Part shown: positions 1-64,000 of the stretch, one piece after another
How the letters are laid out: every line of letters starts with the position of its first letter
Position numbering within the stretch: the stretch's first letter is position 1
Source: an uncultured Planctomycetia bacterium
Lineage (GTDB): Bacteria > Planctomycetota > UBA8108 > UBA1146
DNA length: 64,000 nt
Direction: 5' to 3'
NCBI GenBank assembly: GCA_964605665.1
Contig: CAZSDP010000013.1
Coordinates: 49,331-113,330, forward strand
The notes under the pieces: generated by a model
Seen by the model: only the letters and a program-made list of their open reading frames with translations
The model's database searches: none
Told to the model about the DNA's origin: nothing
Program-made: the position numbers and the translations under genes

Positions 1-103
1 TTCTTCCCTTCGCTTCTTTCCAATAGGCGCTGATCGCTGTCGTGCTCTTGATTGCACGAGCCGATCCTCTCTTGAAGACCTATAGGAGAGCTTGTCGTAA
101 CCT

Positions 104-2269
104 TCAGTCATCCTTGTTCTGTTCCGAATCTCCGCCAAGAGACTCGCGCACTCGACCTTGGATCAATTCTTCGAGTTCTCGCTCTGTCTTCAAAAGATCT
201 TCGAGCTTCCGAATCATTGTCTGAACATCACCCCACTCCTCGAGCTCTTCGACGAGCGCCTTGAGCTTTCGTTCAGTCGAGCGCAAGAGCGATACGGCAT
301 CATCGATCTGTTCAGGGGTGATCTTCTGATCGTCGACCTGATCGGAAAGTTGGTCGATCGCCTCTAGCGACTGCTGCCCCTCATTTTGGACCAAATCGTC
401 GAGGCGCTCTCGTAAGTCCTCGATCAGCGGTAGGTCTTGGTAGTCGCTGAGGCGATTCTGCAGCACCCTCTCGGTCAACTCCTGGAATCTCTCGACCCCT
501 TCTTCGATACGAGAATTCACTCTCTCTTGGCTCATTCTGGCATGTCGCAGATTCGGCTGTGCGGTCTCCGGCAATTCACCACCCGAATCCTGAGCTTGCT
601 CTCGCAGATCCTCTAGCTCACGACGTGTATCGCGCTCGAGCTCATACGTCTCCTGCAACCGTTCACTCATGATGGTCACAATGTCCTCGACGATGCGCTT
701 CATTTCCTTTTCATCCACGATCGTCAGGACCCACGATCGAGACTCACCCTGCTGACCGATCGCGTCGACGGCGGTCACGCGATACTCCAATCGAGTGCCT
801 GGCTGGACCGACCACTCCGATAGGTCGAGGCTGACCTCAGTATCCGTTTCGCGAGTCCCCTCCTCGACCGACGCCAGTGCGACTCGTCGGAACGGCTCCC
901 CGGTAGAACCGAGTTCTCCTTCGAGGTGGATCACGGTCTCTGCTGAGGTGATTCCGTAGTCATCTTCGAGGTGAATCTCCAATTTCAGTAACGCCCGCGG
1001 AGTGAGCTCGAGATTGCGACCAGGGCTAACCACTTGAACGAGAGGGGCCTGGTCATTGATGACTGCGATGCGATAGCGAATCGGGCTGGGATTCTCGAAA
1101 CCGTCTTCCGATACCAGTCGGAAGAAATAGAGTCCGTTTTCCTCAACGGTGAATTGTCCGCTCAGCTCGGAACCACCACCAGAAATCGTGACCGGCTCTT
1201 CCGTCTTCGATTCTCCATCCCCTGCGCGCCGAGTTTCGATCCGACTCGCCTCGCGAATCGGTATTGAAGTTCTCGCAGCGAAGGTCACCACGGTACCTGC
1301 GGCCACCTTCAGATGGCCTCCGTCTAGGGTCAATGGCGCTCCGGAATCATTGAGTCCCGTATATTCGGGATATTCGAACGAGAGCGTCATTTGTTCGATG
1401 CGAGGTCGACTTCTGACCCCAACTTGGTACCAGGAGCTCGTGAAGTCTCCGCAGTGGATTCGAAAGCGGAAATCCCTCGATACATTCGCGAAGACCCGAC
1501 GGAACTGATCGTCACCACGCCGCTCGAGGGTCAACTCTTCTCGGGTTTCCAAGTCTTCCGCTGTCTTGAAGTACGCTTCGATTCGCGCCCTCGCTCCACC
1601 CCCTCTTTCGCGGATCGCTGAAACCGTGAGGGAGTCTCCAACCGCCAGCAATGTGTCCTTGGAGCTCGGCTGTTCGATTCTAAGAAAGTACGTCCGAGGC
1701 CAATCGATCTCTTCCAGGAGTAGGTTTCGAGCGACATAGGTCTTGGTCAGTACCGGCTCGAAGACTGCACCAAGGCCGATCGGTCCCAAGACCAAGGCAG
1801 CGAGCCAAAATGCTCGCCAGACTCGAAGCCGGGAAAGGAGTGCTCCCGGTGCGAGGTGCGCCATCTTCTCCTCTGCTTCTGCAATCGTGCGATCGAGAAG
1901 CATGGGAGAGTAGAATTGCCGATGAGGATTATCTGGCCTGGTCAGCTGTATCGACGTAATCAGTGATTGTTCGAGATCTCCAGCCGCAGACTCAATCTCA
2001 TTCGCGAGTTCATCTTCAGAAATCGGAGTCCGAGCGACGAGCAAAAAGACCTTCACTCCGATCGCCAGTAGCACCGTTGCAAACAGCAGGTAGATGCCTC
2101 GAACCTCGGTGGGAAGTGACAGAAAGTAATCGAGAAGAAAAGAGAACCACCCAAGCCCGCCCAGAAGGAACAGCCAGCGGTAGAAACCGGTCCATGCACG
2201 GAGTCGCCGACGACGCAGACGCATCTGCTTGAGTCGTCGTAGTGCAGTTTCAGGACGTGAATGGGACAT
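104..2269 (-). CDS. Membrane-anchored protein with Ig-like modules and long C-terminal coiled coil (DUF4175-like), MoxR-operon member
   Basis: About 721 aa ORF; ATG at 2269 is 7 nt after the upstream stop. Three N-terminal hydrophobic helices, a 'ELANEIESAAGDLEQSLITSIQL' motif typical of these planctomycete proteins, beta-rich middle and heptad-rich C-terminus. The family name is tentative. Confidence 0.55.
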   Translation of the reverse strand: MSHSRPETALRRLKQMRLRRRRLRAWTGFYRWLFLLGGLGWFSFLLDYFLSLPTEVRGIYLLFATVLLAIGVKVFLLVARTPISEDELANEIESAAGDLEQSLITSIQLTRPDNPHRQFYSPMLLDRTIAEAEEKMAHLAPGALLSRLRVWRAFWLAALVLGPIGLGAVFEPVLTKTYVARNLLLEEIDWPRTYFLRIEQPSSKDTLLAVGDSLTVSAIRERGGGARARIEAYFKTAEDLETREELTLERRGDDQFRRVFANVSRDFRFRIHCGDFTSSWYQVGVRSRPRIEQMTLSFEYPEYTGLNDSGAPLTLDGGHLKVAAGTVVTFAARTSIPIREASRIETRRAGDGESKTEEPVTISGGGSELSGQFTVEENGLYFFRLVSEDGFENPSPIRYRIAVINDQAPLVQVVSPGRNLELTPRALLKLEIHLEDDYGITSAETVIHLEGELGSTGEPFRRVALASVEEGTRETDTEVSLDLSEWSVQPGTRLEYRVTAVDAIGQQGESRSWVLTIVDEKEMKRIVEDIVTIMSERLQETYELERDTRRELEDLREQAQDSGGELPETAQPNLRHARMSQERVNSRIEEGVERFQELTERVLQNRLSDYQDLPLIEDLRERLDDLVQNEGQQSLEAIDQLSDQVDDQKITPEQIDDAVSLLRSTERKLKALVEELEEWGDVQTMIRKLEDLLKTERELEELIQGRVRESLGGDSEQNKDD

Positions 2270-2275
2270 CAATCG

Positions 2276-3370
2276 CTACCTCTCAAAGATCGGTAGGTAT
2301 TGGTAGGGGATTTGGAGAATGATGCACGCCATGGCCGTGCCGTAATTGGAACCAACAAGATCGGTCCAGGCCCCATTACGCTCCTGCAAACTGAGAAGAT
2401 CGCGCCAGACTCCTGGGTGCCAACTTCCCCAGTACTCACCACCACGCTGGAATGCGGCCTGAGTGGCATAGTAAATCCCGTAGTAGTAGTCGAAATTGCG
2501 AGCGGCCTCGCCTCTTCGCGGTACGTTGCGTGCGAGGTAACGCAGTCCGTCCTCGATCATGTGCCCGTCGTACACCCCAGCGCCGTAAAGAGCTGTAACT
2601 CCTGCAGCAGTGAGCGCAAAAGAAATCCTCGATTGCTGCCGACGACCACTCGGTCCCGTCTCATGCTGATACGCAAAGGCATCGTAACGGGGAGCCCAAG
2701 AGGATCGAACATAAGAGATCGCGTTGTCGATGGTGCCCTTGGGAACATGAATCCCCGCATTGTGCGCGGCCCGTAACGCCATCACTTGGCACACTGTAAT
2801 CGACATGTCTGCATCGTCTGCGCCCGGCTGGTAACGCCACCCGCCTTGTTCATTCTGAGCTTGGATGATCAGACTGACCGATCGCTTCAAGGCGGGACGA
2901 ACGGTGCTCATCCCGGTCATCCCGTAGACTTCCGCCAAGAAGAGGGTCGCGAAAGCGTGACTGTACATTCGAGATTCATTGTCGGTGATGAAGCCGTTCC
3001 CTTGCACCTGTTCCAGCACATACTGAAGGCCTCGCTCGACTTGGTCACCGTACTTGCCCACTCCAGGCAGACTACCACCGGCGAGGAAGGCGATACATGC
3101 GAGAGCAGTAACCCCAACATGCTTGCCCTTCTTCCCTCGGTACTCGAAGTGCACCTTTCGACCGATCTTGTCGGTCCATGATCCATCAGCGTTCTGGCGT
3201 GACTTCAAGAATTCAAGCCCTCGGTGGATTGCCAGTCGCGCCTGACCAACCAGCTTGGCATTCATCGGACGAACCGGCTCAGCTGATCCATCCTTGAAGA
3301 CTGCAGGGGCATTGCCCAGCAGCAGAGGGATGCTGAGTATCGACAAGAGTAATACTCGAGTGGTTTTCAT
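2276..3370 (-). CDS. Prenyltransferase/squalene-oxidase repeat protein (terpene cyclase-like alpha/alpha barrel), secreted
   Basis: QW-like repeats LKSRQNADGSW, IIQAQNEQGGWRY, LSLQERNGAW. Signal peptide MKTTRVLLLSILSIPLLLG. ATG 3370 overlaps the upstream TGA (ATGA) and has an AGGAGGTG RBS. Confidence 0.8.
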   Translation of the reverse strand: MKTTRVLLLSILSIPLLLGNAPAVFKDGSAEPVRPMNAKLVGQARLAIHRGLEFLKSRQNADGSWTDKIGRKVHFEYRGKKGKHVGVTALACIAFLAGGSLPGVGKYGDQVERGLQYVLEQVQGNGFITDNESRMYSHAFATLFLAEVYGMTGMSTVRPALKRSVSLIIQAQNEQGGWRYQPGADDADMSITVCQVMALRAAHNAGIHVPKGTIDNAISYVRSSWAPRYDAFAYQHETGPSGRRQQSRISFALTAAGVTALYGAGVYDGHMIEDGLRYLARNVPRRGEAARNFDYYYGIYYATQAAFQRGGEYWGSWHPGVWRDLLSLQERNGAWTDLVGSNYGTAMACIILQIPYQYLPIFER

Positions 3371-5586
3371 CGATTTCTTTTCACCTCCTGCTGAGGAGTA
3401 TCCTTGATAAAGCAACTGCTGATCTGGGCAGAGGTCACAATGATCCGGTCGGGTAGAACCGTGACGATTCCATCCTGAATCGGATCGTCACTGATCTCAC
3501 GCTCTAGTCCCCTGAGGGAACACAGTTTGAGGGGCCTCCCGGGAGTCGCCGAAGAACGAAGAAGTGCTTGGTAGTAGAGTCCGTCATCGGTCGAGTAGAC
3601 CAATCCGCTGTCAACGAGAGCAGGCCGAGCTCGAATTCCCTGCTGTGCTCGAAATCTCTCCGAAACTCCACGTTCGACGTCTCGGAGAGGAATCAGAGAG
3701 ATGTCGCTCTTCGCAAGAACGAGGAAATCATTCCACACCCCAACGAGATAACCATCGAGGCCCATTCGACTCTGAAGCACTCGGCCATCATTTGGATCGA
3801 GGACAAAGAGCTCTGGAGAGTCGAGAGGAGTCACCACCAAACGGTCGGCCGCCAGCAGCATCTTGTTTCGCTCCCAAATGGGGCGTCTCGGATTACGTCT
3901 GCGGCCGCGATAGGCTCTCTTTCGGGGAGCCTCATACTCAGTTGCCCAAAGCACATGGCCATCCGATCCTCGAACTCGGGCCACGACTCCGAGGTTTGTT
4001 GAGCAGTACACCGATTCGTTATCAACGATCACATCACCGAGAATTGGCTCATGGGCTGCCTCACCGAACATCGTGAGTTCTACTTGGTTCCCCACGATCG
4101 GAGCACTCCACAAACGCTTCCCGTTTCGCACGTCGAGGCAAACGAGAAAGACATCGATATAACCCTTCTTGCGCCAACCGAGGGCATAAAGTCGCCCCGA
4201 ACTGAGCACGAGAGAAGAGTTGAAACTGAGCTCTGCCAAGAAAGGATCTTGAGTCTGACGGCGGACTGTATCCCAGATGACCCGGTCGCTTCCGACTCGA
4301 ATCCCCTTTAGACCACGCTTTGGGACTTCGACGGTGATGTCGAAGCCCATGAACTGTTCATGGTCAGTTCGATCCGCCACGTAGCTGGTGACGAGGTAGT
4401 CCCCTTCTGTCACCGCATAAAACTCGATCAACCGTTCCTCTTCGTCGAACCCTGGTTCCGGGGAGAGTGAAATCTCCCCCACTTGCTTTCCAGAGTCCAC
4501 ATTGAAGCGCAGGACCTTTCGGCTGGTCGGGACAGACATCCAACCGTCCCCAAACACCGGAACGGGACTGTAGTGCACCGGTCCCCCTCGGGTGTAGTGA
4601 GGCATGATCTGGTTCTCACGCCAATAAGGGAAGGTCCGCCAAGACAAGCGTCCTCGAGTGAATGGAAGCGGTGGCAGCCCACCCGTCGAGATGGGCGGAA
4701 CAGGCACTCCTGCCGCGGGGAGTTCACGATCAAAGGTTGCGAGGTCTCGCGCTGCGTCACGCCGCACTTCGGCATCGCCAACTTGTCCGGCAAGCATCGC
4801 ACGACGAACAGTCAGCTCTTCGACACTTGATTGGATTCCAAACGTCTCCGTCTCATTCGAACGCAGGATTCGCTCTAGCCAATCCCAACTCTCTGAAGCT
4901 CGTCCGAATTGCCCATCCTCAAACCAAATGTCACCTGCCGCGAGAATTGCTCGCGGCGCACTCTTGATCAGCGGATAGAGCTGCGCCGTTCGCATCAGGC
5001 TTGCGGCATTTCGCTCCGCGAGACCACGTTCCAAAAGGGTCTCCGCCGAGAGTGAATACTCTTCTCGATAGAAGCGAACCGCAGGCGCAGGGAGGGAGGT
5101 GATGGTATCGATGATCAGCTCGGTCAGTGACACCGCAACCACATAGTCTTCATGCGCGCGCTCGAGGCTACCCGCATCGTACATCATGTGGTTGAGGCCC
5201 CAGATCTCCTCATGAAGCGTCTGCAAGTCTCGGACGGCCGATTCGAGTTCCAGCTGATCAAACTTCTCGGTCTCTCGACCATCTTTCTTTGCCTGCTCCT
5301 CAGCAACATCTTTGGTCTGATCGGGATCTTCTGAGGAAGCAGACTCTAGTACCGTTCCAATGCGACGAACAACATCACGATACCGCTGCGCCGATTCATC
5401 TCCGCGAATCACCAAGGGGATGAGAGCTTCACCAATATCGGCATGAACTGGGCTGGAGAATTGCAGCCCGGACAGAACGAGGCCGACAACAACGATCCCC
5501 ACCACCAACCACCTAGGTCCTCTTAGTGAGGTGCGTTGTTGGAGTCCAATGCGTCGAGCTTGGTGCTGGAAGGGATGATCATTCAC
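3367..5586 (-). CDS. PQQ-binding-like (BamB-type) beta-propeller protein with N-terminal TM/signal and TPR-like helical region
   Basis: Propeller blades LVCLDVRNGKRLWSAP, VARVRGSDGHVLWAT, FVLDPNDGRVL. GTG start at 5586 overlaps the upstream TGA (GTGA). Confidence 0.7.
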   Translation of the reverse strand: MNDHPFQHQARRIGLQQRTSLRGPRWLVVGIVVVGLVLSGLQFSSPVHADIGEALIPLVIRGDESAQRYRDVVRRIGTVLESASSEDPDQTKDVAEEQAKKDGRETEKFDQLELESAVRDLQTLHEEIWGLNHMMYDAGSLERAHEDYVVAVSLTELIIDTITSLPAPAVRFYREEYSLSAETLLERGLAERNAASLMRTAQLYPLIKSAPRAILAAGDIWFEDGQFGRASESWDWLERILRSNETETFGIQSSVEELTVRRAMLAGQVGDAEVRRDAARDLATFDRELPAAGVPVPPISTGGLPPLPFTRGRLSWRTFPYWRENQIMPHYTRGGPVHYSPVPVFGDGWMSVPTSRKVLRFNVDSGKQVGEISLSPEPGFDEEERLIEFYAVTEGDYLVTSYVADRTDHEQFMGFDITVEVPKRGLKGIRVGSDRVIWDTVRRQTQDPFLAELSFNSSLVLSSGRLYALGWRKKGYIDVFLVCLDVRNGKRLWSAPIVGNQVELTMFGEAAHEPILGDVIVDNESVYCSTNLGVVARVRGSDGHVLWATEYEAPRKRAYRGRRRNPRRPIWERNKMLLAADRLVVTPLDSPELFVLDPNDGRVLQSRMGLDGYLVGVWNDFLVLAKSDISLIPLRDVERGVSERFRAQQGIRARPALVDSGLVYSTDDGLYYQALLRSSATPGRPLKLCSLRGLEREISDDPIQDGIVTVLPDRIIVTSAQISSCFIKDTPQQEVKRNR

Positions 5587-8012
5587 AGGAGTCGGAATAC
5601 CTTTCGGATGACCCACTCCAGCGTCAGGAGTGAGACAAACAAGATGATTAACCATTCTGTGTCCCAGAGCGGTTGACGTTCTTCGGAAACTGGAACTTCT
5701 TTTTCAAATGGTTTCACCTCATTGACCACATTGCGGGCCTCGCTGATCCCATGGTACGACCCACCAGACAAGCGCGCAATTTCCGTCAGCCGCGCCCGGT
5801 CCATTCTCGGGTCAGCGTATTCAAGTTGAGGAACAATGACGCGATAGCTAGATCGGGCTGTATCCTCCTCAGAACTGCCTGGGAGCTTAACGGTATGCTT
5901 TCCTAGCTCTTTCGCCTCGAGTGAGACTTCGTAGTACTCAGGTCGCGCAGGATTCTGAATCGCAGTCACCTCTGAGACCTCACCAGAGTCATCTCGAGTC
6001 AGTTCCAGAATTCTCTCTTCTTGTCGAGTGGGCTTGAAGTCGGGCCCCAACGCTCGGGCGAGAACCGTAATGGCTGAGCCCAAGGTGTATTCCCGTTGGT
6101 CTGTCGAGACAGAAAAGCGCTTCGAATCTCCCAGCAACCTGCCGGCGGAGGTAAATCGAATCACCTGCCCCCAAAAGCGATAGAAGTACTTGTTGCCCAC
6201 CAACTTCCTCAAGCGCCATGTGTCATCTGTGAGAGACATGAATGTGCGCCCGCGACCGTAGTACTGGAAAGCGAAAACTGGCCGAGGTTCGTTGGTAAGG
6301 CTTGTACTCTCGGGGTGGACTGCAAGAGCCACCGCCCCACGCTTGATTCGCTTAACCTTTTGGTACCAATAGAAGCCAGGCATCGAATCATCGAGTCGGC
6401 CAGTGAATTCCCACAACTTTCTATTCTGTTCGGGATCTCCTACCAACTGCATCACTGGGTGCTCTAAGCCCTCAGGGGTCAATCGAACATTGAATGGCTG
6501 TGTGATGTTTCCACCGTCGTAGGTGCTCGCTTCAGCATCCTCGAGCTCTACTGGGAACAACTTCTCCAAAGGAGTGCCGCGGAACCGATTGGGCAGGAAC
6601 CAGCGTCCGGACATGAACACCACGCCACCGCCATGGTCATCAACGAACTCGACGAGCCATTGCATCTGTTGCTCGGTCAGATAGTTCTCAGGCACGTCCC
6701 CGAGAATCACGACGTGATACTCAAACAGGTCCTCACGCGTGCGCGGGAATCGCCGGATCGACATTGTGCCCGTTGATGACTCATTGACGTATTCAGGATC
6801 CGCTGACTGAAGAAGGATCTTCGCCTTCATAGTGGGATCCCGAATCAATGCATGCATCAAGTAGCGGTAGTCGTAGCGCGGCGGTCCTTCCACATAGAGA
6901 ACCTCGATTTTCTCATCGAGAACACGAATCGGTTTCTCTTCGAAGTTGTTTTCGGAGAAGAGCTCTCCGTCTTGCTCCTCGATCTCAACTCGCGCAGTAA
7001 ATTGACCGGGCATTCGCGGATAGAATTCGATGCGTACGGGTGTAATCTCCCCCTTTTCCCCGAGGGTCACGTAGCGAACGATCGGGGGCTGAACAGGACG
7101 ACCTGCCAGTGGGCCTTCAGTCGCCAGTAGAGTTAACTCCGCTCGGACACTCTCTCCAGCAAAGCCTTCGCTCGACACCTGAAAATCTACCGGTACGAGA
7201 TCACCTTCGAGAACGACTTCGGCAATCTCGAGGTTGAACACGCGGATGTCGCGAGGTTCGTCGGGATTGCCCACTCCAATCGTGAAAATCGGAATCTCGC
7301 GGCTGGCGAGTCGTTGCGCGGCTTCTTCGGGACGCACCACGCCCCCGTTATCGCGACCGTCACTAAACAAGACCACCGCTGCGACCGACTCGCCACGAAG
7401 CTCATTTACCGACTCGTAGATCGAGTCGCCAAGTCGAGTGACTCGACCCCGTAGCTCCAGACCATCGAAATCGATCTGTCCGGGCGTCTCAGGATTGTCC
7501 TCACCGTAGCGGGGCAGATCAGCAACGAGTTCAATCCCGTTTGAACAGGAGACAACCCTGACATTCGCCTTCTGGCGCAGTTCCTCGATGATGCCGGCTT
7601 CTTGACCAAGAACTGCCTTCACCAAATCGAGTCGATCATCGGCTGGCGTGTAGGGAGCACCGAGTATTGACGACAACTGCGATTCGAGAGCCGGATCGGC
7701 ATACCGATCAGAGATTCCCATCGAGTAGCTATCGTCGATCAAGAGCAGAATCCAAGAATTCTCTCTTTGAACGCGCTCTTCAGTGAGCGTCGGACGACAG
7801 AGAATTGCCACGACCACCGCGATGACCAGAAATCTCAGAGTCCCGAGTATCCACCGGCCAGGACTTGTGAGAGTCCCACGTTCACCGCGGTAGAACCACC
7901 ACACCCCGATCAGCATCGCGGGCAGGATGAGGAGAGCGATCACCCACAGTTCGGGCGCTCCCAGAAGTTCGATCCGCTTCTCAAATCGAGTCTCGGCAAA
8001 TGCGAGGATCAT
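5583..8012 (-). CDS. vWA domain membrane protein with Ig-like and class I glutamine-amidotransferase-like (DUF1355-like) domains
   Basis: MIDAS-like LLIDDSYSM and LFSDG motifs; KIEVLYVEGPPRYDYRYL and YHVVILGDV segments; N- and C-terminal TM helices; ATGA coupling. Confidence 0.75.
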   Translation of the reverse strand: MILAFAETRFEKRIELLGAPELWVIALLILPAMLIGVWWFYRGERGTLTSPGRWILGTLRFLVIAVVVAILCRPTLTEERVQRENSWILLLIDDSYSMGISDRYADPALESQLSSILGAPYTPADDRLDLVKAVLGQEAGIIEELRQKANVRVVSCSNGIELVADLPRYGEDNPETPGQIDFDGLELRGRVTRLGDSIYESVNELRGESVAAVVLFSDGRDNGGVVRPEEAAQRLASREIPIFTIGVGNPDEPRDIRVFNLEIAEVVLEGDLVPVDFQVSSEGFAGESVRAELTLLATEGPLAGRPVQPPIVRYVTLGEKGEITPVRIEFYPRMPGQFTARVEIEEQDGELFSENNFEEKPIRVLDEKIEVLYVEGPPRYDYRYLMHALIRDPTMKAKILLQSADPEYVNESSTGTMSIRRFPRTREDLFEYHVVILGDVPENYLTEQQMQWLVEFVDDHGGGVVFMSGRWFLPNRFRGTPLEKLFPVELEDAEASTYDGGNITQPFNVRLTPEGLEHPVMQLVGDPEQNRKLWEFTGRLDDSMPGFYWYQKVKRIKRGAVALAVHPESTSLTNEPRPVFAFQYYGRGRTFMSLTDDTWRLRKLVGNKYFYRFWGQVIRFTSAGRLLGDSKRFSVSTDQREYTLGSAITVLARALGPDFKPTRQEERILELTRDDSGEVSEVTAIQNPARPEYYEVSLEAKELGKHTVKLPGSSEEDTARSSYRVIVPQLEYADPRMDRARLTEIARLSGGSYHGISEARNVVNEVKPFEKEVPVSEERQPLWDTEWLIILFVSLLTLEWVIRKVFRLL

Positions 8013-10210
8013 GCATGCCTCCTCGCCCGTCGCCCGCTAAAGAAGCGAGCGAGCGCACTCTCTGCGATTAGCAATCCAAGCACGACCCAGAAAATTGGCA
8101 TCCAGAGATCGCCGGTTCCATAGTCGTCAATCGTCTCAATCTCGTCTTGCTTCTCGACCAGCAACAAATCGGGGTAAAGCTCTATGAGATCTTCGGGTAG
8201 CAAAGCGGTGAGATCGCCTTCTCTTGGATCGGCGTTGACCGCGAACCACTCCGACCGGCTTTCGTTCTCGCCTCGCCCACCAAACCGAATCTCGTAGGTG
8301 CCGGGAACTGACTGTCCATCGATGGAGAGGTCGAAGCTTCGCCGGTCTTCACGCTCTTCGAGAACCACCGGAACACCGTCACCGCTCGGTCTCACCAACA
8401 GCACCCTCGGCGCGTAGTCATCTGCAGAGATGACTTGTTTGAACGGTTCTCCGATTGCCAGATTACGAGAGGTCTCATCCTGTGTCGCGAGATACGGCAG
8501 AGTTTCGTAGAGAAACACCAAGTACGCGGGGGGAATCGGGAAATTGCTCCATCGTCGGCCGGCGCCGATGGTCAACGCGAGGGTTGTTCCCTTTCCGAAT
8601 CGCTTCTCCAGCAACGCGGGAGTCTCTTGAGGATCATCGAGGGTCAGAAGCACGCTCGACCCTTCAGAGGAACCTGGGCTCACGTAACCATGAATCGCCA
8701 CGTCAGCGATTCCAGCTTCAGGAGTCTCTGCGAGGTAAGAGAGACTTGGATGCTCCACGTCTGCAATCTGGAAGTGGTAGTAGGTCCTTCTTTCTCGATC
8801 TACAATCACTCGGTCTGGTTCATATGGGAACCAACCATCTCCACCCCGCCAAGAGCGTGTTCGGTAGTTTGCGGTTCTGAACCGATCTCCAGGAAAGAAG
8901 AGGACCCCGCCCCCTTCCGAGATGAACTCCTCGAGACGCTCGACTTCAGGCTCAGAGAATTCAGGAACATCAACCAAGATCAAGACGTCAAATCCGTCGA
9001 GTACTTCACCTGAAAACTGATCTGGAGTGATGGTGCTGAGAAGATAAGGACTCAACCGGACTCCAGTCTCGTCGACTCGATCTCCAGCCAGAGCTGCTTT
9101 CAGCCAATCCGCTTCGGAACTGTTGTCCTGCGCATCGTAACTTCCGTCAACGACCAGGATCTCGACCGACTCCCGAACATCGAAGACTGCGAGTCTCTCA
9201 TTGTCGACTTCAAGGTCATCGCTTCGAACCAGCGCTTTGACCCTCGTCTGTCCCACAGATCTGAAAACATGGGGAAATGAAACTGAAACACTGGCGCCCG
9301 GTTCCACTGAGATTCTTCGAGACCCCTGAACCTCACCGTCGATCCAAAGTTCTGCTTCCAACCCGGCAACTGCTTCTCGGCCATAGTTCTCGACCGTCAT
9401 TTGGAATGTCGTGGGAAGATCGACCGCCAGAAGCGGTGTGCCACATGTCACAGAAGAGACCGATACGTTGCGAGCACGAGGAGCAGAAGCTGGATGCACA
9501 AAGACTCGAGCACCCGCCTCTGTCAGCCGGCCGAGTGCCTCTCGAATCGCGGGATCGGTGGAGCCATCTCCACCAACCCAGTCGCGCTTTTGCAAATCGG
9601 AGTAGAGGTGAATCAACCAGGGAGTGTCACGTGACGAGCCCGTTGTAACCCAATCCGCCGCAACCGACAAAAGAGGCGCGACGTCCATCGACTCATAGGC
9701 GATCGACGCTTCTTCTAACTGCTCGAGAACTAGTAATGACCCGGTGTCGGTCACCACTTCCGGGGTCGGAGTGATGGTATCGGGAAATCCTCCACCGTAG
9801 ATCAACCCAACGCGATCCCCCTTCGATAGCGACTTCAACCGATCACGAGCAGAATCTGCTGCGACTCTCAGGGAGGATCGTCCGGTGCTCTGCAATGCCA
9901 TCGAGTAGCTGCGGTCGAGCAGAAACAGCTCCGAGCGACCCGCATCCCCGGTCAAGACCGGTAGAGAACCCGAGTCGAGGCTGGGCCTTGCCATCGCGAG
10001 TACGAACAACAGCACCGCCGCGGTTCGAATCAACAGCAACAGTAAATTCTCGAGACGCAGACGTCTTCGGTGCTTTTTCATGGCGCGGAGAAGGAACTCC
10101 ATCGCCGCCCATGGCACCCGCTGGTATCGCTGACGATTGATCAAATAGATGATGATCGGAATCGCTCCGAGCGATAGAAATCCTAGCATCCCTGGATTGA
10201 TCCAAGTCAT
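8009..10210 (-). CDS. BatA (aerotolerance regulator N-terminal) + vWA domain protein
   Basis: N-terminal NPGMLGFLSLGAIPIIIYLINRQRYQRVPWAAMEFLL is the BatA signature; LLDRSYSM MIDAS; C-terminal TM helix. Confidence 0.8.
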   Translation of the reverse strand: MTWINPGMLGFLSLGAIPIIIYLINRQRYQRVPWAAMEFLLRAMKKHRRRLRLENLLLLLIRTAAVLLFVLAMARPSLDSGSLPVLTGDAGRSELFLLDRSYSMALQSTGRSSLRVAADSARDRLKSLSKGDRVGLIYGGGFPDTITPTPEVVTDTGSLLVLEQLEEASIAYESMDVAPLLSVAADWVTTGSSRDTPWLIHLYSDLQKRDWVGGDGSTDPAIREALGRLTEAGARVFVHPASAPRARNVSVSSVTCGTPLLAVDLPTTFQMTVENYGREAVAGLEAELWIDGEVQGSRRISVEPGASVSVSFPHVFRSVGQTRVKALVRSDDLEVDNERLAVFDVRESVEILVVDGSYDAQDNSSEADWLKAALAGDRVDETGVRLSPYLLSTITPDQFSGEVLDGFDVLILVDVPEFSEPEVERLEEFISEGGGVLFFPGDRFRTANYRTRSWRGGDGWFPYEPDRVIVDRERRTYYHFQIADVEHPSLSYLAETPEAGIADVAIHGYVSPGSSEGSSVLLTLDDPQETPALLEKRFGKGTTLALTIGAGRRWSNFPIPPAYLVFLYETLPYLATQDETSRNLAIGEPFKQVISADDYAPRVLLVRPSGDGVPVVLEEREDRRSFDLSIDGQSVPGTYEIRFGGRGENESRSEWFAVNADPREGDLTALLPEDLIELYPDLLLVEKQDEIETIDDYGTGDLWMPIFWVVLGLLIAESALARFFSGRRARRHA

Positions 10211-11115
10211 CGAATCGTCCCCGCTCTTCGCTGTAGAAAACGGGTCATGACCACATCGAATCGTTTCGAAGTGTCGACCAGCTCATAATCGATCATCGCT
10301 CCCCGACATGTCCGCTTCACCTCGTCAACAAATGAGTTGACCTCAGACAAGTAGGCTTCACGAAGAGAATTCGGATCTGCCAGTAACTCTGGGAACTCTT
10401 CAAGCCCTTCGAACATGGTCATCCGCTGAAATGGGAAATGAAGTTCATCTGGATCCATCAGATGGAACAGAATGACCTCATGCCCCTGGTGACGAAGCCG
10501 GCGGAGGCCGAGACCGATCTTTCCGACGTCGTCGAACAAATCGGTGATCAAAATCAGCAGTGACTTGCGCTTGATCCGCTCCGAAATCCGAGAGAGCACT
10601 TCACCCAGGTCGGTCGCATCTTTTCCTGGTTCTGCAGCAACAACCCGAACCAGGTCTTGCAAGTGACCGCGACTCGAACTGATCGGAACAGAGGTCCGGA
10701 CATCATTGTCGAAGACCATCGCTCCGACAGCGTCCTGCTGCCAAAGAACCAGATACGAAAGGGCCGCAGCGAGAGTCCGACCGTACTCGAGCTTGGTCAT
10801 CGAGCTGCCGGACTTAAAGTTCATCGACTCACTGGCATCGAGTAGCACATGGGTGCGGAGATTGGTCTCTTCTTCGTATTGTTTGATGTAGTAGCGATCG
10901 GAACGTCCGTAGACCTTCCAATCGATGTGCCGAATGTCATCGCCGGGCACATATTCCCTATGCTCGGCAAACTCAACCGAAGCACCGCGGTAGGGACTCT
11001 TGTGAAGTCCCGAAATGAACCCCTCGACGATCAATCTTGCTCGGATCTCAAGACGACTGATCTTCGAGAGTTCGACGGGATCGAGATAGTTTCGGTCGCG
11101 CTCCTCAGCGGCCAT
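10207..11115 (-). CDS. DUF58 domain protein (MoxR partner, vWA-like)
   Basis: [49 protein letters not shown] and LLDASESM motifs; directly downstream of MoxR. Confidence 0.9.
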
Positions 11116-12166
11116 CCGTGGGGATCTCCTCCACCAAACGACTAATCACATGATCGGATGTCACACCCTCTGCCTCGGCCGCAAAGTTTGTCAGGATCCG
11201 ATGTCGTAGTACCGGATGTGCGACCTTCTTGATGTCGTCATAGGTCACATGGGAACGACCGGCCAGGATGGCGTTGGCTTTGCCACCCAAGACGAGGTAC
11301 TGCCCCGCACGAGGGCCTGCTCCCCAATCGATGTGCTGACGAACATGCTCAGGCGCTTCACCAGTGCTCACTCGCGTCGCTCTCGTCAGGCGCAGTGCGT
11401 ATCGGATCACCTCATCCGCTGCTGGCACACTGCGAACCAACTTCTGTAGATCGAGGATCTCTTCGCGTCCCACGACCGGTTTCACATCGATCGATTCACC
11501 ACCTGTTGTTCGTTGCATGATCGCCAACTCTTCGTCCTGAGTTGGATAGTCAACTCGAACGTTGAACATGAATCGGTCGAGCTGCGCTTCAGGTAGTGGA
11601 TAGGTACCTTCTTGCTCGATGGGGTTTTGTGTCGCGAGCACGAAGAATGGTTGCTCCAGGCGATGGCGGGTTCCACCGACGGTTACCTGCTTTTCCTGCA
11701 TCGCTTCGAGAAGCGCTGCTTGCGTCTTCGGTGGGGTACGGTTGATTTCATCCGCAAGGATCACATTGGCGAAGACCGGGCCGCTGAGAAATCTGAAATT
11801 ACGCTCCCCTGTCTCTGGATCGTCCTGAATCACTTCGGTTCCGGTGATGTCGGAAGGCATCAAGTCGGGAGTAAACTGAATTCGGTTGAAGCTCAGAGAG
11901 AGCGTCTCTGCGAGAGTGCTAATCATCAGGGTCTTCGCAAGTCCCGGAACCCCGACCAATAGGCAGTGTCCTCCTGCGAAGAGCGACAACAAGAGCTGAT
12001 CGATGACGTCGTCTTGACCAACGATCACTCGAGCGAGCTCTGTTCGAACTTCATTCGAAGCAGTTTGGATCCTCTCAAAGCGCGCCTCATCGCCTCCACC
12101 TGCGGGGCTCCCGTCTGCTGGGCTACCTGCATCAGGGGTTGGGTTGAAATCCTCTTCGGCGTGCAT
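11105..12166 (-). CDS. moxR: MoxR family AAA+ ATPase
   Basis: Walker [24 protein letters not shown], Walker [44 protein letters not shown]. Confidence 0.95.
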
Positions 12167-13014
12167 CGAGCTTCCTCTCCGGTGACCTAAGGGTGTGGGG
12201 CGTGCAGGCTGACGTCAGCCGTATCGCATCACCACCCGAGATCGGGATTGCGGGTTCCCCTGGGGAACGAGACCCGTGCAAATTGATGGCCATGACCCGC
12301 CGTTGCCTCAGCGGGTATCGTACATCCGGAGGTACTCAGGAGACTCCTGCTCCCACATTTCCCCGGAATCTCACATTTCGGCGCCCGATCCTGCGGGGTT
12401 CCCCTCCCCCGGATCGAGTCGATGAATCGCCCCATTTCAGTCTTCGCGGACGATCCGCGAAAAGACTTGGCGCATCCTCCGATATCGGTCGATCGACCCA
12501 GTTCTCCGGAGGGTTCGAGGAGAATATCGGGCCATGAGTTCCCCCGCCACCAACTGCGAGGAGAGAAGTGCCAGATCCTTCCCCAAGGCGAAAATCGCCA
12601 GAGGAATCTCACGATCCCAGAAATTCGGCATCCGGGATGAATCGGGAGTCAATTCGCACCCACCGCTTCGCTAGATTCGGCTATTACACCTTGAATCGGC
12701 CGATTCTCACCCAATCTGGGTTTTTCTGCTTCGAGGATCTCGTCGGAAGATGGCGCTCCGAGCCCTCTCCGACCACCACCGAGCCCCCCGATCCCGATTT
12801 CGAGACGTTGACTTCGCTCCTGGGGTGCATATTCTCTTCCCACCCCGTCGATTTCTTGGGCGGGGGCACTGTATTTTGAAGCCCCGAAAACGGTAGGTCG
12901 GAGCGGGAACCCCGCCGAACGGGAGGAGTTGCGACTTCCCTCGTCCGCTTTCCCATTCCCACAAATCGCGGGGAACGGCCATCGAGAAGGTGGCCAAATC
13001 GATCGTGGCCCTGA

Positions 13015-14532
13015 ATGGAAGGCACTCCGATGGATGGCGTCAATGCACGCGAGCTCTTCGCAGCCCAAAGGAGCCTGACCTACGACGACTTAATCTTGCT
13101 TCCCGGCTATATCGACTTCGGAATCGGAGAAGTCGAACTGAGTTCGAAACTGACGCGGGAAGTCTCGCTGGCAAGCCCCCTCTGCAGTTCACCGATGGAT
13201 ACCGTGACCGAGTCTGACATGGCGGTCAATCTAGCCCTTTGCGGGGGGATTGGTTTCATCCACTACAACAACACCATCGAAGAACAGTCTGAACTGGTGC
13301 GCCGAGTGAAACGATTCGAGAACGGGTTCATCACAGACCCCCTCGTCCTCGGTCCAGACCATAAGATTCGTGACATCGATGAGGTCCACCAACGTCATGG
13401 CTTTTCGGGGATCCCGATCACCGACTCCGGAGATCTTGGAGGCAAGTTGATCGGTATCGTGACCAACCGCGACATCGATTTCGAAAAGGATCGCGACATC
13501 GCTCTTCGAGAGGTGATGACCACGGACTTAGTGACTGCCGAGCAAGGACTCAGCCTCCGTGAGGCGAACAAGATCATCCGAGAATCGAAGAAGGGCAAAC
13601 TCCCCATCGTAGACCGGGCAGGGAGATTGGTTGCTCTTGTCTCAAGAACCGACTTGAAAAAGAACCGAGACTTCCCTGAGTCTTCAAAGGATGGAGAGAA
13701 CCGACTTCTCGCAGGAGCGGCGCTCTCGACTCGGTTGGAAGATCGGGATCGACTCGATGCGTTGGTGACCGCCGGCGTGGATGTGGTCGTGGTCGATTCA
13801 GCCCAAGGGAACTCCTCCTTCCAAGTCGAGATGCTCCAACATGCCAAGCGGGAATATCCCGACCTGCAGCTGATCGCCGGCAATGTGGTCACCAAGAGTC
13901 AATGTGCAAACTTGATCGCCGCTGGAGCGGATGGAATTCGTGTCGGTATGGGCCCTGGCTCGATTTGCACGACGCAAGAGACGATGGCGGTCGGGCGGGG
14001 GCAAGCTGCAGCAGTCTACAGCTGCGCCCTACACTGCCGCGAACAAGGAGTTCCCGTGATCGCCGACGGTGGAATTCGGGACATCGGTCACATTGTTAAA
14101 GCTCTCGCGATGGGGGCCTCCAGCGTGATGATGGGCTTGATGTTCGCTGGCACCGCTGAGACTCCTGGCGAGTACTACTACCAAAATGGTGTTCGTTTGA
14201 AGCGGTACCGCGGCATGGCTTCGATCGAGGCGATGGAGTCGGGTGGCGGAAAGCGGTACTTCGCAGAAGGCGAGCGGATCAAGGTCGCTCAGGGTGTCTC
14301 TGGAATGGTGATGGACAAAGGCTCCGTGAGGAACCTGATCCCCTACTTGAAACAGGGGCTACGTCACGCGCTGCAAGACATTGGCGTCCGCTCGGTTCCG
14401 TCACTCCACAGTGCACTGGACTCCGGGGATCTCACCTTCGAATTGCGCACCATCTCCGCTCAGAGAGAGGGCGGAGTGCACGACATGTACTCCTACGAAA
14501 AGCCGGTACTGGGAACGCGAGAACGCGACTAG
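13015..14532 (+). CDS. guaB: IMP dehydrogenase, eukaryote-type, with CBS/Bateman domain
   Basis: SSPMDTVTE, catalytic [18 protein letters not shown]. Eukaryotic signatures [27 protein letters not shown] and [16 protein letters not shown]. Upstream of guaA. Confidence 0.95.
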
Positions 14533-14556
14533 TCCTCCCGGAGAGAAAGGCTCGAA

Positions 14557-16113
14557 GTGACCCACGTTCTCGACCACGAGTTTTGCGCAATCCTCGACTT
14601 TGGCTCGCAATACAGCCAGCTCATCGCCCGTCGGGTTCGAGAGAACCACGTCTATTGTGAGATTCTCCCCCACGACACGACCGCTGCGACTTTGGCGTCG
14701 AAAAACATCCGAGGAGTGATCCTCTCCGGAGGGCCATGTGGAGTCTATGAGGATCACGCCCCCACCCTCGACCCTGAACTCTTCGAGTTAGGAGTTCCGG
14801 TCCTCGGGATTTGCTACGGAATGCAGGTCGCATGCCAAACCCTTGGTGGTTCGGTGACGCCTGCGGCAGAGCGTGAATACGGAGACACTCAACTCGTGGT
14901 CGACGACCAGAGCGATCCGATTTTTGGTGGGTTACCGCAGCAGCTCCAGGTCTGGATGAGTCATGGAGATCACGTGGTGTCGATCGGCGATCGCTTTGAA
15001 GCGATTGCACACACCGAGAACTCGCCTTTGGCAGTCGTCAGAGATCGCAAGCGCCAGTTCTACGGTCTCCAGTTCCACCCCGAGGTGACTCACACGCAAG
15101 ACGACGGAAAGATCCTGAAGAACTACCTCTACGATCTTTGCAAGTTCTCCGGCGACTGGAAGGTGGGCGACTACGTCGAGCAAGCAGTCGCGGAGATTCA
15201 GAAGCAGGTGGGTGATCAGCGGGTGATCTGCGCGCTTTCAGGCGGAGTCGATTCGTCGGCCGTCGCCATGCTGATCCATCGCGCGATCGGAGATCGGTTG
15301 AGCTGCTTCTTCATCGACAACGGCGTACTCCGCGAAGGTGAAGCGAGCCAGGTCAGAGAGTTGTTCGCGGAACGCTTCGGCCTCGACTTTCGATTTGTCG
15401 ATGCGAGCGATCGCTTTCTAGAGGCGCTCTCAGCGGTAGAAGATCCTGAGAGAAAGCGGAAGATCATCGGTCATCAATTCATCGAGGAGTTTCGCGAAGC
15501 TGCGAAGCTATTCGAGGGAGTCAAGTTTCTCGCCCAAGGGACGCTCTATCCTGATGTTATCGAGAGCGTTTCCCCATTTCATGGCCCCAGCGCGACCATC
15601 AAAAGTCACCACAATGTCGGAGGGCTACCCGAGGATCTCGACTTCGAATTGGTGGAGCCGCTCCGTTTCTTGTTCAAGGATGAAGCTCGCCAGATCGGCA
15701 AGGAACTCGGTCTGCCAGACGAAGTCATCCAGCGACAACCATTCCCAGGTCCTGGGTTGGCAATCCGCATCGTCGGTGAAGTGACTCGAGAACGCTTAGA
15801 GGTCCTCAGAAAAGCGGATCGAATCGTTCAGGAAGAAATCCAAAATTACCCAGATCGACTCGATATCTGGCAGAGTTTCGCCGTCCTACTACCAGTTCGC
15901 TCTGTCGGAGTACAAGGCGATCAACGCACCTACGACAATGCTGTCGCTCTGCGAGTCGTCGAGTCGACCGACGGAATGACTGCAAATTGGGTCTACCTAC
16001 CGCAAGAAACTCTCGCGCGAATCTCAAACCGAATCTGTAATGAGGTGAAGGGCGTCAACCGCGTCGTCCTCGACATCTCGAGTAAGCCACCGTCGACCAT
16101 CGAATGGGAGTAG
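14557..16113 (+). CDS. guaA: GMP synthase (glutamine-hydrolysing)
   Basis: [70 protein letters not shown]. Confidence 0.97.
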
Positions 16114-16117
16114 ATCG

Positions 16118-16627
16118 ATGCCAAATTTCCACCAGGGAGAGCTCGATGGTTCCCCGCTATCGATTGCAGTCGTCGTCTCAAGATTCAATGAATCGATCAC
16201 CGAACGTCTCGTCGATAGCTGTGTGGACGAACTGATACGGCTTGGAGTCGAAGACGAGGAAATCGATGTCTTCTGGGTTCCGGGAGCCTTTGAGATTGCA
16301 CCTGTGGTCAGTCGCCTACTCGATGACAGTCGCTACGACGCAATCATCACTTTAGGATGTGTAGTACGCGGGGAGACCAGCCACTACGATCACATCGCGC
16401 AAACCACCGCGCATCAGCTCTCTGAGCTCGCCCAAAACGACGCAATACCGGTCATCTTCGGAGTGCTCACCACAGAAAACCAGGCCCAGGCACTCGCCCG
16501 ATCGGGTGGTGAAAAGTCGGACACTGGAGAGTACGTTGCACAAACCGCAGTGGAGATGGCAAACCTGTTTGCAGAGCTGCCGGAAACTGACGACGAGGAA
16601 GAGGATGAAGTAGAGATGGTGGACTAA
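16118..16627 (+). CDS. ribH: 6,7-dimethyl-8-ribityllumazine synthase
   Basis: IAVVVSRFN, VPGAFEI, LGCVVRGETSHYD, PVIFGVLT, AVEMANL; acidic C-terminal extension. Confidence 0.93.
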   Translation: MPNFHQGELDGSPLSIAVVVSRFNESITERLVDSCVDELIRLGVEDEEIDVFWVPGAFEIAPVVSRLLDDSRYDAIITLGCVVRGETSHYDHIAQTTAHQLSELAQNDAIPVIFGVLTTENQAQALARSGGEKSDTGEYVAQTAVEMANLFAELPETDDEEEDEVEMVD

Positions 16628-16695
16628 TCGAGGTTCGCCGCGTCCGATCGACTGAACGCTTCTTCCCCAAGCTCCAAATGCGAAACTGTGTACAG

Positions 16696-17121
16696 ATGTC
16701 CAAACGCCGACAAGCTCGCGAACTCGCACTGCAGTGTCTCCATCAGTGGGACCAACAAGGCCCAGATTCTGGACTCGACGCTGCAACCGAGATCATCGAG
16801 CGGCTCGGCAGTGATCCTGAAGTTCGTCTCTACTGCGGTCGCCTGCTCGATACATTCTGGGACCACTCGATCCCGATCGATGAGAAGATCACCGCATGCG
16901 CTGCAAACTGGCGCCTCGATCGAATGGCAGTCGTCGATAGAAATGTACTCCGACTTGCCGTCACCGAACTTCTCTTTTTTGAGGACATCCCACCGAAGGT
17001 GGTGATTGACGAGGCGATCGAAATCGTGAAGAAGTTCTCCACTGAGCGATCGGGCTCGTTCGTCAACGGCATCCTCGACCGGGTGCATTCAGAACGGAGT
17101 GACACGAATGGCCCTCGGTAA
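16696..17121 (+). CDS. nusB: Transcription antitermination factor NusB
   Basis: MSKRRQARELALQ, WRLDRMAVVDRNVLR, VVIDEAIEIVKKFS...FVNGILD; ribH-nusB synteny. Confidence 0.95.
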   Translation: MSKRRQARELALQCLHQWDQQGPDSGLDAATEIIERLGSDPEVRLYCGRLLDTFWDHSIPIDEKITACAANWRLDRMAVVDRNVLRLAVTELLFFEDIPPKVVIDEAIEIVKKFSTERSGSFVNGILDRVHSERSDTNGPR

Positions 17122-18136
17122 GCTTTTCGGGCGAGGTAAAAAGGACGAAGAAAAAACCTCCTCTATCAGTGAAGCGGTATCGACGGAGGGGCAAGACTCG
17201 CAAGACGATGGGAGCGAATCTACAGCAGCTCCTGAAAAGAAAGCTGGGGCGTTCGCGGCTCTGCGCCGCGGTCTATCGAAGACTCGTGAAAAGCTCTCAT
17301 CTGTTCTCACTTTTGGCCGCAAGCTCGACGATGATCTCCTCGAAGACATTGAAACAGCTCTCATCCAGGCAGACTTCGGTCCCGTGACCGCAACCGATCT
17401 CTGCGAGCAATTACGAGATGCCTATAAAGACCGAGAGTTCTCTCCTGAGGATGCGATCCCCTTCTTGAAAGAGCGTCTGACCGAACGGCTCGGGCAAGAC
17501 ACCTCGCTGAATTTCTCTTCAGAAGGAACGAGCGTATTCGTTGTTGCGGGCGTGAACGGCACCGGGAAGACCACCTCGATTGCGAAGATCGCCCATCAGT
17601 TTCGGCAAGAAGGACGAACCGTGGTCCTCGCTGCTGCGGATACTTTTCGAGCAGCCGCGGTGGAGCAATTGGGCATCTGGAGTGAGCGACTCGGGATCAA
17701 AATGGTTAGTGGGCGCGACGGTGGCGATCCCGCCTCAGTCGTCTATGACGCTGTCTCAGAAGCTCTCGAGATGAACGCTGATGTGTTGATCATCGACACC
17801 GCAGGTCGGCTCCACACTGAGAAGGGGCTGATGGAGCAGCTCGCAAAGATAGGACGGGTGATCGATAAGAAGTTACCCGGTGCACCGCACGAGGTTCTAC
17901 AAGTCTTGGACGCCACAACTGGACAAAATGCGGTTCAACAGGCGAGGGAATTCAACAAGACGATGCCGGTGACTGGTCTGATTCTCACGAAACTCGACGG
18001 AACTGCCCGCGGAGGCGTCATCTTCCCGATTCTCGATCAGGTCGGGCTACCGGTTAAATACATTGGAGTCGGGGAGGGAATCGAGGACTTGCAGTCATTC
18101 GATCCAACTCGATTTGTCGAAGCGCTCTTCGAGTAA
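17108..18136 (+). CDS. ftsY: Signal recognition particle receptor FtsY
   Basis: GVNGTGKTTSIAKIA, AADTFRAAAVEQL, IIDTAGRL, LTKLDGTARGG, GVGEGIEDL. Confidence 0.95.
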   Translation: MALGKLFGRGKKDEEKTSSISEAVSTEGQDSQDDGSESTAAPEKKAGAFAALRRGLSKTREKLSSVLTFGRKLDDDLLEDIETALIQADFGPVTATDLCEQLRDAYKDREFSPEDAIPFLKERLTERLGQDTSLNFSSEGTSVFVVAGVNGTGKTTSIAKIAHQFRQEGRTVVLAAADTFRAAAVEQLGIWSERLGIKMVSGRDGGDPASVVYDAVSEALEMNADVLIIDTAGRLHTEKGLMEQLAKIGRVIDKKLPGAPHEVLQVLDATTGQNAVQQAREFNKTMPVTGLILTKLDGTARGGVIFPILDQVGLPVKYIGVGEGIEDLQSFDPTRFVEALFE

Positions 18137-18211
18137 AGCTCAGCCAAAACAACCTTGGCGAGACTGCTCGAAATCCCTCCACTCAGCACGAACCCACCCA
18201 AGGCCGATCTA

Positions 18212-18853
18212 TCAGAAGCGAATTCCGATTCCGCCCAATATTGTCGTGTAGGTGAACTCCTCGAGATCGTCGATCGGTTGCGTCCAAACTCCCTCGACAA
18301 AAAAGCTCAGGTGCTCCCCAGTATGAGCAACCAGCCCTCCTCCGAACTTGAAGACAGTGTCGGTTCCGTCATCGGACAATCCGATTCCTGCGAGGTCCTC
18401 GACCTCTGCATCGAGAATCCCGACGCCGGTGAGACCGTAAAACTGCAGCGGAGCATCGTTGAGATACCCCTTGAGCTGAACGGTCAAAGTGCGGCCGGTA
18501 AAGCTCCCAATATCCACAGCAGGATCTGCGAGATCAAAATCTGACTCGCCGAGTTGCTCATAGGAGAGCTCGACTGCTGCTCTTCGTTCAAGAAACCGAT
18601 ACCCGACTCTGAGGCCGGCCGAGTAGGCCGAGTTCGAGTCCACTCCAGGTGGAAGATCGAATGACTCTGCAATGCCACCGGCGACAACTGCCGCATATGG
18701 GCCGTCATTGATGACGGTCGGGGTGTCGAGGATGTGACACCCGGTTGAACCGAGTAAGAGAAGACCGATCGTCAATATGGAGTAACACCAATGACTGCAT
18801 CGAATGAGAGTGGCGCCTCTGGCGTGATCGTCCCCCATGGACCCCATTCGCAT
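18212..18853 (-). CDS. Outer-membrane beta-barrel (OmpA-like/porin family) protein, possibly lipidated
   Basis: Alternating amphipathic strands (GLRVGYRF, AVELSY, FKFGGGL, FFVEGVW); C-terminal Phe (GGIGIRF); lipobox-like LLGSTGC. True start probably a few codons downstream. Confidence 0.7.
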   Translation of the reverse strand: MRMGSMGDDHARGATLIRCSHWCYSILTIGLLLLGSTGCHILDTPTVINDGPYAAVVAGGIAESFDLPPGVDSNSAYSAGLRVGYRFLERRAAVELSYEQLGESDFDLADPAVDIGSFTGRTLTVQLKGYLNDAPLQFYGLTGVGILDAEVEDLAGIGLSDDGTDTVFKFGGGLVAHTGEHLSFFVEGVWTQPIDDLEEFTYTTILGGIGIRF

Positions 18854-18950
18854 CGAACCTCTCCAAGATCGGTTTCTGTTTCGCGTCTACATCCCATGCT
18901 TACAGGTTGCCGACCGGGGATTCAACGGATCTATTGAGCTCCGGGCACGA

Positions 18951-19343
18951 TCAGAAGCCGAGCTTCTTGAGTAGCAAGCGGTGGATCGCCTCCGACTTTT
19001 CGGCGACCGCTTGTACTTTCTTGAGTTCACCGGTATCGAGCCAAGTGCCATGCTCTGGACATCGATCGATCAAGAGATGAACACTTTCATCGTAGGAGAA
19101 GCGTTTCATCGTTTGTTTGCACTTGGGGCACGGCGCAGGCTCACTGGAACCCTCATCCCAAGCGGTCGATGCCGCGAGAATCTGCTCTCGCTCTTCGTTG
19201 CTGAATTCCAGCTCTTGGCGCTCCAAGACCTCTTGCAGCTCTCCCTGATCGAGCCAAAATCCCCAACAGTTCTCACACATATCGACTTCGACACCCTCAT
19301 AGTCGGTCAACCGAAGCGGCATTTGACACCGTGGACAATCCAT
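18951..19343 (-). CDS. Tandem zf-TFIIB zinc-ribbon protein
   Basis: Two repeats: CPRC..DMCENCWGFWLDQGEL and CPKC..DRCPEHGTWLDTGEL. Confidence 0.85.
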   Translation of the reverse strand: MDCPRCQMPLRLTDYEGVEVDMCENCWGFWLDQGELQEVLERQELEFSNEEREQILAASTAWDEGSSEPAPCPKCKQTMKRFSYDESVHLLIDRCPEHGTWLDTGELKKVQAVAEKSEAIHRLLLKKLGF

Positions 19344-19549
19344 GAGAACTCCTCTCGAGAGCCTCGAGCCCTGCTCGATCGTCAACAGGGTAACCGAGTT
19401 GCCTCAAACGGGCGAGTTCATGCTTCCAGCGCTTTGAGGCACTCCCCGCTCAGAGACACTCTCCTCAATCCACCGAGTTCCCCTCAGATCCGCTCGTAAC
19501 TCCATTTCATGGACAGAGCGCACTCTTTCAGAGTGGCCAAGTCGCTCCG

Positions 19550-20047
19550 TCAAAGAACTCCAGCTGAATTCTCCCTGGGAAGAGAATCTTGCTCTTGTTG
19601 ATCAGATTCATCCTGATCGATCGCCGGGCAAGGATCGCTTTCACAGTCGTCTCCGGCAGAAATTGGAGCCTGCGGTGAATATAGGAATGACCCCAAACCG
19701 ACCTGAATCGGACCGACCCCGATCGCAGCTCCCGCTAACCCGACTTCGAGATAGAGCAACTTCCAGAGAGCAAACTCCGCCACTGCTCCTCGATTCGATC
19801 CGCCCAGGGCCTTGATACTGAGGAGCCGCTCCTCATCAGAAAAACCCAATGTGGCATATCCGTCGATCAACCCAGAAGCTTCAATCCCCAGTCCAGGCGC
19901 TTCTGAAGGACGGGCCCGGATGACGGTGCAACTACAGAGCATCAGTGTGACCAAAATCACCGAAGCAATTCTCAAATTAACCCTCGGCCACGTTCTACGG
20001 GCCGCGACGCTCTCTCCGGCGTGAATCCTGATCGACTCCTTCAGCAT
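19550..20047 (-). CDS. Hypothetical lipoprotein
   Basis: Hydrophobic stretch ending in lipobox LMLCSC, glycine-rich beta segment, acidic tail; fills the gap between real genes on the same strand. Confidence 0.5.
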   Translation of the reverse strand: MLKESIRIHAGESVAARRTWPRVNLRIASVILVTLMLCSCTVIRARPSEAPGLGIEASGLIDGYATLGFSDEERLLSIKALGGSNRGAVAEFALWKLLYLEVGLAGAAIGVGPIQVGLGSFLYSPQAPISAGDDCESDPCPAIDQDESDQQEQDSLPRENSAGVL

Positions 20048-20134
20048 CGAACGCTCCCCTCATGCAGAATTGAAAATCGGTAGCTAGAACTGCCGGACGT
20101 ACCAACCACCATTTCATTCTGAAAATTCTCCAAT

Positions 20135-21862
20135 TTATTCTGGGGAGGCCCCTCCGATACCATCGGTCAAACTCTGATCACGTGCTGGAGAGAACCAGGA
20201 AACGACCCAACCCACCGTGATCGCGCTCACAGTACCGATCGTGTTCTTGTACAAAAACGGCAGAGGATCGATCCACCACTCGGCGATCAGCACTGAGAGA
20301 ATTCCGGCACAGATCGCCGCAATTGCCCCCGCTTCACCAACTCGGCGAGTCGCCAAAGCGAGCACGAAGACTCCGAGCAGAGCACCGTAGAACCAAGAAC
20401 CGACCTGATTGACCGCCTCAACCAAGGACCCTTCTTGATCAACGGTCAGGGCAAACCAAGCGGCAAATCCGCCGAAGAGGCAGATCGCCCCTCGAAAACC
20501 TCTCGTCTCTTTCGTATGTCCCACATCCCCTCGGGACCCTCGAGGACGAAGGTCTCGGAGCAGTACCGTGGCCATCGCATTGAACTCACTATCGATACTC
20601 GAGAGAGCAGCGGCGAAAATTGCGGCGATCAAGAGACCGATGAAGCCCCGTGGAAGATCGTGGAGGATGAAGAAGGGAAAGATGTAATTCACTTCTTTGA
20701 CCGCGCTTCCCTCGCCTCGCAATGCTTCGAGCTGTCGTTGTACTTCCGCTCGGGCGGAAAACGCTTCCAGAGAGGCACTCCGAAACTGCTCAGACTTTGA
20801 CGGGCTTTCGGCTGGTGAGCGCAACAACTCTTGAGCTGCATTTCTGGCGATTTCCCAGCGAGCTCGAGCCTCTGCGAGGGCAGCGCTCGCCTGCTGCTCC
20901 CCAGGCTCTTCGCTCAAGGAGGCCGCTTCTTTTGATACGACTGGAATGAAACTCACCGGAGGTTCTCGGAGAGTGAACACCGCAAAGAGGAGGACCCCAA
21001 TTGTGAGAATGAGAATTTGGAATGGGACCTTGGCCACAGCGTTGAAGAGTAACGCTCCCTGCTCATGACGGAGGGACTTACCAGAGAGTAGCCTCTGAGC
21101 CTGACTTTGATCACAGCCAAAGTAACTGAGAAAGAGGAGAGTCCCTCCCAAGAGCGCCGACCAAATCGTGTACTTCTCCTTGGGGTCAAATCGCCAATCC
21201 GCGAAGATCCAACGGTCAGTCGCTTCTGCCAATTGGATTGCCCCAGCCATGCCCACATCCTCAGGGAGCGCCTTGAGGGCGTATACAAAAGCCACCACCA
21301 ACCCCACGACCATCACCGACATCTGCTTCACATCCGTGGAGAGTACCGCGCGCATTCCGCCGATCGAGGTGTAGACGACAGCGATCAAGCCCATCACGAG
21401 AATCGTCAGGTCAGTCCTCAAGCCCAAGACTGCGCTGAGGATGACAGAAGGGGCAAGGAGCACGATGCCCACCGACAGCCCCCGCAGTGCCAAGAAGACC
21501 AGTGCGGAGAGAACTCGTGTCTTCATTCCGAACCGTTTTCCAAGAAACTCGTACACGGTGAAAACGCGTTCTCGGTGGTAAAGAGGCAACAAGGTGAAAG
21601 CGAGGATCAACATCGCAAGCGGAAGTGCGTAATAAAACTGAGCGAAGCGGACCCCGTCGATCCAACCCTGACCGGTGGTGGTGACCATAGTAATCGCCGA
21701 AGCTTGGGTGGCCATGATCGACAGTCCCATCACCCACCAGGGAGCGCTCCTCCCAGCAAGAAACAGATCCTCGGCGCTGTCACTCTTTCGGGATCGACGA
21801 ATCCCGTCCAAGATCACCCAGCTGAGAAACGCGAAGAAGATCGCCCAGTCGAGTAGACTCAC
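20135..21862 (-). CDS. Sodium:solute symporter (SSS) family transporter
   Basis: LFLAGRSAPWWVMGLSIMATQASAIT, YTSIGGMRAVLSTDVKQ, AAALSSIDSEFNAMAT; about 13 TM helices. GTG start (VSLLDW) is inferred. Confidence 0.9.
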   Translation of the reverse strand: MSLLDWAIFFAFLSWVILDGIRRSRKSDSAEDLFLAGRSAPWWVMGLSIMATQASAITMVTTTGQGWIDGVRFAQFYYALPLAMLILAFTLLPLYHRERVFTVYEFLGKRFGMKTRVLSALVFLALRGLSVGIVLLAPSVILSAVLGLRTDLTILVMGLIAVVYTSIGGMRAVLSTDVKQMSVMVVGLVVAFVYALKALPEDVGMAGAIQLAEATDRWIFADWRFDPKEKYTIWSALLGGTLLFLSYFGCDQSQAQRLLSGKSLRHEQGALLFNAVAKVPFQILILTIGVLLFAVFTLREPPVSFIPVVSKEAASLSEEPGEQQASAALAEARARWEIARNAAQELLRSPAESPSKSEQFRSASLEAFSARAEVQRQLEALRGEGSAVKEVNYIFPFFILHDLPRGFIGLLIAAIFAAALSSIDSEFNAMATVLLRDLRPRGSRGDVGHTKETRGFRGAICLFGGFAAWFALTVDQEGSLVEAVNQVGSWFYGALLGVFVLALATRRVGEAGAIAAICAGILSVLIAEWWIDPLPFLYKNTIGTVSAITVGWVVSWFSPARDQSLTDGIGGASPE

Positions 21863-21919
21863 AGCTGCCCAACTTCCTGGAGGAACGACATGTACTTGGA
21901 CCACCGACGAGAACTCGAA

Positions 21920-24505
21920 ATGACAAACGAGCGATTCACCCCCCGCGGTTCTCTGATTTCGGGGATAACACTCCTCGTTCTCACCCTATTCTCCCCCAAC
22001 TCACTGTCTGCTGACGAGGCGATCCTCGCCCCCCCCAATGAGACGGTGAGAGTACCTCTACTTCTCAGAAAACTACATACGACCCATCGAGCCCTCTATG
22101 TGACGGCCCATCCCGATGACGAAGACGCGGGCCTGATCTCGCGCCTGGTTCATGGCGAAGGGATCGACTTAACGCTCCTCACCTTGACGAGGGGTAATGG
22201 AGGGCAAAATGAGATCGGAAAAGAACTGCATGGTGCAATTGCCGCCTTGCGCACCGCGGAACTCGAGAGTGCACACCGTTACGACGGAGCCACCCAGTGG
22301 TTTGGAACAGCAGACGATTTTGGTTACTCCTTCAGCGTCGAGGAGACTCTCGAAAACTGGGGAGAGAACCGAATGCTCCGCGAACTTGTCGGCGCGATTC
22401 GGCAAGCACAACCCGATGTCATCTTCACGATGTCGCCGGATGGAACCGGCGGTGGCCAACACCACCAGGCTTCAGCGCGTCTCACCGAAAGAGCTCTGCA
22501 CATTGCAGCAGAAGAAACTTGGCCTGAGTTGGGGCCTCCCCACGCCACCGCGCGTCTCTTCGCTGTCGTCTGGGGAGATGCAGAAGTTGAAAACCTCTGC
22601 GAAGTGAACCTCGATCGTTACGATCCCCTACTCGGGGCCAGTTATGCAGAGATCGGAAGCAGATCTCGATCGATGCACAAGTGCCAGGGAATGGTCACGG
22701 TCGACCCCCCACTGCCCCGCCGATCCACCCGACTTCAATTGCGGTACGACCGATCAGGGGTACTCACTGAGCTCTCGCACCCATTCCAGGATCTTCCGAA
22801 GCGCGCGTTTCTCGATCGGTCAGGCAACGAAACAACGATCTCACGCGCACTCCACCGGATCGTCGATGTGATGCGGGAAGGACCTTTTTGGGAAACCAGC
22901 CCCCATGTCGGATCTGCGCTCGCCCTCCTCAGGCTAGACCCTCTCTTCGCCCGCGCACTGCGAGATGCACCAAACTCAGCCGCGATGGCCACCCTTGACC
23001 GCAACCGGCGGGAAGCCGCTCAGCATTCCGCAGGACTGAGAATTCAAGCGTTCGCCGCGAGTCCATTTGTCGGCACTGACGAAGAAGCTGCGGTGACCTT
23101 CGCTGCCGAAAACCGAGGGAACGGTCAGATCGAGGTGGAACTCTGGCTTGAGGCGACAGGAAAGAGGACCGAACCAACTCGCTGGCTGCTCGCCCCAGGT
23201 GAACGAAGACTCAAGACCGCGAAACTCCCCCCGCAACTGTTGACCACCCTCCTGCAAGGACCAGTTGAAGGGGAGATTCCCGCCCGACCGGCACCAATTC
23301 GGCTCACCGGCCTAGCGGTGATTTCCTTACCCCTGGGAGAAGAGGATATAAATCCACCATCACAGACATTAGAGCTGGTTCCCATCCCTGTGGTAGCGCG
23401 TTGGAAAGACGAAGTCTTTCCGATGTTACGGTCCACGATCCTCCGAGTCGTGCCCGATCCGAGCATTCGGCCGGCTAGATCTCAGGAGGTCGCCATTGCG
23501 AAGCCTGATCAACCAGCAGTTGCACATGGAGAGTTCCGCCTCTCAACCCGCCATGCCGGCGACGTCGAGATCGAACTCAAGGTCGAAGACTCACGTTGGG
23601 AACTCGAACCGAACGCTGTGGTCGTCCAGTCTCCCGGAGCAGGAATTGAAGTTTCTGTACCCTTTACCGTCACATCGCCATCTGGATTCGGAGATCTGAG
23701 CACAACTGTTCGTGCACAAGCACGCCGCCTAGACTCCTCGGAGTTCGGTGAAATTTGGAGTCGCCGTGGATACCGAAGAATTGAGTATCCCCACATCGGA
23801 ACCACTGCACTCGAAGAGCTCGCGGAAGTAACGGTCGGTCGAATTGAAGCTCAGGTCCTTCCCAAACGAGTCGGCTACATCGAAGGGGTCGGAGACCCCC
23901 TACCCCGAGCGATGTCGGTACTCGGCATCGAGGTCGCCGACCTCAAGGAGCAAGATCTTCGCGAAGGAGATTTATCGAGACTCGATACGATCGTCGTCGG
24001 AGTTCGAGCTTACAAAGTTCGGCGAGATCTCCGTGCCGCCCAGGGACGCCTGATGGAGTGGATCGCGGGCGGTGGAACCCTCGTCGTCCAATATCACAAG
24101 TTCGAATTCAACGCAGAAGACGGCTCGAGTCCCTATGTTCCCTTCCGCGGGGCTGCAGTCGGCAGAGGTCGCATCACCGACGAACATGCTCCTCCAGTCA
24201 TTCAGCAATTCGATCACCCACTCCTGACGACTCCAAATCAGATCCGTCCTCGGGACTGGGAGAACTGGATCCAAGAGCGAGGCCTCTACTTCCTCAACGT
24301 CTCCCCGAGAGCGGTCACCAACTACTCAGATCTGATCCTTTTTGAGGATCCCTTCCCCTACAACGCAGGGATAAGAGGGGGAGCGCTGGTCGAAGCGCAG
24401 TACGGTAAAGGCCGCTGGATCTACGTCGGACTCGGACTCTGGCGGCAAACTCCTGCTGGTGTTCCTGGCGCATACCGTCTGCTGGCGAATTTGCTCGCTC
24501 GCTGA
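21920..24505 (+). CDS. PIG-L/LmbE family deacetylase, secreted, with Ig-like and C-terminal class I GATase-like domains
   Basis: TAHPDDED metal motif, LTRGNGGQNEIG, LRTAELESA, DFGYSFSVEETL, GGGQHHQAS. C-terminal IGYIEGVGD..VQY..WIQERGLYF region. Signal peptide present. Confidence 0.88.
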   Translation: MTNERFTPRGSLISGITLLVLTLFSPNSLSADEAILAPPNETVRVPLLLRKLHTTHRALYVTAHPDDEDAGLISRLVHGEGIDLTLLTLTRGNGGQNEIGKELHGAIAALRTAELESAHRYDGATQWFGTADDFGYSFSVEETLENWGENRMLRELVGAIRQAQPDVIFTMSPDGTGGGQHHQASARLTERALHIAAEETWPELGPPHATARLFAVVWGDAEVENLCEVNLDRYDPLLGASYAEIGSRSRSMHKCQGMVTVDPPLPRRSTRLQLRYDRSGVLTELSHPFQDLPKRAFLDRSGNETTISRALHRIVDVMREGPFWETSPHVGSALALLRLDPLFARALRDAPNSAAMATLDRNRREAAQHSAGLRIQAFAASPFVGTDEEAAVTFAAENRGNGQIEVELWLEATGKRTEPTRWLLAPGERRLKTAKLPPQLLTTLLQGPVEGEIPARPAPIRLTGLAVISLPLGEEDINPPSQTLELVPIPVVARWKDEVFPMLRSTILRVVPDPSIRPARSQEVAIAKPDQPAVAHGEFRLSTRHAGDVEIELKVEDSRWELEPNAVVVQSPGAGIEVSVPFTVTSPSGFGDLSTTVRAQARRLDSSEFGEIWSRRGYRRIEYPHIGTTALEELAEVTVGRIEAQVLPKRVGYIEGVGDPLPRAMSVLGIEVADLKEQDLREGDLSRLDTIVVGVRAYKVRRDLRAAQGRLMEWIAGGGTLVVQYHKFEFNAEDGSSPYVPFRGAAVGRGRITDEHAPPVIQQFDHPLLTTPNQIRPRDWENWIQERGLYFLNVSPRAVTNYSDLILFEDPFPYNAGIRGGALVEAQYGKGRWIYVGLGLWRQTPAGVPGAYRLLANLLAR

Positions 24506-24530
24506 ATTGGGCGAGTCTGCCCCCCCGGAC

Positions 24531-24559
24531 TTGACACTTTCACGTGACTCCCTGAAAGT
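24531..24559 (+). promoter_or_regulatory. Candidate sigma70 -35 box with overlapping palindromic operator for the sugar operon
   Basis: TTGACA at 24531-24536 overlapped by the perfect inverted repeat ACTTTCA-N10-TGAAAGT (24536-24559), about 40 nt upstream of the GTG at 24599. No canonical -10. Confidence 0.4.
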
Positions 24560-24598
24560 CGCGGTGTTTCCCACTCCATTCGACGAAAGAGGTACGCC

Positions 24599-25654
24599 GT
24601 GAAGACGATGCGCGGACCCGCTCTGTTTCTTGCTCAATTCATGGGAGAGACCCCGCCATTTAACCAGCTCGACACCATTGCTGAGTGGTGTGCGGGGATC
24701 GGTTATGCAGGGGTGCAGATCCCCGCTTGGGATGATCGTTGTATCGACTTGGCCACTGCAGCAGAGTCGAAAGACTATTGCGAAGACTGGATGGCGCGAC
24801 TCGCAAAGTATGAGATTGCCCCCACCGAGCTTGCGACTCACCTCCAAGGTCAACTGGTCGCTGTCCATCCTGCATACGACGAAATGTTTGACGCCTTCGC
24901 AGCTCCAGAGGTTCGCGGCAAGCCAAAAGAACGCACCGCTTGGGCCACTGAGCAAGTATGCCGCGCTCTCCGGGCAAGCGCCCACCTCGGCTTAACAGCG
25001 ATGCCAACCTTCAGTGGTGCTCTCGCCTGGCCATATGTCTACCCCTGGCCACAGAGACCCGCTGGCTTGATCGAGGAAGCATTCCGGGAACTGGCCCAGC
25101 GTTGGGAGCCGATCTTGAAAGTCGCCGATGAGGTGGGAGTTGATTGCGCCTTCGAGATTCACCCCGGTGAAGATCTTCACGACGGCGCAAGCTTCGAAAT
25201 GTTTCTCGAGGCCACCGGCCATCACCCTCGGGTTGCCATCAACTATGACCCGAGCCACTTCGAATTGATGGCTCTCGACTATCTCGACTTCATCGATATC
25301 TACCACTCTCACATCAAAGCATTCCACGTCAAAGATGCAGAACTTGTGCGTAGCGGCCGTTCTGGAGTCTACGGAGGATACCTCGATTGGAAAGATCGCC
25401 CCGGTCGATTCCGTTCACCGGGAGATGGTGCCATCGACTTCCAAGGGATCTTCACGAAACTCGCGCGCTACGATTATGACGGTTGGGCAGTGGTCGAATG
25501 GGAATGCCCGTATAAAGACGCAGCAGTTGGGGCAGCAGAATCTGTTGAGTTCGTCCTCTCCCACATCATTCAGGTGACCGAGAAGTCATTCGATGACTTT
25601 GCCGGCACCGATGGTGATCAAGCCCTCAATAGAAAAATTCTCGGGATTGAATAG
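24599..25654 (+). CDS. Sugar phosphate isomerase/epimerase family TIM-barrel protein (xylose-isomerase-like; candidate 3-keto-glycoside eliminase/hydratase)
   Basis: MKTMRGPALFLAQF family start; metal ligands FEIHPGEDLHD, NYDPSH, FHVKDAE, VVEWEC. Confidence 0.85.
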   Translation: MKTMRGPALFLAQFMGETPPFNQLDTIAEWCAGIGYAGVQIPAWDDRCIDLATAAESKDYCEDWMARLAKYEIAPTELATHLQGQLVAVHPAYDEMFDAFAAPEVRGKPKERTAWATEQVCRALRASAHLGLTAMPTFSGALAWPYVYPWPQRPAGLIEEAFRELAQRWEPILKVADEVGVDCAFEIHPGEDLHDGASFEMFLEATGHHPRVAINYDPSHFELMALDYLDFIDIYHSHIKAFHVKDAELVRSGRSGVYGGYLDWKDRPGRFRSPGDGAIDFQGIFTKLARYDYDGWAVVEWECPYKDAAVGAAESVEFVLSHIIQVTEKSFDDFAGTDGDQALNRKILGIE

Positions 25655-25664
25655 GAGCAGGTTG

Positions 25665-26798
25665 ATGGCAAACCGTATTCGGCTCGGCATGATCGGAGGC
25701 GGCCAAGGCGCGTTCATCGGGGCCGTGCACCGCATCGCCTCACGACTCGACGATCGGTTCGACTTGGTGGCGGGATGCTTCTCACAAGACCCAGAAAACA
25801 CTCGGCTGACCGGAGCTGAATTGGGCATCGATCCGCAACGATGCTACGAGAATTGGGAATCGCTGATCAAATCTGAAGCGTCTCTACCTGCCGACAAGCG
25901 AATTGAAGCGGTCAGCATCGTCACCCCGAACCATGTGCATCATGCTCCCGCAAAGATGGCGCTCGAATCAGGATTTCATGTCATCTGCGATAAGCCACTC
26001 TGCGTTTCAGTAGAAGAAGCTGAAGACCTCGAAGCGACTGTGAGGAAGAGTGATCGTGTTTTCGCTCTCACTCACAACTATGTCGGATCTCCTATGGTTC
26101 GCGAGGCTCGCGAACGAATCGAGCGCGGGGACTTGGGTACCCTCCGCAAGGTCTATGTCGAGTACCTCCAGGGTTGGCTCTCAGAGCCTCTCGAAGAAAC
26201 TGGTCAGAAGCAGGCTGCTTGGCGTACTGACCCAGCTCGCTCTGGGCCAGTCGGTGCTCTCGGCGACATCGGAACTCATGCGTTTCAACTCCTGGAACAT
26301 GTCACCGGGGCGCGTGTCACCAACTTGCTCGCGAGCCTTGAAACCTTCGTGGATGGGCGTGCGCTCGATGACGACGACATGATTCTCTTGCGGCTATCAA
26401 ATTGCGCGACGGGAACGCTCTGTGCTTCCCAGGTATGCTTCGGGCGCGAAAACGGACTTCGACTGAGGGTTTTCGGGACCAAGGGAGCATTGGAGTGGAA
26501 CCAAGAACACCCCAACGACTTGAGATTGACTGGCTCTGACGGTTCGGTTCGAACAATACGGACCGCGACAGGTTCCTGTGGAGAAGCGAGTCTATCTCTT
26601 GCCAGAACACCTCCGGGTCACCCAGAGGGTTATCTCGAAGCCTTCGCAAACATATACTCTGCATTCGCGAGAGCCATTCGAGGTGAAGAGGAGCTACTCG
26701 AGGAGCCATTCCCAGGAATCGAAGATGGAGTTCGTGGGATTCGCTTCATCGCCGCTGCTCTGGAGAGCTCGACGGACAATCGCTGGATTGAGTTTTGA
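25665..26798 (+). CDS. Gfo/Idh/MocA family NAD(P)-dependent sugar oxidoreductase
   Basis: GMIGGGQGAFIGAVHRIA, IVTPNHVH, HVICDKPL, GALGDIGTH, PPGHPEGYLEAFANIY. ATG 25665 follows an AGGAG RBS. Confidence 0.92.
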   Translation: MANRIRLGMIGGGQGAFIGAVHRIASRLDDRFDLVAGCFSQDPENTRLTGAELGIDPQRCYENWESLIKSEASLPADKRIEAVSIVTPNHVHHAPAKMALESGFHVICDKPLCVSVEEAEDLEATVRKSDRVFALTHNYVGSPMVREARERIERGDLGTLRKVYVEYLQGWLSEPLEETGQKQAAWRTDPARSGPVGALGDIGTHAFQLLEHVTGARVTNLLASLETFVDGRALDDDDMILLRLSNCATGTLCASQVCFGRENGLRLRVFGTKGALEWNQEHPNDLRLTGSDGSVRTIRTATGSCGEASLSLARTPPGHPEGYLEAFANIYSAFARAIRGEEELLEEPFPGIEDGVRGIRFIAAALESSTDNRWIEF

Positions 26799-26939
26799 AG
26801 GACTTCCAACGGGCAAGCTTCTTGTAACTCAATCAACAAAAGAAGCGATCTAATGATCGAGGGTATCGTCGGTCTACTTCACCAACTTCATAGGTTGGGG
26901 ACCGCCCAGTTGCATCTGCTGTAAATTGAGGTCGAGACC

Positions 26940-28124
26940 ATGACAGATTTCGCCGATTACGATCCGCGGCCAGAAGATCGCTTTACCTTTGGACTCTGGA
27001 CCGTTGGAAACCCAGGTCGGGACCCCTTCGGAGAAGCCGTGAGGGAGCGCCTCGCCCCCACTCACATCGTCAGAGAGCTCGCACGCGCGGGCGCTTATGG
27101 GGTCAATCTTCACGACAACGATCTGATTCCCTTCGGGTCGAGCGCCTCAGAGCGAGATGCCATTGTGTCCGACTTCAAACAAGCCCTCGCAGATCATGGT
27201 TTACGAGTCCCGATGTGCACGACCAATCTGTTTTCGCATCCGATTTTCAAAGACGGTGCTCTCACCGCTGACGACCCACAGATCAGAGCATTCGCACTTC
27301 GAAAAGTGATGGACTCGATGGACCTCGGCGTCGAGCTCGGAGCTGAAGTCTACGTGTTCTGGGGTGGACGGGAAGGAGCCGAAGCGGACGTCGCTCGCGA
27401 TCCACGCACTTGGATCGCTCGATACAGAGAGTCTCTAGACTTTCTTTGTGAGTACTCACGTAGCCAAGGATACTCTTATCGTTTCGCCTTGGAGGCGAAG
27501 CCGAACGAGCCAAGAGGAGACATCTATTTCGCAACTACCGGTCACATGTTGCACTTCATCACAACCTTGGCCCACCCAGAGATGGTCGGAGTAAACCCAG
27601 AGGTTGCCCATGAAAACCTCGCCGGCCTCAACTTCGTACACAATGTTGGTCAAGCATTGGAAGCAGAGAAGCTCTTCCACATCGATTTGAATGCTCAAAA
27701 GATTGGTCGCTACGACCAAGACTTACGATTCGGATCCGAAGATCTCAAGGGTGCCTTTCTGTTAGTGCGCCTACTCGAAGGAGGGTATGGAGGCTTCCCG
27801 AGGTGGGAAGGAATGCGTCACTTCGACGCCCATGCCTACCGCACCGAGGACGAAGCGGGCGTTTGGGAGTTTGCTCGCGGCTGCATGCGCACCTACAAGA
27901 TCTTGGCCGCGAAGGCGCGAGCATTTGACGCAGATCCTGAAGTACAAGAGCTGTTGGCACCGCCCCAGTCTCCGGAGGTCTCCGGGTACTTGGCTGAGTT
28001 CTCTCCCGATCATGCGGACGCGATTCGAAACTCGCCTTGCGATCTCTCTGTGCTTTCACGGCAGGGGAAGCAGCATGAACGGCTCGATCAGCTACTCATA
28101 GAACACCTACTCGGCGTCCGATAG
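26940..28124 (+). CDS. xylA: Xylose isomerase, class I (Thermus/Streptomyces type)
   Basis: [73 protein letters not shown]; 394 aa class I length. Confidence 0.95.
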
Positions 28125-28140
28125 TTCCCTAGGAGGATCT

Positions 28141-29628
28141 GTGGCTCTGACGATTGGTATCGATGTCGGCACTCAGGGGGTCAAAGGAATCGCGCTCGAC
28201 CCTGCCAAATCTAAAGCTCCACTCGCTCGCGCCTCCCGCAATCTTCACCTGATCGATGGACTTCCCCTCGGTGCAGCAGAGCAACACCCCGAGGATTGGT
28301 GGCAGGCGACGTGCGAAGTTATCGACGAGCTACTCTCCACAGATCGATTACAACGAAGCTCATTGAAAGCAATCGGAGTTTCAGGCCAGCAACATGGCTC
28401 GGTTTTTCTCGATAAGAATGACGAGGTGATTCGGCCAGCAAAACTCTGGTGTGACACCTCGACTGTCGCCGAAGCGAGAGCGATCTCTGAGTTGATCGGT
28501 CACCCTCTTCCGGTGGGATACACTGCGAGCAAGATTCGTTGGCTCGCCGACACAGAACCCGAGAACTGGCGAAAAACCGATGCGGTTCTTCTTCCACACG
28601 ACTTCATCAATCTGCGTCTATCGGGTCAGCGCGCAATGGAAGCGGGTGACGCATCGGGAACCGGATACTTCGATCCAAGTCGCCGTGACTGGGATCCGAC
28701 AATCGTCGACGCCGTTGCGGATCAACTCGGATCTCGCCTTCCTACGCTCGTCGAGCCGGATGTTGCGATCGGCACAGTCTCTCCCGCAATCGCAGAGAGA
28801 TTCGGTATCGCAAAGACGGTTCTGGTTTCACCAGGCGGCGGGGACAACATGATGAGCGCCATCGGAGCCGGAGCCACCAGGTCGGGAATCGTGATCACGA
28901 GCCTTGGCACTTCCGCGACTGTTTTCACCCGCAGTGATCGACCCGTGATCGATCAGACTGGTGCGATCGCCCCGTTCTGTTCTTCCGATGGAGCATGGCT
29001 GCCCCTTCTCTGCACCATGAACTGCACCAATGTCACGGAAGAGGTGAGAACAGCGTTCCAACTCTCCAAGAGAGAAGATCTCGAAGATCTGACAACGCTC
29101 GCCTCCCAGATTCCACCTGGGTGCGATGGTCTTTCCTTCATCCCATTTCTCGTCGGTGAACGAGTTCCGGACTTGCCGCAGGCAACTGGAACCATCGAAG
29201 GTCTAACCCCAGGATCACTGAGGCCCGCACCGCTGTTTCGTGCAGCTCTAGAAGGGGTCACTATCAATCTATCCCTCGGTGTCGACCGACTTCGGGAACT
29301 CGGCATCTCCATTGAAGAGGTCAGGTTGGTGGGAGGAGGATCAAAGAACTCACTGTGGAGAACCTTGGTCGCCGACCTCTTCGACGCAAAGGTAACGATC
29401 CCCCACGAGCCAGAGTCTGCGGCCCTAGGCGCAGCACTTCAGTCTCAGTGGATCGTCGCACGTGAAGAAGATCATGATGTGAGCCTCGATCAAATTGCCC
29501 AGCAATGCATCAGCTTCACCACGACCGAGATCAATCCCGATCGAGAGCGCCAAGCATCCTTGAAGCCGGTCCGTGATCGCTATCAGCAGCGCATCGAACA
29601 GCTTCTTCGCCAATCGAATTCGCCTTAG
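28141..29628 (+). CDS. xylB: Xylulokinase
   Basis: IGIDVGTQGVK, GVSGQQHG, PAKLWCD, DASGTG, GGGDNM, SLGTSATV, GERVP, LVGGGSK; follows xylA. Confidence 0.93.
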   Translation: MALTIGIDVGTQGVKGIALDPAKSKAPLARASRNLHLIDGLPLGAAEQHPEDWWQATCEVIDELLSTDRLQRSSLKAIGVSGQQHGSVFLDKNDEVIRPAKLWCDTSTVAEARAISELIGHPLPVGYTASKIRWLADTEPENWRKTDAVLLPHDFINLRLSGQRAMEAGDASGTGYFDPSRRDWDPTIVDAVADQLGSRLPTLVEPDVAIGTVSPAIAERFGIAKTVLVSPGGGDNMMSAIGAGATRSGIVITSLGTSATVFTRSDRPVIDQTGAIAPFCSSDGAWLPLLCTMNCTNVTEEVRTAFQLSKREDLEDLTTLASQIPPGCDGLSFIPFLVGERVPDLPQATGTIEGLTPGSLRPAPLFRAALEGVTINLSLGVDRLRELGISIEEVRLVGGGSKNSLWRTLVADLFDAKVTIPHEPESAALGAALQSQWIVAREEDHDVSLDQIAQQCISFTTTEINPDRERQASLKPVRDRYQQRIEQLLRQSNSP

Positions 29629-30008
29629 TCCTATGCTGATTCGATCTCGAGGGCTTCTCAGAAGAGGATGAGACGGTCGGTACTTCGTTGGGAGTCGATT
29701 CCAGGCGGCCCATTCCCCCGCTGACCACCCAGGAAACACTCTCCCTAGCAGCATCCCAAGGATCGACGAGCGTCCTCGGTCCGAGTAAGCTAGACTAGTA
29801 CGCTTGAGACAAGTCGCTTTGAAGAATCATAATCAATCCGGCGATTACAAACTTCGATCGAGTTCCTTCAAGAGCTTCGAGTCGAAGAGTCAGCTTGATC
29901 GCAGTCTTGAATCCTGCGGTTGGGTGATCGCCTCCAGTGAATTCGATCCGAGTATCTGCGCCGGTATCGCGTGGTCTAACTGAAAAACACTAGAGAGAAT
30001 CGCCACCC

Positions 30009-31685
30009 GTGGAATCAACGTGTGTACTGAGCTGGAAAATCAACGGTAAGCTGGTACGCCATTCCATCGATGGAGGCTCCGCAGTTCTCGGCCGTGACTC
30101 TAAATGCGAGATTCGGATCAATCTAGAAACGATCTCTCGACGCCACGCCCTGTTTCGTTATGAAGCAGGCGGGTGGTATGTGAGTGATCTGGGTTCGAGA
30201 AATCTCGTCTATGTGAATGGAGTCCAGGTTGATAAACACTCCCTGGAGGACGGGGACCGAATCCTCGTCGGTGAAGTTGAGCTCTTCTGTGGCCTGACTC
30301 GTGGAGCACCTTCGAACGCCGAAATCGTCCTCTCGGAGGCTCACCCCGAAGAGAGCATTGCGCGATCGATTCGTATGGACGATCTCGCGGCGAGCCTGAG
30401 TGAGGACTCTCGGGGTCTTCCCATCTCTATGCATGCCAGCCAAGCAACTTCAGTTGAAGATCTCCAAGAAAGCTCGATCAGCCTGCCGATCGGGATGCCA
30501 CTCCTCGAGCTGTTCCAAACCGCGTCTGAGACTCTTCTTTCTGGAAGAGATCTTGATTCGATGCTCGACCGAGTTCTCGAATTGATGTTTCGATCACTTC
30601 CGAAGATCGAGAGAGGGCTGGTCTGTCTCCTTGAAGGCGATGAACTGGTCGCTCGGGCTCATCGGTCACCGATCGGTGCTCAAAGTGTTCACAAGGTCAA
30701 TTTATCGCGAAGCGTCGCTGACTCCGCCATCAAAGAACGCGAAGCGGTATTGGTCCAAGACGCACGACTCGATGAGAGGTTCAACACTGCTGAGAGCATC
30801 GTCGCCCTACGAATTCGCTCTGCGATGTGCGCTCCATTGACTCATGGCGATGAGATCTTGGGAATTGTCTATGTCGATTCGACACTTCCCGGACAGGCAT
30901 TTTCTGAGGACGATCTCGCACTCCTCTCGACTTTGAGCATGCTGAGTGCCGTCGCGGTTGAGCAAGCGCGCCTTCGCGAAGAGATGGAATGGGAGAAAGA
31001 ACTTCGCGGTGACCTCAGCAAGTTCCTCCCCCCCCAACTGGTCGATCAGCTCGTCGAAGGTGAAGTCAGTGCTGCGGAGGCGATGAAGACTCGTGAAGCA
31101 GAGATCACGGTTTTCTTTGCAGATATGGTTGGATTCACTCGGCTCTCTGAGCAACTCTCCGCAACCGAGATCACTGCCTTACTGAATGAAATCTTCGCGC
31201 AGTTAACGGAAGTGATCTTCCAACATGGTGGGACGATTGACAAATACAACGGAGATGAGATCGTCGCGTTTTTCGGAGCTCCAAAGGAGCAACCCGACCA
31301 TGCGATTCGCGCAGTGAGAGCTTGCCTTGGTATGCAAAAATCTATCGAAGCTTTCAATGAGAACCCTTCACACGATCGCCCGAAATTAGAAATGCGAATC
31401 GGAGTCAATACTGGTTTCGCGACTGTGGGAGGGATTGGACATCCGAAGCGCCTCGACTACTCGGTAATCGGGGATGTGGTCAATACGGCAAAGCGTCTTG
31501 AGTCGACGATCTGTCCTCCGGGCGAAGTCGTCGTCGGCACAGCAACTCGCACCGCGCTCTCCGAGTCATTTGTTTGTGAAGAGCTCGAGCCCGTGCCACT
31601 CAAAGGTAAGGCGGAAAAAGTCACCCCATGGCGAGTACTCACAGAGGTCACCGCGCAAGAATCTGCTGAGGAAGATCAACGCTGA
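30009..31685 (+). CDS. FHA-GAF-class III adenylate cyclase
   Basis: FHA (LGRD..ISRRHA..DLGSRN.VYVNG), GAF (SIVALRIRSAMCAPL..GIVYVDS), cyclase (FFADMVGFT, IDKYNGD, LDYSVIGDVVNTAKRLES). Lys/Asp pair indicates ATP specificity. Confidence 0.9.
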   Translation: MESTCVLSWKINGKLVRHSIDGGSAVLGRDSKCEIRINLETISRRHALFRYEAGGWYVSDLGSRNLVYVNGVQVDKHSLEDGDRILVGEVELFCGLTRGAPSNAEIVLSEAHPEESIARSIRMDDLAASLSEDSRGLPISMHASQATSVEDLQESSISLPIGMPLLELFQTASETLLSGRDLDSMLDRVLELMFRSLPKIERGLVCLLEGDELVARAHRSPIGAQSVHKVNLSRSVADSAIKEREAVLVQDARLDERFNTAESIVALRIRSAMCAPLTHGDEILGIVYVDSTLPGQAFSEDDLALLSTLSMLSAVAVEQARLREEMEWEKELRGDLSKFLPPQLVDQLVEGEVSAAEAMKTREAEITVFFADMVGFTRLSEQLSATEITALLNEIFAQLTEVIFQHGGTIDKYNGDEIVAFFGAPKEQPDHAIRAVRACLGMQKSIEAFNENPSHDRPKLEMRIGVNTGFATVGGIGHPKRLDYSVIGDVVNTAKRLESTICPPGEVVVGTATRTALSESFVCEELEPVPLKGKAEKVTPWRVLTEVTAQESAEEDQR

Positions 31686-31715
31686 ATTTGTCAGGACCGT
31701 GGAGACAATGAGGCG

Positions 31716-33209
31716 TCATTGAAGTCCTTGAACCACCAGTTCGAGAATCCCATCCCCATCGAGATCTGCTGGTAACGCGACGTGGGCTTGGAAAGAAGTC
31801 CCCTTGGGACGCTGGCCTGCCGCTTCGAATCCAAAGTCCTTCAAGCCAGAGTCATTCGTCGCGAGAATTTGAATCAGGTCGATCGCACCATCCCCATCGA
31901 TATCTCGCAGAGGTCGAAGTCCTGGGTCAGCGCCAACGCGCCACCCCTCCGAAGGGACTTCACTTTGATCCCAGGGGAGAAGAGGAAGACCTTCTGGAGA
32001 GAACCGCAAAGGTCTCAATGGTCGCTCTCCCACTCTCTGACCGAGGAGGCCGGGAACCCGAAAACCCTCTGCGTCTTCTTTCCCCGGCAATATCTCTAGG
32101 GGATGCTCGGGAGAAACCAAACCGATAGCAGGCCCCTGCGCTTCCTCGAGCAGTGCCGATTCACCAAAGTGATAGACAGAGAGACCGCTTCCCAAAGGGG
32201 ACACTCTCTCCGGATCGGATGAGGTCGGCCAAACGATGATCTCGTCCCGACCATCGCCATCAACATCGGCGACATCCCAAGCCGTGATTCCCAGCGGAGC
32301 CACCCGACGCAATGCTGGAGCAACCGGATGGGGAACTCCCTGATCGTCGACGGAGCAGATCCAAAGATCGGAGTCTGCTCGCCGTCCACCACCATAAAGG
32401 CTGTGGACTCCTGCGGCATCCGCAGCAGTGAGCTGGGCTAGCTTCGCAGGATGATCTCCACCGGGATAGAGCGCGGACATCACCGACTGAGTCGCTTTAC
32501 CGTGTCCTAGTCCAAGAAGATGTCCCATCTCATGGAGCAACACTGTGCTGAGTTCAACGATTTTAGGTCGCCGAAGCGCAACCCCCTGCGGCGAATGCGA
32601 GCCCTCCTTCGATCCCGCTGAACCTTGAGCAACTGTCCATTCCAAATCCGCATTCAAATGGATGAAGCCGGTCCCTTCCCAGCTGGGGTCGGTCGCATGA
32701 GCGACCCCACCGTCCCAACCGAGAAAGGGAGAGCAATCATCATGTCGACCTCGTCGCCAAGAGATCACGAAGTCCGGTTCGACTCCGTCCTCAGCCTCTC
32801 GAAACTGCACCACTCCGGTTCGTGCCCACTGGGCTCCCATCGCCTCAATCGTCTCGCGCACCTGGCTCTCGGGAAGTTTCTCACCTTCCGGCTCGTAGCT
32901 CCAAGTCAACCGCGATCCACCAGCAGCCCTTCGTCCGCGAACCTCAAAGGGTGGAAACCAAGGTCCGCGATTCGGCCATGAGGAGAGTTCTTGATCGCCA
33001 GGAGACCCGAGCACGAAATCGAGCAGAGCGTCGTGCTCAGGCTCCGCTCCGCTCTGCTCCTTCTTCGAATCGGAATCTGAGCCGGCATTCGGCCCACAGC
33101 CACCACTTAGAACAACGGTGCACAGAAGGAGGAGCACCCAGAACCCGCTCTGCAGGCAGCTGACTCGGTGAGCGGAGTTGTCAGTCAGAATCAAGGCGAA
33201 CCCGTGCAT
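31716..33209 (-). CDS. Matrixin (M10) metalloprotease lipoprotein with FG-GAP-like repeats
   Basis: HEMGHLLGLGH zinc motif, Met-turn SVMSALY, structural Zn H-D-H-H (HDDCSPF..GVAHA..IHLN), DVDGDGRDE/DIDGDGAID/DLDGDGILE repeats, lipobox LSGGC. Start uncertain (33209-33344). Confidence 0.85.
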   Translation of the reverse strand: MHGFALILTDNSAHRVSCLQSGFWVLLLLCTVVLSGGCGPNAGSDSDSKKEQSGAEPEHDALLDFVLGSPGDQELSSWPNRGPWFPPFEVRGRRAAGGSRLTWSYEPEGEKLPESQVRETIEAMGAQWARTGVVQFREAEDGVEPDFVISWRRGRHDDCSPFLGWDGGVAHATDPSWEGTGFIHLNADLEWTVAQGSAGSKEGSHSPQGVALRRPKIVELSTVLLHEMGHLLGLGHGKATQSVMSALYPGGDHPAKLAQLTAADAAGVHSLYGGGRRADSDLWICSVDDQGVPHPVAPALRRVAPLGITAWDVADVDGDGRDEIIVWPTSSDPERVSPLGSGLSVYHFGESALLEEAQGPAIGLVSPEHPLEILPGKEDAEGFRVPGLLGQRVGERPLRPLRFSPEGLPLLPWDQSEVPSEGWRVGADPGLRPLRDIDGDGAIDLIQILATNDSGLKDFGFEAAGQRPKGTSFQAHVALPADLDGDGILELVVQGLQ

Positions 33210-33392
33210 CTCACCCCTGATCTTCAACAGCAGTCTTCTGATGCAGCTTGACCAGGCCCGACGAAAGGACCCCTGATCGAGCGCGAAGGGCACAGAGAAA
33301 CCGATTCTCGAGTCGGGCACAAGATGTGAAAGCGCCCTGACCAACTCACAGCTGGCCAGGGCACGTTGAAATCAATGAGGGATCAGCACGCT

Positions 33393-34541
33393 TTAAAGAT
33401 CTTGGAGGAACATCAGCAATGCTTGTTGATCGGCAGTAAAGAGGGCCTGGTAGGCCATTCTCGAGTTGAGCGCTTCGTCATCGTGGATCAAGATCGCGTC
33501 CTCGAGAGTTGTTGCCCGACCATCGTGAAGATATGGCGCGGTATTTCGGATGCCCCAAAGCGGGGGAGTCCGATACATGCCAGATGGAGCGTCCGGTTCC
33601 TCCATCCCCCGGAATGAATCGGGATAGATGTCGTGAAGAAGCAGATCGGAGTAAAGAGGCACGGGGCCCTGAGATCCGGTGAGGCTTGGAATGTGACACG
33701 TCGCACAGCCGATCGAGTTGAAGAGGGCTTCACCTGTCGCGATCGCTGGGTCAGTACCTCCAACACGTGGCGGATAAGCCAAGTTCTCCAGGTAGAAGGT
33801 CAGGTCTTCGAGATCACCGGCGGAGACTTCTGGATCGAGCACTCCATCGGAATCGGAGAGCAACCCAAAACCTCTGCCGTTGTCGCTGACGGTCAGCCCA
33901 ATCTCCCCGCTGAGAGCATCGTGAGAAAAGTCATCAACTGTCGGAACCTGAGCCTTCCAACCGAACTTTCCAACTTCCATCACCCCCCCGACATTGAGGA
34001 GGCGCGCCACACCGCGAACCCCGTCACCATCGGTATCGAACGGGTCTTCATTCGCGAGGATCGTCGCATCGGAAATCGTCTGGATCAGGCCGATACCCAA
34101 GGCTGACGGAGTCTGCCGCTGCTCAAAAACATCGGCAGTGGGGTCAGCTTCTTCTCGTCGGGGAGAATCCATACGACGGAGCTTACTGGCGACCTGTCCC
34201 CCGGGGAGATTCAGGAATGGCCCATTCCCGTTGTTGTCATTCGCAAAGCGGAAGACGTTCACGTCGAGTCCACCCGCCGCTCCGATGACCGGCTTCTGGT
34301 GACAGCTACGGCAAGAATCCGCGTTCAAGTCGGGTGTACCCAACCCTTGGGAGAGTCGCCAATCTCGATCGAACACCTTACGGCCTCGGATCCATTGGTC
34401 GAGATCCGCCCCAGTCAACGGTACCGGCGGTCCCCCTTCAGTTCCTGCGGGGGGCACTGGTGTCGTATCGTCGATGATCTCGGCATGAAGTGCCGTCACG
34501 ACCAAACTGAGGAACACTAAACTCAGAATCGAATTCTTCAT
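33393..34541 (-). CDS. Di-heme oxidoreductase family protein (DUF1111, bCcP/MauG-like), secreted
   Basis: Two CxxCH motifs (CRSCH, CATCH), GKFGWKA, LYSDLLLHD, YRTPPLWG..PYLHDGRATTLEDAILIH; signal peptide; TAATG coupling to the upstream paralog. Confidence 0.9.
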   Translation of the reverse strand: MKNSILSLVFLSLVVTALHAEIIDDTTPVPPAGTEGGPPVPLTGADLDQWIRGRKVFDRDWRLSQGLGTPDLNADSCRSCHQKPVIGAAGGLDVNVFRFANDNNGNGPFLNLPGGQVASKLRRMDSPRREEADPTADVFEQRQTPSALGIGLIQTISDATILANEDPFDTDGDGVRGVARLLNVGGVMEVGKFGWKAQVPTVDDFSHDALSGEIGLTVSDNGRGFGLLSDSDGVLDPEVSAGDLEDLTFYLENLAYPPRVGGTDPAIATGEALFNSIGCATCHIPSLTGSQGPVPLYSDLLLHDIYPDSFRGMEEPDAPSGMYRTPPLWGIRNTAPYLHDGRATTLEDAILIHDDEALNSRMAYQALFTADQQALLMFLQDL

Positions 34542-36016
34542 TAGAGTGCCTCCAAAAACTGAATAACTAAGTCTTGTTCAGCAGCGCTCAAGTTGGAGTA
34601 GGCATCTCTGATCGCCTGCGCTTCTCCACCATGTAACAGAATCGCTTCGTGCATCGATCCCGCACGTCCGTCGTGCAACCAGGGCCCATGGAATCGCACT
34701 CCCCAAAGGGGTTGAGTGCGAAACTCGCTGGCGGTCGAATCGAGAGGATCGATCGTTGAGAACTGCGGAGCCCCCATCGAGATCCCATCTGCGAGTATCG
34801 GTCCCATATCGTGGAGCAAAAGGTCAGTGTAAGCCTCGAGGTTGCCCACCGCTGAAGGAAGCGTCGGCAAGTGACACGCGACACAATTCAAGCTGTTGAA
34901 GAGTGCTTCACCCTGCTGCTCCTCTGAATTGAACGGCTTGCGAGGCGGCGGAGCGACGAACTTGTTGAAAACGAGGACGTCGGCAAAGTCAGAAGGGCTA
35001 AACTCGGGATCAGGAGTTCCATCATTGTCGAATGTTGCGGCGTCGAATCCCGCTCCTACCTGGAATTTGTAGCTGACGATTCCATCGCTTCCAAAGACCG
35101 GCACCGTCGTGATCCCCATCTGGTTGAACGCTGCGCCGCGGATAAACGCCTCAAGGAAATTCGCCTGCAACTTGTATCCGAAACGACCGAAGTTTCCGAA
35201 GCCGTCGGTATTGTAACGACCGCTGATTCCATCCCCATTCGAGTCATTCGGGTCGGAGTTCCCGATGATCGTCGTATTGCTGACAAACTCGAAGAGTCCA
35301 ACCCCAAAGAATGGTGGAGCATTTCGATGTGCGGGGTAGACCGGTTGTCCGAGTGCTTGAATCGAACCGGAGACCGGGATCGAGGGTCGATTGCCGTCGA
35401 TCTCGCCGTAGCTCGGCATCACCAAGCTCGGGACTCCCGCGACATGGGTTTGATTGGGAGGGTCACCGACCCCAACCAAGAAGAAGTTCCTGTATACGGG
35501 AGCAGAACCACCGATGGTGGGATGACTGTGGCACGCTTCGCAGCTTCCCGCATTGAAGAGAGGTCCCAACCCCTCTTCTGGCGTGAAGACCTTGGCCATC
35601 AACTCGCGGCCGTTCAAGAAGGAGCTGAACTCGTCTGCGTTCAAGCCAGGAATCGCGTCACCCACATTACACGGGGCGTGTGCGTCGCAATCGAGACTGT
35701 CAGAGGTTGGATCGGGCCCACAGACTCCAAAGGGAGCACCGGGAGGTGGCCCTCCAGAAAACAAGAAGCCGAAGAGATAAATGGGGTCCGCAAGGTTGGT
35801 CGTGCCATCGTCATTGGTGTCCATCGCATCCACGCAATAGACGACCTCGCCGAGGAACAAGACCTCAAGAGACGCGACACCATCGGCAATATTGACGATG
35901 TTGTCGGTATTCACGTCTCCGCGAATAAAGTCACGCCCTTCGACAGCTCCCATTCCAAAAATGAGCACTGCGAAAAAACAGACTACCCAGCAACTCATGG
36001 TGGGTCGTAGTTTCAT
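34541..36016 (-). CDS. Dockerin + di-heme oxidoreductase family protein (DUF1111), secreted
   Basis: Signal peptide, dockerin FIRGDVNTDNIVNIAD..CVDAMDTNDDGTTNLAD, CEACH and CVACH, GRFGYK, YTDLLLHD, FRTQPLWG..PWLHDGRA. Start 36016 (the ORF extends to 36076). Confidence 0.88.
   Translation of the reverse strand: MKLRPTMSCWVVCFFAVLIFGMGAVEGRDFIRGDVNTDNIVNIADGVASLEVLFLGEVVYCVDAMDTNDDGTTNLADPIYLFGFLFSGGPPPGAPFGVCGPDPTSDSLDCDAHAPCNVGDAIPGLNADEFSSFLNGRELMAKVFTPEEGLGPLFNAGSCEACHSHPTIGGSAPVYRNFFLVGVGDPPNQTHVAGVPSLVMPSYGEIDGNRPSIPVSGSIQALGQPVYPAHRNAPPFFGVGLFEFVSNTTIIGNSDPNDSNGDGISGRYNTDGFGNFGRFGYKLQANFLEAFIRGAAFNQMGITTVPVFGSDGIVSYKFQVGAGFDAATFDNDGTPDPEFSPSDFADVLVFNKFVAPPPRKPFNSEEQQGEALFNSLNCVACHLPTLPSAVGNLEAYTDLLLHDMGPILADGISMGAPQFSTIDPLDSTASEFRTQPLWGVRFHGPWLHDGRAGSMHEAILLHGGEAQAIRDAYSNLSAAEQDLVIQFLEAL
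35669..35929 (-). repeat. Dockerin-type repeat 1 (4-Cys variant)
   Basis: FIRGDVNTDNIVNIAD..LF..CVDAMDTNDDGTTNLADPI..LFSGGPPP..CGPDP..LDC..C. Confidence 0.8.
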
Positions 36017-36568
36017 TCTAGGCCTTCCGCACGTGTCATCTCTGCTCGATTCGCTTTGCACAAATCGCTGGCTCACCCATCAATGATCACGCGAAATTCG
36101 AGAATTCCTCAACGACTTCTGCGGAAAGTACCGGCGGGATGGCTGAGCAGGTCTTCCCTTCCCAGCCTTTGGACTTTTCCAGAAGGTAAATCCGTCTACG
36201 AACGCTTCGTGCGTTGAGAGAAGCCCGAGCGCAGTCAGAAATCAGAGAACCTAAATCAGAGAATCAAGAAGTCTCTTTCTCTCGCTATCTCAAGCCCCCC
36301 ACCTGTCTAATTTTACCGGAACGAAGGCTCTCCGTGAACCTAACGATCAAAACTCGCCTCTTCATGCCGAGGAGAACGTTCTCAGCGAGTAAAAGTTGCC
36401 GGACTCGATTTCCGAGTCCGACACTCTCTTTCCGAAGACCGCACTCTTTCGGAGAGGTGCAACTCCGGAGAATCCCCCACAAGCCATTACTAACAAAGGA
36501 CTTGTGCGATCAAGAAGACGCCGGCCTCTCCCTTGCCTTATTCACAAGGCGACTGGAAGGAGTCCTCA

Positions 36569-37603
36569 GTGAATCCCCTGTTCAGCATTTTTCTTTCGAT
36601 CGGTGCCCTCGCCATCGCGGCTGCCTACCCCTATCTCATCCGCCATCATCGCGTGCAAAGAGCCTTTCGGTCTCTGTTCCCAGGAGGAGAAAAAGCGCAT
36701 CACCACCGTGGATTCGCCGCGATTTCCCCTTCCGAGCTGAATCAACCGAAGGACTGGATGATCCGCCGAAACATCGTTGAGGGGGCGATCCTCACCGCTT
36801 TCGTCGCACTCCTGCTGTTCGTGGCAGGAAACTCCGATGGCGCCTCCGGTCATCTCTCCACGCCGCTCGCTGCGCTCCTCGGAGTCAGCGGAGCCATCCT
36901 CGCCCGCCATCTCTGGATCACCCATGAGCAGTTGAATGAAGTGCGACGCTGCACGGAGAGTATGCGCCAAGGAGGCTTCGAAGGATCATGGCGAGGGAAC
37001 TCCGAAGATCCGGTTCCCTTCCGACAGTCGCTTCTCTTCGCCTTGCAGGAAGCGACAAATCTAGAAGTGGTCGCGCCGAGTGGACTCGAAGCACTTTCGA
37101 TTCTCTCGCATCCCGCACGTGCTGTGTTTGAGGCACCACATCCCGCGCTTGCCGGAAAACGTTTGCGGCTGATCGTGCTCCCACCCCGCAGTCAAAAAAC
37201 CGACCCACAAAAGACGATTCGCAGCTGCGCTGAAGAAGCGATCAGTCGAGCGGGTTCTACTCCAGAGAAACACTGGCGACGCCTGCAAAATGCTCTGGAA
37301 ATTCAACGACGTTGGAATAGCGACTACGGCTGTCAGATCGAGGTCCGTTTCTTGGAGGGGCGTCCAATTCACGCACTCTTTCTCGCGGGAGTACGCGGCT
37401 GGTTCCGCCCTTGGTTTGGATCACGACACCAGTGGTATGAAGTCGCCTCCCGCGGTGCGGGAAACGACCTTCGCACCTCGATCGAAGACTTCTTCGAAAG
37501 TTCTTGGCAAGAAGCGAGTGAAGAACTGTCCGTCTTTCTCCGTAAGGATGGGAGATCTGCCGTGATGTCGACGAGCGGATCGGACGGTATTCACAAAGTC
37601 TAA
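36569..37603 (+). CDS. Membrane protein (3 TM) with C-terminal degenerate PLD-like domain (DUF5919-like)
   Basis: GTG with GGAAGGAG RBS; three hydrophobic helices; pattern LEVV..GL / LRLIVLPP / IEVRFL / FFESSWQEA resembles DUF5919/TrmB-type PLD fold without HKD. The domain call is tentative. Confidence 0.55.
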   Translation: MNPLFSIFLSIGALAIAAAYPYLIRHHRVQRAFRSLFPGGEKAHHHRGFAAISPSELNQPKDWMIRRNIVEGAILTAFVALLLFVAGNSDGASGHLSTPLAALLGVSGAILARHLWITHEQLNEVRRCTESMRQGGFEGSWRGNSEDPVPFRQSLLFALQEATNLEVVAPSGLEALSILSHPARAVFEAPHPALAGKRLRLIVLPPRSQKTDPQKTIRSCAEEAISRAGSTPEKHWRRLQNALEIQRRWNSDYGCQIEVRFLEGRPIHALFLAGVRGWFRPWFGSRHQWYEVASRGAGNDLRTSIEDFFESSWQEASEELSVFLRKDGRSAVMSTSGSDGIHKV

Positions 37604-37716
37604 CCAGGAAGTTGTGGCAACCGTTCTTTCAGAGTAGACGCCGTCTCCCTGGATTGTCGGTCGGAGGTGGCTCGCTCCGGATAATCGTCTTTGCGCTCCG
37701 CCTTCGCAGCTTGAGC

Positions 37717-38499
37717 TCAGCCCTTCACGCCGGTGATGATCGCGATGGCGAGGAGAGCAGCAACCACCGCGATCGCTCGCCGGGCCCACCGCTCCCCACC
37801 GCGCAGAGTGAGCTTTGCCCCGATCATTCCTCCCACAACATATGTCGGAAGAAGGGCGAGCATCACCTCGAAGTCCACCTGACCACGGACGAGATAAACC
37901 AATCCGGCCGCAGCAGAGAGCGCGAAGACCATCCACACCTTGACTTCCACCATCTGCACCAGCGGAAGCCTCAACAGGGATGGCAAGTAGAGGAGCATCA
38001 GCACCCCGATTCCCGCCCCGACGAAACCGCCGTAGACTCCGAAGAGGAAGGTCATCACCAATCCGACCGGTGGAAGCGCTCGACCGGCAGTGGCGCCACT
38101 CGAGTCTTCGCCACCAGTCGAACTCGATTCACTCCCAGCGCGCGTGGGAGCAAAAAAGAGAATGACCCCTGCGAGTAAAATCCAGCCGAGCAATTTCTCA
38201 AAGAGTGCCGGATCGAGAATCGAGGCGAGAATTGCCCCCGGAATCGCTCCCAGCACCGCCAGGATGACGGGCACCATCGTCGTTCGACGAGTCGCTCCAG
38301 TTTTTCCACGAAATGTCCTCGCCGCAGCTCCAGCTTGGAACGCGACACACAACCGGTTCGTACCATTGGCAATCAGAGGATCAAAGTTCAAGTAGATCAG
38401 CAGGGGCAAGACGATGGAGGTTCCACCTCCCACGAGTGTATTGACAATTCCCGCGACTAGTCCGGTGCCCGCGATCGCAAGCCACTCGTATAACTCCAA
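37717..38499 (-). CDS. Sulfite exporter TauE/SafE family membrane protein
   Basis: AGIVNTLVGGG, ANGTN, GVYGGFVGAGIG, GGMIGAKL; about 8 TM helices. Confidence 0.88.
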   Translation of the reverse strand: MELYEWLAIAGTGLVAGIVNTLVGGGTSIVLPLLIYLNFDPLIANGTNRLCVAFQAGAAARTFRGKTGATRRTTMVPVILAVLGAIPGAILASILDPALFEKLLGWILLAGVILFFAPTRAGSESSSTGGEDSSGATAGRALPPVGLVMTFLFGVYGGFVGAGIGVLMLLYLPSLLRLPLVQMVEVKVWMVFALSAAAGLVYLVRGQVDFEVMLALLPTYVVGGMIGAKLTLRGGERWARRAIAVVAALLAIAIITGVKG

Positions 38500-38679
38500 C
38501 GGTGTTGTCCCTTCTGAACTCGCTTGAGATCCCCTATTCAGGGAGAATCACCACCCACGACTCTGGGAGGATACCGAGGTCGGGTACGAATTCCCTGGAT
38601 AGTTCTGTCTCTGAGGTCTAGATGTCCGCTCTGGAGAGAAGTTTGGCGACTGCCCTGACGTCAGCTCGGGAAGGAGACC

Positions 38680-39210
38680 ATGAATTCTCGGCTCATTCTC
38701 GAAGTGGGTGACCTGACCGATTACGCCGTGGATGCGATCGTGAATGCAGCTCATGAGAGCCTGTTGGGGGGTGGAGGCGTGGACGGCGCCATCCACGCCG
38801 CTGCCGGCCCCGAGCTCCTCGAGGCGTGCCGACCACTCGGTGGCTGCGAGCCAGGTGAGGCAAAGATGACCCCTGGATTTGAATTGCCCGCTCGAAACGT
38901 GATTCACACCGTAGGGCCTCGCTGGAGTGGTGGTCTCTCCGGAGAGGATGAGATTCTCGCGTCTTGCTACCGATGCTCACTCACCCTCGCCTGTGCAAAC
39001 CAATTGAACACGGTCGCATTCCCTGCCATCGGTACGGGTGTCTTTCGATTTCCACCCGAGCGGGCTGCGAAGATCTCCTTGAGTACCGTTGTCGATTTTC
39101 TCGACTCCGGAGCTGGAAAGTCGCTCGATCGGGTCATCATGGTCTACTTCCGAGACGAAACCCGAATGCTGGCTGAGAAGATCTTGGCCCAGGTTGGAAC
39201 TGCACGATGA
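38680..39210 (+). CDS. Macro domain protein (YmdB-like O-acetyl-ADP-ribose deacetylase)
   Basis: GDLT..VDAIVNAAH..LLGGGGVDGAIH, VIHTVGP, AFPAIGTGVFRFP. Confidence 0.9.
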   Translation: MNSRLILEVGDLTDYAVDAIVNAAHESLLGGGGVDGAIHAAAGPELLEACRPLGGCEPGEAKMTPGFELPARNVIHTVGPRWSGGLSGEDEILASCYRCSLTLACANQLNTVAFPAIGTGVFRFPPERAAKISLSTVVDFLDSGAGKSLDRVIMVYFRDETRMLAEKILAQVGTAR

Positions 39211-39932
39211 CTCCCCAGCCAAACCCCTCTGATTCTGCAAAACCGCTGGTGGTTCTCCTCCACGGCATCCTCCTTAACCGCTGGTTTCTTTGGCCTTTAG
39301 AACGATTTCTGAAGAGTCGGGGGCATCGAACCCTCAACCTCAGCTACCCATCGACCCGATCTACGATCGAGGGGCTGACCGAAGAGATCGCGAGCCGGAT
39401 ATCCGCTGAGCGGGCGAAACGTGCCGCACCGCGGGTGAGCCTGGTGACCCACTCTCTCGGCGGCCTGATTGGACGGCGCTTGATCAGTCAAGGGCTGCTG
39501 CTCGGCGCTCATCGATTCGTGCAGGTCGTCCCGCCGAACCGAGGAAGTGCCATGGCACGTGCTTGGCGAGATCAAGCGATCTACCGAGCACTTTACGGCA
39601 CCGGGGCAGGGTGGCAGCTGGGCGAATCCCAGGACGCCATCGACGAGATCTGTGGAAGACCGGAGGAAGTCGAATGGGGCATCGTGATGGGGAGGACGGC
39701 TCACGGTCTGCGAAGCTCGCTGCTGCAAGCTCCACACGACGGGGTGGTGAGTCAGTCAGAGATGCGGATCACGAACGTTCCCACGATATCGATCGACATG
39801 GGGCACACGCCGATACTCTTCCTCCCAGAGATGTGGCACGAAGCGGCGTCCTTCCTCGAACGAGGAGTATTCAAGGAATCCAGAGTGGAGTCTCCACCTC
39901 CCTCACACCACTCGGAACTCTCAAACGAATGA
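39207..39932 (+). CDS. Alpha/beta hydrolase (esterase/lipase-like)
   Basis: VLLHG, nucleophile elbow THSLGG, PPNRGS, HDGVV, GHT; ATGA-coupled to the macro gene. Confidence 0.8.
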   Translation: MTPQPNPSDSAKPLVVLLHGILLNRWFLWPLERFLKSRGHRTLNLSYPSTRSTIEGLTEEIASRISAERAKRAAPRVSLVTHSLGGLIGRRLISQGLLLGAHRFVQVVPPNRGSAMARAWRDQAIYRALYGTGAGWQLGESQDAIDEICGRPEEVEWGIVMGRTAHGLRSSLLQAPHDGVVSQSEMRITNVPTISIDMGHTPILFLPEMWHEAASFLERGVFKESRVESPPPSHHSELSNE

Positions 39933-40720
39933 ACCGAAAATCACCGACAGCTCCCCAAAAGCGAGCGATCCTTGTCGGTGCGAGCAACATCACCCTCGGT
40001 CTCCCATGGGTGATCCCGGCGGTCGAAGAACGGCTGGAAGCACCGGTCGAAATCACTGGGGCCTGGGGACATGGTCGTTCATACGGTGAGCCCTCGAGCC
40101 TCCTGTATCGAACGCTGCGCGGAATCATCCACTCCAAGTTGTGGTCTCACCTCGAGGATCGACCCGAACTCCCCACCTTTGCCTGTGTCACAGACGTCGG
40201 GAATGACATCGCATTTGGGGAAAGCCCCGACCAGATCATGAAATGGGTCACTGTCGTCTTCGAACGATTTGCCGAAATGAACGCGCAAGTCGTGGTCACC
40301 GGCTTGCCCATCGATCGCCTATACAACCAATCGAAGCTTAACTTCTTCCTGATCCGAGTTTTGTTTTTCCCTCAGTATCCCCTGCGTCAACCAGACATCC
40401 TCGCGAAGGTGGATGAAGTCAACGGCCGCCTCGGGGAGCTCACCCAAAAATTCGGGTTCCACTTCGTCCAACCGAAAGAGCGCTGGTACGGACTAGATCC
40501 GATCCACATCCAGTTCCCGAAGCAAAAGGAAGCGTGGGAATTCATCCTGCGCAGCTGGACCACCGATCAGTCGGAGGCCCACAAACGGATGACCAACTTA
40601 CGCCGTGCAATCGAGCTTTATTCGATGAGGCCAGAGCGCTACGACATCTTCGGGGAGAAGTTCCTGACTCACCAGCCGGCATATACCACCAAACGCGGCA
40701 GCACGATCTCGATGTTCTGA
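39929..40720 (+). CDS. SGNH/GDSL-like hypothetical hydrolase
   Basis: Block I-like LVGASNITLG, GHGRSYG, TDVGNDI, C-terminal GLDPIH. ATG 39929 overlaps the upstream TGA; the longer ORF from 39563 overlaps the hydrolase. Confidence 0.65.
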   Translation: MNRKSPTAPQKRAILVGASNITLGLPWVIPAVEERLEAPVEITGAWGHGRSYGEPSSLLYRTLRGIIHSKLWSHLEDRPELPTFACVTDVGNDIAFGESPDQIMKWVTVVFERFAEMNAQVVVTGLPIDRLYNQSKLNFFLIRVLFFPQYPLRQPDILAKVDEVNGRLGELTQKFGFHFVQPKERWYGLDPIHIQFPKQKEAWEFILRSWTTDQSEAHKRMTNLRRAIELYSMRPERYDIFGEKFLTHQPAYTTKRGSTISMF

Positions 40721-40955
40721 AGGGCTCAAGGTTGAGGGCGGACACTCGCTGCCCAACGATCGCAGCCAGCCACCCTGCAGTCGCGAAGACTGAGGGTCAT
40801 ATCCCCCGGAGCCCCCCCAAAAACCCTCGTCACTTCTCTTTCGCCCTCCCGATCCACTTGACCCCCTCGTGCGAGGGGCGGAAGCTATTGTCCTCGGCTT
40901 ACTTCCGCACTCGCGGAGACTCTCGCCGAGATCATCCTCGTGACGGGAGCCTGAC

Positions 40956-42764
40956 GTGGCTGACGCGATCATCAACGACTTTTCACTGCGTATTGCGACC
41001 GCAAACGGAACCGGAAGCCAGACTTCAAACCTGATCATCTTCCGCGCCTTGTTTCACATGGGACTCGCACCGAGTTCGAAGAACCTCTTTCCATCCAACA
41101 TCGCTGGACTGCCGACTTGGTATCAAATCAGGGTGAGTCCAGATGGTTGGCAAGCTCGACGCGACAACTGGCAAATCTTGTTGCCGCTCAATCCACAGAC
41201 GTTGGCACAAGATCTTTCCGAGTCTGAGCCAGGAACCATCGTCATCGATAACAGTGATCAGAAGGGGGTCGACCAGACCCTTTTCGATGACTTCACGCGA
41301 TACCCAGTGCCATTCGACACCATCGCACGCCAGGGAGTTAAGGACGTCAAACTTCGTCCAAAATTGAAGAACCTGATTTACGTCGGGATCGTCGCCGAAC
41401 TGATCGAGATTCCCGAAGAGTCGCTTCGATCCGCAATCGACTCCGTCTTCTCGAAAAAACCAGCAGTGGCAGACATCAACTTCGACGCAGCGATGCTCGG
41501 GGTGGAATACGCTCGGGAGAATTTCGCCTCGAAACCGCCCTTCAAGGTTGAAGCGGCCGATCAAACCAAAGGGAAGATCCTCATGGAGGGCAATGATGCT
41601 GCTGCCCTCGGCTGCGTCTTTGGGGGTTGCAGTGTGGTGTCCTGGTATCCCATCACCCCCGCAAGTTCGTTGGCAGAGTATCTGATCGGGCACCTACCCC
41701 GCTTGCGCCAAAGCGATGCAGACGGAGACTCCCGCTATATTGTGATTCAAGCGGAAGACGAACTCGCTGCGATCGGTATCGCTCTTGGGGCAGGTTGGGC
41801 GGGAGCTCGATCGATGACCTCGACGAGTGGTCCAGGAGTGTCCTTGATGGGAGAGAATCTCGGCCTCGGATACTTCGCAGAAATACCGACGGTCGTCTTC
41901 GACATTCAGCGCGTCGGGCCATCGACCGGTCTCCCCACCCGAACTCAACAAAGCGACTTACTGCAGATCGCATTTCAATCGCACGGCGATACACGCTTCC
42001 CGATGCTCCTACCAGCCAGCGTGCCAGAGGCTTTTGAATTTTCCTGTCAAGCATTCGATCTGGCTGAGCATTACCAGACTCCGATCTTCGTCGTTTCAGA
42101 TCTCGATCTCGGCATGAATCTCTGGGTCTCTGATCCACCCACCTATCCCGAGGCGCCGATCGATCGAGGTAAGATTGCGACGGATGAATTTCTGAAGAAG
42201 ACTAAAGACTGGGGACGATATCTCGACATCGACGGGGACGGAGTTCCCTATCGCACAGTTCCCCAAAAGTCGACTGATCCCCGCACTGCCCATCTGACCC
42301 GCGGATCAGGGCATGACGAATATGGGCGATACTCGGAAGATCCAGAAGTCTACTCGCGTAATCTCGATCGACTGGCGAGGAAGATCGACGGTACGGTCGA
42401 TCGGCTTCCTCCGCCACTATCGACTGCCGGTCAGCGAGACGATCTTGGCGTGATCGCATTCGGCACCACAGACTTTGCCATGCAGGAGGCTCTCTCCAAT
42501 CTCGATTCGCCTCCGGCATATCTACGCCTTCGATCGTGGCCCTTCCATAGTGAGGTCGAAGAGTTCATACGCCAATTTGAATCTGTGATTGTCGTCGAAC
42601 AGAATCAACAGGGCCAGATGGGGCAACTCTTGCGAATCGCCTATCCAGAACTCGCTCCTCGAATTCAGAGCGCGCTCTACTACGGCGGCTTACCGCTGAC
42701 GGCAGCATTCGTCCAAGATGCCATCGAAGAGCATCGGTCAACTCCCGGCACCGTGAAAGCATAG
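40956..42764 (+). CDS. 2-oxoacid:acceptor (ferredoxin) oxidoreductase subunit alpha (gamma-alpha fusion)
   Basis: ATANGTGSQT, GNDAAALG..YPITPASS, QAEDELAAIG..GA..TSTSGPG, QRVGPSTGLPTRTQQSD. Confidence 0.93.
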   Translation: MADAIINDFSLRIATANGTGSQTSNLIIFRALFHMGLAPSSKNLFPSNIAGLPTWYQIRVSPDGWQARRDNWQILLPLNPQTLAQDLSESEPGTIVIDNSDQKGVDQTLFDDFTRYPVPFDTIARQGVKDVKLRPKLKNLIYVGIVAELIEIPEESLRSAIDSVFSKKPAVADINFDAAMLGVEYARENFASKPPFKVEAADQTKGKILMEGNDAAALGCVFGGCSVVSWYPITPASSLAEYLIGHLPRLRQSDADGDSRYIVIQAEDELAAIGIALGAGWAGARSMTSTSGPGVSLMGENLGLGYFAEIPTVVFDIQRVGPSTGLPTRTQQSDLLQIAFQSHGDTRFPMLLPASVPEAFEFSCQAFDLAEHYQTPIFVVSDLDLGMNLWVSDPPTYPEAPIDRGKIATDEFLKKTKDWGRYLDIDGDGVPYRTVPQKSTDPRTAHLTRGSGHDEYGRYSEDPEVYSRNLDRLARKIDGTVDRLPPPLSTAGQRDDLGVIAFGTTDFAMQEALSNLDSPPAYLRLRSWPFHSEVEEFIRQFESVIVVEQNQQGQMGQLLRIAYPELAPRIQSALYYGGLPLTAAFVQDAIEEHRSTPGTVKA

Positions 42765-42772
42765 GGGTCTGT

Positions 42773-43813
42773 ATGAGTGATGCACCTCCAGCACCAAAAA
42801 CGAACCGACTCGGTCTGACCAAAAAGGACTACGCGGGTGGTCCATCGACCATGTGCAAAGGTTGCGGACACGACCGCATTTCGGAAGCGATCATTCAAGC
42901 AGCCTTCGACCTAGGACTCGAAGCGGAAAACTTGATCAAAATGAGCGGCATTGGCTGCTCCTCGAAGACACCTGCGTACTTCATCAGTCGCGCCTTTGGC
43001 CTCAACTCGACCCACGGTCGAATGCCCAGCTTCGCAACTGGGGCGCACGTTGCGAATCGTAGCATGATCCCCTTGGGAGTCTCGGGGGACGGGGATACCG
43101 CCTCCATCGGAATGGGCCAATTTGTCCATCTCATCCGGCGCAATACGAAGATGTTGTACATCGTCGAGAACAACGGAGTCTACGGTCTCACGAAAGGACA
43201 GTTCTCCGCGACAGCAGACCGAGAGAGCCCTAGCAAGAGAGGCGCGTTCCCCACCGAAGAAGCCATCGATCTTTGTGGCCTTGCGCTCGAACTAGGTGCT
43301 GGATTTGTCGCACGTAGCTTCTCGGGAGACAAGAAACAGCTCGTTCCTCTACTTCAGGCTGCCCTCAGCTACGACGGCCTCGCGTTTATCGACGTGATAT
43401 CGCCCTGTGTCACATTCAACAATCACGAAACATCCACCAAAAGCTACACCTACCAAAAAGAACATGACGTTCACTTTCATGACCCCACCTTCATTCCGAC
43501 CTTCGAGCACATCGACATCGATTACGAAGAGGGTGAAGTGCGCCGAGTCGAGCTTCATGATGGATCACAGCTCGTATTGAGGAAACTCGATCGTGATTAC
43601 GACCCAACCGATGCTCTGATCGCAGCTCAAGCAATTCGAGAGACTCGGGTGCAAGGTGAGGTGTTGACCGGAATGATCTATGTCTCCACCGATCGGCCTT
43701 CGCTGACAAAGGCCTCAAAGTTGACGAAGAAGCCTCTGTCGATGCTAGAGGAGTCCGAACTTCGTCCCAGTCGAGAGTCCTTCGATCAATTGATCGAAGG
43801 TTACCGCCTCTAA
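42773..43813 (+). CDS. 2-oxoacid:ferredoxin oxidoreductase subunit beta
   Basis: CKGCGHD, SGIGCSSK, HGRMP, TPP motif GDGD..ENNGVYGLTKGQFS, SPCVTFN. Confidence 0.93.
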   Translation: MSDAPPAPKTNRLGLTKKDYAGGPSTMCKGCGHDRISEAIIQAAFDLGLEAENLIKMSGIGCSSKTPAYFISRAFGLNSTHGRMPSFATGAHVANRSMIPLGVSGDGDTASIGMGQFVHLIRRNTKMLYIVENNGVYGLTKGQFSATADRESPSKRGAFPTEEAIDLCGLALELGAGFVARSFSGDKKQLVPLLQAALSYDGLAFIDVISPCVTFNNHETSTKSYTYQKEHDVHFHDPTFIPTFEHIDIDYEEGEVRRVELHDGSQLVLRKLDRDYDPTDALIAAQAIRETRVQGEVLTGMIYVSTDRPSLTKASKLTKKPLSMLEESELRPSRESFDQLIEGYRL

Positions 43814-43845
43814 GACCTGAACGAACTCGAATCGAAGATGGAAAA

Positions 43846-43876
43846 AGGGGAGACACCCCGGTCGGATGTCTCCCCT
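43846..43876. terminator. Probable bidirectional intrinsic terminator between convergent genes
   Basis: Perfect 10-bp stem AGGGGAGACA (43846-43855) / TGTCTCCCCT (43867-43876), A-run on the left; lies between the beta-subunit stop (43813) and the convergent stop (43894). Confidence 0.7.
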
Positions 43877-43893
43877 CTTAGAGCGACCTACTA

Positions 43894-44982
43894 TCAAAAA
43901 CAGGTGCTCTGATCACACATCAACAGATCCTCAGGAACTGCTGGCTGCCCATCGAATCCACAATCGGGAAATGGAGCGGGAATCGTCGCGCCTATCGGGG
44001 AGAAGAGCGCGGTAAGAAGCAGAATCGCGTCCCCGATATCAATCACACCATCGTTGTTCGCATCTGAGCTATCCCAACAAGATGCCACCACCGCCGGAAC
44101 TCCGGGCGACGGAAAGAGAAAGCTCAAGATATGGATCGCATCGGCGATGTTCGTTCCCCCATCGACATTGGAATCGCCACGGATGAATCGCCCCTCCGGG
44201 CCATCCCCGAGCCACTGAATGCCGGTCAAGGAGGTCCCTCCCAAAACGTTGGAAAACACCACTTCGCCGGTGGGCCCAATCTCGAAGTATGTTCCGGTGA
44301 CCGCGTCGAGAATCAGGAACGTCTCCGTCAAAACTCGATAATCGAGTGAACAGGGTTCGATCAACGAAGTCTGTACTGAAACATTCGAGATTTCATTTCC
44401 CTGGAGGTCGAGGAGGTGGATCGTATCGTCGTCTCTACCCACTACTGCGATGAAACTATCCTGCGCATCGATTCCCCCAATCTCATAGGGTAAATCGATC
44501 GACTGCGATACAGACCCACTGGCGTCAAAGCGCAGGACTCGACCAGAACGAGTCGCCATCAGCAACTCACCGGAGAGGATCCCAAGGTCTACAGGGCATT
44601 CGAAATTGACAGCATCGCAGATCACGCCTGGGATACTCACGACATCAACAATCATTCGATTGGCTCGATCGAGCCGCCCGAAGTTGGGAGCCACTCCCGT
44701 CGCGTTCGATCCGACGACGTAGATCTCGTCGTCGAGTACGGCCATCCCAGCGACTTGACCGAAATTGGCGGGGGCCGTGAACAACTCGGTCCCGGTCACC
44801 ATTCCATCACCACTATGCTGGCTAATTGCAAAGTCTGCTTGAGGAGACATCGGCGCGGAATCTGCGCTCAGAATCGAATCGGTGTCCAATTGGATCTGCG
44901 CTTCGACCCCCCCCACCACACAAGAGAGGAGAGCAAAACCGACAGTGGCTAAGCCTTTGTTCAAGATTCGAGTCGTCTGCAT
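43894..44982 (-). CDS. Secreted beta-propeller-like protein with C-terminal dockerin
   Basis: Signal peptide ending VEA-Q; repeated short beta blades (GMAVLDDEIYVVG, GGIDAQDSFIAVV, SLDYRV..FLILD); dockerin FIRGDSNVDGGTNIAD..CWDSSDANNDGVIDIGD. Confidence 0.7.
   Translation of the reverse strand: MQTTRILNKGLATVGFALLSCVVGGVEAQIQLDTDSILSADSAPMSPQADFAISQHSGDGMVTGTELFTAPANFGQVAGMAVLDDEIYVVGSNATGVAPNFGRLDRANRMIVDVVSIPGVICDAVNFECPVDLGILSGELLMATRSGRVLRFDASGSVSQSIDLPYEIGGIDAQDSFIAVVGRDDDTIHLLDLQGNEISNVSVQTSLIEPCSLDYRVLTETFLILDAVTGTYFEIGPTGEVVFSNVLGGTSLTGIQWLGDGPEGRFIRGDSNVDGGTNIADAIHILSFLFPSPGVPAVVASCWDSSDANNDGVIDIGDAILLLTALFSPIGATIPAPFPDCGFDGQPAVPEDLLMCDQSTCF
43897..44187 (-). repeat. Dockerin-type repeat 2 (4-Cys variant)
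   Basis: FIRGDSNVDGGTNIAD..LF..CWDSSDANNDGVIDIGDAI..LF..PAP..CG..LMC..C. Confidence 0.8.
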
Positions 44983-45060
44983 TCAATTCTTCCGATTGAG
45001 CGTGACTAGAGTCCTCACCTCATCGAAGCGACGGGCAATCACAATTGAATCGAGATGTCC

Positions 45061-46434
45061 TCATGCAAAGAGCCCGAGTGGGGTAAATCCAACCGGATCC
45101 ACCGCCGCCGCTTGAGAGTATCCCGGGATGATCTGTTCGATCAGAGCTGGATCATCGCCGAAGTAACTCTGAAAGATCTCACCGAACACAGCTCTGAAGT
45201 CGGTCCGGTGAGCAACGTATCGGGAATTATCAGAGAAGAGGTCCCCTGTTGTCCAGCTAGTTGCATCGCAATTGTAGACCCCCCCCACCACCGATCCTCC
45301 GGTAATCAACATCGTTCCCGCAGAACCGTGATCTGTCCCTCCGCTGCCATTTTCGCGGGATGTTCGGCCAAATTCGCTCATGACCACCACCAGGACGTCC
45401 TCCCACTGATCGGCGAGATCTCGGGAAAGAGCGCGCAGGCCCTCTGCGAGTTGTGCCAAGAGAGTGGGGTGATCCGCGCTTTGGTTAGTATGTGTGTCAA
45501 ATCCCGAATGGTTGAGGCCAAGGATCCGAACTGGAGTCCGTTTGAGGAGCATCGCCGTTTCTGCCAGCCGGTCACCGAGAGTCCCCGTCGGATAAACCGC
45601 ACCATTTGCTGGGACGTAGGCTCCCTGCTGCAGAGCCGCCTGCACGACGTCGATCGACTGTCCAAGCTGCACACCGGTGGCGTGTAGGAGCGATCGATAG
45701 GGCTTGGTGGAATCGTCTTCCGGGCCTCCGTAAAGCCCGTAGAACCCGTCTCCATCCGCGCCCCCAGTCGTCGACGGGAGCATCCCGAGAAAACGATCGA
45801 GCTCCGCTTGGCTTCCAGGAAATGCGTAGTCGGTACTCCTGGGGAATGCAGGGACTGGAATATCACCTTGGTATGCCATCGGTAGACTTGAATCGACCGC
45901 AGCCGCCACCAATGGTGCGTTACCCAGATCAAGATTTGCGGCGAGCTTTCGGTACAACATTCCTTCCCGGAATGCTTCTTCACCTGGCTTGCCTGTTTCC
46001 CAGAACAACTGCCCGCTGAAGTGACTGCGGGTCAAGTTCTGATAGCCAACTCGTTGGATAATCGCGAGCTGCCCCGGCCCCGCAACTCCATTCAAGGAGC
46101 TGTGATTGTAGATCTCCATCAACGGTTCCAGCCCTGGATTGAGCTGAGCGAATCCATTGCCAAGGTCGATGGCAGAGCTCTCTGGAATGAACAAAGACGG
46201 TCGGTTTGCTAGCGAATACTCCGCGTCTCCGCGCGGAATAACAGTGTTCACCGAGTCGTTCCCACCCCGTAAGAAGATCGTCACCATCTTGCGTGTCGGT
46301 GGAATTCCGCCCGCAATCAATCGACGAGTGAGCCATGCCGGTGAAGTCGCTGAAGCTCCCAAGCCGAGTCCGAGACTCGCCCCGAGACTTCGTAACATAA
46401 ATTTTCGTCTATCCATCATCGGTCGTTCCTTCAT
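45061..46434 (-). CDS. DUF1501 domain protein, Tat-exported
   Basis: Twin-arginine DRRKFM signal, IFLRGGNDSVNTVIP, GFDTHTNQ, SEFGRT..ENGSGGTDHG, DFRAVF; ATGA-coupled to DUF1800. Confidence 0.9.
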   Translation of the reverse strand: MKERPMMDRRKFMLRSLGASLGLGLGASATSPAWLTRRLIAGGIPPTRKMVTIFLRGGNDSVNTVIPRGDAEYSLANRPSLFIPESSAIDLGNGFAQLNPGLEPLMEIYNHSSLNGVAGPGQLAIIQRVGYQNLTRSHFSGQLFWETGKPGEEAFREGMLYRKLAANLDLGNAPLVAAAVDSSLPMAYQGDIPVPAFPRSTDYAFPGSQAELDRFLGMLPSTTGGADGDGFYGLYGGPEDDSTKPYRSLLHATGVQLGQSIDVVQAALQQGAYVPANGAVYPTGTLGDRLAETAMLLKRTPVRILGLNHSGFDTHTNQSADHPTLLAQLAEGLRALSRDLADQWEDVLVVVMSEFGRTSRENGSGGTDHGSAGTMLITGGSVVGGVYNCDATSWTTGDLFSDNSRYVAHRTDFRAVFGEIFQSYFGDDPALIEQIIPGYSQAAAVDPVGFTPLGLFA

Positions 46435-49400
46435 TGGAAACTCCAGCGAGGCATACTCAACATCAGCCCAACCAGTTTCTGCACTCGATCCTGATAGTCT
46501 GGAGCCGTCGGATCGAAGGGGCCCATCGTCCCATCCGGTAAAGTCTGGGCGAACCGTTGCAACAAGAGGCGCTCTGTAGCATTCATTGTCCCCTGGTAGA
46601 GAAGATCGTCGAAGAGATCGATGATCTCAAATTCAGACTGAGCATTTGCAGCATTGAGGATCTGTATCGGATCCCAGCTGAATCGGGCACTGACATTGTC
46701 CGCCACCGTTCGAACGAAGTTGACTCGCTCGAGCAAGGAAGTGGTTCCGATCCAGCGATCTCCACGTTCTGGCCAGCCATCGGGATCATCCCGATCAAAG
46801 AGGCTCATGCCCATACTTTGAAGAGTGTCGGTCAAACTACGCCCATCGAAATCTGCGTCGAGTGCACGCATTGTCGAAACCATGTGCTCAAAAGGTGTTT
46901 TAACTTTCGCTCGGCGAGACAATTCACTGCGGAAGACACTACCGACATCATCCACAGCCAAAATTGTACGAACGACGGTTTCTATGTTGCCGGGTGGGCT
47001 CGTCGAATACCACGCAGCGATCGCATCTGCGAGAAGAGCCCGCAATGGAAGTGGCGCGGAGAGATCATGCGCACTCGCTAGATCGATTTCGTCGGAGATG
47101 AGAAGCCCAATCAACTTGACGCTGATGAACTCGGCCGCAGAGGGGTGCTGAACAATCTGATTGATCACATCGAGGCCATCTTGGACGCCGTCGGCGCCGA
47201 GGCGCCCAGCTGGAATCGTCAGCTGATGGGGTGTCCCCGCGAAGATGATTTTCTCCGTCGTGTCATGCTGTGCCGGGTCAAACCGGAAAATCCAATGCCC
47301 TTGTCGGTCATCCACATCGAGATATCCAGGGCCGGGGGACCAGCGATAAAGACGCGGCAAACACGAGAGATCACCATTCGTGAGGTTCACATTGTGAACC
47401 TGAATTGCCAGAACATTTGTCCCAACCAACAGCTCTTCACGAAACCGATCGAGTGAAACAATGAGGGGATCTCTTGTCACTTCGTGCCCAGAGCTGAACT
47501 CGTTGAAGGCGGGAGGTGTTCCCGTTGCGCTCATCGAGCCCGACCGCGCAACTTCACGGCCATTGAGGTAAACCACCACACCGTCATCGTAGGCGACATG
47601 GAGTTCGAGAACTTCTGGAAAGTGAATGTCGCTGAGAGTGAAGGACCTGCGAAGGTAGACGCTACCGTAATTCCCTTGCATGTCGGTGAGCACGGTCGCG
47701 TCGTCCCCATCCCCAAAGCCGATACCGGTTGGTCCCTGTAACCAGGCGGAATCATCGAATCCGATCTCAGCCCATGCGGTGGTCGGTTCTCCACTCAATC
47801 CAGGGGAAGGCTCGGCAGTTCCCTTCCAGTAATTCCAAACATCACCGATCTCGATGATGGGGGTTTCTAAGATCACATTCGGCTCGTCAATCTGGGGATT
47901 GATCGCGTTGGCAGGGAATGGTTGAAGTGACTCGAAGGGAACCTTACTGACTGTCCACCCAGTAAAGCAGCGAGACACTTCTTCGACATCTGCCTGGGTA
48001 TATCCATTGTCTACGCCGAGTCCGAAGAGCTCCAAAATCTCCCGGGCATAGTTCTCATTCGGCTGTGCCGCCAAATTCAAAACCGAATCGAGATAGATGA
48101 GCATCGATGGGCTCGTTGCAGAGTAAAGCAGCAGATCTCCAAAATTCCCGAATGCATTGTCGGTGAAGAACTGGAATTCCTCTCGCTCGATCTCCGCGGC
48201 TTCACGCCGAGCCTGTCGAGATTCAATGACGCGCTCGTCATATCGATCTCTCGACCTCTGGAGAACGTCCTGAACTTTGTCGAGATCTGTTGTGAAGTGG
48301 TTATCCCAGAACATCGCGAGAACATTTCGCAGCTGATTCTCTGAGTAACGCGATCGGGCAAATGCAAAGCGCTGCAAACTCTCTTTATCGCGCATCATCG
48401 AGCGAGAAGGAAATGTCGTGGGTTCTTGTACAACCACTCGTGGATCGAGAAAGAAGTCCCCTTGAGTCAAATTTCGATTGTGCCCCTGTATCGCGAGGAT
48501 GTTCTCTCCCGGCACCAACAGCGAACTCGGAATCACGAAGTACTCCGGAATACCTGGTCCATGCTGGGATGTGGTTCCCTCATCGTGTGCCGGAAAAGTG
48601 GCCGTCAGATTAGAACGACCGACTTCAGTCCCATTCACCCAGGCCACAAACCCGTCATCGTAGTCGCAGTAGAGCGCCACAGCCGGAAGTGAAGCGGGAT
48701 CTGGAACAAAGAATGAGGCCCGGCATGCAATCGAGGTGTAGTTCCCCTGCATGTCGAGAAGTAACGTACCGCCACGACCAAAAGAGAGCCGAAATGGGGC
48801 CGGCGCTATCTCCCAGGTCGAATCATCAAAAGCGGGCAACTGCCAATCGAGTGGGAATGGTGAGGTCCCCTTCTGATACCGAAAGAATGACTCCTTCACC
48901 AAAATCTCACGGTCTCTCGTGCGTTCAAATGTGGTCAAGGATGCTGCTTCACGTGTGAGCAAATCAGCATTCAAACTCTCGTCGATCCCCAGAATCTGCT
49001 GATCGATCCAAGGTCCAAATCCGGTGGCGATCAGCTGATCAGTGTCGCCCGGCCTGGCACCGAAGGTGGCCCTCGCCAATAGATGGCCTGCCTGCAACCG
49101 CTCAGGGTCCGGTCCGCCACATGGAGGGAAATTACACTCCAGTGGATCGAGACTTGGATCAGGACCGCAGTCGATCGGACCGGGAGGAGGAGGAGGGGCG
49201 CCACCGGAAAAGATGTAGGCGAGAACATTGATCGGGTCTGAAATCGTCAGCGACCCAGAGTCATCCACGTCTGCCGCATCTCGGCAATCGACATGCCAGC
49301 CGAGGAACAAGTGACCGAGAACCACGACGGCGTCGCTGACATCGACGGCGCCATCATTGGAGGCATCACCTCGACGAAACTCGGGTTCAACCGCACCCGC

Positions 49401-49460
49401 ACTCGACAAGGAACCGAGAAGGGCAAAGAAGAGCACCCAAACACAAAATCGACACTTCAT
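46431..49460 (-). CDS. DUF1800 family protein with N-terminal dockerin and two inserted galactose-binding-like modules
   Basis: HLLARATFG, LRNVLAMFWDNHF, MLIYLD, PNENYAREILELFGLG, FDPAQHD, KVKTPFE, DPDGW. Dockerin FRRGDASNDGAVDVSD. Two FDDSxW..DMQGNY..YDDG..NG.EV modules. Confidence 0.88.
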   Translation of the reverse strand: MKCRFCVWVLFFALLGSLSSAGAVEPEFRRGDASNDGAVDVSDAVVVLGHLFLGWHVDCRDAADVDDSGSLTISDPINVLAYIFSGGAPPPPPGPIDCGPDPSLDPLECNFPPCGGPDPERLQAGHLLARATFGARPGDTDQLIATGFGPWIDQQILGIDESLNADLLTREAASLTTFERTRDREILVKESFFRYQKGTSPFPLDWQLPAFDDSTWEIAPAPFRLSFGRGGTLLLDMQGNYTSIACRASFFVPDPASLPAVALYCDYDDGFVAWVNGTEVGRSNLTATFPAHDEGTTSQHGPGIPEYFVIPSSLLVPGENILAIQGHNRNLTQGDFFLDPRVVVQEPTTFPSRSMMRDKESLQRFAFARSRYSENQLRNVLAMFWDNHFTTDLDKVQDVLQRSRDRYDERVIESRQARREAAEIEREEFQFFTDNAFGNFGDLLLYSATSPSMLIYLDSVLNLAAQPNENYAREILELFGLGVDNGYTQADVEEVSRCFTGWTVSKVPFESLQPFPANAINPQIDEPNVILETPIIEIGDVWNYWKGTAEPSPGLSGEPTTAWAEIGFDDSAWLQGPTGIGFGDGDDATVLTDMQGNYGSVYLRRSFTLSDIHFPEVLELHVAYDDGVVVYLNGREVARSGSMSATGTPPAFNEFSSGHEVTRDPLIVSLDRFREELLVGTNVLAIQVHNVNLTNGDLSCLPRLYRWSPGPGYLDVDDRQGHWIFRFDPAQHDTTEKIIFAGTPHQLTIPAGRLGADGVQDGLDVINQIVQHPSAAEFISVKLIGLLISDEIDLASAHDLSAPLPLRALLADAIAAWYSTSPPGNIETVVRTILAVDDVGSVFRSELSRRAKVKTPFEHMVSTMRALDADFDGRSLTDTLQSMGMSLFDRDDPDGWPERGDRWIGTTSLLERVNFVRTVADNVSARFSWDPIQILNAANAQSEFEIIDLFDDLLYQGTMNATERLLLQRFAQTLPDGTMGPFDPTAPDYQDRVQKLVGLMLSMPRWSFQ
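49119..49379 (-). repeat. Dockerin-type repeat 3 (4-Cys variant)
   Basis: FRRGDASNDGAVDVSD..LF..CRDAADVDDSGSLTISDPI..IFSGGAPPPPP..CGPDP..LEC..C. Confidence 0.8.
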
Positions 49461-49501
49461 GACCAAACCTGCCCAATTCAGGACTCTGATGATCTCGCCG
49501 G

Positions 49502-49565
49502 GTCACTCACGCTGTGAAGTCACCCAAGCTGAGAAGTCACCCCTTGCATAGCGCGCGAAAGTCAC
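49502..49565. repeat. Four GTCAC direct repeats upstream of the DUF1800-DUF1501 operon
   Basis: GTCAC at 49502, 49519, 49536 and 49561 (spacing 17, 17, 25). The two middle copies share GAAGTCACCC. Confidence 0.5.
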
Positions 49566-49756
49566 GATAGAACGGGAGACGAGACCTCCCGCCACGTTGG
49601 CTTCATCTTACCCGGAGAAATGAGGCTGACCGGGGGAAATCCCCACAATTCATCGCCCGAAAGAGCTGGCGTTTCCGGAAAATAAGGCAATTGAGATCAC
49701 CAGGAGAGTTCTCCGGCCCGGGTGAACGGCTCAGTCGCGATCAGTGGTTTTCACGT

Positions 49757-51124
49757 TCAGCTGACGATACGTAGGTCTTCCACAATCGCGCCGGGAAGTA
49801 GCGCCCCCCCCAACGATCGTCGTCCGTAGGAGCGTCCATCGGAAATTTGCTCTCGATCCGCGGTCAAACCGATCAAGCGCTCTCCCAGTAGATCGAGCAC
49901 CGAGTCGTCGAATCGAGCGACCTCGATTGGTTCCGCGATCTCTCCATCGCGCACTCGAAATGCAGCAAATCGAGTCAAGCCAGTGACGCTGGCGGTAGCC
50001 CGGTCGGAGAGATTTAGATAATGAAGATACTCGAGCCACAAACCGTCTCCCACTCGCTCAGCCAACTCTTCCTGCTGAAGGCTTCCCCCAGAAATTTCAA
50101 AGGACTGCGGCATCTCCAGAGCTTCAGATCCCGTCGTTGGCACGTTGAACTCCATGGAACTACGGCCTGAAACCAAGGTGCTGCACGCTTGACCTCCATC
50201 GAAGAGAGGAACTTGCGGAGGGCGGCGTAGTCCTTCCGAATTGAAGGGTGCAATCCAACCCAGCCGAGTACTCTCCTGCATGGAGAACTCTTGGGACAAA
50301 CTTTGGTCTTTGTGCAAAGAGACGAAGGGGCTCGTTCCGTTTCGCAAAGCAAGTTGAGAAAATGCTCCTCGGTACCCGAGAGTCTGCATGACCATCTTCC
50401 ACCCAACAGGAGCGATGTAGGCCCGATACCGACCTGGCTGAAGAGACGAGCGATTCTCCCGCAACTTCTTAGCGTGCTGCTCAGCTCGTTGAATCCGACG
50501 CTCAAATGATCCGCGATCCCATTCAGACCCGCCGAGATAGACTTTAGCCGCACGGTCTTCTCCGACGCAAAGCGACAGTTCGAGGTGATAGGTGTTTGTC
50601 TCATACCAACGCCTCAAACCGATCGAAGTCGCAACCGCTTCGACAACCCGCCCCGCCATGTAGTGCCCGACCCACTCGGCATGCGATGTCTTGGAGCGAT
50701 CCAAAACCTCAGACATCAATTCATGGCTCGGCGGCAGTCGATTCACCTCTCGATCTTCGGTCGACTCGACTGAATCGGGAAAGACGAGGTGCGGATCTTC
50801 TGGAACCTCTTCGAGAAGGGAGGAGAGTTCTCCCACCAGCTGTCTCAGTGGAAATCGGTCCTGAGCGATCGAACCGACAAGATCGACGGAGCCAGCGACC
50901 TGACGTTGCCCCTCGATCAACTGCACCCGCAAATTACGTTGTGTGATCTTCCCGCATTGACGAATCACTCCACCATTGAACCGAACGGAATCAGAATCTT
51001 CCGCCGTGAGCCGACAAGTAAAGGCCTGCTCCCTCTGGAGGAGGTCGGTGAGATAAGCCACCACATCGTGAAACCACGCCTGCACGGTGTCTTTAGCCCT
51101 TTCCGGTGCCGAAAACTTCGACAT
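49757..51124 (-). CDS. TldE/PmbA-like metallopeptidase partner subunit
   Basis: EDSDSVRFNGGVIRQCG, PGRYRAYIAP, WLEYLHYLNLSDR..TGLTR; no HExxxH; follows tldD with overlap. Start uncertain. Confidence 0.8.
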   Translation of the reverse strand: MSKFSAPERAKDTVQAWFHDVVAYLTDLLQREQAFTCRLTAEDSDSVRFNGGVIRQCGKITQRNLRVQLIEGQRQVAGSVDLVGSIAQDRFPLRQLVGELSSLLEEVPEDPHLVFPDSVESTEDREVNRLPPSHELMSEVLDRSKTSHAEWVGHYMAGRVVEAVATSIGLRRWYETNTYHLELSLCVGEDRAAKVYLGGSEWDRGSFERRIQRAEQHAKKLRENRSSLQPGRYRAYIAPVGWKMVMQTLGYRGAFSQLALRNGTSPFVSLHKDQSLSQEFSMQESTRLGWIAPFNSEGLRRPPQVPLFDGGQACSTLVSGRSSMEFNVPTTGSEALEMPQSFEISGGSLQQEELAERVGDGLWLEYLHYLNLSDRATASVTGLTRFAAFRVRDGEIAEPIEVARFDDSVLDLLGERLIGLTADREQISDGRSYGRRSLGGALLPGAIVEDLRIVS

Positions 51125-52577
51125 TCTTGAAGAAGCAATAAGGGCTGGAGTGTCCCACTTCGATCATCTGATTCGGCTCTCCCTTGCCGCAATTGGGGGT
51201 TCCAAGCACCGTGACCGTCGACCGGTCTCCAACTGCCGCCAGTGAGCGCCAAAAGTCACTGGACCGGCCTCGATATCCTGGGTTGCGCACCATGGTCGTT
51301 CGCTCGCCGTCTTCGATGAGCCAACCCACTTCGCATCCAAACTGGAAGTTACGACGTGAATCATCGATCGACCAAGATGAATTCACATCCATCAGGACGC
51401 CGTTCCCTGCTTTCTGAAGCAGGGTTTCGTAGGAGTCTTCCCCAGGTTCCAGATTGATGTTTGCCATTCGATCGATCGGTGGTCGATTCCAGCTGCAAGC
51501 GCGTGAGCACGAAACCCCCGCCACATCGAGTCTCTGCTGACTGACCGCTCCTCCGATGCCGCGCTTGAGGATCCCCCCTTCGATCAGATGCGTCCGCTCA
51601 GCTGGAGACCCTTCGTCATCGAAGGCGTAACTGGCAAACTCATTGGAGACCGTCGGATCAAAGGTGACATTGAGTAAATCAGATCCATAGCGCAGAGAAC
51701 CAAAATCTTCGCGACGCACGAAAGTCGTTCCTGCGAAGTTCCTCTCGTCACCGAGAATTCGATCGAGTTCCAATGGGTGCCCGATCGACTCATGGATCTG
51801 AAGGATCATCTGGGCTGGTCCAAGGACCAAGTTCTGAACCCCATCGGGACAGAGTGGAGCACTCAATAGCGCGATCGCCTCGTCTCTCAACTGAGCAGGA
51901 ACAGAATCAAATTCGAGTTCGTCGAGTGCTTCTAACCCACTCTGACGACAAGCCCCTCGCCCCCCCAGGGACCGCTGTTGCGTCTCGCCTCCGTCCGAAG
52001 CGACGGCGAGCATTCCGGGCGCGATCGTTTCAATCTGTTGAGAGACTTCGATATTGTCAGTTGTGACAAATCGAGTCTCCGTTCGGCTGTACTCCAGAGT
52101 GGCGCGCCGATCTCGTATCCTGGAATCTGCGGCGAGAATCTCATCCGCTTCTCGAAGTCGATCGATCTTTTCGCGAGTACTCCTCGACTGCCAAGAGTCC
52201 CTGACCGAGGTGCGATAGCTGCCTGAGGCCTGAGGACGCTGCAGTGTCGAAAAGTTCGCCACGCTGCGCCCCTGGCTCTGAATCGCCCAATGGTGAGCCT
52301 CCCGCGCTGCCTGATAGAGTCCCGCGAAAGTGAGATCGCTCGTCGCCGAATAACCGATCCCACCTTGATCGATGACGGTGACCATGACGCCTTGCGAGTG
52401 ATTGAGGCTCAACGGCTCTAGCGTGCCACGACGAATCGAAAGCCCTTCTCGTCTTCGCTCCACCCAACGAAGGGAGCAGAACTCGACCTTGGGAGCGATG
52501 CGCGCCAGAGTCTCCGTCAATTCTTCAGGGCTGGCGAGACGATCAGCAGGGCGGTTCCGCGGAACTTTCTCCGACAC
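51093..52577 (-). CDS. tldD: TldD family metalloprotease
   Basis: HESIGHPLELDRILG zinc motif, FDDEG, IDRMANINLEPG, SIDDSRRNFQFGCE, PNCGKGEPNQ..VGHSSP. Confidence 0.9.
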   Translation of the reverse strand: MSEKVPRNRPADRLASPEELTETLARIAPKVEFCSLRWVERRREGLSIRRGTLEPLSLNHSQGVMVTVIDQGGIGYSATSDLTFAGLYQAAREAHHWAIQSQGRSVANFSTLQRPQASGSYRTSVRDSWQSRSTREKIDRLREADEILAADSRIRDRRATLEYSRTETRFVTTDNIEVSQQIETIAPGMLAVASDGGETQQRSLGGRGACRQSGLEALDELEFDSVPAQLRDEAIALLSAPLCPDGVQNLVLGPAQMILQIHESIGHPLELDRILGDERNFAGTTFVRREDFGSLRYGSDLLNVTFDPTVSNEFASYAFDDEGSPAERTHLIEGGILKRGIGGAVSQQRLDVAGVSCSRACSWNRPPIDRMANINLEPGEDSYETLLQKAGNGVLMDVNSSWSIDDSRRNFQFGCEVGWLIEDGERTTMVRNPGYRGRSSDFWRSLAAVGDRSTVTVLGTPNCGKGEPNQMIEVGHSSPYCFFKNVEVFGTGKG

Positions 52578-52743
52578 GAGGAATGGCTCCTTCCAAATGC
52601 GAAAAGTCGAGAATGAAACTGCGACAGGACCGACCGGCGGTGAGAGCGCAGATCAGGCGGGAAAGAGAACAACCGATCCCCAGCAACATCAGGTCTTCAG
52701 ATCATGCCTGAAGGCTGACGACGCGTCGATCCCTAGCCCACGA

Positions 52744-53916
52744 TCACTCCTCTCGCCACTCCTTCGGGAGCTCTCCTTCACCACCGCGCATCACTGCGAC
52801 AGGCTCCGCTCCATCCCAAACCACGAGATCCGCACGACAACCGCGGCCAAGTCGACCGGCTCTTGGTAATCCCAGATCAAGTGCGGGAGCGGTTGAACCG
52901 AGAGCAACTAGCTGCTGAGGCTCTAGGTCGAGTGCTTCAGAAGTCCGTCTCAAAGCCTCTGGCAAGAAGGTCACACTCCCAGCGAGAGTTCCATCGCCGA
53001 GCGTAGCGCGGACACCGTCGCTCTGAACTTCTTGCCCACAAAATGTCCCAGCAGCAGTCCCGAGCCCTGCCAGCGGCATCGCGTCGCTCACTGCCAGTAA
53101 TCCACTCGGCCCCTTGAGGCGCAATGCGAGCTCTATGATCTGGTCATCCACGTGTAAGCCGTCGCAGATCATCTCAACTCGCACCCTCGGATCGAGGAGC
53201 AACTCCAGCACCGGGCCGGGTGCTCGGTGGTGAATCGGCGGCATGGCATTACATAGGTGGGTCGCTCGCCAAGCACCCGCCGCAATCGCACCTCGAGCAA
53301 TTTGGGCATCACAGGACGTGTGGCCGATGGAAAGTATGATGCCTTGGGAGCGAATCCGGGAAATCATCGATGGTGAGATCGACTCCGGAGCAAACGTCAT
53401 CATCCGAAGTTTGCCACCGGCGGCAGTCAGTAAACGTTCGAAGCAAGATTCATCGAAGGCGAAGATCCCCGACTCAGGAAGCGCCCCCTTGCGATCTGCA
53501 GCGAGAAAGGGCCCTTCCAAGTGTATCCCAGCAAACAACGGAGACATTGTGCAAGCTCTCGCGGCATTCGCGAGTCGATCGATCAGCTCCCCTTCAGGTC
53601 CAGGGTGCAGAGTGATCAATAGACTTGTGACCCCACTCTCGAGAAATTTCGGGGCCACGGAGGCGATCGTCTCAGCATCGTCACGGTAAAAGTCGACACC
53701 CCAGCCCCCATGAACATGCAGATCGATCAGTCCCGGGGTGACGCGAAGGCCGGATAAGTCGTGAATCTCCGATCCCTGACCCTTTCCAGCTGGGGCAAAG
53801 GAATCGACCATCGGTCCCCGGATCACGATGTCGGTGTGAACCACACGATCGGGGAGGACCGCTTCCGCATTACGAAGTACTCGTGGTATGGCATCGTCGA
53901 CGCGATGATCACTCAC
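52744..53916 (-). CDS. nagA: N-acetylglucosamine-6-phosphate deacetylase
   Basis: PGLIDLHVHG, IHLEGPF, MTFAPE, GHT, THLCNAM..HHRAPG, DGLHV, VSDAM, LAGS; GTG at 53916 with GGAG RBS. Confidence 0.9.
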   Translation of the reverse strand: MSDHRVDDAIPRVLRNAEAVLPDRVVHTDIVIRGPMVDSFAPAGKGQGSEIHDLSGLRVTPGLIDLHVHGGWGVDFYRDDAETIASVAPKFLESGVTSLLITLHPGPEGELIDRLANAARACTMSPLFAGIHLEGPFLAADRKGALPESGIFAFDESCFERLLTAAGGKLRMMTFAPESISPSMISRIRSQGIILSIGHTSCDAQIARGAIAAGAWRATHLCNAMPPIHHRAPGPVLELLLDPRVRVEMICDGLHVDDQIIELALRLKGPSGLLAVSDAMPLAGLGTAAGTFCGQEVQSDGVRATLGDGTLAGSVTFLPEALRRTSEALDLEPQQLVALGSTAPALDLGLPRAGRLGRGCRADLVVWDGAEPVAVMRGGEGELPKEWREE

Positions 53917-54895
53917 CCCGAATCTCCTTACCATCACTGGAAACCGACTGTGCTGCGAGGCAAAGAGCGCCGATCATTCCTGCAGAGTTCTTTCTCTCCG
54001 CAGATGTGACAGTCAATCGCTCACGAGCTTTCGGCAAGAGACTCTCTTCAAGGGTCTCGATCACGATCTTTCTATGTTGGGGACGGGCATCGAGAATCCC
54101 TCCTCCCAAAATGAGAATCTCGGGATTGATCAGATGAATCACCGACACCAGACCTCGACCGAGGGCTCGGGCACCTTCATCCAAGATCTCCTCCGCCAAC
54201 GCGTTCCCAGAAGTGGCCGCGGTCAATAGATCGGGTAATTCAGGATCAGCATCCCCCTCACCGGAAAGGACCTCTCCTCGCGCATCCGCTTGGCGCAACC
54301 ACTCATCCGTCATCGACCGCCCACCGGCATACGCCTCGATACAACCCGTCAATCCACAGTGACAAGCGCGCCCACCCGCTACCAACAGTGAGTGGCCCAA
54401 CTCCATGGCGCCGCCATTTGCGCCACGCAAAAGTTGCCCCTCAATCACGGCTCCGCCCCCCACGCCGGTTCCGATCGTCGCCATCACCAAACTGTGGCAA
54501 CCACTGCCAGCCCCTCGACAGTACTCTCCCCAGGCAGCTGCGTTGGCATCATTCTCAATGACTGCGGGAAGCCCGAAGCTCTCCCGGAAGAAGGCGGGAA
54601 GATCGGTCCCGTGCCAGCCACCAAGATTGGCGACCGGATAGCGAATCTTGCCGGAGGCGTGATCGACGACCCCCGGGGTGCCGAGACCGAGCGCCATGAC
54701 CTTGCCGCCGCGGTTCTCTGCTTCAGCGATCGCGGTTCTCGTCGCCGCTTCCAGCGCTTCGAGAATCGCAGTCCCCCCCTCCCGACCTCGGCTCTTACTC
54801 CTACCGTGCCATAGGAGTTCTCCGCTCGCGCGTCCGACGCCGATTTTCACCTCGGTACCTCCGAGGTCGAGTCCTATGAAGAGCGCTTCCGTCAC
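53909..54895 (-). CDS. ROK family sugar kinase (glucokinase/GlcNAc kinase)
   Basis: GLDLGGT, ENDANAAAWGE, TIGTGVGGG, ELGH, CHCGLTGCIEAY zinc motif, ILGGG. Start GTG 54895 (alternative ATG 54943). Confidence 0.9.
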   Translation of the reverse strand: MTEALFIGLDLGGTEVKIGVGRASGELLWHGRSKSRGREGGTAILEALEAATRTAIAEAENRGGKVMALGLGTPGVVDHASGKIRYPVANLGGWHGTDLPAFFRESFGLPAVIENDANAAAWGEYCRGAGSGCHSLVMATIGTGVGGGAVIEGQLLRGANGGAMELGHSLLVAGGRACHCGLTGCIEAYAGGRSMTDEWLRQADARGEVLSGEGDADPELPDLLTAATSGNALAEEILDEGARALGRGLVSVIHLINPEILILGGGILDARPQHRKIVIETLEESLLPKARERLTVTSAERKNSAGMIGALCLAAQSVSSDGKEIRGE

Positions 54896-55000
54896 CGCGG
54901 CTCCTGTCCTACGATTTGCAGTTGTCGAAAGGGGCCTTGGCATTCAGTTCTCATCGGAGACCGAATCACCAAGCTCTCCAGCAACCCCAGGATAACCGGA

Positions 55001-55885
55001 GTGGTCCGCGTGCTTTCATTGATCTTGACAGCTCTACCGATTTTGATCGCTTGGCTACTCTCCGCTAACTGGGGCCCAGGAACACACATTCGCCTGGCAG
55101 AAAGACTCATCGAAGAGGACAGTGATCAGATTCCGAGCGATCTCAGGTCACTGATCAAGACCCACCAAGATCACTTTCTCTATGGCAACATCGCCGCTGA
55201 CATCATTCACTACAAGAACTATGGCGGTCTCAAGAACCACTGCCACAATTGGAATATCCGAGAACGCTTACTCAGTCATGCACACACTGATGCTGAGCAT
55301 GCTTTCATTCTCGGTTACCTCTGTCATCTCGCCGCCGACGTCATCGCTCACCACCACTTCGTTCCCTTCCATATCGTATATGGACTTCCACCGCGTCTAC
55401 TTGGACATGTGTACTGGGAGGCTCGATTGGATGGAAGAGTCGCTGAGCATCATTGGGATAGAATCGATCTGCTTCGGGTCAATAAGAGCATTCAACAGAA
55501 TGACGAGTTGATTCTCAAAGCGGTGCCAAAACGCGCATTCAGCCACGTCACGAACAAGTTGATTTTCAACCACGTCCTTCTCGCTCGATCACGTCGCTCT
55601 TGGCGAGCCATCATCGACCAAATGGGCTCTCGAGAACCTCGTGGGGTGCTACAAGACAAGTTTATCCAGGACTGCGACGACGCCTGCCGGAAGTCTTTGA
55701 TCGCCACATTTCAGGAGGATTCTCTCCAAGCCTTGAGAGAGCTGGACCCCAATGGCCACCTCCAACTCTCTGATTGTCGACTCTTGCGACAAGAATTGAT
55801 CGAAGACTACGGAAGCCGAACTGCTGCGGTGGAGGCCTCTCGACAAGCTGCATCGCTCAAGTTTGGCCTAAATGACACGGTATAG
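55001..55885 (+). CDS. Zinc-dependent phospholipase C family protein
   Basis: Signal followed by W-G-P-G-T-H (N-terminal Trp/His Zn ligands), GNIAADI, HCHNW, GYLCHLAADVIAHHHFVP, HVYWE. Confidence 0.85.
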   Translation: MVRVLSLILTALPILIAWLLSANWGPGTHIRLAERLIEEDSDQIPSDLRSLIKTHQDHFLYGNIAADIIHYKNYGGLKNHCHNWNIRERLLSHAHTDAEHAFILGYLCHLAADVIAHHHFVPFHIVYGLPPRLLGHVYWEARLDGRVAEHHWDRIDLLRVNKSIQQNDELILKAVPKRAFSHVTNKLIFNHVLLARSRRSWRAIIDQMGSREPRGVLQDKFIQDCDDACRKSLIATFQEDSLQALRELDPNGHLQLSDCRLLRQELIEDYGSRTAAVEASRQAASLKFGLNDTV

Positions 55886-56048
55886 AGCAACCCTAACCGC
55901 GGTCCTCCGCTCCCAAAATCGCCTCCCGGTAGTCTAAATCTCAGTCAAGTTCGACCCCCTCGAGTCCGATCACGATGTGGTGGATCTCTACATCCACACG
56001 TCGAGACAGATCTAGACCTCTGAGAGTTCGACCGGAAAGGAGCGGAGA
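55886..56048 (+). promoter_or_regulatory. Candidate structured 5' leader with anti-Shine-Dalgarno for the K+ channel gene
   Basis: CTCCGCTCC (55905-55913) is exactly complementary to GGAGCGGAG (56039-56047), which covers the SD before GTG 56049. Direct repeat AGTTCGACC at 55948 and 56025. Confidence 0.3.
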
Positions 56049-57092
56049 GTGGAATCTCGAAATGCTCTCCACGCCCTGGACGGCGGAAGCCGAGCTCGGC
56101 AACGAGCGCGATTCATGCGCGCTCTGCTGGCAATTCTCTCGGTCATTCTCTTCGGAACATTCGGTCTCTGCGCCATCGAAGGATGGAGTGGATGGCAGTC
56201 TCTCTACTTCACCTTGATCACCATCACGACTGTTGGCTACGGCGACATGGGATTGTCGGAGGTGGGCCAGAAATTCACGACCATCATTTTGGTGCTCGGA
56301 ATTGCCACCACCACCTACGCCTTCGGACAATTGGTACAGGCGGCCATCGCCTACCAGCTCGATTGGAGATTTCGCATGCAAAAGCGAATCGACAAGTTAT
56401 CTGACCACTCCATCGTTTGTGGAGCGGGGAGATGCGGCCGCGCCGCCTGTGAAAAGCTGAGACAGGAAGGGCGCCAGCTCGTCTTGATCGACCTCGACGC
56501 TGCGCACTTGGACTGGTGTCGTGAATTGGAAATCCCATTCATTCGCGGGTGCGCCACAGAGGATGAGACGCTGCGTAGTGCGGGAATCGAACGCGCCCAT
56601 GGCATTATCTGCGCGACCGATTCCGACGCAGAGAACATCATGATTTGCCTCACCTCTCGCGAGCTGAATCGAAATGTTGTCGTGGTGAGTCGTGCAAACC
56701 AGCGAGAGTCGATCGGAAAATTGGAACGGGCTGGGGCATCGCACGTCATCGCTCCCGCGGTGGACAGCGGAAGGGAACTTGCGAGTACTCTCGTCCGTCC
56801 CCATGTCAGTCGATTCCTCAGAGAGTCTTACGCCGCCGAGAGCCGCTTTAGAATGACGGCAGTCCCCATCGAGGAGAACTCCGCTGCGATCGGTATCACA
56901 ACGCGAAAATTGGGAGACGAGGAACCGAACGTCGTCTTCGTCGCGATCCAGAAACCGGGTCGAGAGATGGAGATTCGTCCGATGGCTGACGATCCTCTCG
57001 ATGCCGGAGATCTTCTGATCGTCCTCGGAGACCCCGAAGCGGTTACTCGACTTGCTGAATGGACCTCTCACCCAAATACAATCGAGGCTTGA
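56049..57092 (+). CDS. Potassium channel protein (2TM pore + RCK/TrkA_N + TrkA_C)
   Basis: Selectivity filter TTVGYGD, Rossmann VCGAGRCG, DAENIMI, KLERAGASHV, DLLIVLG. Confidence 0.93.
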   Translation: MESRNALHALDGGSRARQRARFMRALLAILSVILFGTFGLCAIEGWSGWQSLYFTLITITTVGYGDMGLSEVGQKFTTIILVLGIATTTYAFGQLVQAAIAYQLDWRFRMQKRIDKLSDHSIVCGAGRCGRAACEKLRQEGRQLVLIDLDAAHLDWCRELEIPFIRGCATEDETLRSAGIERAHGIICATDSDAENIMICLTSRELNRNVVVVSRANQRESIGKLERAGASHVIAPAVDSGRELASTLVRPHVSRFLRESYAAESRFRMTAVPIEENSAAIGITTRKLGDEEPNVVFVAIQKPGREMEIRPMADDPLDAGDLLIVLGDPEAVTRLAEWTSHPNTIEA

Positions 57093-57149
57093 TCGCCGAA
57101 ACGACCAAGCCTCGATAGTGAGTCAGTTCAGTTATTGCAGTCCGAGCTC

Positions 57150-58517
57150 TCAGGGACAGGCGCTCGTATCGTTGCAATCTAGGGGATCGGTATCAGAAGG
57201 GTCGACTCCACAAGAGAGTCCCGGCGCTGGAGGAGGCGCCCCCCCGACGAAGAGATAAGTAAACACGTAGATCGCGTCGGCGAGATCGAGAGCTCCCGAA
57301 TCATTGGAGTCTGCGGCATCTATGCATCCCAAGGCTCCCATCAGGAACAAGAAGTTCAAGATCGTCACCCCATCTGCAACATTGACCATGGCGTCGACGT
57401 TCGCGTCACCACGAATGAACTGCTCCAAGGGAATGCATTCGACGGTCTCGCAAATGAGGGTGGAATCGACGCCACACGAGCCCGCAACGGAGACGCAAAC
57501 ATCGTGTGGGCCATCGCTGGGAAGAGTGACCAAGGCACTGTTTCCCGCCACTCCCGATTGAACAACCGACCCGTCGACCGTGATCGTTGCGGTGTACGGG
57601 GGAAGCGGCCCGGTGAATCCAGACCAACTCAGACTGACTTCACAACCGGTCGGACCTTGAGCAGGCTCAGCGGTCAGAATCCCACCCGAAGGTGCTGGAT
57701 CGACCGTGCAATCAGCATCGCAACAAGTGGAAACCGAAGGCTGACCACCGATGATTGGGGTCAGGCAAACTTGACGACTTCCGCTTTGACCGGGAAGCAC
57801 CGTTCCATCGTCGGGCAGGCTATAAGTGGTGGCGGTTCCGGAGAGGGTCGTCGCCAATACACCGTCGATGCGCACTTCGATAGCGTCGTAGACGAAAGCA
57901 TTGGTCCAGGAGAGCTCGAAGTTACAAGCACACGGGCTTCCAGCTGCCACGCAGTTCAATCCGGTGATCGAGGGATCGAGAATGGTGATTTCCCCCGAAA
58001 GTTGATCGGGAATCACTTGGGCGCTAGACGGTTCAACGACAATTACCTCGACCGGTGGAACTCCGATCGTTGCACAAAAGTTGACGGTGCTAACCGAGCC
58101 GATGCCGCCCAGTGGTGAGTATGTCGCTCGTGCAAGCTCATAGTCCGCCCCGGGAAGTAGAGGGGAACAGAGCATAAAGCAAATGATCACCCCTTGGGTG
58201 AAACCGCCACTCTCCATGTCGAGAGACTCGAATTCCGGTGCACCCCCCCCATTACTTGTCTGGGTAGTGTCTCCGCTGGTGATCGCCTGCAAGGTCAGCT
58301 CTGCACTACTGTGACAAACTCCGTATGACCAACCGCTCAAGTTGATGCCACTGGAGCTGTCGAGAATTACGCCCACTTCCGCTTCGATACCTGGTGGCGT
58401 CATCGCACTCTCGAGCTGTATTTGATATGCATTCTGTTTTGCATCACTCACACTACAAAAAGCCAAGAGTGAAATGAGTCCGATGGCCACTTTGGTGTAT
58501 CGCGGTTTCCCGTGCAT
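57150..58517 (-). CDS. Secreted cohesin-like + two Cys-rich Ig/FN3-like + dockerin protein
   Basis: GGAGGAG RBS before ATG 58517, signal peptide. Beta-sandwich VGVILDSS..LSGWSYGVCH..GFTQGVII..YELARATY..VNFC resembles a cohesin. Two LSW-containing modules. Dockerin FIRGDANVDAMVNVAD..CIDAADSNDSGALDLAD. Confidence 0.7.
   Translation of the reverse strand: MHGKPRYTKVAIGLISLLAFCSVSDAKQNAYQIQLESAMTPPGIEAEVGVILDSSSGINLSGWSYGVCHSSAELTLQAITSGDTTQTSNGGGAPEFESLDMESGGFTQGVIICFMLCSPLLPGADYELARATYSPLGGIGSVSTVNFCATIGVPPVEVIVVEPSSAQVIPDQLSGEITILDPSITGLNCVAAGSPCACNFELSWTNAFVYDAIEVRIDGVLATTLSGTATTYSLPDDGTVLPGQSGSRQVCLTPIIGGQPSVSTCCDADCTVDPAPSGGILTAEPAQGPTGCEVSLSWSGFTGPLPPYTATITVDGSVVQSGVAGNSALVTLPSDGPHDVCVSVAGSCGVDSTLICETVECIPLEQFIRGDANVDAMVNVADGVTILNFLFLMGALGCIDAADSNDSGALDLADAIYVFTYLFVGGAPPPAPGLSCGVDPSDTDPLDCNDTSACP
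57153..57419 (-). repeat. Dockerin-type repeat 4 (4-Cys variant)
   Basis: FIRGDANVDAMVNVAD..LF..CIDAADSNDSGALDLADAI..LFVGGAPPPAP..CGVDP..LDC..C. Confidence 0.8.
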
Positions 58518-58760
58518 AACGCACTCCTCCAAACCGAGTGTTGGGCGTTCTGAAAATCACCCTATCAGCGCTCCTCGAATCGGGAAGGACAAGACTTTGC
58601 GCCTTCGTCTTCCACCGATTGAGAGAGCGTCAATTCAACAAATCAACGACAACCAAGACTCGTTCTAACTCACCCCTTTGCGCTCAATCTTCTTCATGCA
58701 GATCTAAACGCGATTTGATAAGGGAACGTCTTGAAGATGAGTGGAAAAGTCGTTGCAGTC

Positions 58761-58793
58761 AAAAAAGTGAAGGCCCCCTAGCGTTAGGGGCCT
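58761..58793 (-). terminator. Intrinsic terminator on minus strand overlapping the sORF stop
   Basis: Minus strand reads AGGCCCCTAACGCTAGGGGGCCT-TCAC-TTTTTT: GC-rich stem followed by a U-tract. Confidence 0.65.
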
Positions 58794-58861
58794 CTTACTC
58801 CTCCACGTCTCGCCCGACAGCTTTCAACCGTTGTGACCGCCGAGTTTGAATCCACCGACAT
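58784..58861 (-). CDS. Putative 25-aa small ORF/leader peptide MSVDSNSAVTTVESCRARRGGVRGP
   Basis: Translated by hand on the minus strand; strong SD GAGGTGGAG directly upstream of ATG 58861; TAA lies inside the terminator hairpin. Below the ORF-track cutoff. Confidence 0.4.
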   Translation of the reverse strand: MSVDSNSAVTTVESCRARRGGVRGP

Positions 58862-59260
58862 TCTCCACCTCAAATCGGAAAAGGTCTAGTCACCAACTGA
58901 GACTGAATTGCCAAATGGATCGCGTCAGACGAAGAGAGTTTTTCAGGAGAAGATCCGTACCCCCCAATGTACGTGTCCTCGATCCTCACGGAATGAGAGG
59001 TTCAGACTCTCGCTACATCGGTCACTTGAGACAGAATAGGGAAGATCAGCTCTGCTTGTCTTTTGATCCCAGGCGGCCTCCGGGAATGGCACTGAAATCC
59101 CCACTCAACACCGGTCAAAAAACCGCGTCATCCGTCCGAATTCGAGCAGATCTACCGACAAAATGAACAATCTCAATGTCGCCCCTTCGGCTCTTTAAGA
59201 GTCCCGCTTAAGCACACGGCTCGCCCTCCAACGACTCTCACACTTCAGCTGAGTGCTCTC

Positions 59261-59309
59261 CTAGTCGGGAAGATGATCCCCTAACCACCGGGGATCGGAT
59301 CTTCCCTAG
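59261..59309. other. Long imperfect hairpin in intergenic region
   Basis: CTAG..GGGAAGAT-GATCCCC-(TAACCACC)-GGGGATC..ATCTTCCC-TAG. Confidence 0.5.
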
Positions 59310-59422
59310 CCCGAACCGTGGTACTTTCTCAATCTGCAGGCTGCCGAGAGCAGATCGCAATCGGAACGGAGCGATGGCACTCCGCCGATTCTCCAAGAGC
59401 GCAGGTGAAAGGTCGGGAGTTC

Positions 59423-62400
59423 TTGAACTCACCCCAGAAGCCGCTTCAGTTGTTCATGGCTTTCTTCACAGTTCTCTTCCTCTGGCAGAATCCAGTCGAC
59501 AGCCAGAGTGGCGACCGCGCTGGCGAAGCTCAACCGGAGAACTGGAGAGAGTGGGAGGTCCCACCTGCTCCCCCACTCAGCCCAGAGGAACAGCTGAGGT
59601 CTTTTCGCGTGGCCCCCGGGTTTCGAGTCGAACTGGTCGCGGCCGATCCCCTGATCGTCGATCCGATCACCATCGACTTCGATGAACACGGCCGACTCTG
59701 GGCAATCGAATTACGCGCATACATGCCCAATGTCGACGGCGAGGGGGAGTGCGATCCCCTCGGAACTGTCGTCGTTCTCGAGGATCTCGACGGCGATGGG
59801 ACCTACGACCGGAGAAATGAGTTTCTCACTGGATTAGTCAATCCGCGCGCCCTCGCCCTGGTTGACGGAGGCGTGCTCGTGGGAGAGCCGCCCTATCTCT
59901 GGTACTGCCGAGACGTCGACGGTGATCTTCGTTCAGACTGGAAGATGGAGATCACTCGCTTCGGAAGTCCCAATCCCGATCACCTTGAACACACAGAAAA
60001 CGGTCTTCTTCGAAATCTCGACAACTGGCTCTACTGCGCAAAGTCTTCGCGACGATTCAAATTCTCCCGAGGCGAAGACGACGTACCGTACGTGAAGGAA
60101 GAACCCACCGCGTTTCGGGGACAATGGGGAATCGCCTCCGATGCCCAGGGACGACTGCACTACAACGGCAATTCGAGTTATCTATACGGTGATCCGTGGC
60201 CAGCTGAGTATCTGCTGCGCGGATCGGTTTGCGGTCGCGCCATCGGACAGTCTCCGGGCATCGGCGAGCGACTGGTGGATGACGAAGCAGTTTTCAGCAT
60301 TCGCGTGAATCCTGGAATCAATCGCGGATATCAACCGGGAATGCTCCGTAAAGATGGTCGCTTAGCGCGCACCACCTCGGTCAGTGGTCTCGCCATCGAA
60401 CGTGGAGGGTGCTTCCCAACGGAGTATCGCGGGAACGCCTTCATTCCCGAACCCGCAGGCAATGTGGTCGCTAATTTCCGATCGAAGGATCACCGAGGAG
60501 AATTGCATCGCACCCAGAGGTTGTTTCCCGACGAAGATTGGGGTTCACGAGCATTTCTAGCGAGTTCCGATGAACGATTTCGGCCGGTCGACTGCGCATT
60601 CGGACCTGAGGGAGCGCTCTATGTGGTCGATCTTTACCGAGGCATTTTGCAACACCGCCAGTATGTGACCAGTTATCTCCGCTCCCAGATTCTCGAGCGT
60701 GGTCTCGATCGCCCGGTCGGATTGGGTCGTATCTGGAGAGTTGTCCCAGAGAATTGGTCGCCGCCGAAGCAAACTCTCGACCAACACTTCCGCGACCTCC
60801 CAGCCTGCGTGCGATCGCTCTCACATGAAAGTGGCTGGATACGAGAGGTCGCCCAGCGAAAACTGATCGAAGCAAATGACCCCACGATCGTTCCCCTCTT
60901 AAATGCGAAGGTGAGTTCTGGCCCGACCATCGGCAGAATCCATGCTCTATGGACTCTCGAGGGACTCCAATCGCAAGATGTTGAAACGATCCGCACAGCA
61001 CTTGCTTTCAGTGATGCGCAGCTGAGAATCCAAGCTCTGCGGGTTGCGGAGAGATCGATCGGAAGTGATCAGGAAGAACGAGTTCTCGACGCACTCCTAG
61101 AGCTCACCGAAGATCCCGATCTGCAAGTCCGACGGCAGCTGATGTTCTCTCTCGGTGCATTTGATCGGGAGCGCGCGCGTCGAGCGATGCTCGAGCTCGT
61201 CCTGGCGGACAGTGGAGACCCGATCATTCGTCTCGCCCTCGCCAGCGGAATCAAAGGCCATCATGAGAGTCTGATTCGCTCACTCCTAGAATCGCGCGAC
61301 CAAGAACTCCGAGCGCTCGATCGGCTCCTCTTCGTGGAGCTGACAGCGAGTTGGATCGCTACCGATCGGTCAAGAATCGACCGAGCCCTCGAACTCGCTC
61401 ATACGTACTTTGACCAATCTTCAGAAGAAGTCCTCGCCATACTGGACGGAGTCCTACTGATTCTCGAACGTCGTGGCACCCCGCCTGCGGTTCTAAACCT
61501 TCCCCCTGACCTCCTCTCGAGAACCGAGCGATCTGGCGCATTGACCGCCCGCCTCGAGAGGTTGGCCAACCGCCTCCGTTGGTCACAGATAGATCTGAAC
61601 AACGCCGAGGCGGATTCTCCTCTGACTCCCCTGCCAGAAGCTTACGCAGGATTCGAGGAGCGAGGGGCTGCACTCTTTCCAACCTGCGCGGTTTGCCACG
61701 GCGTCACTGGGGAGGGGATTCAGGGGTTGGCGCCTCCTCTCCGAAACTCTCAATTCCTCAACTCTGATTCAGCCCTCGTTCGCATTATCCGAGACGGTCT
61801 CACCGGAGCTCTACAGGTCGATGGTCAGGAGTGGGATCTGACGATGCCTGGGCATAGTGCTGATGCGCGTTTCGATCACGTCGGAGTCGCGTCTCTCATC
61901 ACCTGGCTCAGACGACAGTGGGGTCACCGCGCTCCTCCGATCTCGGCAGAAACTGTCGAAGAGATTTTCCAGCGAGACTCAACTCGAAATCTCCCATGGA
62001 CCGCTGCCGAGCTCTTCGATACCGATTCGAGTGAGAGCGCCAAGGCGGCCTCAGCGTTCAAGGTAAATCGTCTCGAAGCAGATCACAGCTGGATCGATTT
62101 GTTCGACGGAACATCTTTGAAAGGCTGGTCAACTCAAGGAGGTCGAGCGCAATATCGAGTCGAAGGTGACTCGATCGTCGGCCAGAGTGTTCCCAACTCT
62201 CCCAATACATTTCTTTGTACCGATCGATCATTCTCCGATTTCGAGCTGCAGTATGAATTCAAAGTCGACCCTGCTCTGAACTCAGGAGTTCAGATTCGAA
62301 GTCGAGTGGGAGAAGATGGCATCGTTCGAGGCTTGCAAATTGAGATCGACGTCGATCTGAATCGGCAGCGCTTTTGGAGCGCGGGCATCTACGAAGAGGG

Positions 62401-62665
62401 TGGACGAGGTTGGCTCGCCGACTTGGCGAAGAATCGCGAGGCAAGAGAAGCAGCGCTGCCACACGACTGGAATCGTGTTCGAGTCCGGGCAATCGGTGGA
62501 TCGATCGAAACATGGATCAATGACGTCCCGGCGGCGAAGCTGTGGGATACAAAAGCACTCGAAGGAATCATCGGGCTACAAGTCCACGGAGTCGGAACAC
62601 GCCAGGATCCCCTCGAAGTACGCTGGCGGAAGATCAGATTACTCCCCCTCGATCAGAAAGACTGA
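59423..62665 (+). CDS. PVC-type heme-binding dehydrogenase-like protein: beta-propeller + HEAT repeats + cytochrome c + DUF1080 (3-keto-disaccharide hydrolase-like)
   Basis: FRVAPGFRVELVAADPLIVDPITIDFDEHGRLWAIE, DLDGDG..FLTGL, RFRPV..GPEGALYVVD, HEAT region, CAVCH with distal MPG, C-terminal WIDLFDGTSLKGW..DFELQYEFK..NSGVQIRS..WN..GLQVH. Start uncertain (59318-59456). Confidence 0.85.
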   Translation: MNSPQKPLQLFMAFFTVLFLWQNPVDSQSGDRAGEAQPENWREWEVPPAPPLSPEEQLRSFRVAPGFRVELVAADPLIVDPITIDFDEHGRLWAIELRAYMPNVDGEGECDPLGTVVVLEDLDGDGTYDRRNEFLTGLVNPRALALVDGGVLVGEPPYLWYCRDVDGDLRSDWKMEITRFGSPNPDHLEHTENGLLRNLDNWLYCAKSSRRFKFSRGEDDVPYVKEEPTAFRGQWGIASDAQGRLHYNGNSSYLYGDPWPAEYLLRGSVCGRAIGQSPGIGERLVDDEAVFSIRVNPGINRGYQPGMLRKDGRLARTTSVSGLAIERGGCFPTEYRGNAFIPEPAGNVVANFRSKDHRGELHRTQRLFPDEDWGSRAFLASSDERFRPVDCAFGPEGALYVVDLYRGILQHRQYVTSYLRSQILERGLDRPVGLGRIWRVVPENWSPPKQTLDQHFRDLPACVRSLSHESGWIREVAQRKLIEANDPTIVPLLNAKVSSGPTIGRIHALWTLEGLQSQDVETIRTALAFSDAQLRIQALRVAERSIGSDQEERVLDALLELTEDPDLQVRRQLMFSLGAFDRERARRAMLELVLADSGDPIIRLALASGIKGHHESLIRSLLESRDQELRALDRLLFVELTASWIATDRSRIDRALELAHTYFDQSSEEVLAILDGVLLILERRGTPPAVLNLPPDLLSRTERSGALTARLERLANRLRWSQIDLNNAEADSPLTPLPEAYAGFEERGAALFPTCAVCHGVTGEGIQGLAPPLRNSQFLNSDSALVRIIRDGLTGALQVDGQEWDLTMPGHSADARFDHVGVASLITWLRRQWGHRAPPISAETVEEIFQRDSTRNLPWTAAELFDTDSSESAKAASAFKVNRLEADHSWIDLFDGTSLKGWSTQGGRAQYRVEGDSIVGQSVPNSPNTFLCTDRSFSDFELQYEFKVDPALNSGVQIRSRVGEDGIVRGLQIEIDVDLNRQRFWSAGIYEEGGRGWLADLAKNREAREAALPHDWNRVRVRAIGGSIETWINDVPAAKLWDTKALEGIIGLQVHGVGTRQDPLEVRWRKIRLLPLDQKD

Positions 62666-63091
62666 GCAGATCAGCGACCTACGTTTGAGGGAATCTCATA
62701 GCGCTTCGGAGTCGCTCCCACCTCTGATTTTTCTCAGCAAGACGAGCTCGAGCAGCTTCCTTCGGTGAGCTCTACCTCCTCCGCCACGCAGCAGCTCCTT
62801 CCAACAACGCACCGACAGTTCAGGAGCAATGAAGCGCAACCCGCTCATCTCAACTGCAAAGCCCGAAAATCGTAAAATCGCTGCTCTTTCAGAGGCTCTA
62901 GAGATGCGATTCTCCGACGGAGTGAAACGGACGATGCCCTCAAGGGCCGATTCGCGTTAGCATGTGGAAACTCGGGCCGGTGGTGATCGGTGCTCCGAGG
63001 CCCTCTCGAAATTGGTCAACGACTTGTTCTGACTGATTTCGAGAAGTCTGTTCCTTGGGAATTCTCAACAACATCAGATTGGAGGCCAACG

Positions 63092-64000
63092 ATGCACAAA
63101 GGCATCGTGTGGGTGGTCGCCCTATTCCTCGGCTTGCTGAGTCAATTCGCGATCGGAACCACAAGGTTGGGTTCGATATGCTCGGCACAGACCGAGCCGA
63201 GAAGCGGTATCGAAGAGCGCGAGATCGGAGTTCATGCCCTGACCGGGGCGACGATCATCACGACACCAGGAACTCAGATCGAAGATGGCATCATCTTGAT
63301 CCGGCGTGGAGTGATCGAAGCGGTTGGAAAACGAATCGCCATTCCGCAGGAAGCACGGGTTTGGGATCTGAGCGGCCACACGATCACCGCCGGCTGGATC
63401 GATCTGGACTTCCGGCTCGAGCCAAAACTCCCTACTGAAGGAGAATCGCGAGAAGGACGCGCTTGGAACGATCGAGTGCATCCTGAGATCGACATCTCCG
63501 AGGGACTCCAAATCGATGAAGATCAGGCAAAGTCTCATCGAGAGTCTGGCTTCGCGATCGCCCTTGCAACACCGTCGAAGGGCATTCTCGCTGGTCAAGG
63601 TTCTCTCGTTCGAATGACGGGCCGGGACGATCGTCGAACCGTGTTGGCACATCGAATGATGCAGATTGCCTCACTGGAGCATGGCGGTTGGGGAGATGGA
63701 GGATACCCAGGATCGCGTATGGGAGCGATCGCACTCCTTCGGCAGTCGCTGCTCGATGCCCAGTGGTACCAAGAAGCGTGGCAACAACATCAAACATCTC
63801 CCGCCGCGATCCCCAGACCGGAAGTCAACATCGCCCTCGCGGCGATGGGACCGGTAATCAACGGAGATCAGCCGATCGCACTGCGGTCTCGAGATGTCCT
63901 CGATCTATTGAGTCTGGGCAAAATTGCAAGTGAGTTCGGACTGCGGGGATTCGCATTCGGAAGCGGCGAGGAGCAGCTCTGGCTCCCCGAGGTCGCTCAA
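63092..64000 (+). CDS. Secreted amidohydrolase family protein (5' part, truncated by window end)
   Basis: Not in the ORF track because it is open-ended. Translated by hand: GGAGG RBS, MHKGIVWVVALFLGLL signal, HALTGATII..GIILIRRGVIEAVG..DLSGHTITAGWID, YPGSRMGAIALLRQSLLDAQWY. Confidence 0.85.
   Translation, partial: MHKGIVWVVALFLGLLSQFAIGTTRLGSICSAQTEPRSGIEEREIGVHALTGATIITTPGTQIEDGIILIRRGVIEAVGKRIAIPQEARVWDLSGHTITAGWIDLDFRLEPKLPTEGESREGRAWNDRVHPEIDISEGLQIDEDQAKSHRESGFAIALATPSKGILAGQGSLVRMTGRDDRRTVLAHRMMQIASLEHGGWGDGGYPGSRMGAIALLRQSLLDAQWYQEAWQQHQTSPAAIPRPEVNIALAAMGPVINGDQPIALRSRDVLDLLSLGKIASEFGLRGFAFGSGEEQLWLPEVAQ

What the first reader, a model, noticed from the sequence alone, without database searches (positions are those of the whole stretch)
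59423..62665. Dehydrogenase-like propeller + cytochrome c + DUF1080 fusion: candidate one-chain oxidative glycoside-cleaving enzyme
Seen: PVC-type beta-propeller, HEAT repeats, single c-heme (CAVCH at 61685-61699, MPG ligand) and a complete DUF1080 domain (62090-62662). Established: DUF1080 proteins act on 3-keto-glycosides in the non-hydrolytic oxidation/elimination/hydration pathway, which needs an upstream C3 dehydrogenase. The propeller family resembles glucose/sorbosone dehydrogenases, and its substrates in PVC bacteria are unknown. Inference: the fusion suggests the abundant PVC heme dehydrogenases are periplasmic glycoside 3-dehydrogenases that pass electrons to the heme and product to the fused lyase.
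Basis: inference. Interest (0 to 1): 0.62.

Follow-up and report, generated by a model that had tools for sequence, protein, structure and literature searches.

The report
Sugar-oxidising cytochrome fused to its partner
A planctomycete gene joins an exported propeller-plus-haem protein of unknown function to a small sugar-acting domain that in close relatives is a separate neighbouring gene; this points to a respiratory-chain-linked way of cutting glycosides by oxidation instead of hydrolysis, but no enzyme activity has been measured.

Summary
One gene (59423/59456..62665, +) encodes a signal peptide, a DUF7133/TIGR02604 six-bladed propeller, HEAT repeats, one c-type haem domain (CAVCH 61685-61699, Met in MPG) and a full-length DUF1080 (PF06439) domain.

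The fusion is real and not random. Syntenic orthologues carry the DUF1080 as a separate, overlapping downstream gene with its own signal peptide. The same DUF1080 subfamily has been fused to this propeller family at least four times, at either end. Of 80 species-level loci, 19 have a DUF1080 fused or within 6 kb. Seven further loci carry an abutting Tat-exported TIM barrel whose closest solved relatives are 3-keto-glycoside lyases (AL1/BT1, AtOGE). Elsewhere this DUF1080 subfamily mostly sits beside Tat-exported Gfo/Idh/MocA oxidoreductases.

Three points stay unproven. The redox cofactor is unknown; similarity to PQQ sugar dehydrogenases is weak. C3 regiochemistry is untested. The DUF1080 subfamily (BT3469 domain-1 type) keeps three of eight BT2157 site residues unchanged, has two swapped and lacks three.

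Extending the idea to all PVC haem propellers is not supported. Verdict: new variant of a known kind, worth testing.

The parts
59423..62665 (+). Whole gene. The start is either TTG 59423 or ATG 59456; the stop is at 62663-62665.
   Evidence: ORF listing; orthologue gene calls of 1069 aa; comparison of N-termini.
59423..59503 (+). Predicted Sec signal peptide, LNSPQKPLQLFMAFFTVLFLWQNPVDS, with cleavage before QSGD.
   Evidence: Read directly from the sequence. Orthologues have signal peptides ending AxA|QNGD. Export is required for c-haem attachment (established knowledge).
59579..60751 (+). DUF7133 / TIGR02604 six-bladed beta-propeller.
   Evidence: Pfam E 1.9e-82; TIGR02604 above its cut-off; AF2 model with pLDDT 91.9; Foldseek.
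59987..60001 (+). EHTEN motif containing an invariant His, a candidate catalytic base.
   Evidence: E155 is invariant and H156 nearly invariant (90% or more) in 67 homologues; both are invariant in the six-sequence alignment A2. hhalign places the His on the His of the GSDH 'H.GG..FGPDG.LYV' motif, but with a probability of only 11.6%.
60572..60592 (+). ERFRPVD motif with two invariant Arg residues. It resembles the last-blade R-x-R-[DE]-V..GPDG.LYV motif of sGDH-type enzymes.
   Evidence: Invariant columns; motif seen in Asd and 7cdy alignments. The PQQ-binding role of the sGDH arginines is recalled from memory, not tested.
60800..61276 (+). HEAT / alpha-solenoid repeats linking the propeller to the haem domain.
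   Evidence: Pfam HEAT_2 E 2e-7; alphaRep matches at E 4e-10.
61658..61969 (+). Class I c-type cytochrome domain.
   Evidence: PDB match to the cytochrome c domain of a copper nitrite reductase, E 4e-13; Pfam Cytochrom_C.
61685..61699 (+). Haem-attachment motif CAVCH, the only CxxCH in the protein.
   Evidence: C, C and H are at least 90% conserved in 67 homologues.
61844..61852 (+). MPG; the Met is the probable sixth haem ligand.
   Evidence: Aligned to the Met of MPP in the nitrite reductase cytochrome domain. M and P are at least 90% conserved.
61970..62089 (+). Fusion linker. It replaces the stop/start overlap and the DUF1080 signal peptide seen in split orthologues.
   Evidence: Alignment A4. 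dN/dS is 0.36 here, against 0.06-0.16 in the domains.
62090..62662 (+). DUF1080 / PF06439 beta-jelly-roll domain of the BT3469 domain-1 ('Q-x-E') subfamily.
   Evidence: Pfam E 1.2e-34; 4jqt E 2.6e-52; AF2 model pLDDT 94.8, TM 0.90 to 4jqt; dN/dS 0.098.
62279..62287 (+). NSG; the Asn is equivalent to BT2157 Asn134.
   Evidence: N present in 70 of 70 fused domains. Residue numbering mapped.
62336..62344 (+). QIE; these positions are equivalent to BT2157 Glu164 and Gln166, with the two residues swapped.
   Evidence: Q/E in 70 of 70 fused domains and in 4jqt domain 1; E/Q in classical members.
62579..62587 (+). QVH; equivalent to BT2157 Gln273 and His275.
   Evidence: Conserved in 70 of 70 fused domains.

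Best explanation
The gene encodes an exported single-chain version of a two-protein periplasmic system. Module 1 is the propeller, HEAT arm and one His/Met c-haem. It is a redox enzyme that acts on a carbohydrate and passes electrons through its own haem towards the respiratory chain. Module 2 is the DUF1080 domain, normally a separate co-transcribed secreted protein, which acts on the same sugar.

Shown: the domain anatomy; export; origin of the fusion from adjacent genes; recurrence and specificity of the partnership; replacement of DUF1080 by an AL1/BT1/OGE-like Tat-exported TIM barrel; purifying selection on all domains.

Inferred: that the propeller is a dehydrogenase; its cofactor (PQQ-like?); C3 regiochemistry; lyase/hydratase chemistry in this DUF1080 subfamily; the direction of electron flow.
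For: 1. Fusion of neighbouring genes. Orthologues P0006, P0010 and P0020 lie in the same syntenic locus. Each has an ~860-aa propeller-cytochrome gene followed, at a 1-nt gap or 4-nt overlap, by a 354-369-aa DUF1080 gene with its own signal peptide.
2. Recurrence. DUF1080 is C-terminal in the query clade and in P0239, and N-terminal in the Halieaceae clade and in P0110. The nearest relatives of P0239 and P0110 are unfused, so there were at least four fusion events. All 70 fused domains are of the same Q-x-E subfamily.
3. Census of 80 GTDB loci: 7 fused and 12 with a separate DUF1080 within 6 kb, mostly abutting. Against a rough background of 2.6% taken from published copy numbers, the binomial P is 2e-13.
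4. In 8 of the 80 loci (7 of them without a DUF1080), a TIM-barrel gene with a twin-arginine signal abuts the propeller-cytochrome gene. [quoted passage not shown] In the operons read gene by gene (L005, L007, L032), the propeller-cytochrome is the only exported protein with a redox domain. Where their N-termini were read (L005, L007), the two Gfo/Idh/MocA proteins have no signal peptide.
5. Reciprocal scan. In 80 metagenome loci, the closest relatives of this DUF1080 domain abut Tat-signal Gfo/Idh/MocA oxidoreductases in 22 loci (17 of the 42 loci of 6 kb or more) and DUF7133-cytochrome genes in 3. The habitual partner of this subfamily is therefore a periplasmic sugar oxidoreductase.
6. Precedent. 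BT2/AL2 DUF1080 proteins are 3-keto-glucoside lyases/hydratases. In Caulobacter, the periplasmic cytochrome-c-linked LacABC works with DUF1080.
7. The best Foldseek hits of the propeller are PQQ sugar dehydrogenases (6jt5 E 7.5e-11, 1cq1, 2ism, 2g8s). P0110 has a weak Pfam GSDH hit.
8. dN/dS is 0.06 for the propeller, 0.09 for the cytochrome and 0.10 for DUF1080.
9. Proteobacterial operons add TonB receptors (15 of 80 loci), KDG kinase, KDPG aldolase, UxaC/UxuA and a GntR regulator.
Against: - No cofactor site could be verified. Profile searches of PDB sequences found nothing significant for the propeller. hhalign to GSDH gives a probability of 11.6%. TM-scores are 0.43-0.52, and SMP30/LRE lactonases and virginiamycin B lyase score nearly as well.
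- Known sGDH/AA12 enzymes oxidise C1 of free sugars. None is known to oxidise C3 of glycosides (own knowledge).
- The DUF1080 domain is only E~4 from BT2157 by sequence. It lacks E103, Y190 and K245 and two 'finger' loops. Its fold is as close to the non-catalytic CBM66 (TM 0.66) as to BT2/AL2 (TM 0.59-0.66). No member of this subfamily has been assayed.
- The window's own locus holds no neighbouring sugar genes.
- Most family members have no lyase-type neighbour within 6 kb.
- A published assay reported plain lactose hydrolysis by a core-only family member purified from E. coli.
Confidence: 0.5

Rival explanations
1. Reverse or parallel order. The propeller is an sGDH/AA12-like dehydrogenase that oxidises the anomeric C1 of free sugars or reducing ends and passes electrons to its haem. 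DUF1080 serves as a carbohydrate-binding module, or as a conventional glycanase that supplies reducing ends. The analogue is fungal pyranose dehydrogenase (cytochrome + AA12 + CBM1).
For: The best fold matches are C1-oxidising PQQ enzymes, including CcPDH. The DUF1080 fold is as close to CBM66 as to BT2/AL2. Pfam DUF1080 and CBM66 annotations overlap, and endo-xanthanase/lichenase activity has been attributed to a Thermogutta DUF1080. Another family member carries a LamG lectin-type domain at the same C-terminal position. Proteobacterial operons contain aldonate/hexuronate catabolic genes.
Against: The subfamily exists mainly as ~225-aa standalone secreted proteins, which would be unusual for a binding module. 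It has an invariant polar constellation (N, Q-x-E, Q-x-H, R, E) and dN/dS of 0.10. Its usual neighbours are Tat-exported Gfo/Idh/MocA oxidoreductases. In DUF1080-less operons, the substituting partner is related to 3-keto-glycoside lyases, not to binding modules or glycanases.
Confidence: 0.2
2. The two modules are consecutive in the keto-glycoside pathway, but the propeller-cytochrome does not make the 3-keto-glycoside. Instead it oxidises or reduces a later intermediate (2-hydroxy-3-keto-glycal or 3-keto-sugar). Alternatively, it re-oxidises another enzyme, while a separate dehydrogenase encoded elsewhere carries out the C3 oxidation.
For: The same partnership evidence applies. Those data link the modules but do not order them. 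The window also encodes Gfo/Idh/MocA and TIM-barrel genes elsewhere.
Against: In the operons read gene by gene (L005, L007, L032), no other exported protein with a redox domain was identified. Where read (L005, L007), the Gfo proteins lack signal peptides. A lyase needs its keto substrate in the same compartment.
Confidence: 0.12
3. The propeller is a non-redox beta-propeller glycoside hydrolase (beta-galactosidase-like), as proposed in the literature for TIGR02604. The cytochrome has a role unrelated to catalysis.
For: Lac161_ORF7 (TIGR02604 + HEAT + cytochrome c), purified from E. coli, released glucose from lactose with Km 1.8 mM and kcat 13 s-1. The family is listed as a putative GH family.
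Against: CxxCH and the Met ligand are at least 90% conserved across the family, which is hard to explain for a hydrolase. The same paper reports beta-galactosidase activity for a GGDEF protein, and its proteins were made in IPTG-induced BL21(DE3), so carry-over of host LacZ is a concern (own inference). [quoted passage not shown] No GH-like fold appears among the top matches.
Confidence: 0.05
4. The system is not carbohydrate-directed. The propeller-cytochrome is a periplasmic redox protein for a metal or another small molecule, connected with the Nramp-like transporter that often accompanies it. The DUF1080 association is secondary.
For: An Nramp-like gene lies in 19 of 80 loci, often in the operon or divergent from it.
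Against: These Nramp-like proteins lack the DPGN and MPH metal-site motifs and score below the NCBIfam cut-off. In seven of the 80 loci and in L005/L007 they are flanked by two Gfo/Idh/MocA genes, and several of those operons also carry sugar-acid genes and TonB receptors. The window locus has no Nramp-like gene.
Confidence: 0.05

Closest known systems
Periplasmic glycoside 3-dehydrogenase plus DUF1080 (Caulobacter LacABC + CCNA_01705; Agrobacterium G3DH + 3-ketoglycoside 'hydrolase')
   Same: Both are periplasmic. In both, a dehydrogenase hands electrons to a c-type cytochrome and has a DUF1080 partner encoded nearby. Both cleave glycosides through a keto intermediate rather than by hydrolysis.
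   Different: The known dehydrogenase is an FAD-dependent GMC enzyme with separate cytochrome and small subunits. Here the catalytic module is a DUF7133 six-bladed propeller with no GMC or FAD domain, the cytochrome is in the same chain, and DUF1080 is fused and belongs to a different subfamily.
Bacteroides/Alistipes BT2156-2160 / AL1-4 oxidative glycoside-cleavage pathway (Nasseri et al., bioRxiv 10.1101/2024.03.25.586180)
   Same: Both use DUF1080 (BT2/AL2) and xylose-isomerase-like TIM-barrel (BT1/AL1) lyases together with an oxidoreductase. Both lyase families are found next to DUF7133-cytochrome genes.
   Different: In that pathway the oxidoreductase is a Gfo/Idh/MocA enzyme with tightly bound NAD, and the cycle is redox-neutral. 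Here a haem domain implies net electron export. The DUF1080 domain lacks E103, Y190 and K245 and swaps E164/Q166.
BT3469 (PDB 4jqt), a tandem DUF1080 protein of unknown function
   Same: Its domain 1 is the closest solved relative of the window's DUF1080: E 2.6e-52, 44% identity, TM 0.90, rmsd 1.4 A. It has the same Q-x-E motif and the same missing loops.
   Different: BT3469 is a standalone tandem protein (Q-x-E type followed by classical type). Metagenomic relatives with this tandem layout sit next to Tat-exported Gfo/Idh/MocA genes, not next to a propeller-cytochrome.
PQQ-dependent soluble sugar dehydrogenases (sGDH 1cq1, Asd 2g8s, AA12 pyranose dehydrogenase 6jt5) and quinohaemoproteins
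   Same: They share the six-bladed propeller and are the best Foldseek matches. There are motif-level resemblances at the His motif and at the last-blade R-x-R..GPDG.LYV motif. The cytochrome + propeller + carbohydrate-module architecture parallels CcPDH (own knowledge).
   Different: Sequence relatedness is not significant for the query. TM-scores are only 0.43-0.52. The known enzymes oxidise C1 of free sugars. CcPDH has a b-type cytochrome and a CBM1.
Lac161_ORF7 (GenBank AGW45552), the only family member with any experimental report
   Same: It has the same TIGR02604 + HEAT_2 + cytochrome c core. It was recovered by functional selection for lactose use, and release of glucose from lactose was reported.
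   Different: It has no DUF1080 domain. It was interpreted as a hydrolase. Redox cofactors and haem loading were not examined.

Membership tests
PVC-type heme-binding CxxCH proteins (TIGR02604 / Pfam DUF7133 core) | N-terminal TIGR02604/DUF7133 propeller domain scoring above the curated cut-offs | tested here: met
   TIGR02604 scores 149.7 bits against a cut-off of 122.2. DUF7133 scores 278 bits against a cut-off of 27.
PVC-type heme-binding CxxCH proteins (TIGR02604 / Pfam DUF7133 core) | C-terminal c-type cytochrome domain with one CxxCH and a Met ligand, joined to the propeller by HEAT repeats | tested here: met
   CAVCH, MPG and HEAT_2 are present. These columns are at least 90% conserved in 67 homologues.
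PVC-type heme-binding CxxCH proteins (TIGR02604 / Pfam DUF7133 core) | Export signal, needed for haem c attachment | tested here: met
   A signal-peptide-like N-terminus is seen by inspection and by comparison with orthologues. No dedicated predictor was available.
DUF1080 / PF06439 (3-keto-disaccharide hydrolase family) | Full-length match to the family profile and a beta-jelly-roll fold | tested here: met
   Pfam match over profile positions 2-186 of 187, E 1.2e-34. The AF2 model has TM 0.90 to 4jqt and 0.59-0.66 to BT2/AL2.
BT2157/AL2-type 3-keto-glucoside 1,2-lyase / 3-keto-2-hydroxy-glucal hydratase | Conserved site residues E103, N134, E164, Q166, Y190, K245, Q273, H275 | tested here: not met
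   N134, Q273 and H275 are kept. E164/Q166 are swapped to Q/E. Y190 is Ala. The E103 and K245 loops are absent. Sequence E to 8tda is ~4. No NCBIfam family matched the DUF1080 region at E<=0.1.
BT2157/AL2-type 3-keto-glucoside 1,2-lyase / 3-keto-2-hydroxy-glucal hydratase | Genomic partnership with a periplasmic sugar oxidoreductase | tested here: met
   The subfamily abuts Tat-exported Gfo/Idh/MocA genes in 22 of 80 loci, or DUF7133-cytochrome genes.
BT2157/AL2-type 3-keto-glucoside 1,2-lyase / 3-keto-2-hydroxy-glucal hydratase | Elimination/hydration activity on 3-keto-glycosides; metal dependence | not testable with these tools
   This needs an enzyme assay.
sGDH / Asd / AA12 PQQ-dependent sugar dehydrogenases (PF07995 and relatives) | Six-bladed propeller of the sGDH type | tested here: inconclusive
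   The top Foldseek hits are PQQ dehydrogenases (E 7.5e-11), but TM is 0.43-0.52 and lactonases, HHIP and virginiamycin B lyase score similarly.
sGDH / Asd / AA12 PQQ-dependent sugar dehydrogenases (PF07995 and relatives) | Significant sequence or profile match to the family | tested here: not met
   The query has no Pfam GSDH hit. PDB profile searches found nothing. hhalign gives probability 11.6%, E 0.0026. Only P0110 has a weak GSDH hit, E 5e-4.
sGDH / Asd / AA12 PQQ-dependent sugar dehydrogenases (PF07995 and relatives) | Catalytic His and PQQ-binding Arg/Asn residues; PQQ available to the organism | tested here: inconclusive
   The invariant His of EHTEN and R351/R353 align to GSDH motifs only in a low-confidence alignment. 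No coordinates were available for superposition. PQQ biosynthesis genes could not be searched in the source genome.
FAD-GMC glycoside 3-dehydrogenase complexes (LacABC/G3DH) | GMC flavoprotein catalytic subunit | tested here: not met
   No GMC or FAD domain is present in the protein or its neighbours. The resemblance is functional, not a matter of family membership.

The most novel reading that the evidence does not exclude
DUF7133 propeller-cytochromes would be a previously unrecognised class of periplasmic glycoside dehydrogenase. They would be a quinohaemoprotein-like enzyme whose cofactor may or may not be PQQ. They would start non-hydrolytic glycoside cleavage and send the electrons straight to the respiratory chain. 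They would work with either DUF1080 or TIM-barrel keto-glycoside lyases, with uptake of the product through a DPGN-less Nramp-like transporter and finishing by two cytoplasmic Gfo/Idh/MocA enzymes. The window's protein would then be a natural single-chain 'oxidative glycosidase'.
Probability: 0.35. Interest if true: 0.8.

Novelty: new variant of a known kind. Interest (0 to 1): 0.66.

Why it matters
DUF7133/TIGR02604 proteins form a very large family: 10,464 clusters at 50% identity with E<=1e-3. One Gemmataceae genome is reported to hold 20 copies. The family has no assigned function, and the full-text search found no paper that mentions DUF7133.

If these proteins start oxidative glycoside cleavage, three things follow.
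- A major unexplained gene expansion in Planctomycetota, Verrucomicrobiota, Acidobacteriota and marine Gammaproteobacteria gets a testable role in glycan turnover.
- The newly described keto-glycoside route gains an energy-conserving, respiratory-chain-linked entry step.
- The odd report of a 'beta-galactosidase' with a cytochrome domain gets a mechanistic reinterpretation.

The fused protein is a convenient single-polypeptide target for testing all of this.

Tried and rejected
- **Local operon context in the window.** The neighbours are a K+ channel, a Zn phospholipase-C-like protein, ROK, amidohydrolases, TldD/PmbA and DUF1501/DUF1800. The same synteny is seen in orthologues. None gives a sugar-pathway clue, so the gene looks monocistronic.
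- **Sequence route to a solved propeller.** phmmer and two profile searches against PDB gave only EF-hand-like DxDGDG and generic NHL-blade matches. I do not treat the calmodulin hits as homology.
- **Residue-level test of PQQ-site residues.** No model coordinates are returned, so structural superposition was impossible. A local hhalign against a small GSDH alignment was too weak to decide.
- **BT2157 sequence from the paper's supplement.** It is not present as text. I recovered it instead from PDB alignments of 3osd/8rr2 and verified it by matching all eight published residues at an offset of 25, and by the C-terminal primer.
- **ThuA and the window's own TIM barrels as recurrent neighbours.** There were no hits in the 80 loci.
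- **Promoter/terminator and Rfam scans around the gene.** Nothing exceeded chance.
- **Assembly artefact or pseudogene fusion.** Rejected on the grounds of independent assemblies and low dN/dS.
- **'DUF1080 is merely a degenerate appendage'.** Rejected: dN/dS is 0.098, the polar motifs are invariant, and the subfamily exists on its own.

Full report
**1. What is in the sequence**

The finding lies in one long ORF, 59318..62665 on the + strand. Pfam places four domains in it:
- DUF7133 at residues 88-478 (E 1.9e-82);
- HEAT_2 at 565-643 (E 2e-7);
- Cytochrom_C at 781-829 (E 2.5e-5);
- a practically full-length 3keto-disac_hyd/DUF1080 domain at 925-1108, covering profile positions 2-186 of 187 (E 1.2e-34).

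NCBIfam's TIGR02604 model, 'PVC-type heme-binding CxxCH protein', scores above its curated cut-off (149.7 against 122.2 bits). The protein has exactly one CxxCH, CAVCH at 61685-61699, and an MPG at 61844-61852. The haem domain aligns to the C-terminal cytochrome c domain of a copper nitrite reductase (E 4e-13). CAVCH falls on CSVCH, and the Met of MPG on the Met of MPP.

The start codon is the one open detail. Gene callers used the ATG at 59456 in orthologues, giving 1069 aa. It also yields a canonical signal peptide with a charged n-region and a cleavage site like the AxA|QNGD of other orthologues. Either way the protein is exported, as haem c attachment requires.

**2. The fusion is real and under selection**

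The same continuous reading frame is found in independent assemblies. These are P0001 (98% identity), P0002 (86%, five contigs), P0003, P0005, P0007 and a GTDB genome (L017, 76% in the propeller). Against the 86% orthologue, dN/dS is:
- 0.063 for the propeller;
- 0.155 for the HEAT region;
- 0.092 for the cytochrome;
- 0.098 for DUF1080;
- 0.36 for the 63-residue linker.

The DUF1080 domain is as constrained as the rest of the protein. Only the linker is relaxed.

**3. Where the fusion came from**

Three more distant orthologues are P0006, P0010 and P0020 (44-51% identity). They lie in the same syntenic locus, with TldD/PmbA, an amidohydrolase and ROK upstream, and a Peptidase_M64/FHA protein and an NAD_binding_1 protein downstream. 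In each, an ~860-aa propeller-HEAT-cytochrome gene is followed, at a 1-nt gap or 4-nt overlap, by a separate 354-369-aa DUF1080 gene.

The separate DUF1080 proteins have their own signal peptides and a ~150-residue C-terminal extension. P0005 is fused and keeps that extension. The window protein is fused and has lost it. The window gene is therefore a fusion of two co-transcribed neighbours.

**4. The partnership is recurrent and specific**

*Independent fusions.* A large group of ~1300-aa gammaproteobacterial proteins (Halioglobus, Seongchinamella and relatives) carries the DUF1080 at the N-terminus of the same propeller-cytochrome core. The nearest relatives of two further fused proteins, P0110 (N-terminal) and P0239 (C-terminal), are unfused. 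This means at least four independent fusion events. All 70 fused DUF1080 domains belong to one subfamily.

*How common fusion is.* In an HMMER scan of 1.84 billion cluster representatives, the propeller alone finds 10,464 clusters at E<=1e-3. Only 6 of the best 150 carry DUF1080. Other members are fused to sulfatase, ceramidase-like or LamG domains. Fusion is a minority state.

*Neighbourhood census.* In 80 species-representative genome loci holding the closest propellers (43-76% identity), my local HMM scan found 7 fused genes. It found 12 more loci with a separate DUF1080 ORF within 6 kb, most of them abutting, either upstream or downstream and on either strand. Published copy numbers (17 DUF1080 genes in a genome I took to be about 8 Mb; one search gives the count, not the size) suggest a background of about 2.6% per 12-kb window. 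The binomial probability of 19 of 80 is then 2e-13. It is still 3e-4 with a 10% background. The background figure is an estimate, not a measurement.

**5. An independent line: a second lyase family takes the same place**

In eight of the 80 loci, seven of them without a DUF1080 ORF in the locus (L044 has only a weak classical-type hit), a ~320-aa AP_endonuc_2 (xylose-isomerase-like TIM barrel) gene abuts the propeller-cytochrome gene. All eight have twin-arginine motifs at the N-terminus, so they are periplasmic.

The closest solved relatives of the one I searched (L032) are:
- 3l23, an uncharacterised structural-genomics 'sugar phosphate isomerase/epimerase' and the single best hit (E 3e-23);
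- 8bvk, the Agrobacterium O-glycoside beta-eliminase AtOGE, at E 1e-18.

One such operon (L032) reads: sulfatase, PfkB kinase, KDPG aldolase, TonB receptor, Tat-exported TIM barrel, propeller-cytochrome, Gfo/Idh/MocA, Nramp-like, Gfo/Idh/MocA, GntR.

In the two loci where I read their N-termini (L005, L007), the Gfo proteins begin directly with the Rossmann motif and have no signal peptide. In the operons read gene by gene (L005, L007, L032), the propeller-cytochrome is the only exported protein with a redox domain. Taken together, 26 of the 80 loci place the propeller-cytochrome next to a member of one of the two enzyme families known to break 3-keto-glycosides.

**6. The reciprocal view**

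The window's DUF1080 domain is 50-69% identical to a large set of standalone ~210-280-aa proteins from PVC bacteria. I examined 80 metagenome loci holding its closest relatives.
- Three are fused to, or abut, a DUF7133-cytochrome gene.
- 22 abut a Gfo/Idh/MocA gene; this is 17 of the 42 loci of at least 6 kb. Gaps are typically -27 to +29 nt.
- 25 of the 26 Gfo ORFs show an RR-x-[FLI] Tat motif; the remaining one is cut by a contig end.

Pfam confirmed the Gfo, Tat and DUF1080 calls on a sample, and showed that many of these DUF1080 proteins are tandem, like BT3469. A 69%-identical standalone copy lies beside a 1691-aa protein with a genuine GSDH domain. The habitual partner of this DUF1080 subfamily is thus a periplasmic sugar oxidoreductase. 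This is the strongest argument that it works as an enzyme of an oxidative sugar pathway rather than as a passive binding module.

**7. How close the DUF1080 domain is to the characterised enzymes**

It is not very close. By sequence it matches BT3469 domain 1 (4jqt, E 2.6e-52) but BT2157 only at E~4. I identified 3osd/8rr2 as BT2157. The paper states that BT2 was phased with 3OSD, and the cloning primer encodes the same C-terminus. The paper's numbering equals the 3osd numbering plus 25, with all eight published residues matching.

The eight residues in the window domain, and in all 70 fused domains, compare as follows:
- Asn134, Gln273 and His275 are kept.
- Glu164/Gln166 are consistently swapped to Gln/Glu.
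- Tyr190 is Ala in the window protein and variable across the subfamily.
- Glu103 and Lys245 sit in loops that this subfamily lacks.

In BT2, His275, the metal and Gln273 contact O2, O3 and O4 of the bound sugar, and Lys245 contacts O6. My inference is that the core may be retained while the C6 end of the pocket differs.

The AF2 model (pLDDT 94.8) superposes on 4jqt at TM 0.90. It scores only 0.59-0.66 on BT2/AL2/8rr2, and an equal 0.66 on the non-catalytic CBM66. Fold alone therefore cannot decide between enzyme and binding module. The domain belongs to Pfam DUF1080 but not to the BT2157-type family.

**8. What the propeller is**

The AF2 model is confident (pLDDT 91.9, pTM 0.93). Its best Foldseek matches are PQQ-dependent sugar dehydrogenases: CcPDH AA12 6jt5 (E 7.5e-11), TrAA12, sGDH 1cq1, TTHA0570, Asd and 3a9g. 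However, TM-scores are only 0.43-0.52. Luciferin-regenerating enzyme, SMP30 lactonases, HHIP and virginiamycin B lyase follow within two orders of magnitude.

Sequence and profile searches of PDB found nothing significant. One relative, P0110, has a sub-threshold Pfam GSDH hit (E 5e-4). I made a local hhalign of 67 propellers against a small GSDH alignment, built from the L014 GSDH domain and the PDB fragments printed. It aligned 318 columns at E 0.0026 but with a probability of only 11.6%. That alignment puts the invariant His of EHTENGLL..LDNWLY on the His of the GSDH 'H.GG..FGPDG.LYV' motif.

The invariant ERFRPVD..GPEGALYVVD resembles the last-blade '[QE]R[IY]R[DE]V..GPDG.LYV' of Asd, 7cdy and sGDH. 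That the two arginines of sGDH bind PQQ carboxylates is recalled from memory, not tested. I rate sGDH-like ancestry as likely and PQQ use as open. The near-universal His/Met cytochrome domain is the main reason to think the propeller is a redox enzyme at all.

**9. Literature**

[quoted passage not shown] AL1/BT1 TIM barrels are the lyases for the beta anomer.
- In Caulobacter, a periplasmic cytochrome-c-linked lactose 3-dehydrogenase (LacABC) works with a DUF1080 protein.
- DUF1080 is over-represented in Planctomycetes, overlaps CBM66 annotations, and has been proposed to act as an endo-xanthanase.
- The only experimental report on the propeller family is Lac161_ORF7 (TIGR02604 + HEAT + cytochrome c). 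Its cosmid complemented a lac- Sinorhizobium meliloti mutant but not E. coli, and the purified protein was reported to release glucose from lactose. A later genome paper therefore lists TIGR02604, DUF1080 and PF01408 together as putative, uncatalogued glycoside hydrolase families expanded in Gemmataceae.
- I found no paper that mentions DUF7133, or that links this family to keto-glycoside chemistry.

My own caution concerns the hydrolase claim. The protein came from IPTG-induced BL21(DE3), and the same study attributes beta-galactosidase activity to a GGDEF protein. The complementation pattern would equally fit a need for periplasmic cytochrome maturation or for a cofactor that E. coli lacks.

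**10. Most likely mechanism**

The protein is exported. The propeller binds a glycoside and oxidises it. Two electrons leave through the tethered His/Met haem, held on the HEAT arm, to a periplasmic acceptor and the respiratory chain. The keto-glycoside passes to the covalently attached DUF1080 jelly roll. A metal/His/Gln/Asn site there promotes beta-elimination and/or hydration and releases the aglycone or the next sugar.

Steps that are shown:
- the architecture;
- export;
- the origin of the fusion;
- the specificity of the partnership;
- substitution by an AL1/BT1/OGE-like TIM barrel;
- purifying selection.

Steps that are inferred:
- dehydrogenase activity and its cofactor;
- attack at C3;
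- lyase/hydratase chemistry in this subfamily;
- the direction of electron flow.

I put 0.5 on this account.

In proteobacteria the conserved accessory genes suggest the rest of a pathway: outer-membrane uptake, periplasmic oxidation and cleavage, import, and cytoplasmic reduction or catabolism. The accessory genes are a TonB receptor, an Nramp-like transporter that has lost the DPGN and MPH metal motifs, two cytoplasmic Gfo/Idh/MocA enzymes and sugar-acid genes. This is speculation built. None of these genes is next to the window's gene.

**11. Rivals**

- C1 oxidation of reducing sugars, with DUF1080 as a binding or glycanase module (0.2). It fits the known chemistry of the fold and the CBM66 resemblance. 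It does not explain the Tat-exported Gfo partners or the lyase-type TIM-barrel substitute.
- Same pathway, but the propeller acts on a later intermediate (0.12).
- A plain hydrolase, as published (0.05).
- A non-carbohydrate redox role tied to the Nramp-like gene (0.05).

**12. Verdict**

The enzymology is untested, the DUF1080 domain is not of the characterised type, and extension to the whole PVC family is not justified. I file the finding as a new variant of a known kind (periplasmic oxidative glycoside cleavage), with a candidate new dehydrogenase family and a natural single-chain form.

Noticed in passing
L030, L032, L035, L043, L048, L064 (about 8600-12250 in each); L005 2766-6381; L007 13889-17474: A conserved operon module, Gfo/Idh/MocA, Nramp-like transporter, Gfo/Idh/MocA, lies directly downstream of (or beside) DUF7133-cytochrome genes. 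The Nramp-like proteins have GGGS in place of the DPGN metal motif and no MPH motif, and they score below the NCBIfam Nramp cut-off. They are probably not Mn/Fe transporters.
   Followed up: partly
L032 4931-5902; L058 8747-9754; also L035, L043, L044, L048, L054, L064: Tat-signal xylose-isomerase-like TIM-barrel genes abut DUF7133-cytochrome genes where DUF1080 is absent. The closest solved relatives are the AL1/BT1 lyases and AtOGE.
   Followed up: yes
L133, L136, L138, L143, L146-L148, L154, L157, L166, L169-L171, L175 and others: The window's DUF1080 subfamily, often as a tandem BT3469-like protein, usually abuts Tat-exported Gfo/Idh/MocA oxidoreductase genes with gaps of a few bases. This pairing appears to be a widespread, uncharacterised periplasmic module.
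   Followed up: partly
window 20135-29628: A sugar gene cluster lies 30 kb from the finding: SSF symporter (-), an 871-aa PIG-L-domain protein, an AP_endonuc_2 TIM barrel (24599-25654), Gfo/Idh/MocA (25593-26798), a xylose-isomerase-like protein (26940-28124) and an FGGY kinase (28141-29628). No signal peptides are evident.
   Followed up: no
window 57150-58532 (-); L014 1354-6429 (-): The divergent upstream neighbour is a 460-aa protein with no Pfam or NCBIfam hit and a D/N-rich, dockerin-like C-terminus. It is syntenic in relatives. In L014 the corresponding position holds a 1691-aa GSDH + PKD protein beside a standalone DUF1080 that is 69% identical to the window's domain.
   Followed up: partly
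L008 13300-13673; L009 13270-13674; L004 about 13350-13831: Split DUF1080 genes and the fused P0005 carry a ~150-residue C-terminal extension with no family hit. The window protein has lost it.
   Followed up: no
L005 10640-11170 (P0060 residues about 215-405): Gammaproteobacterial N-terminal fusions have an unassigned segment of ~190 residues between DUF1080 and the propeller.
   Followed up: no
window 59750-59960 (propeller residues about 85-135 of the domain): Two DxDGD loops (LEDLDGDGTYD and CRDVDGDLRSD) give weak EF-hand/calmodulin matches in PDB profile searches. They are probably structural Ca2+ sites on the propeller.
   Followed up: no
window 33393-36076 (-): Two adjacent DHOR (di-haem oxidoreductase / putative peroxidase) genes.
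   Followed up: no
window 104-12166 (-): A BatA/VWA/DUF58/MoxR-AAA cluster that also includes DUF4175 and a PQQ_2 (BamB-like) propeller protein.
   Followed up: no
window 62987-64000 (+): An ORF runs off the window end (338 codons, starting MHKGIVWVVALFLGLL...). It had no Pfam hit at E<=1e-4. In the 86%-identical relative, the gene at this position is a 1096-aa amidohydrolase followed by a second amidohydrolase.
   Followed up: partly
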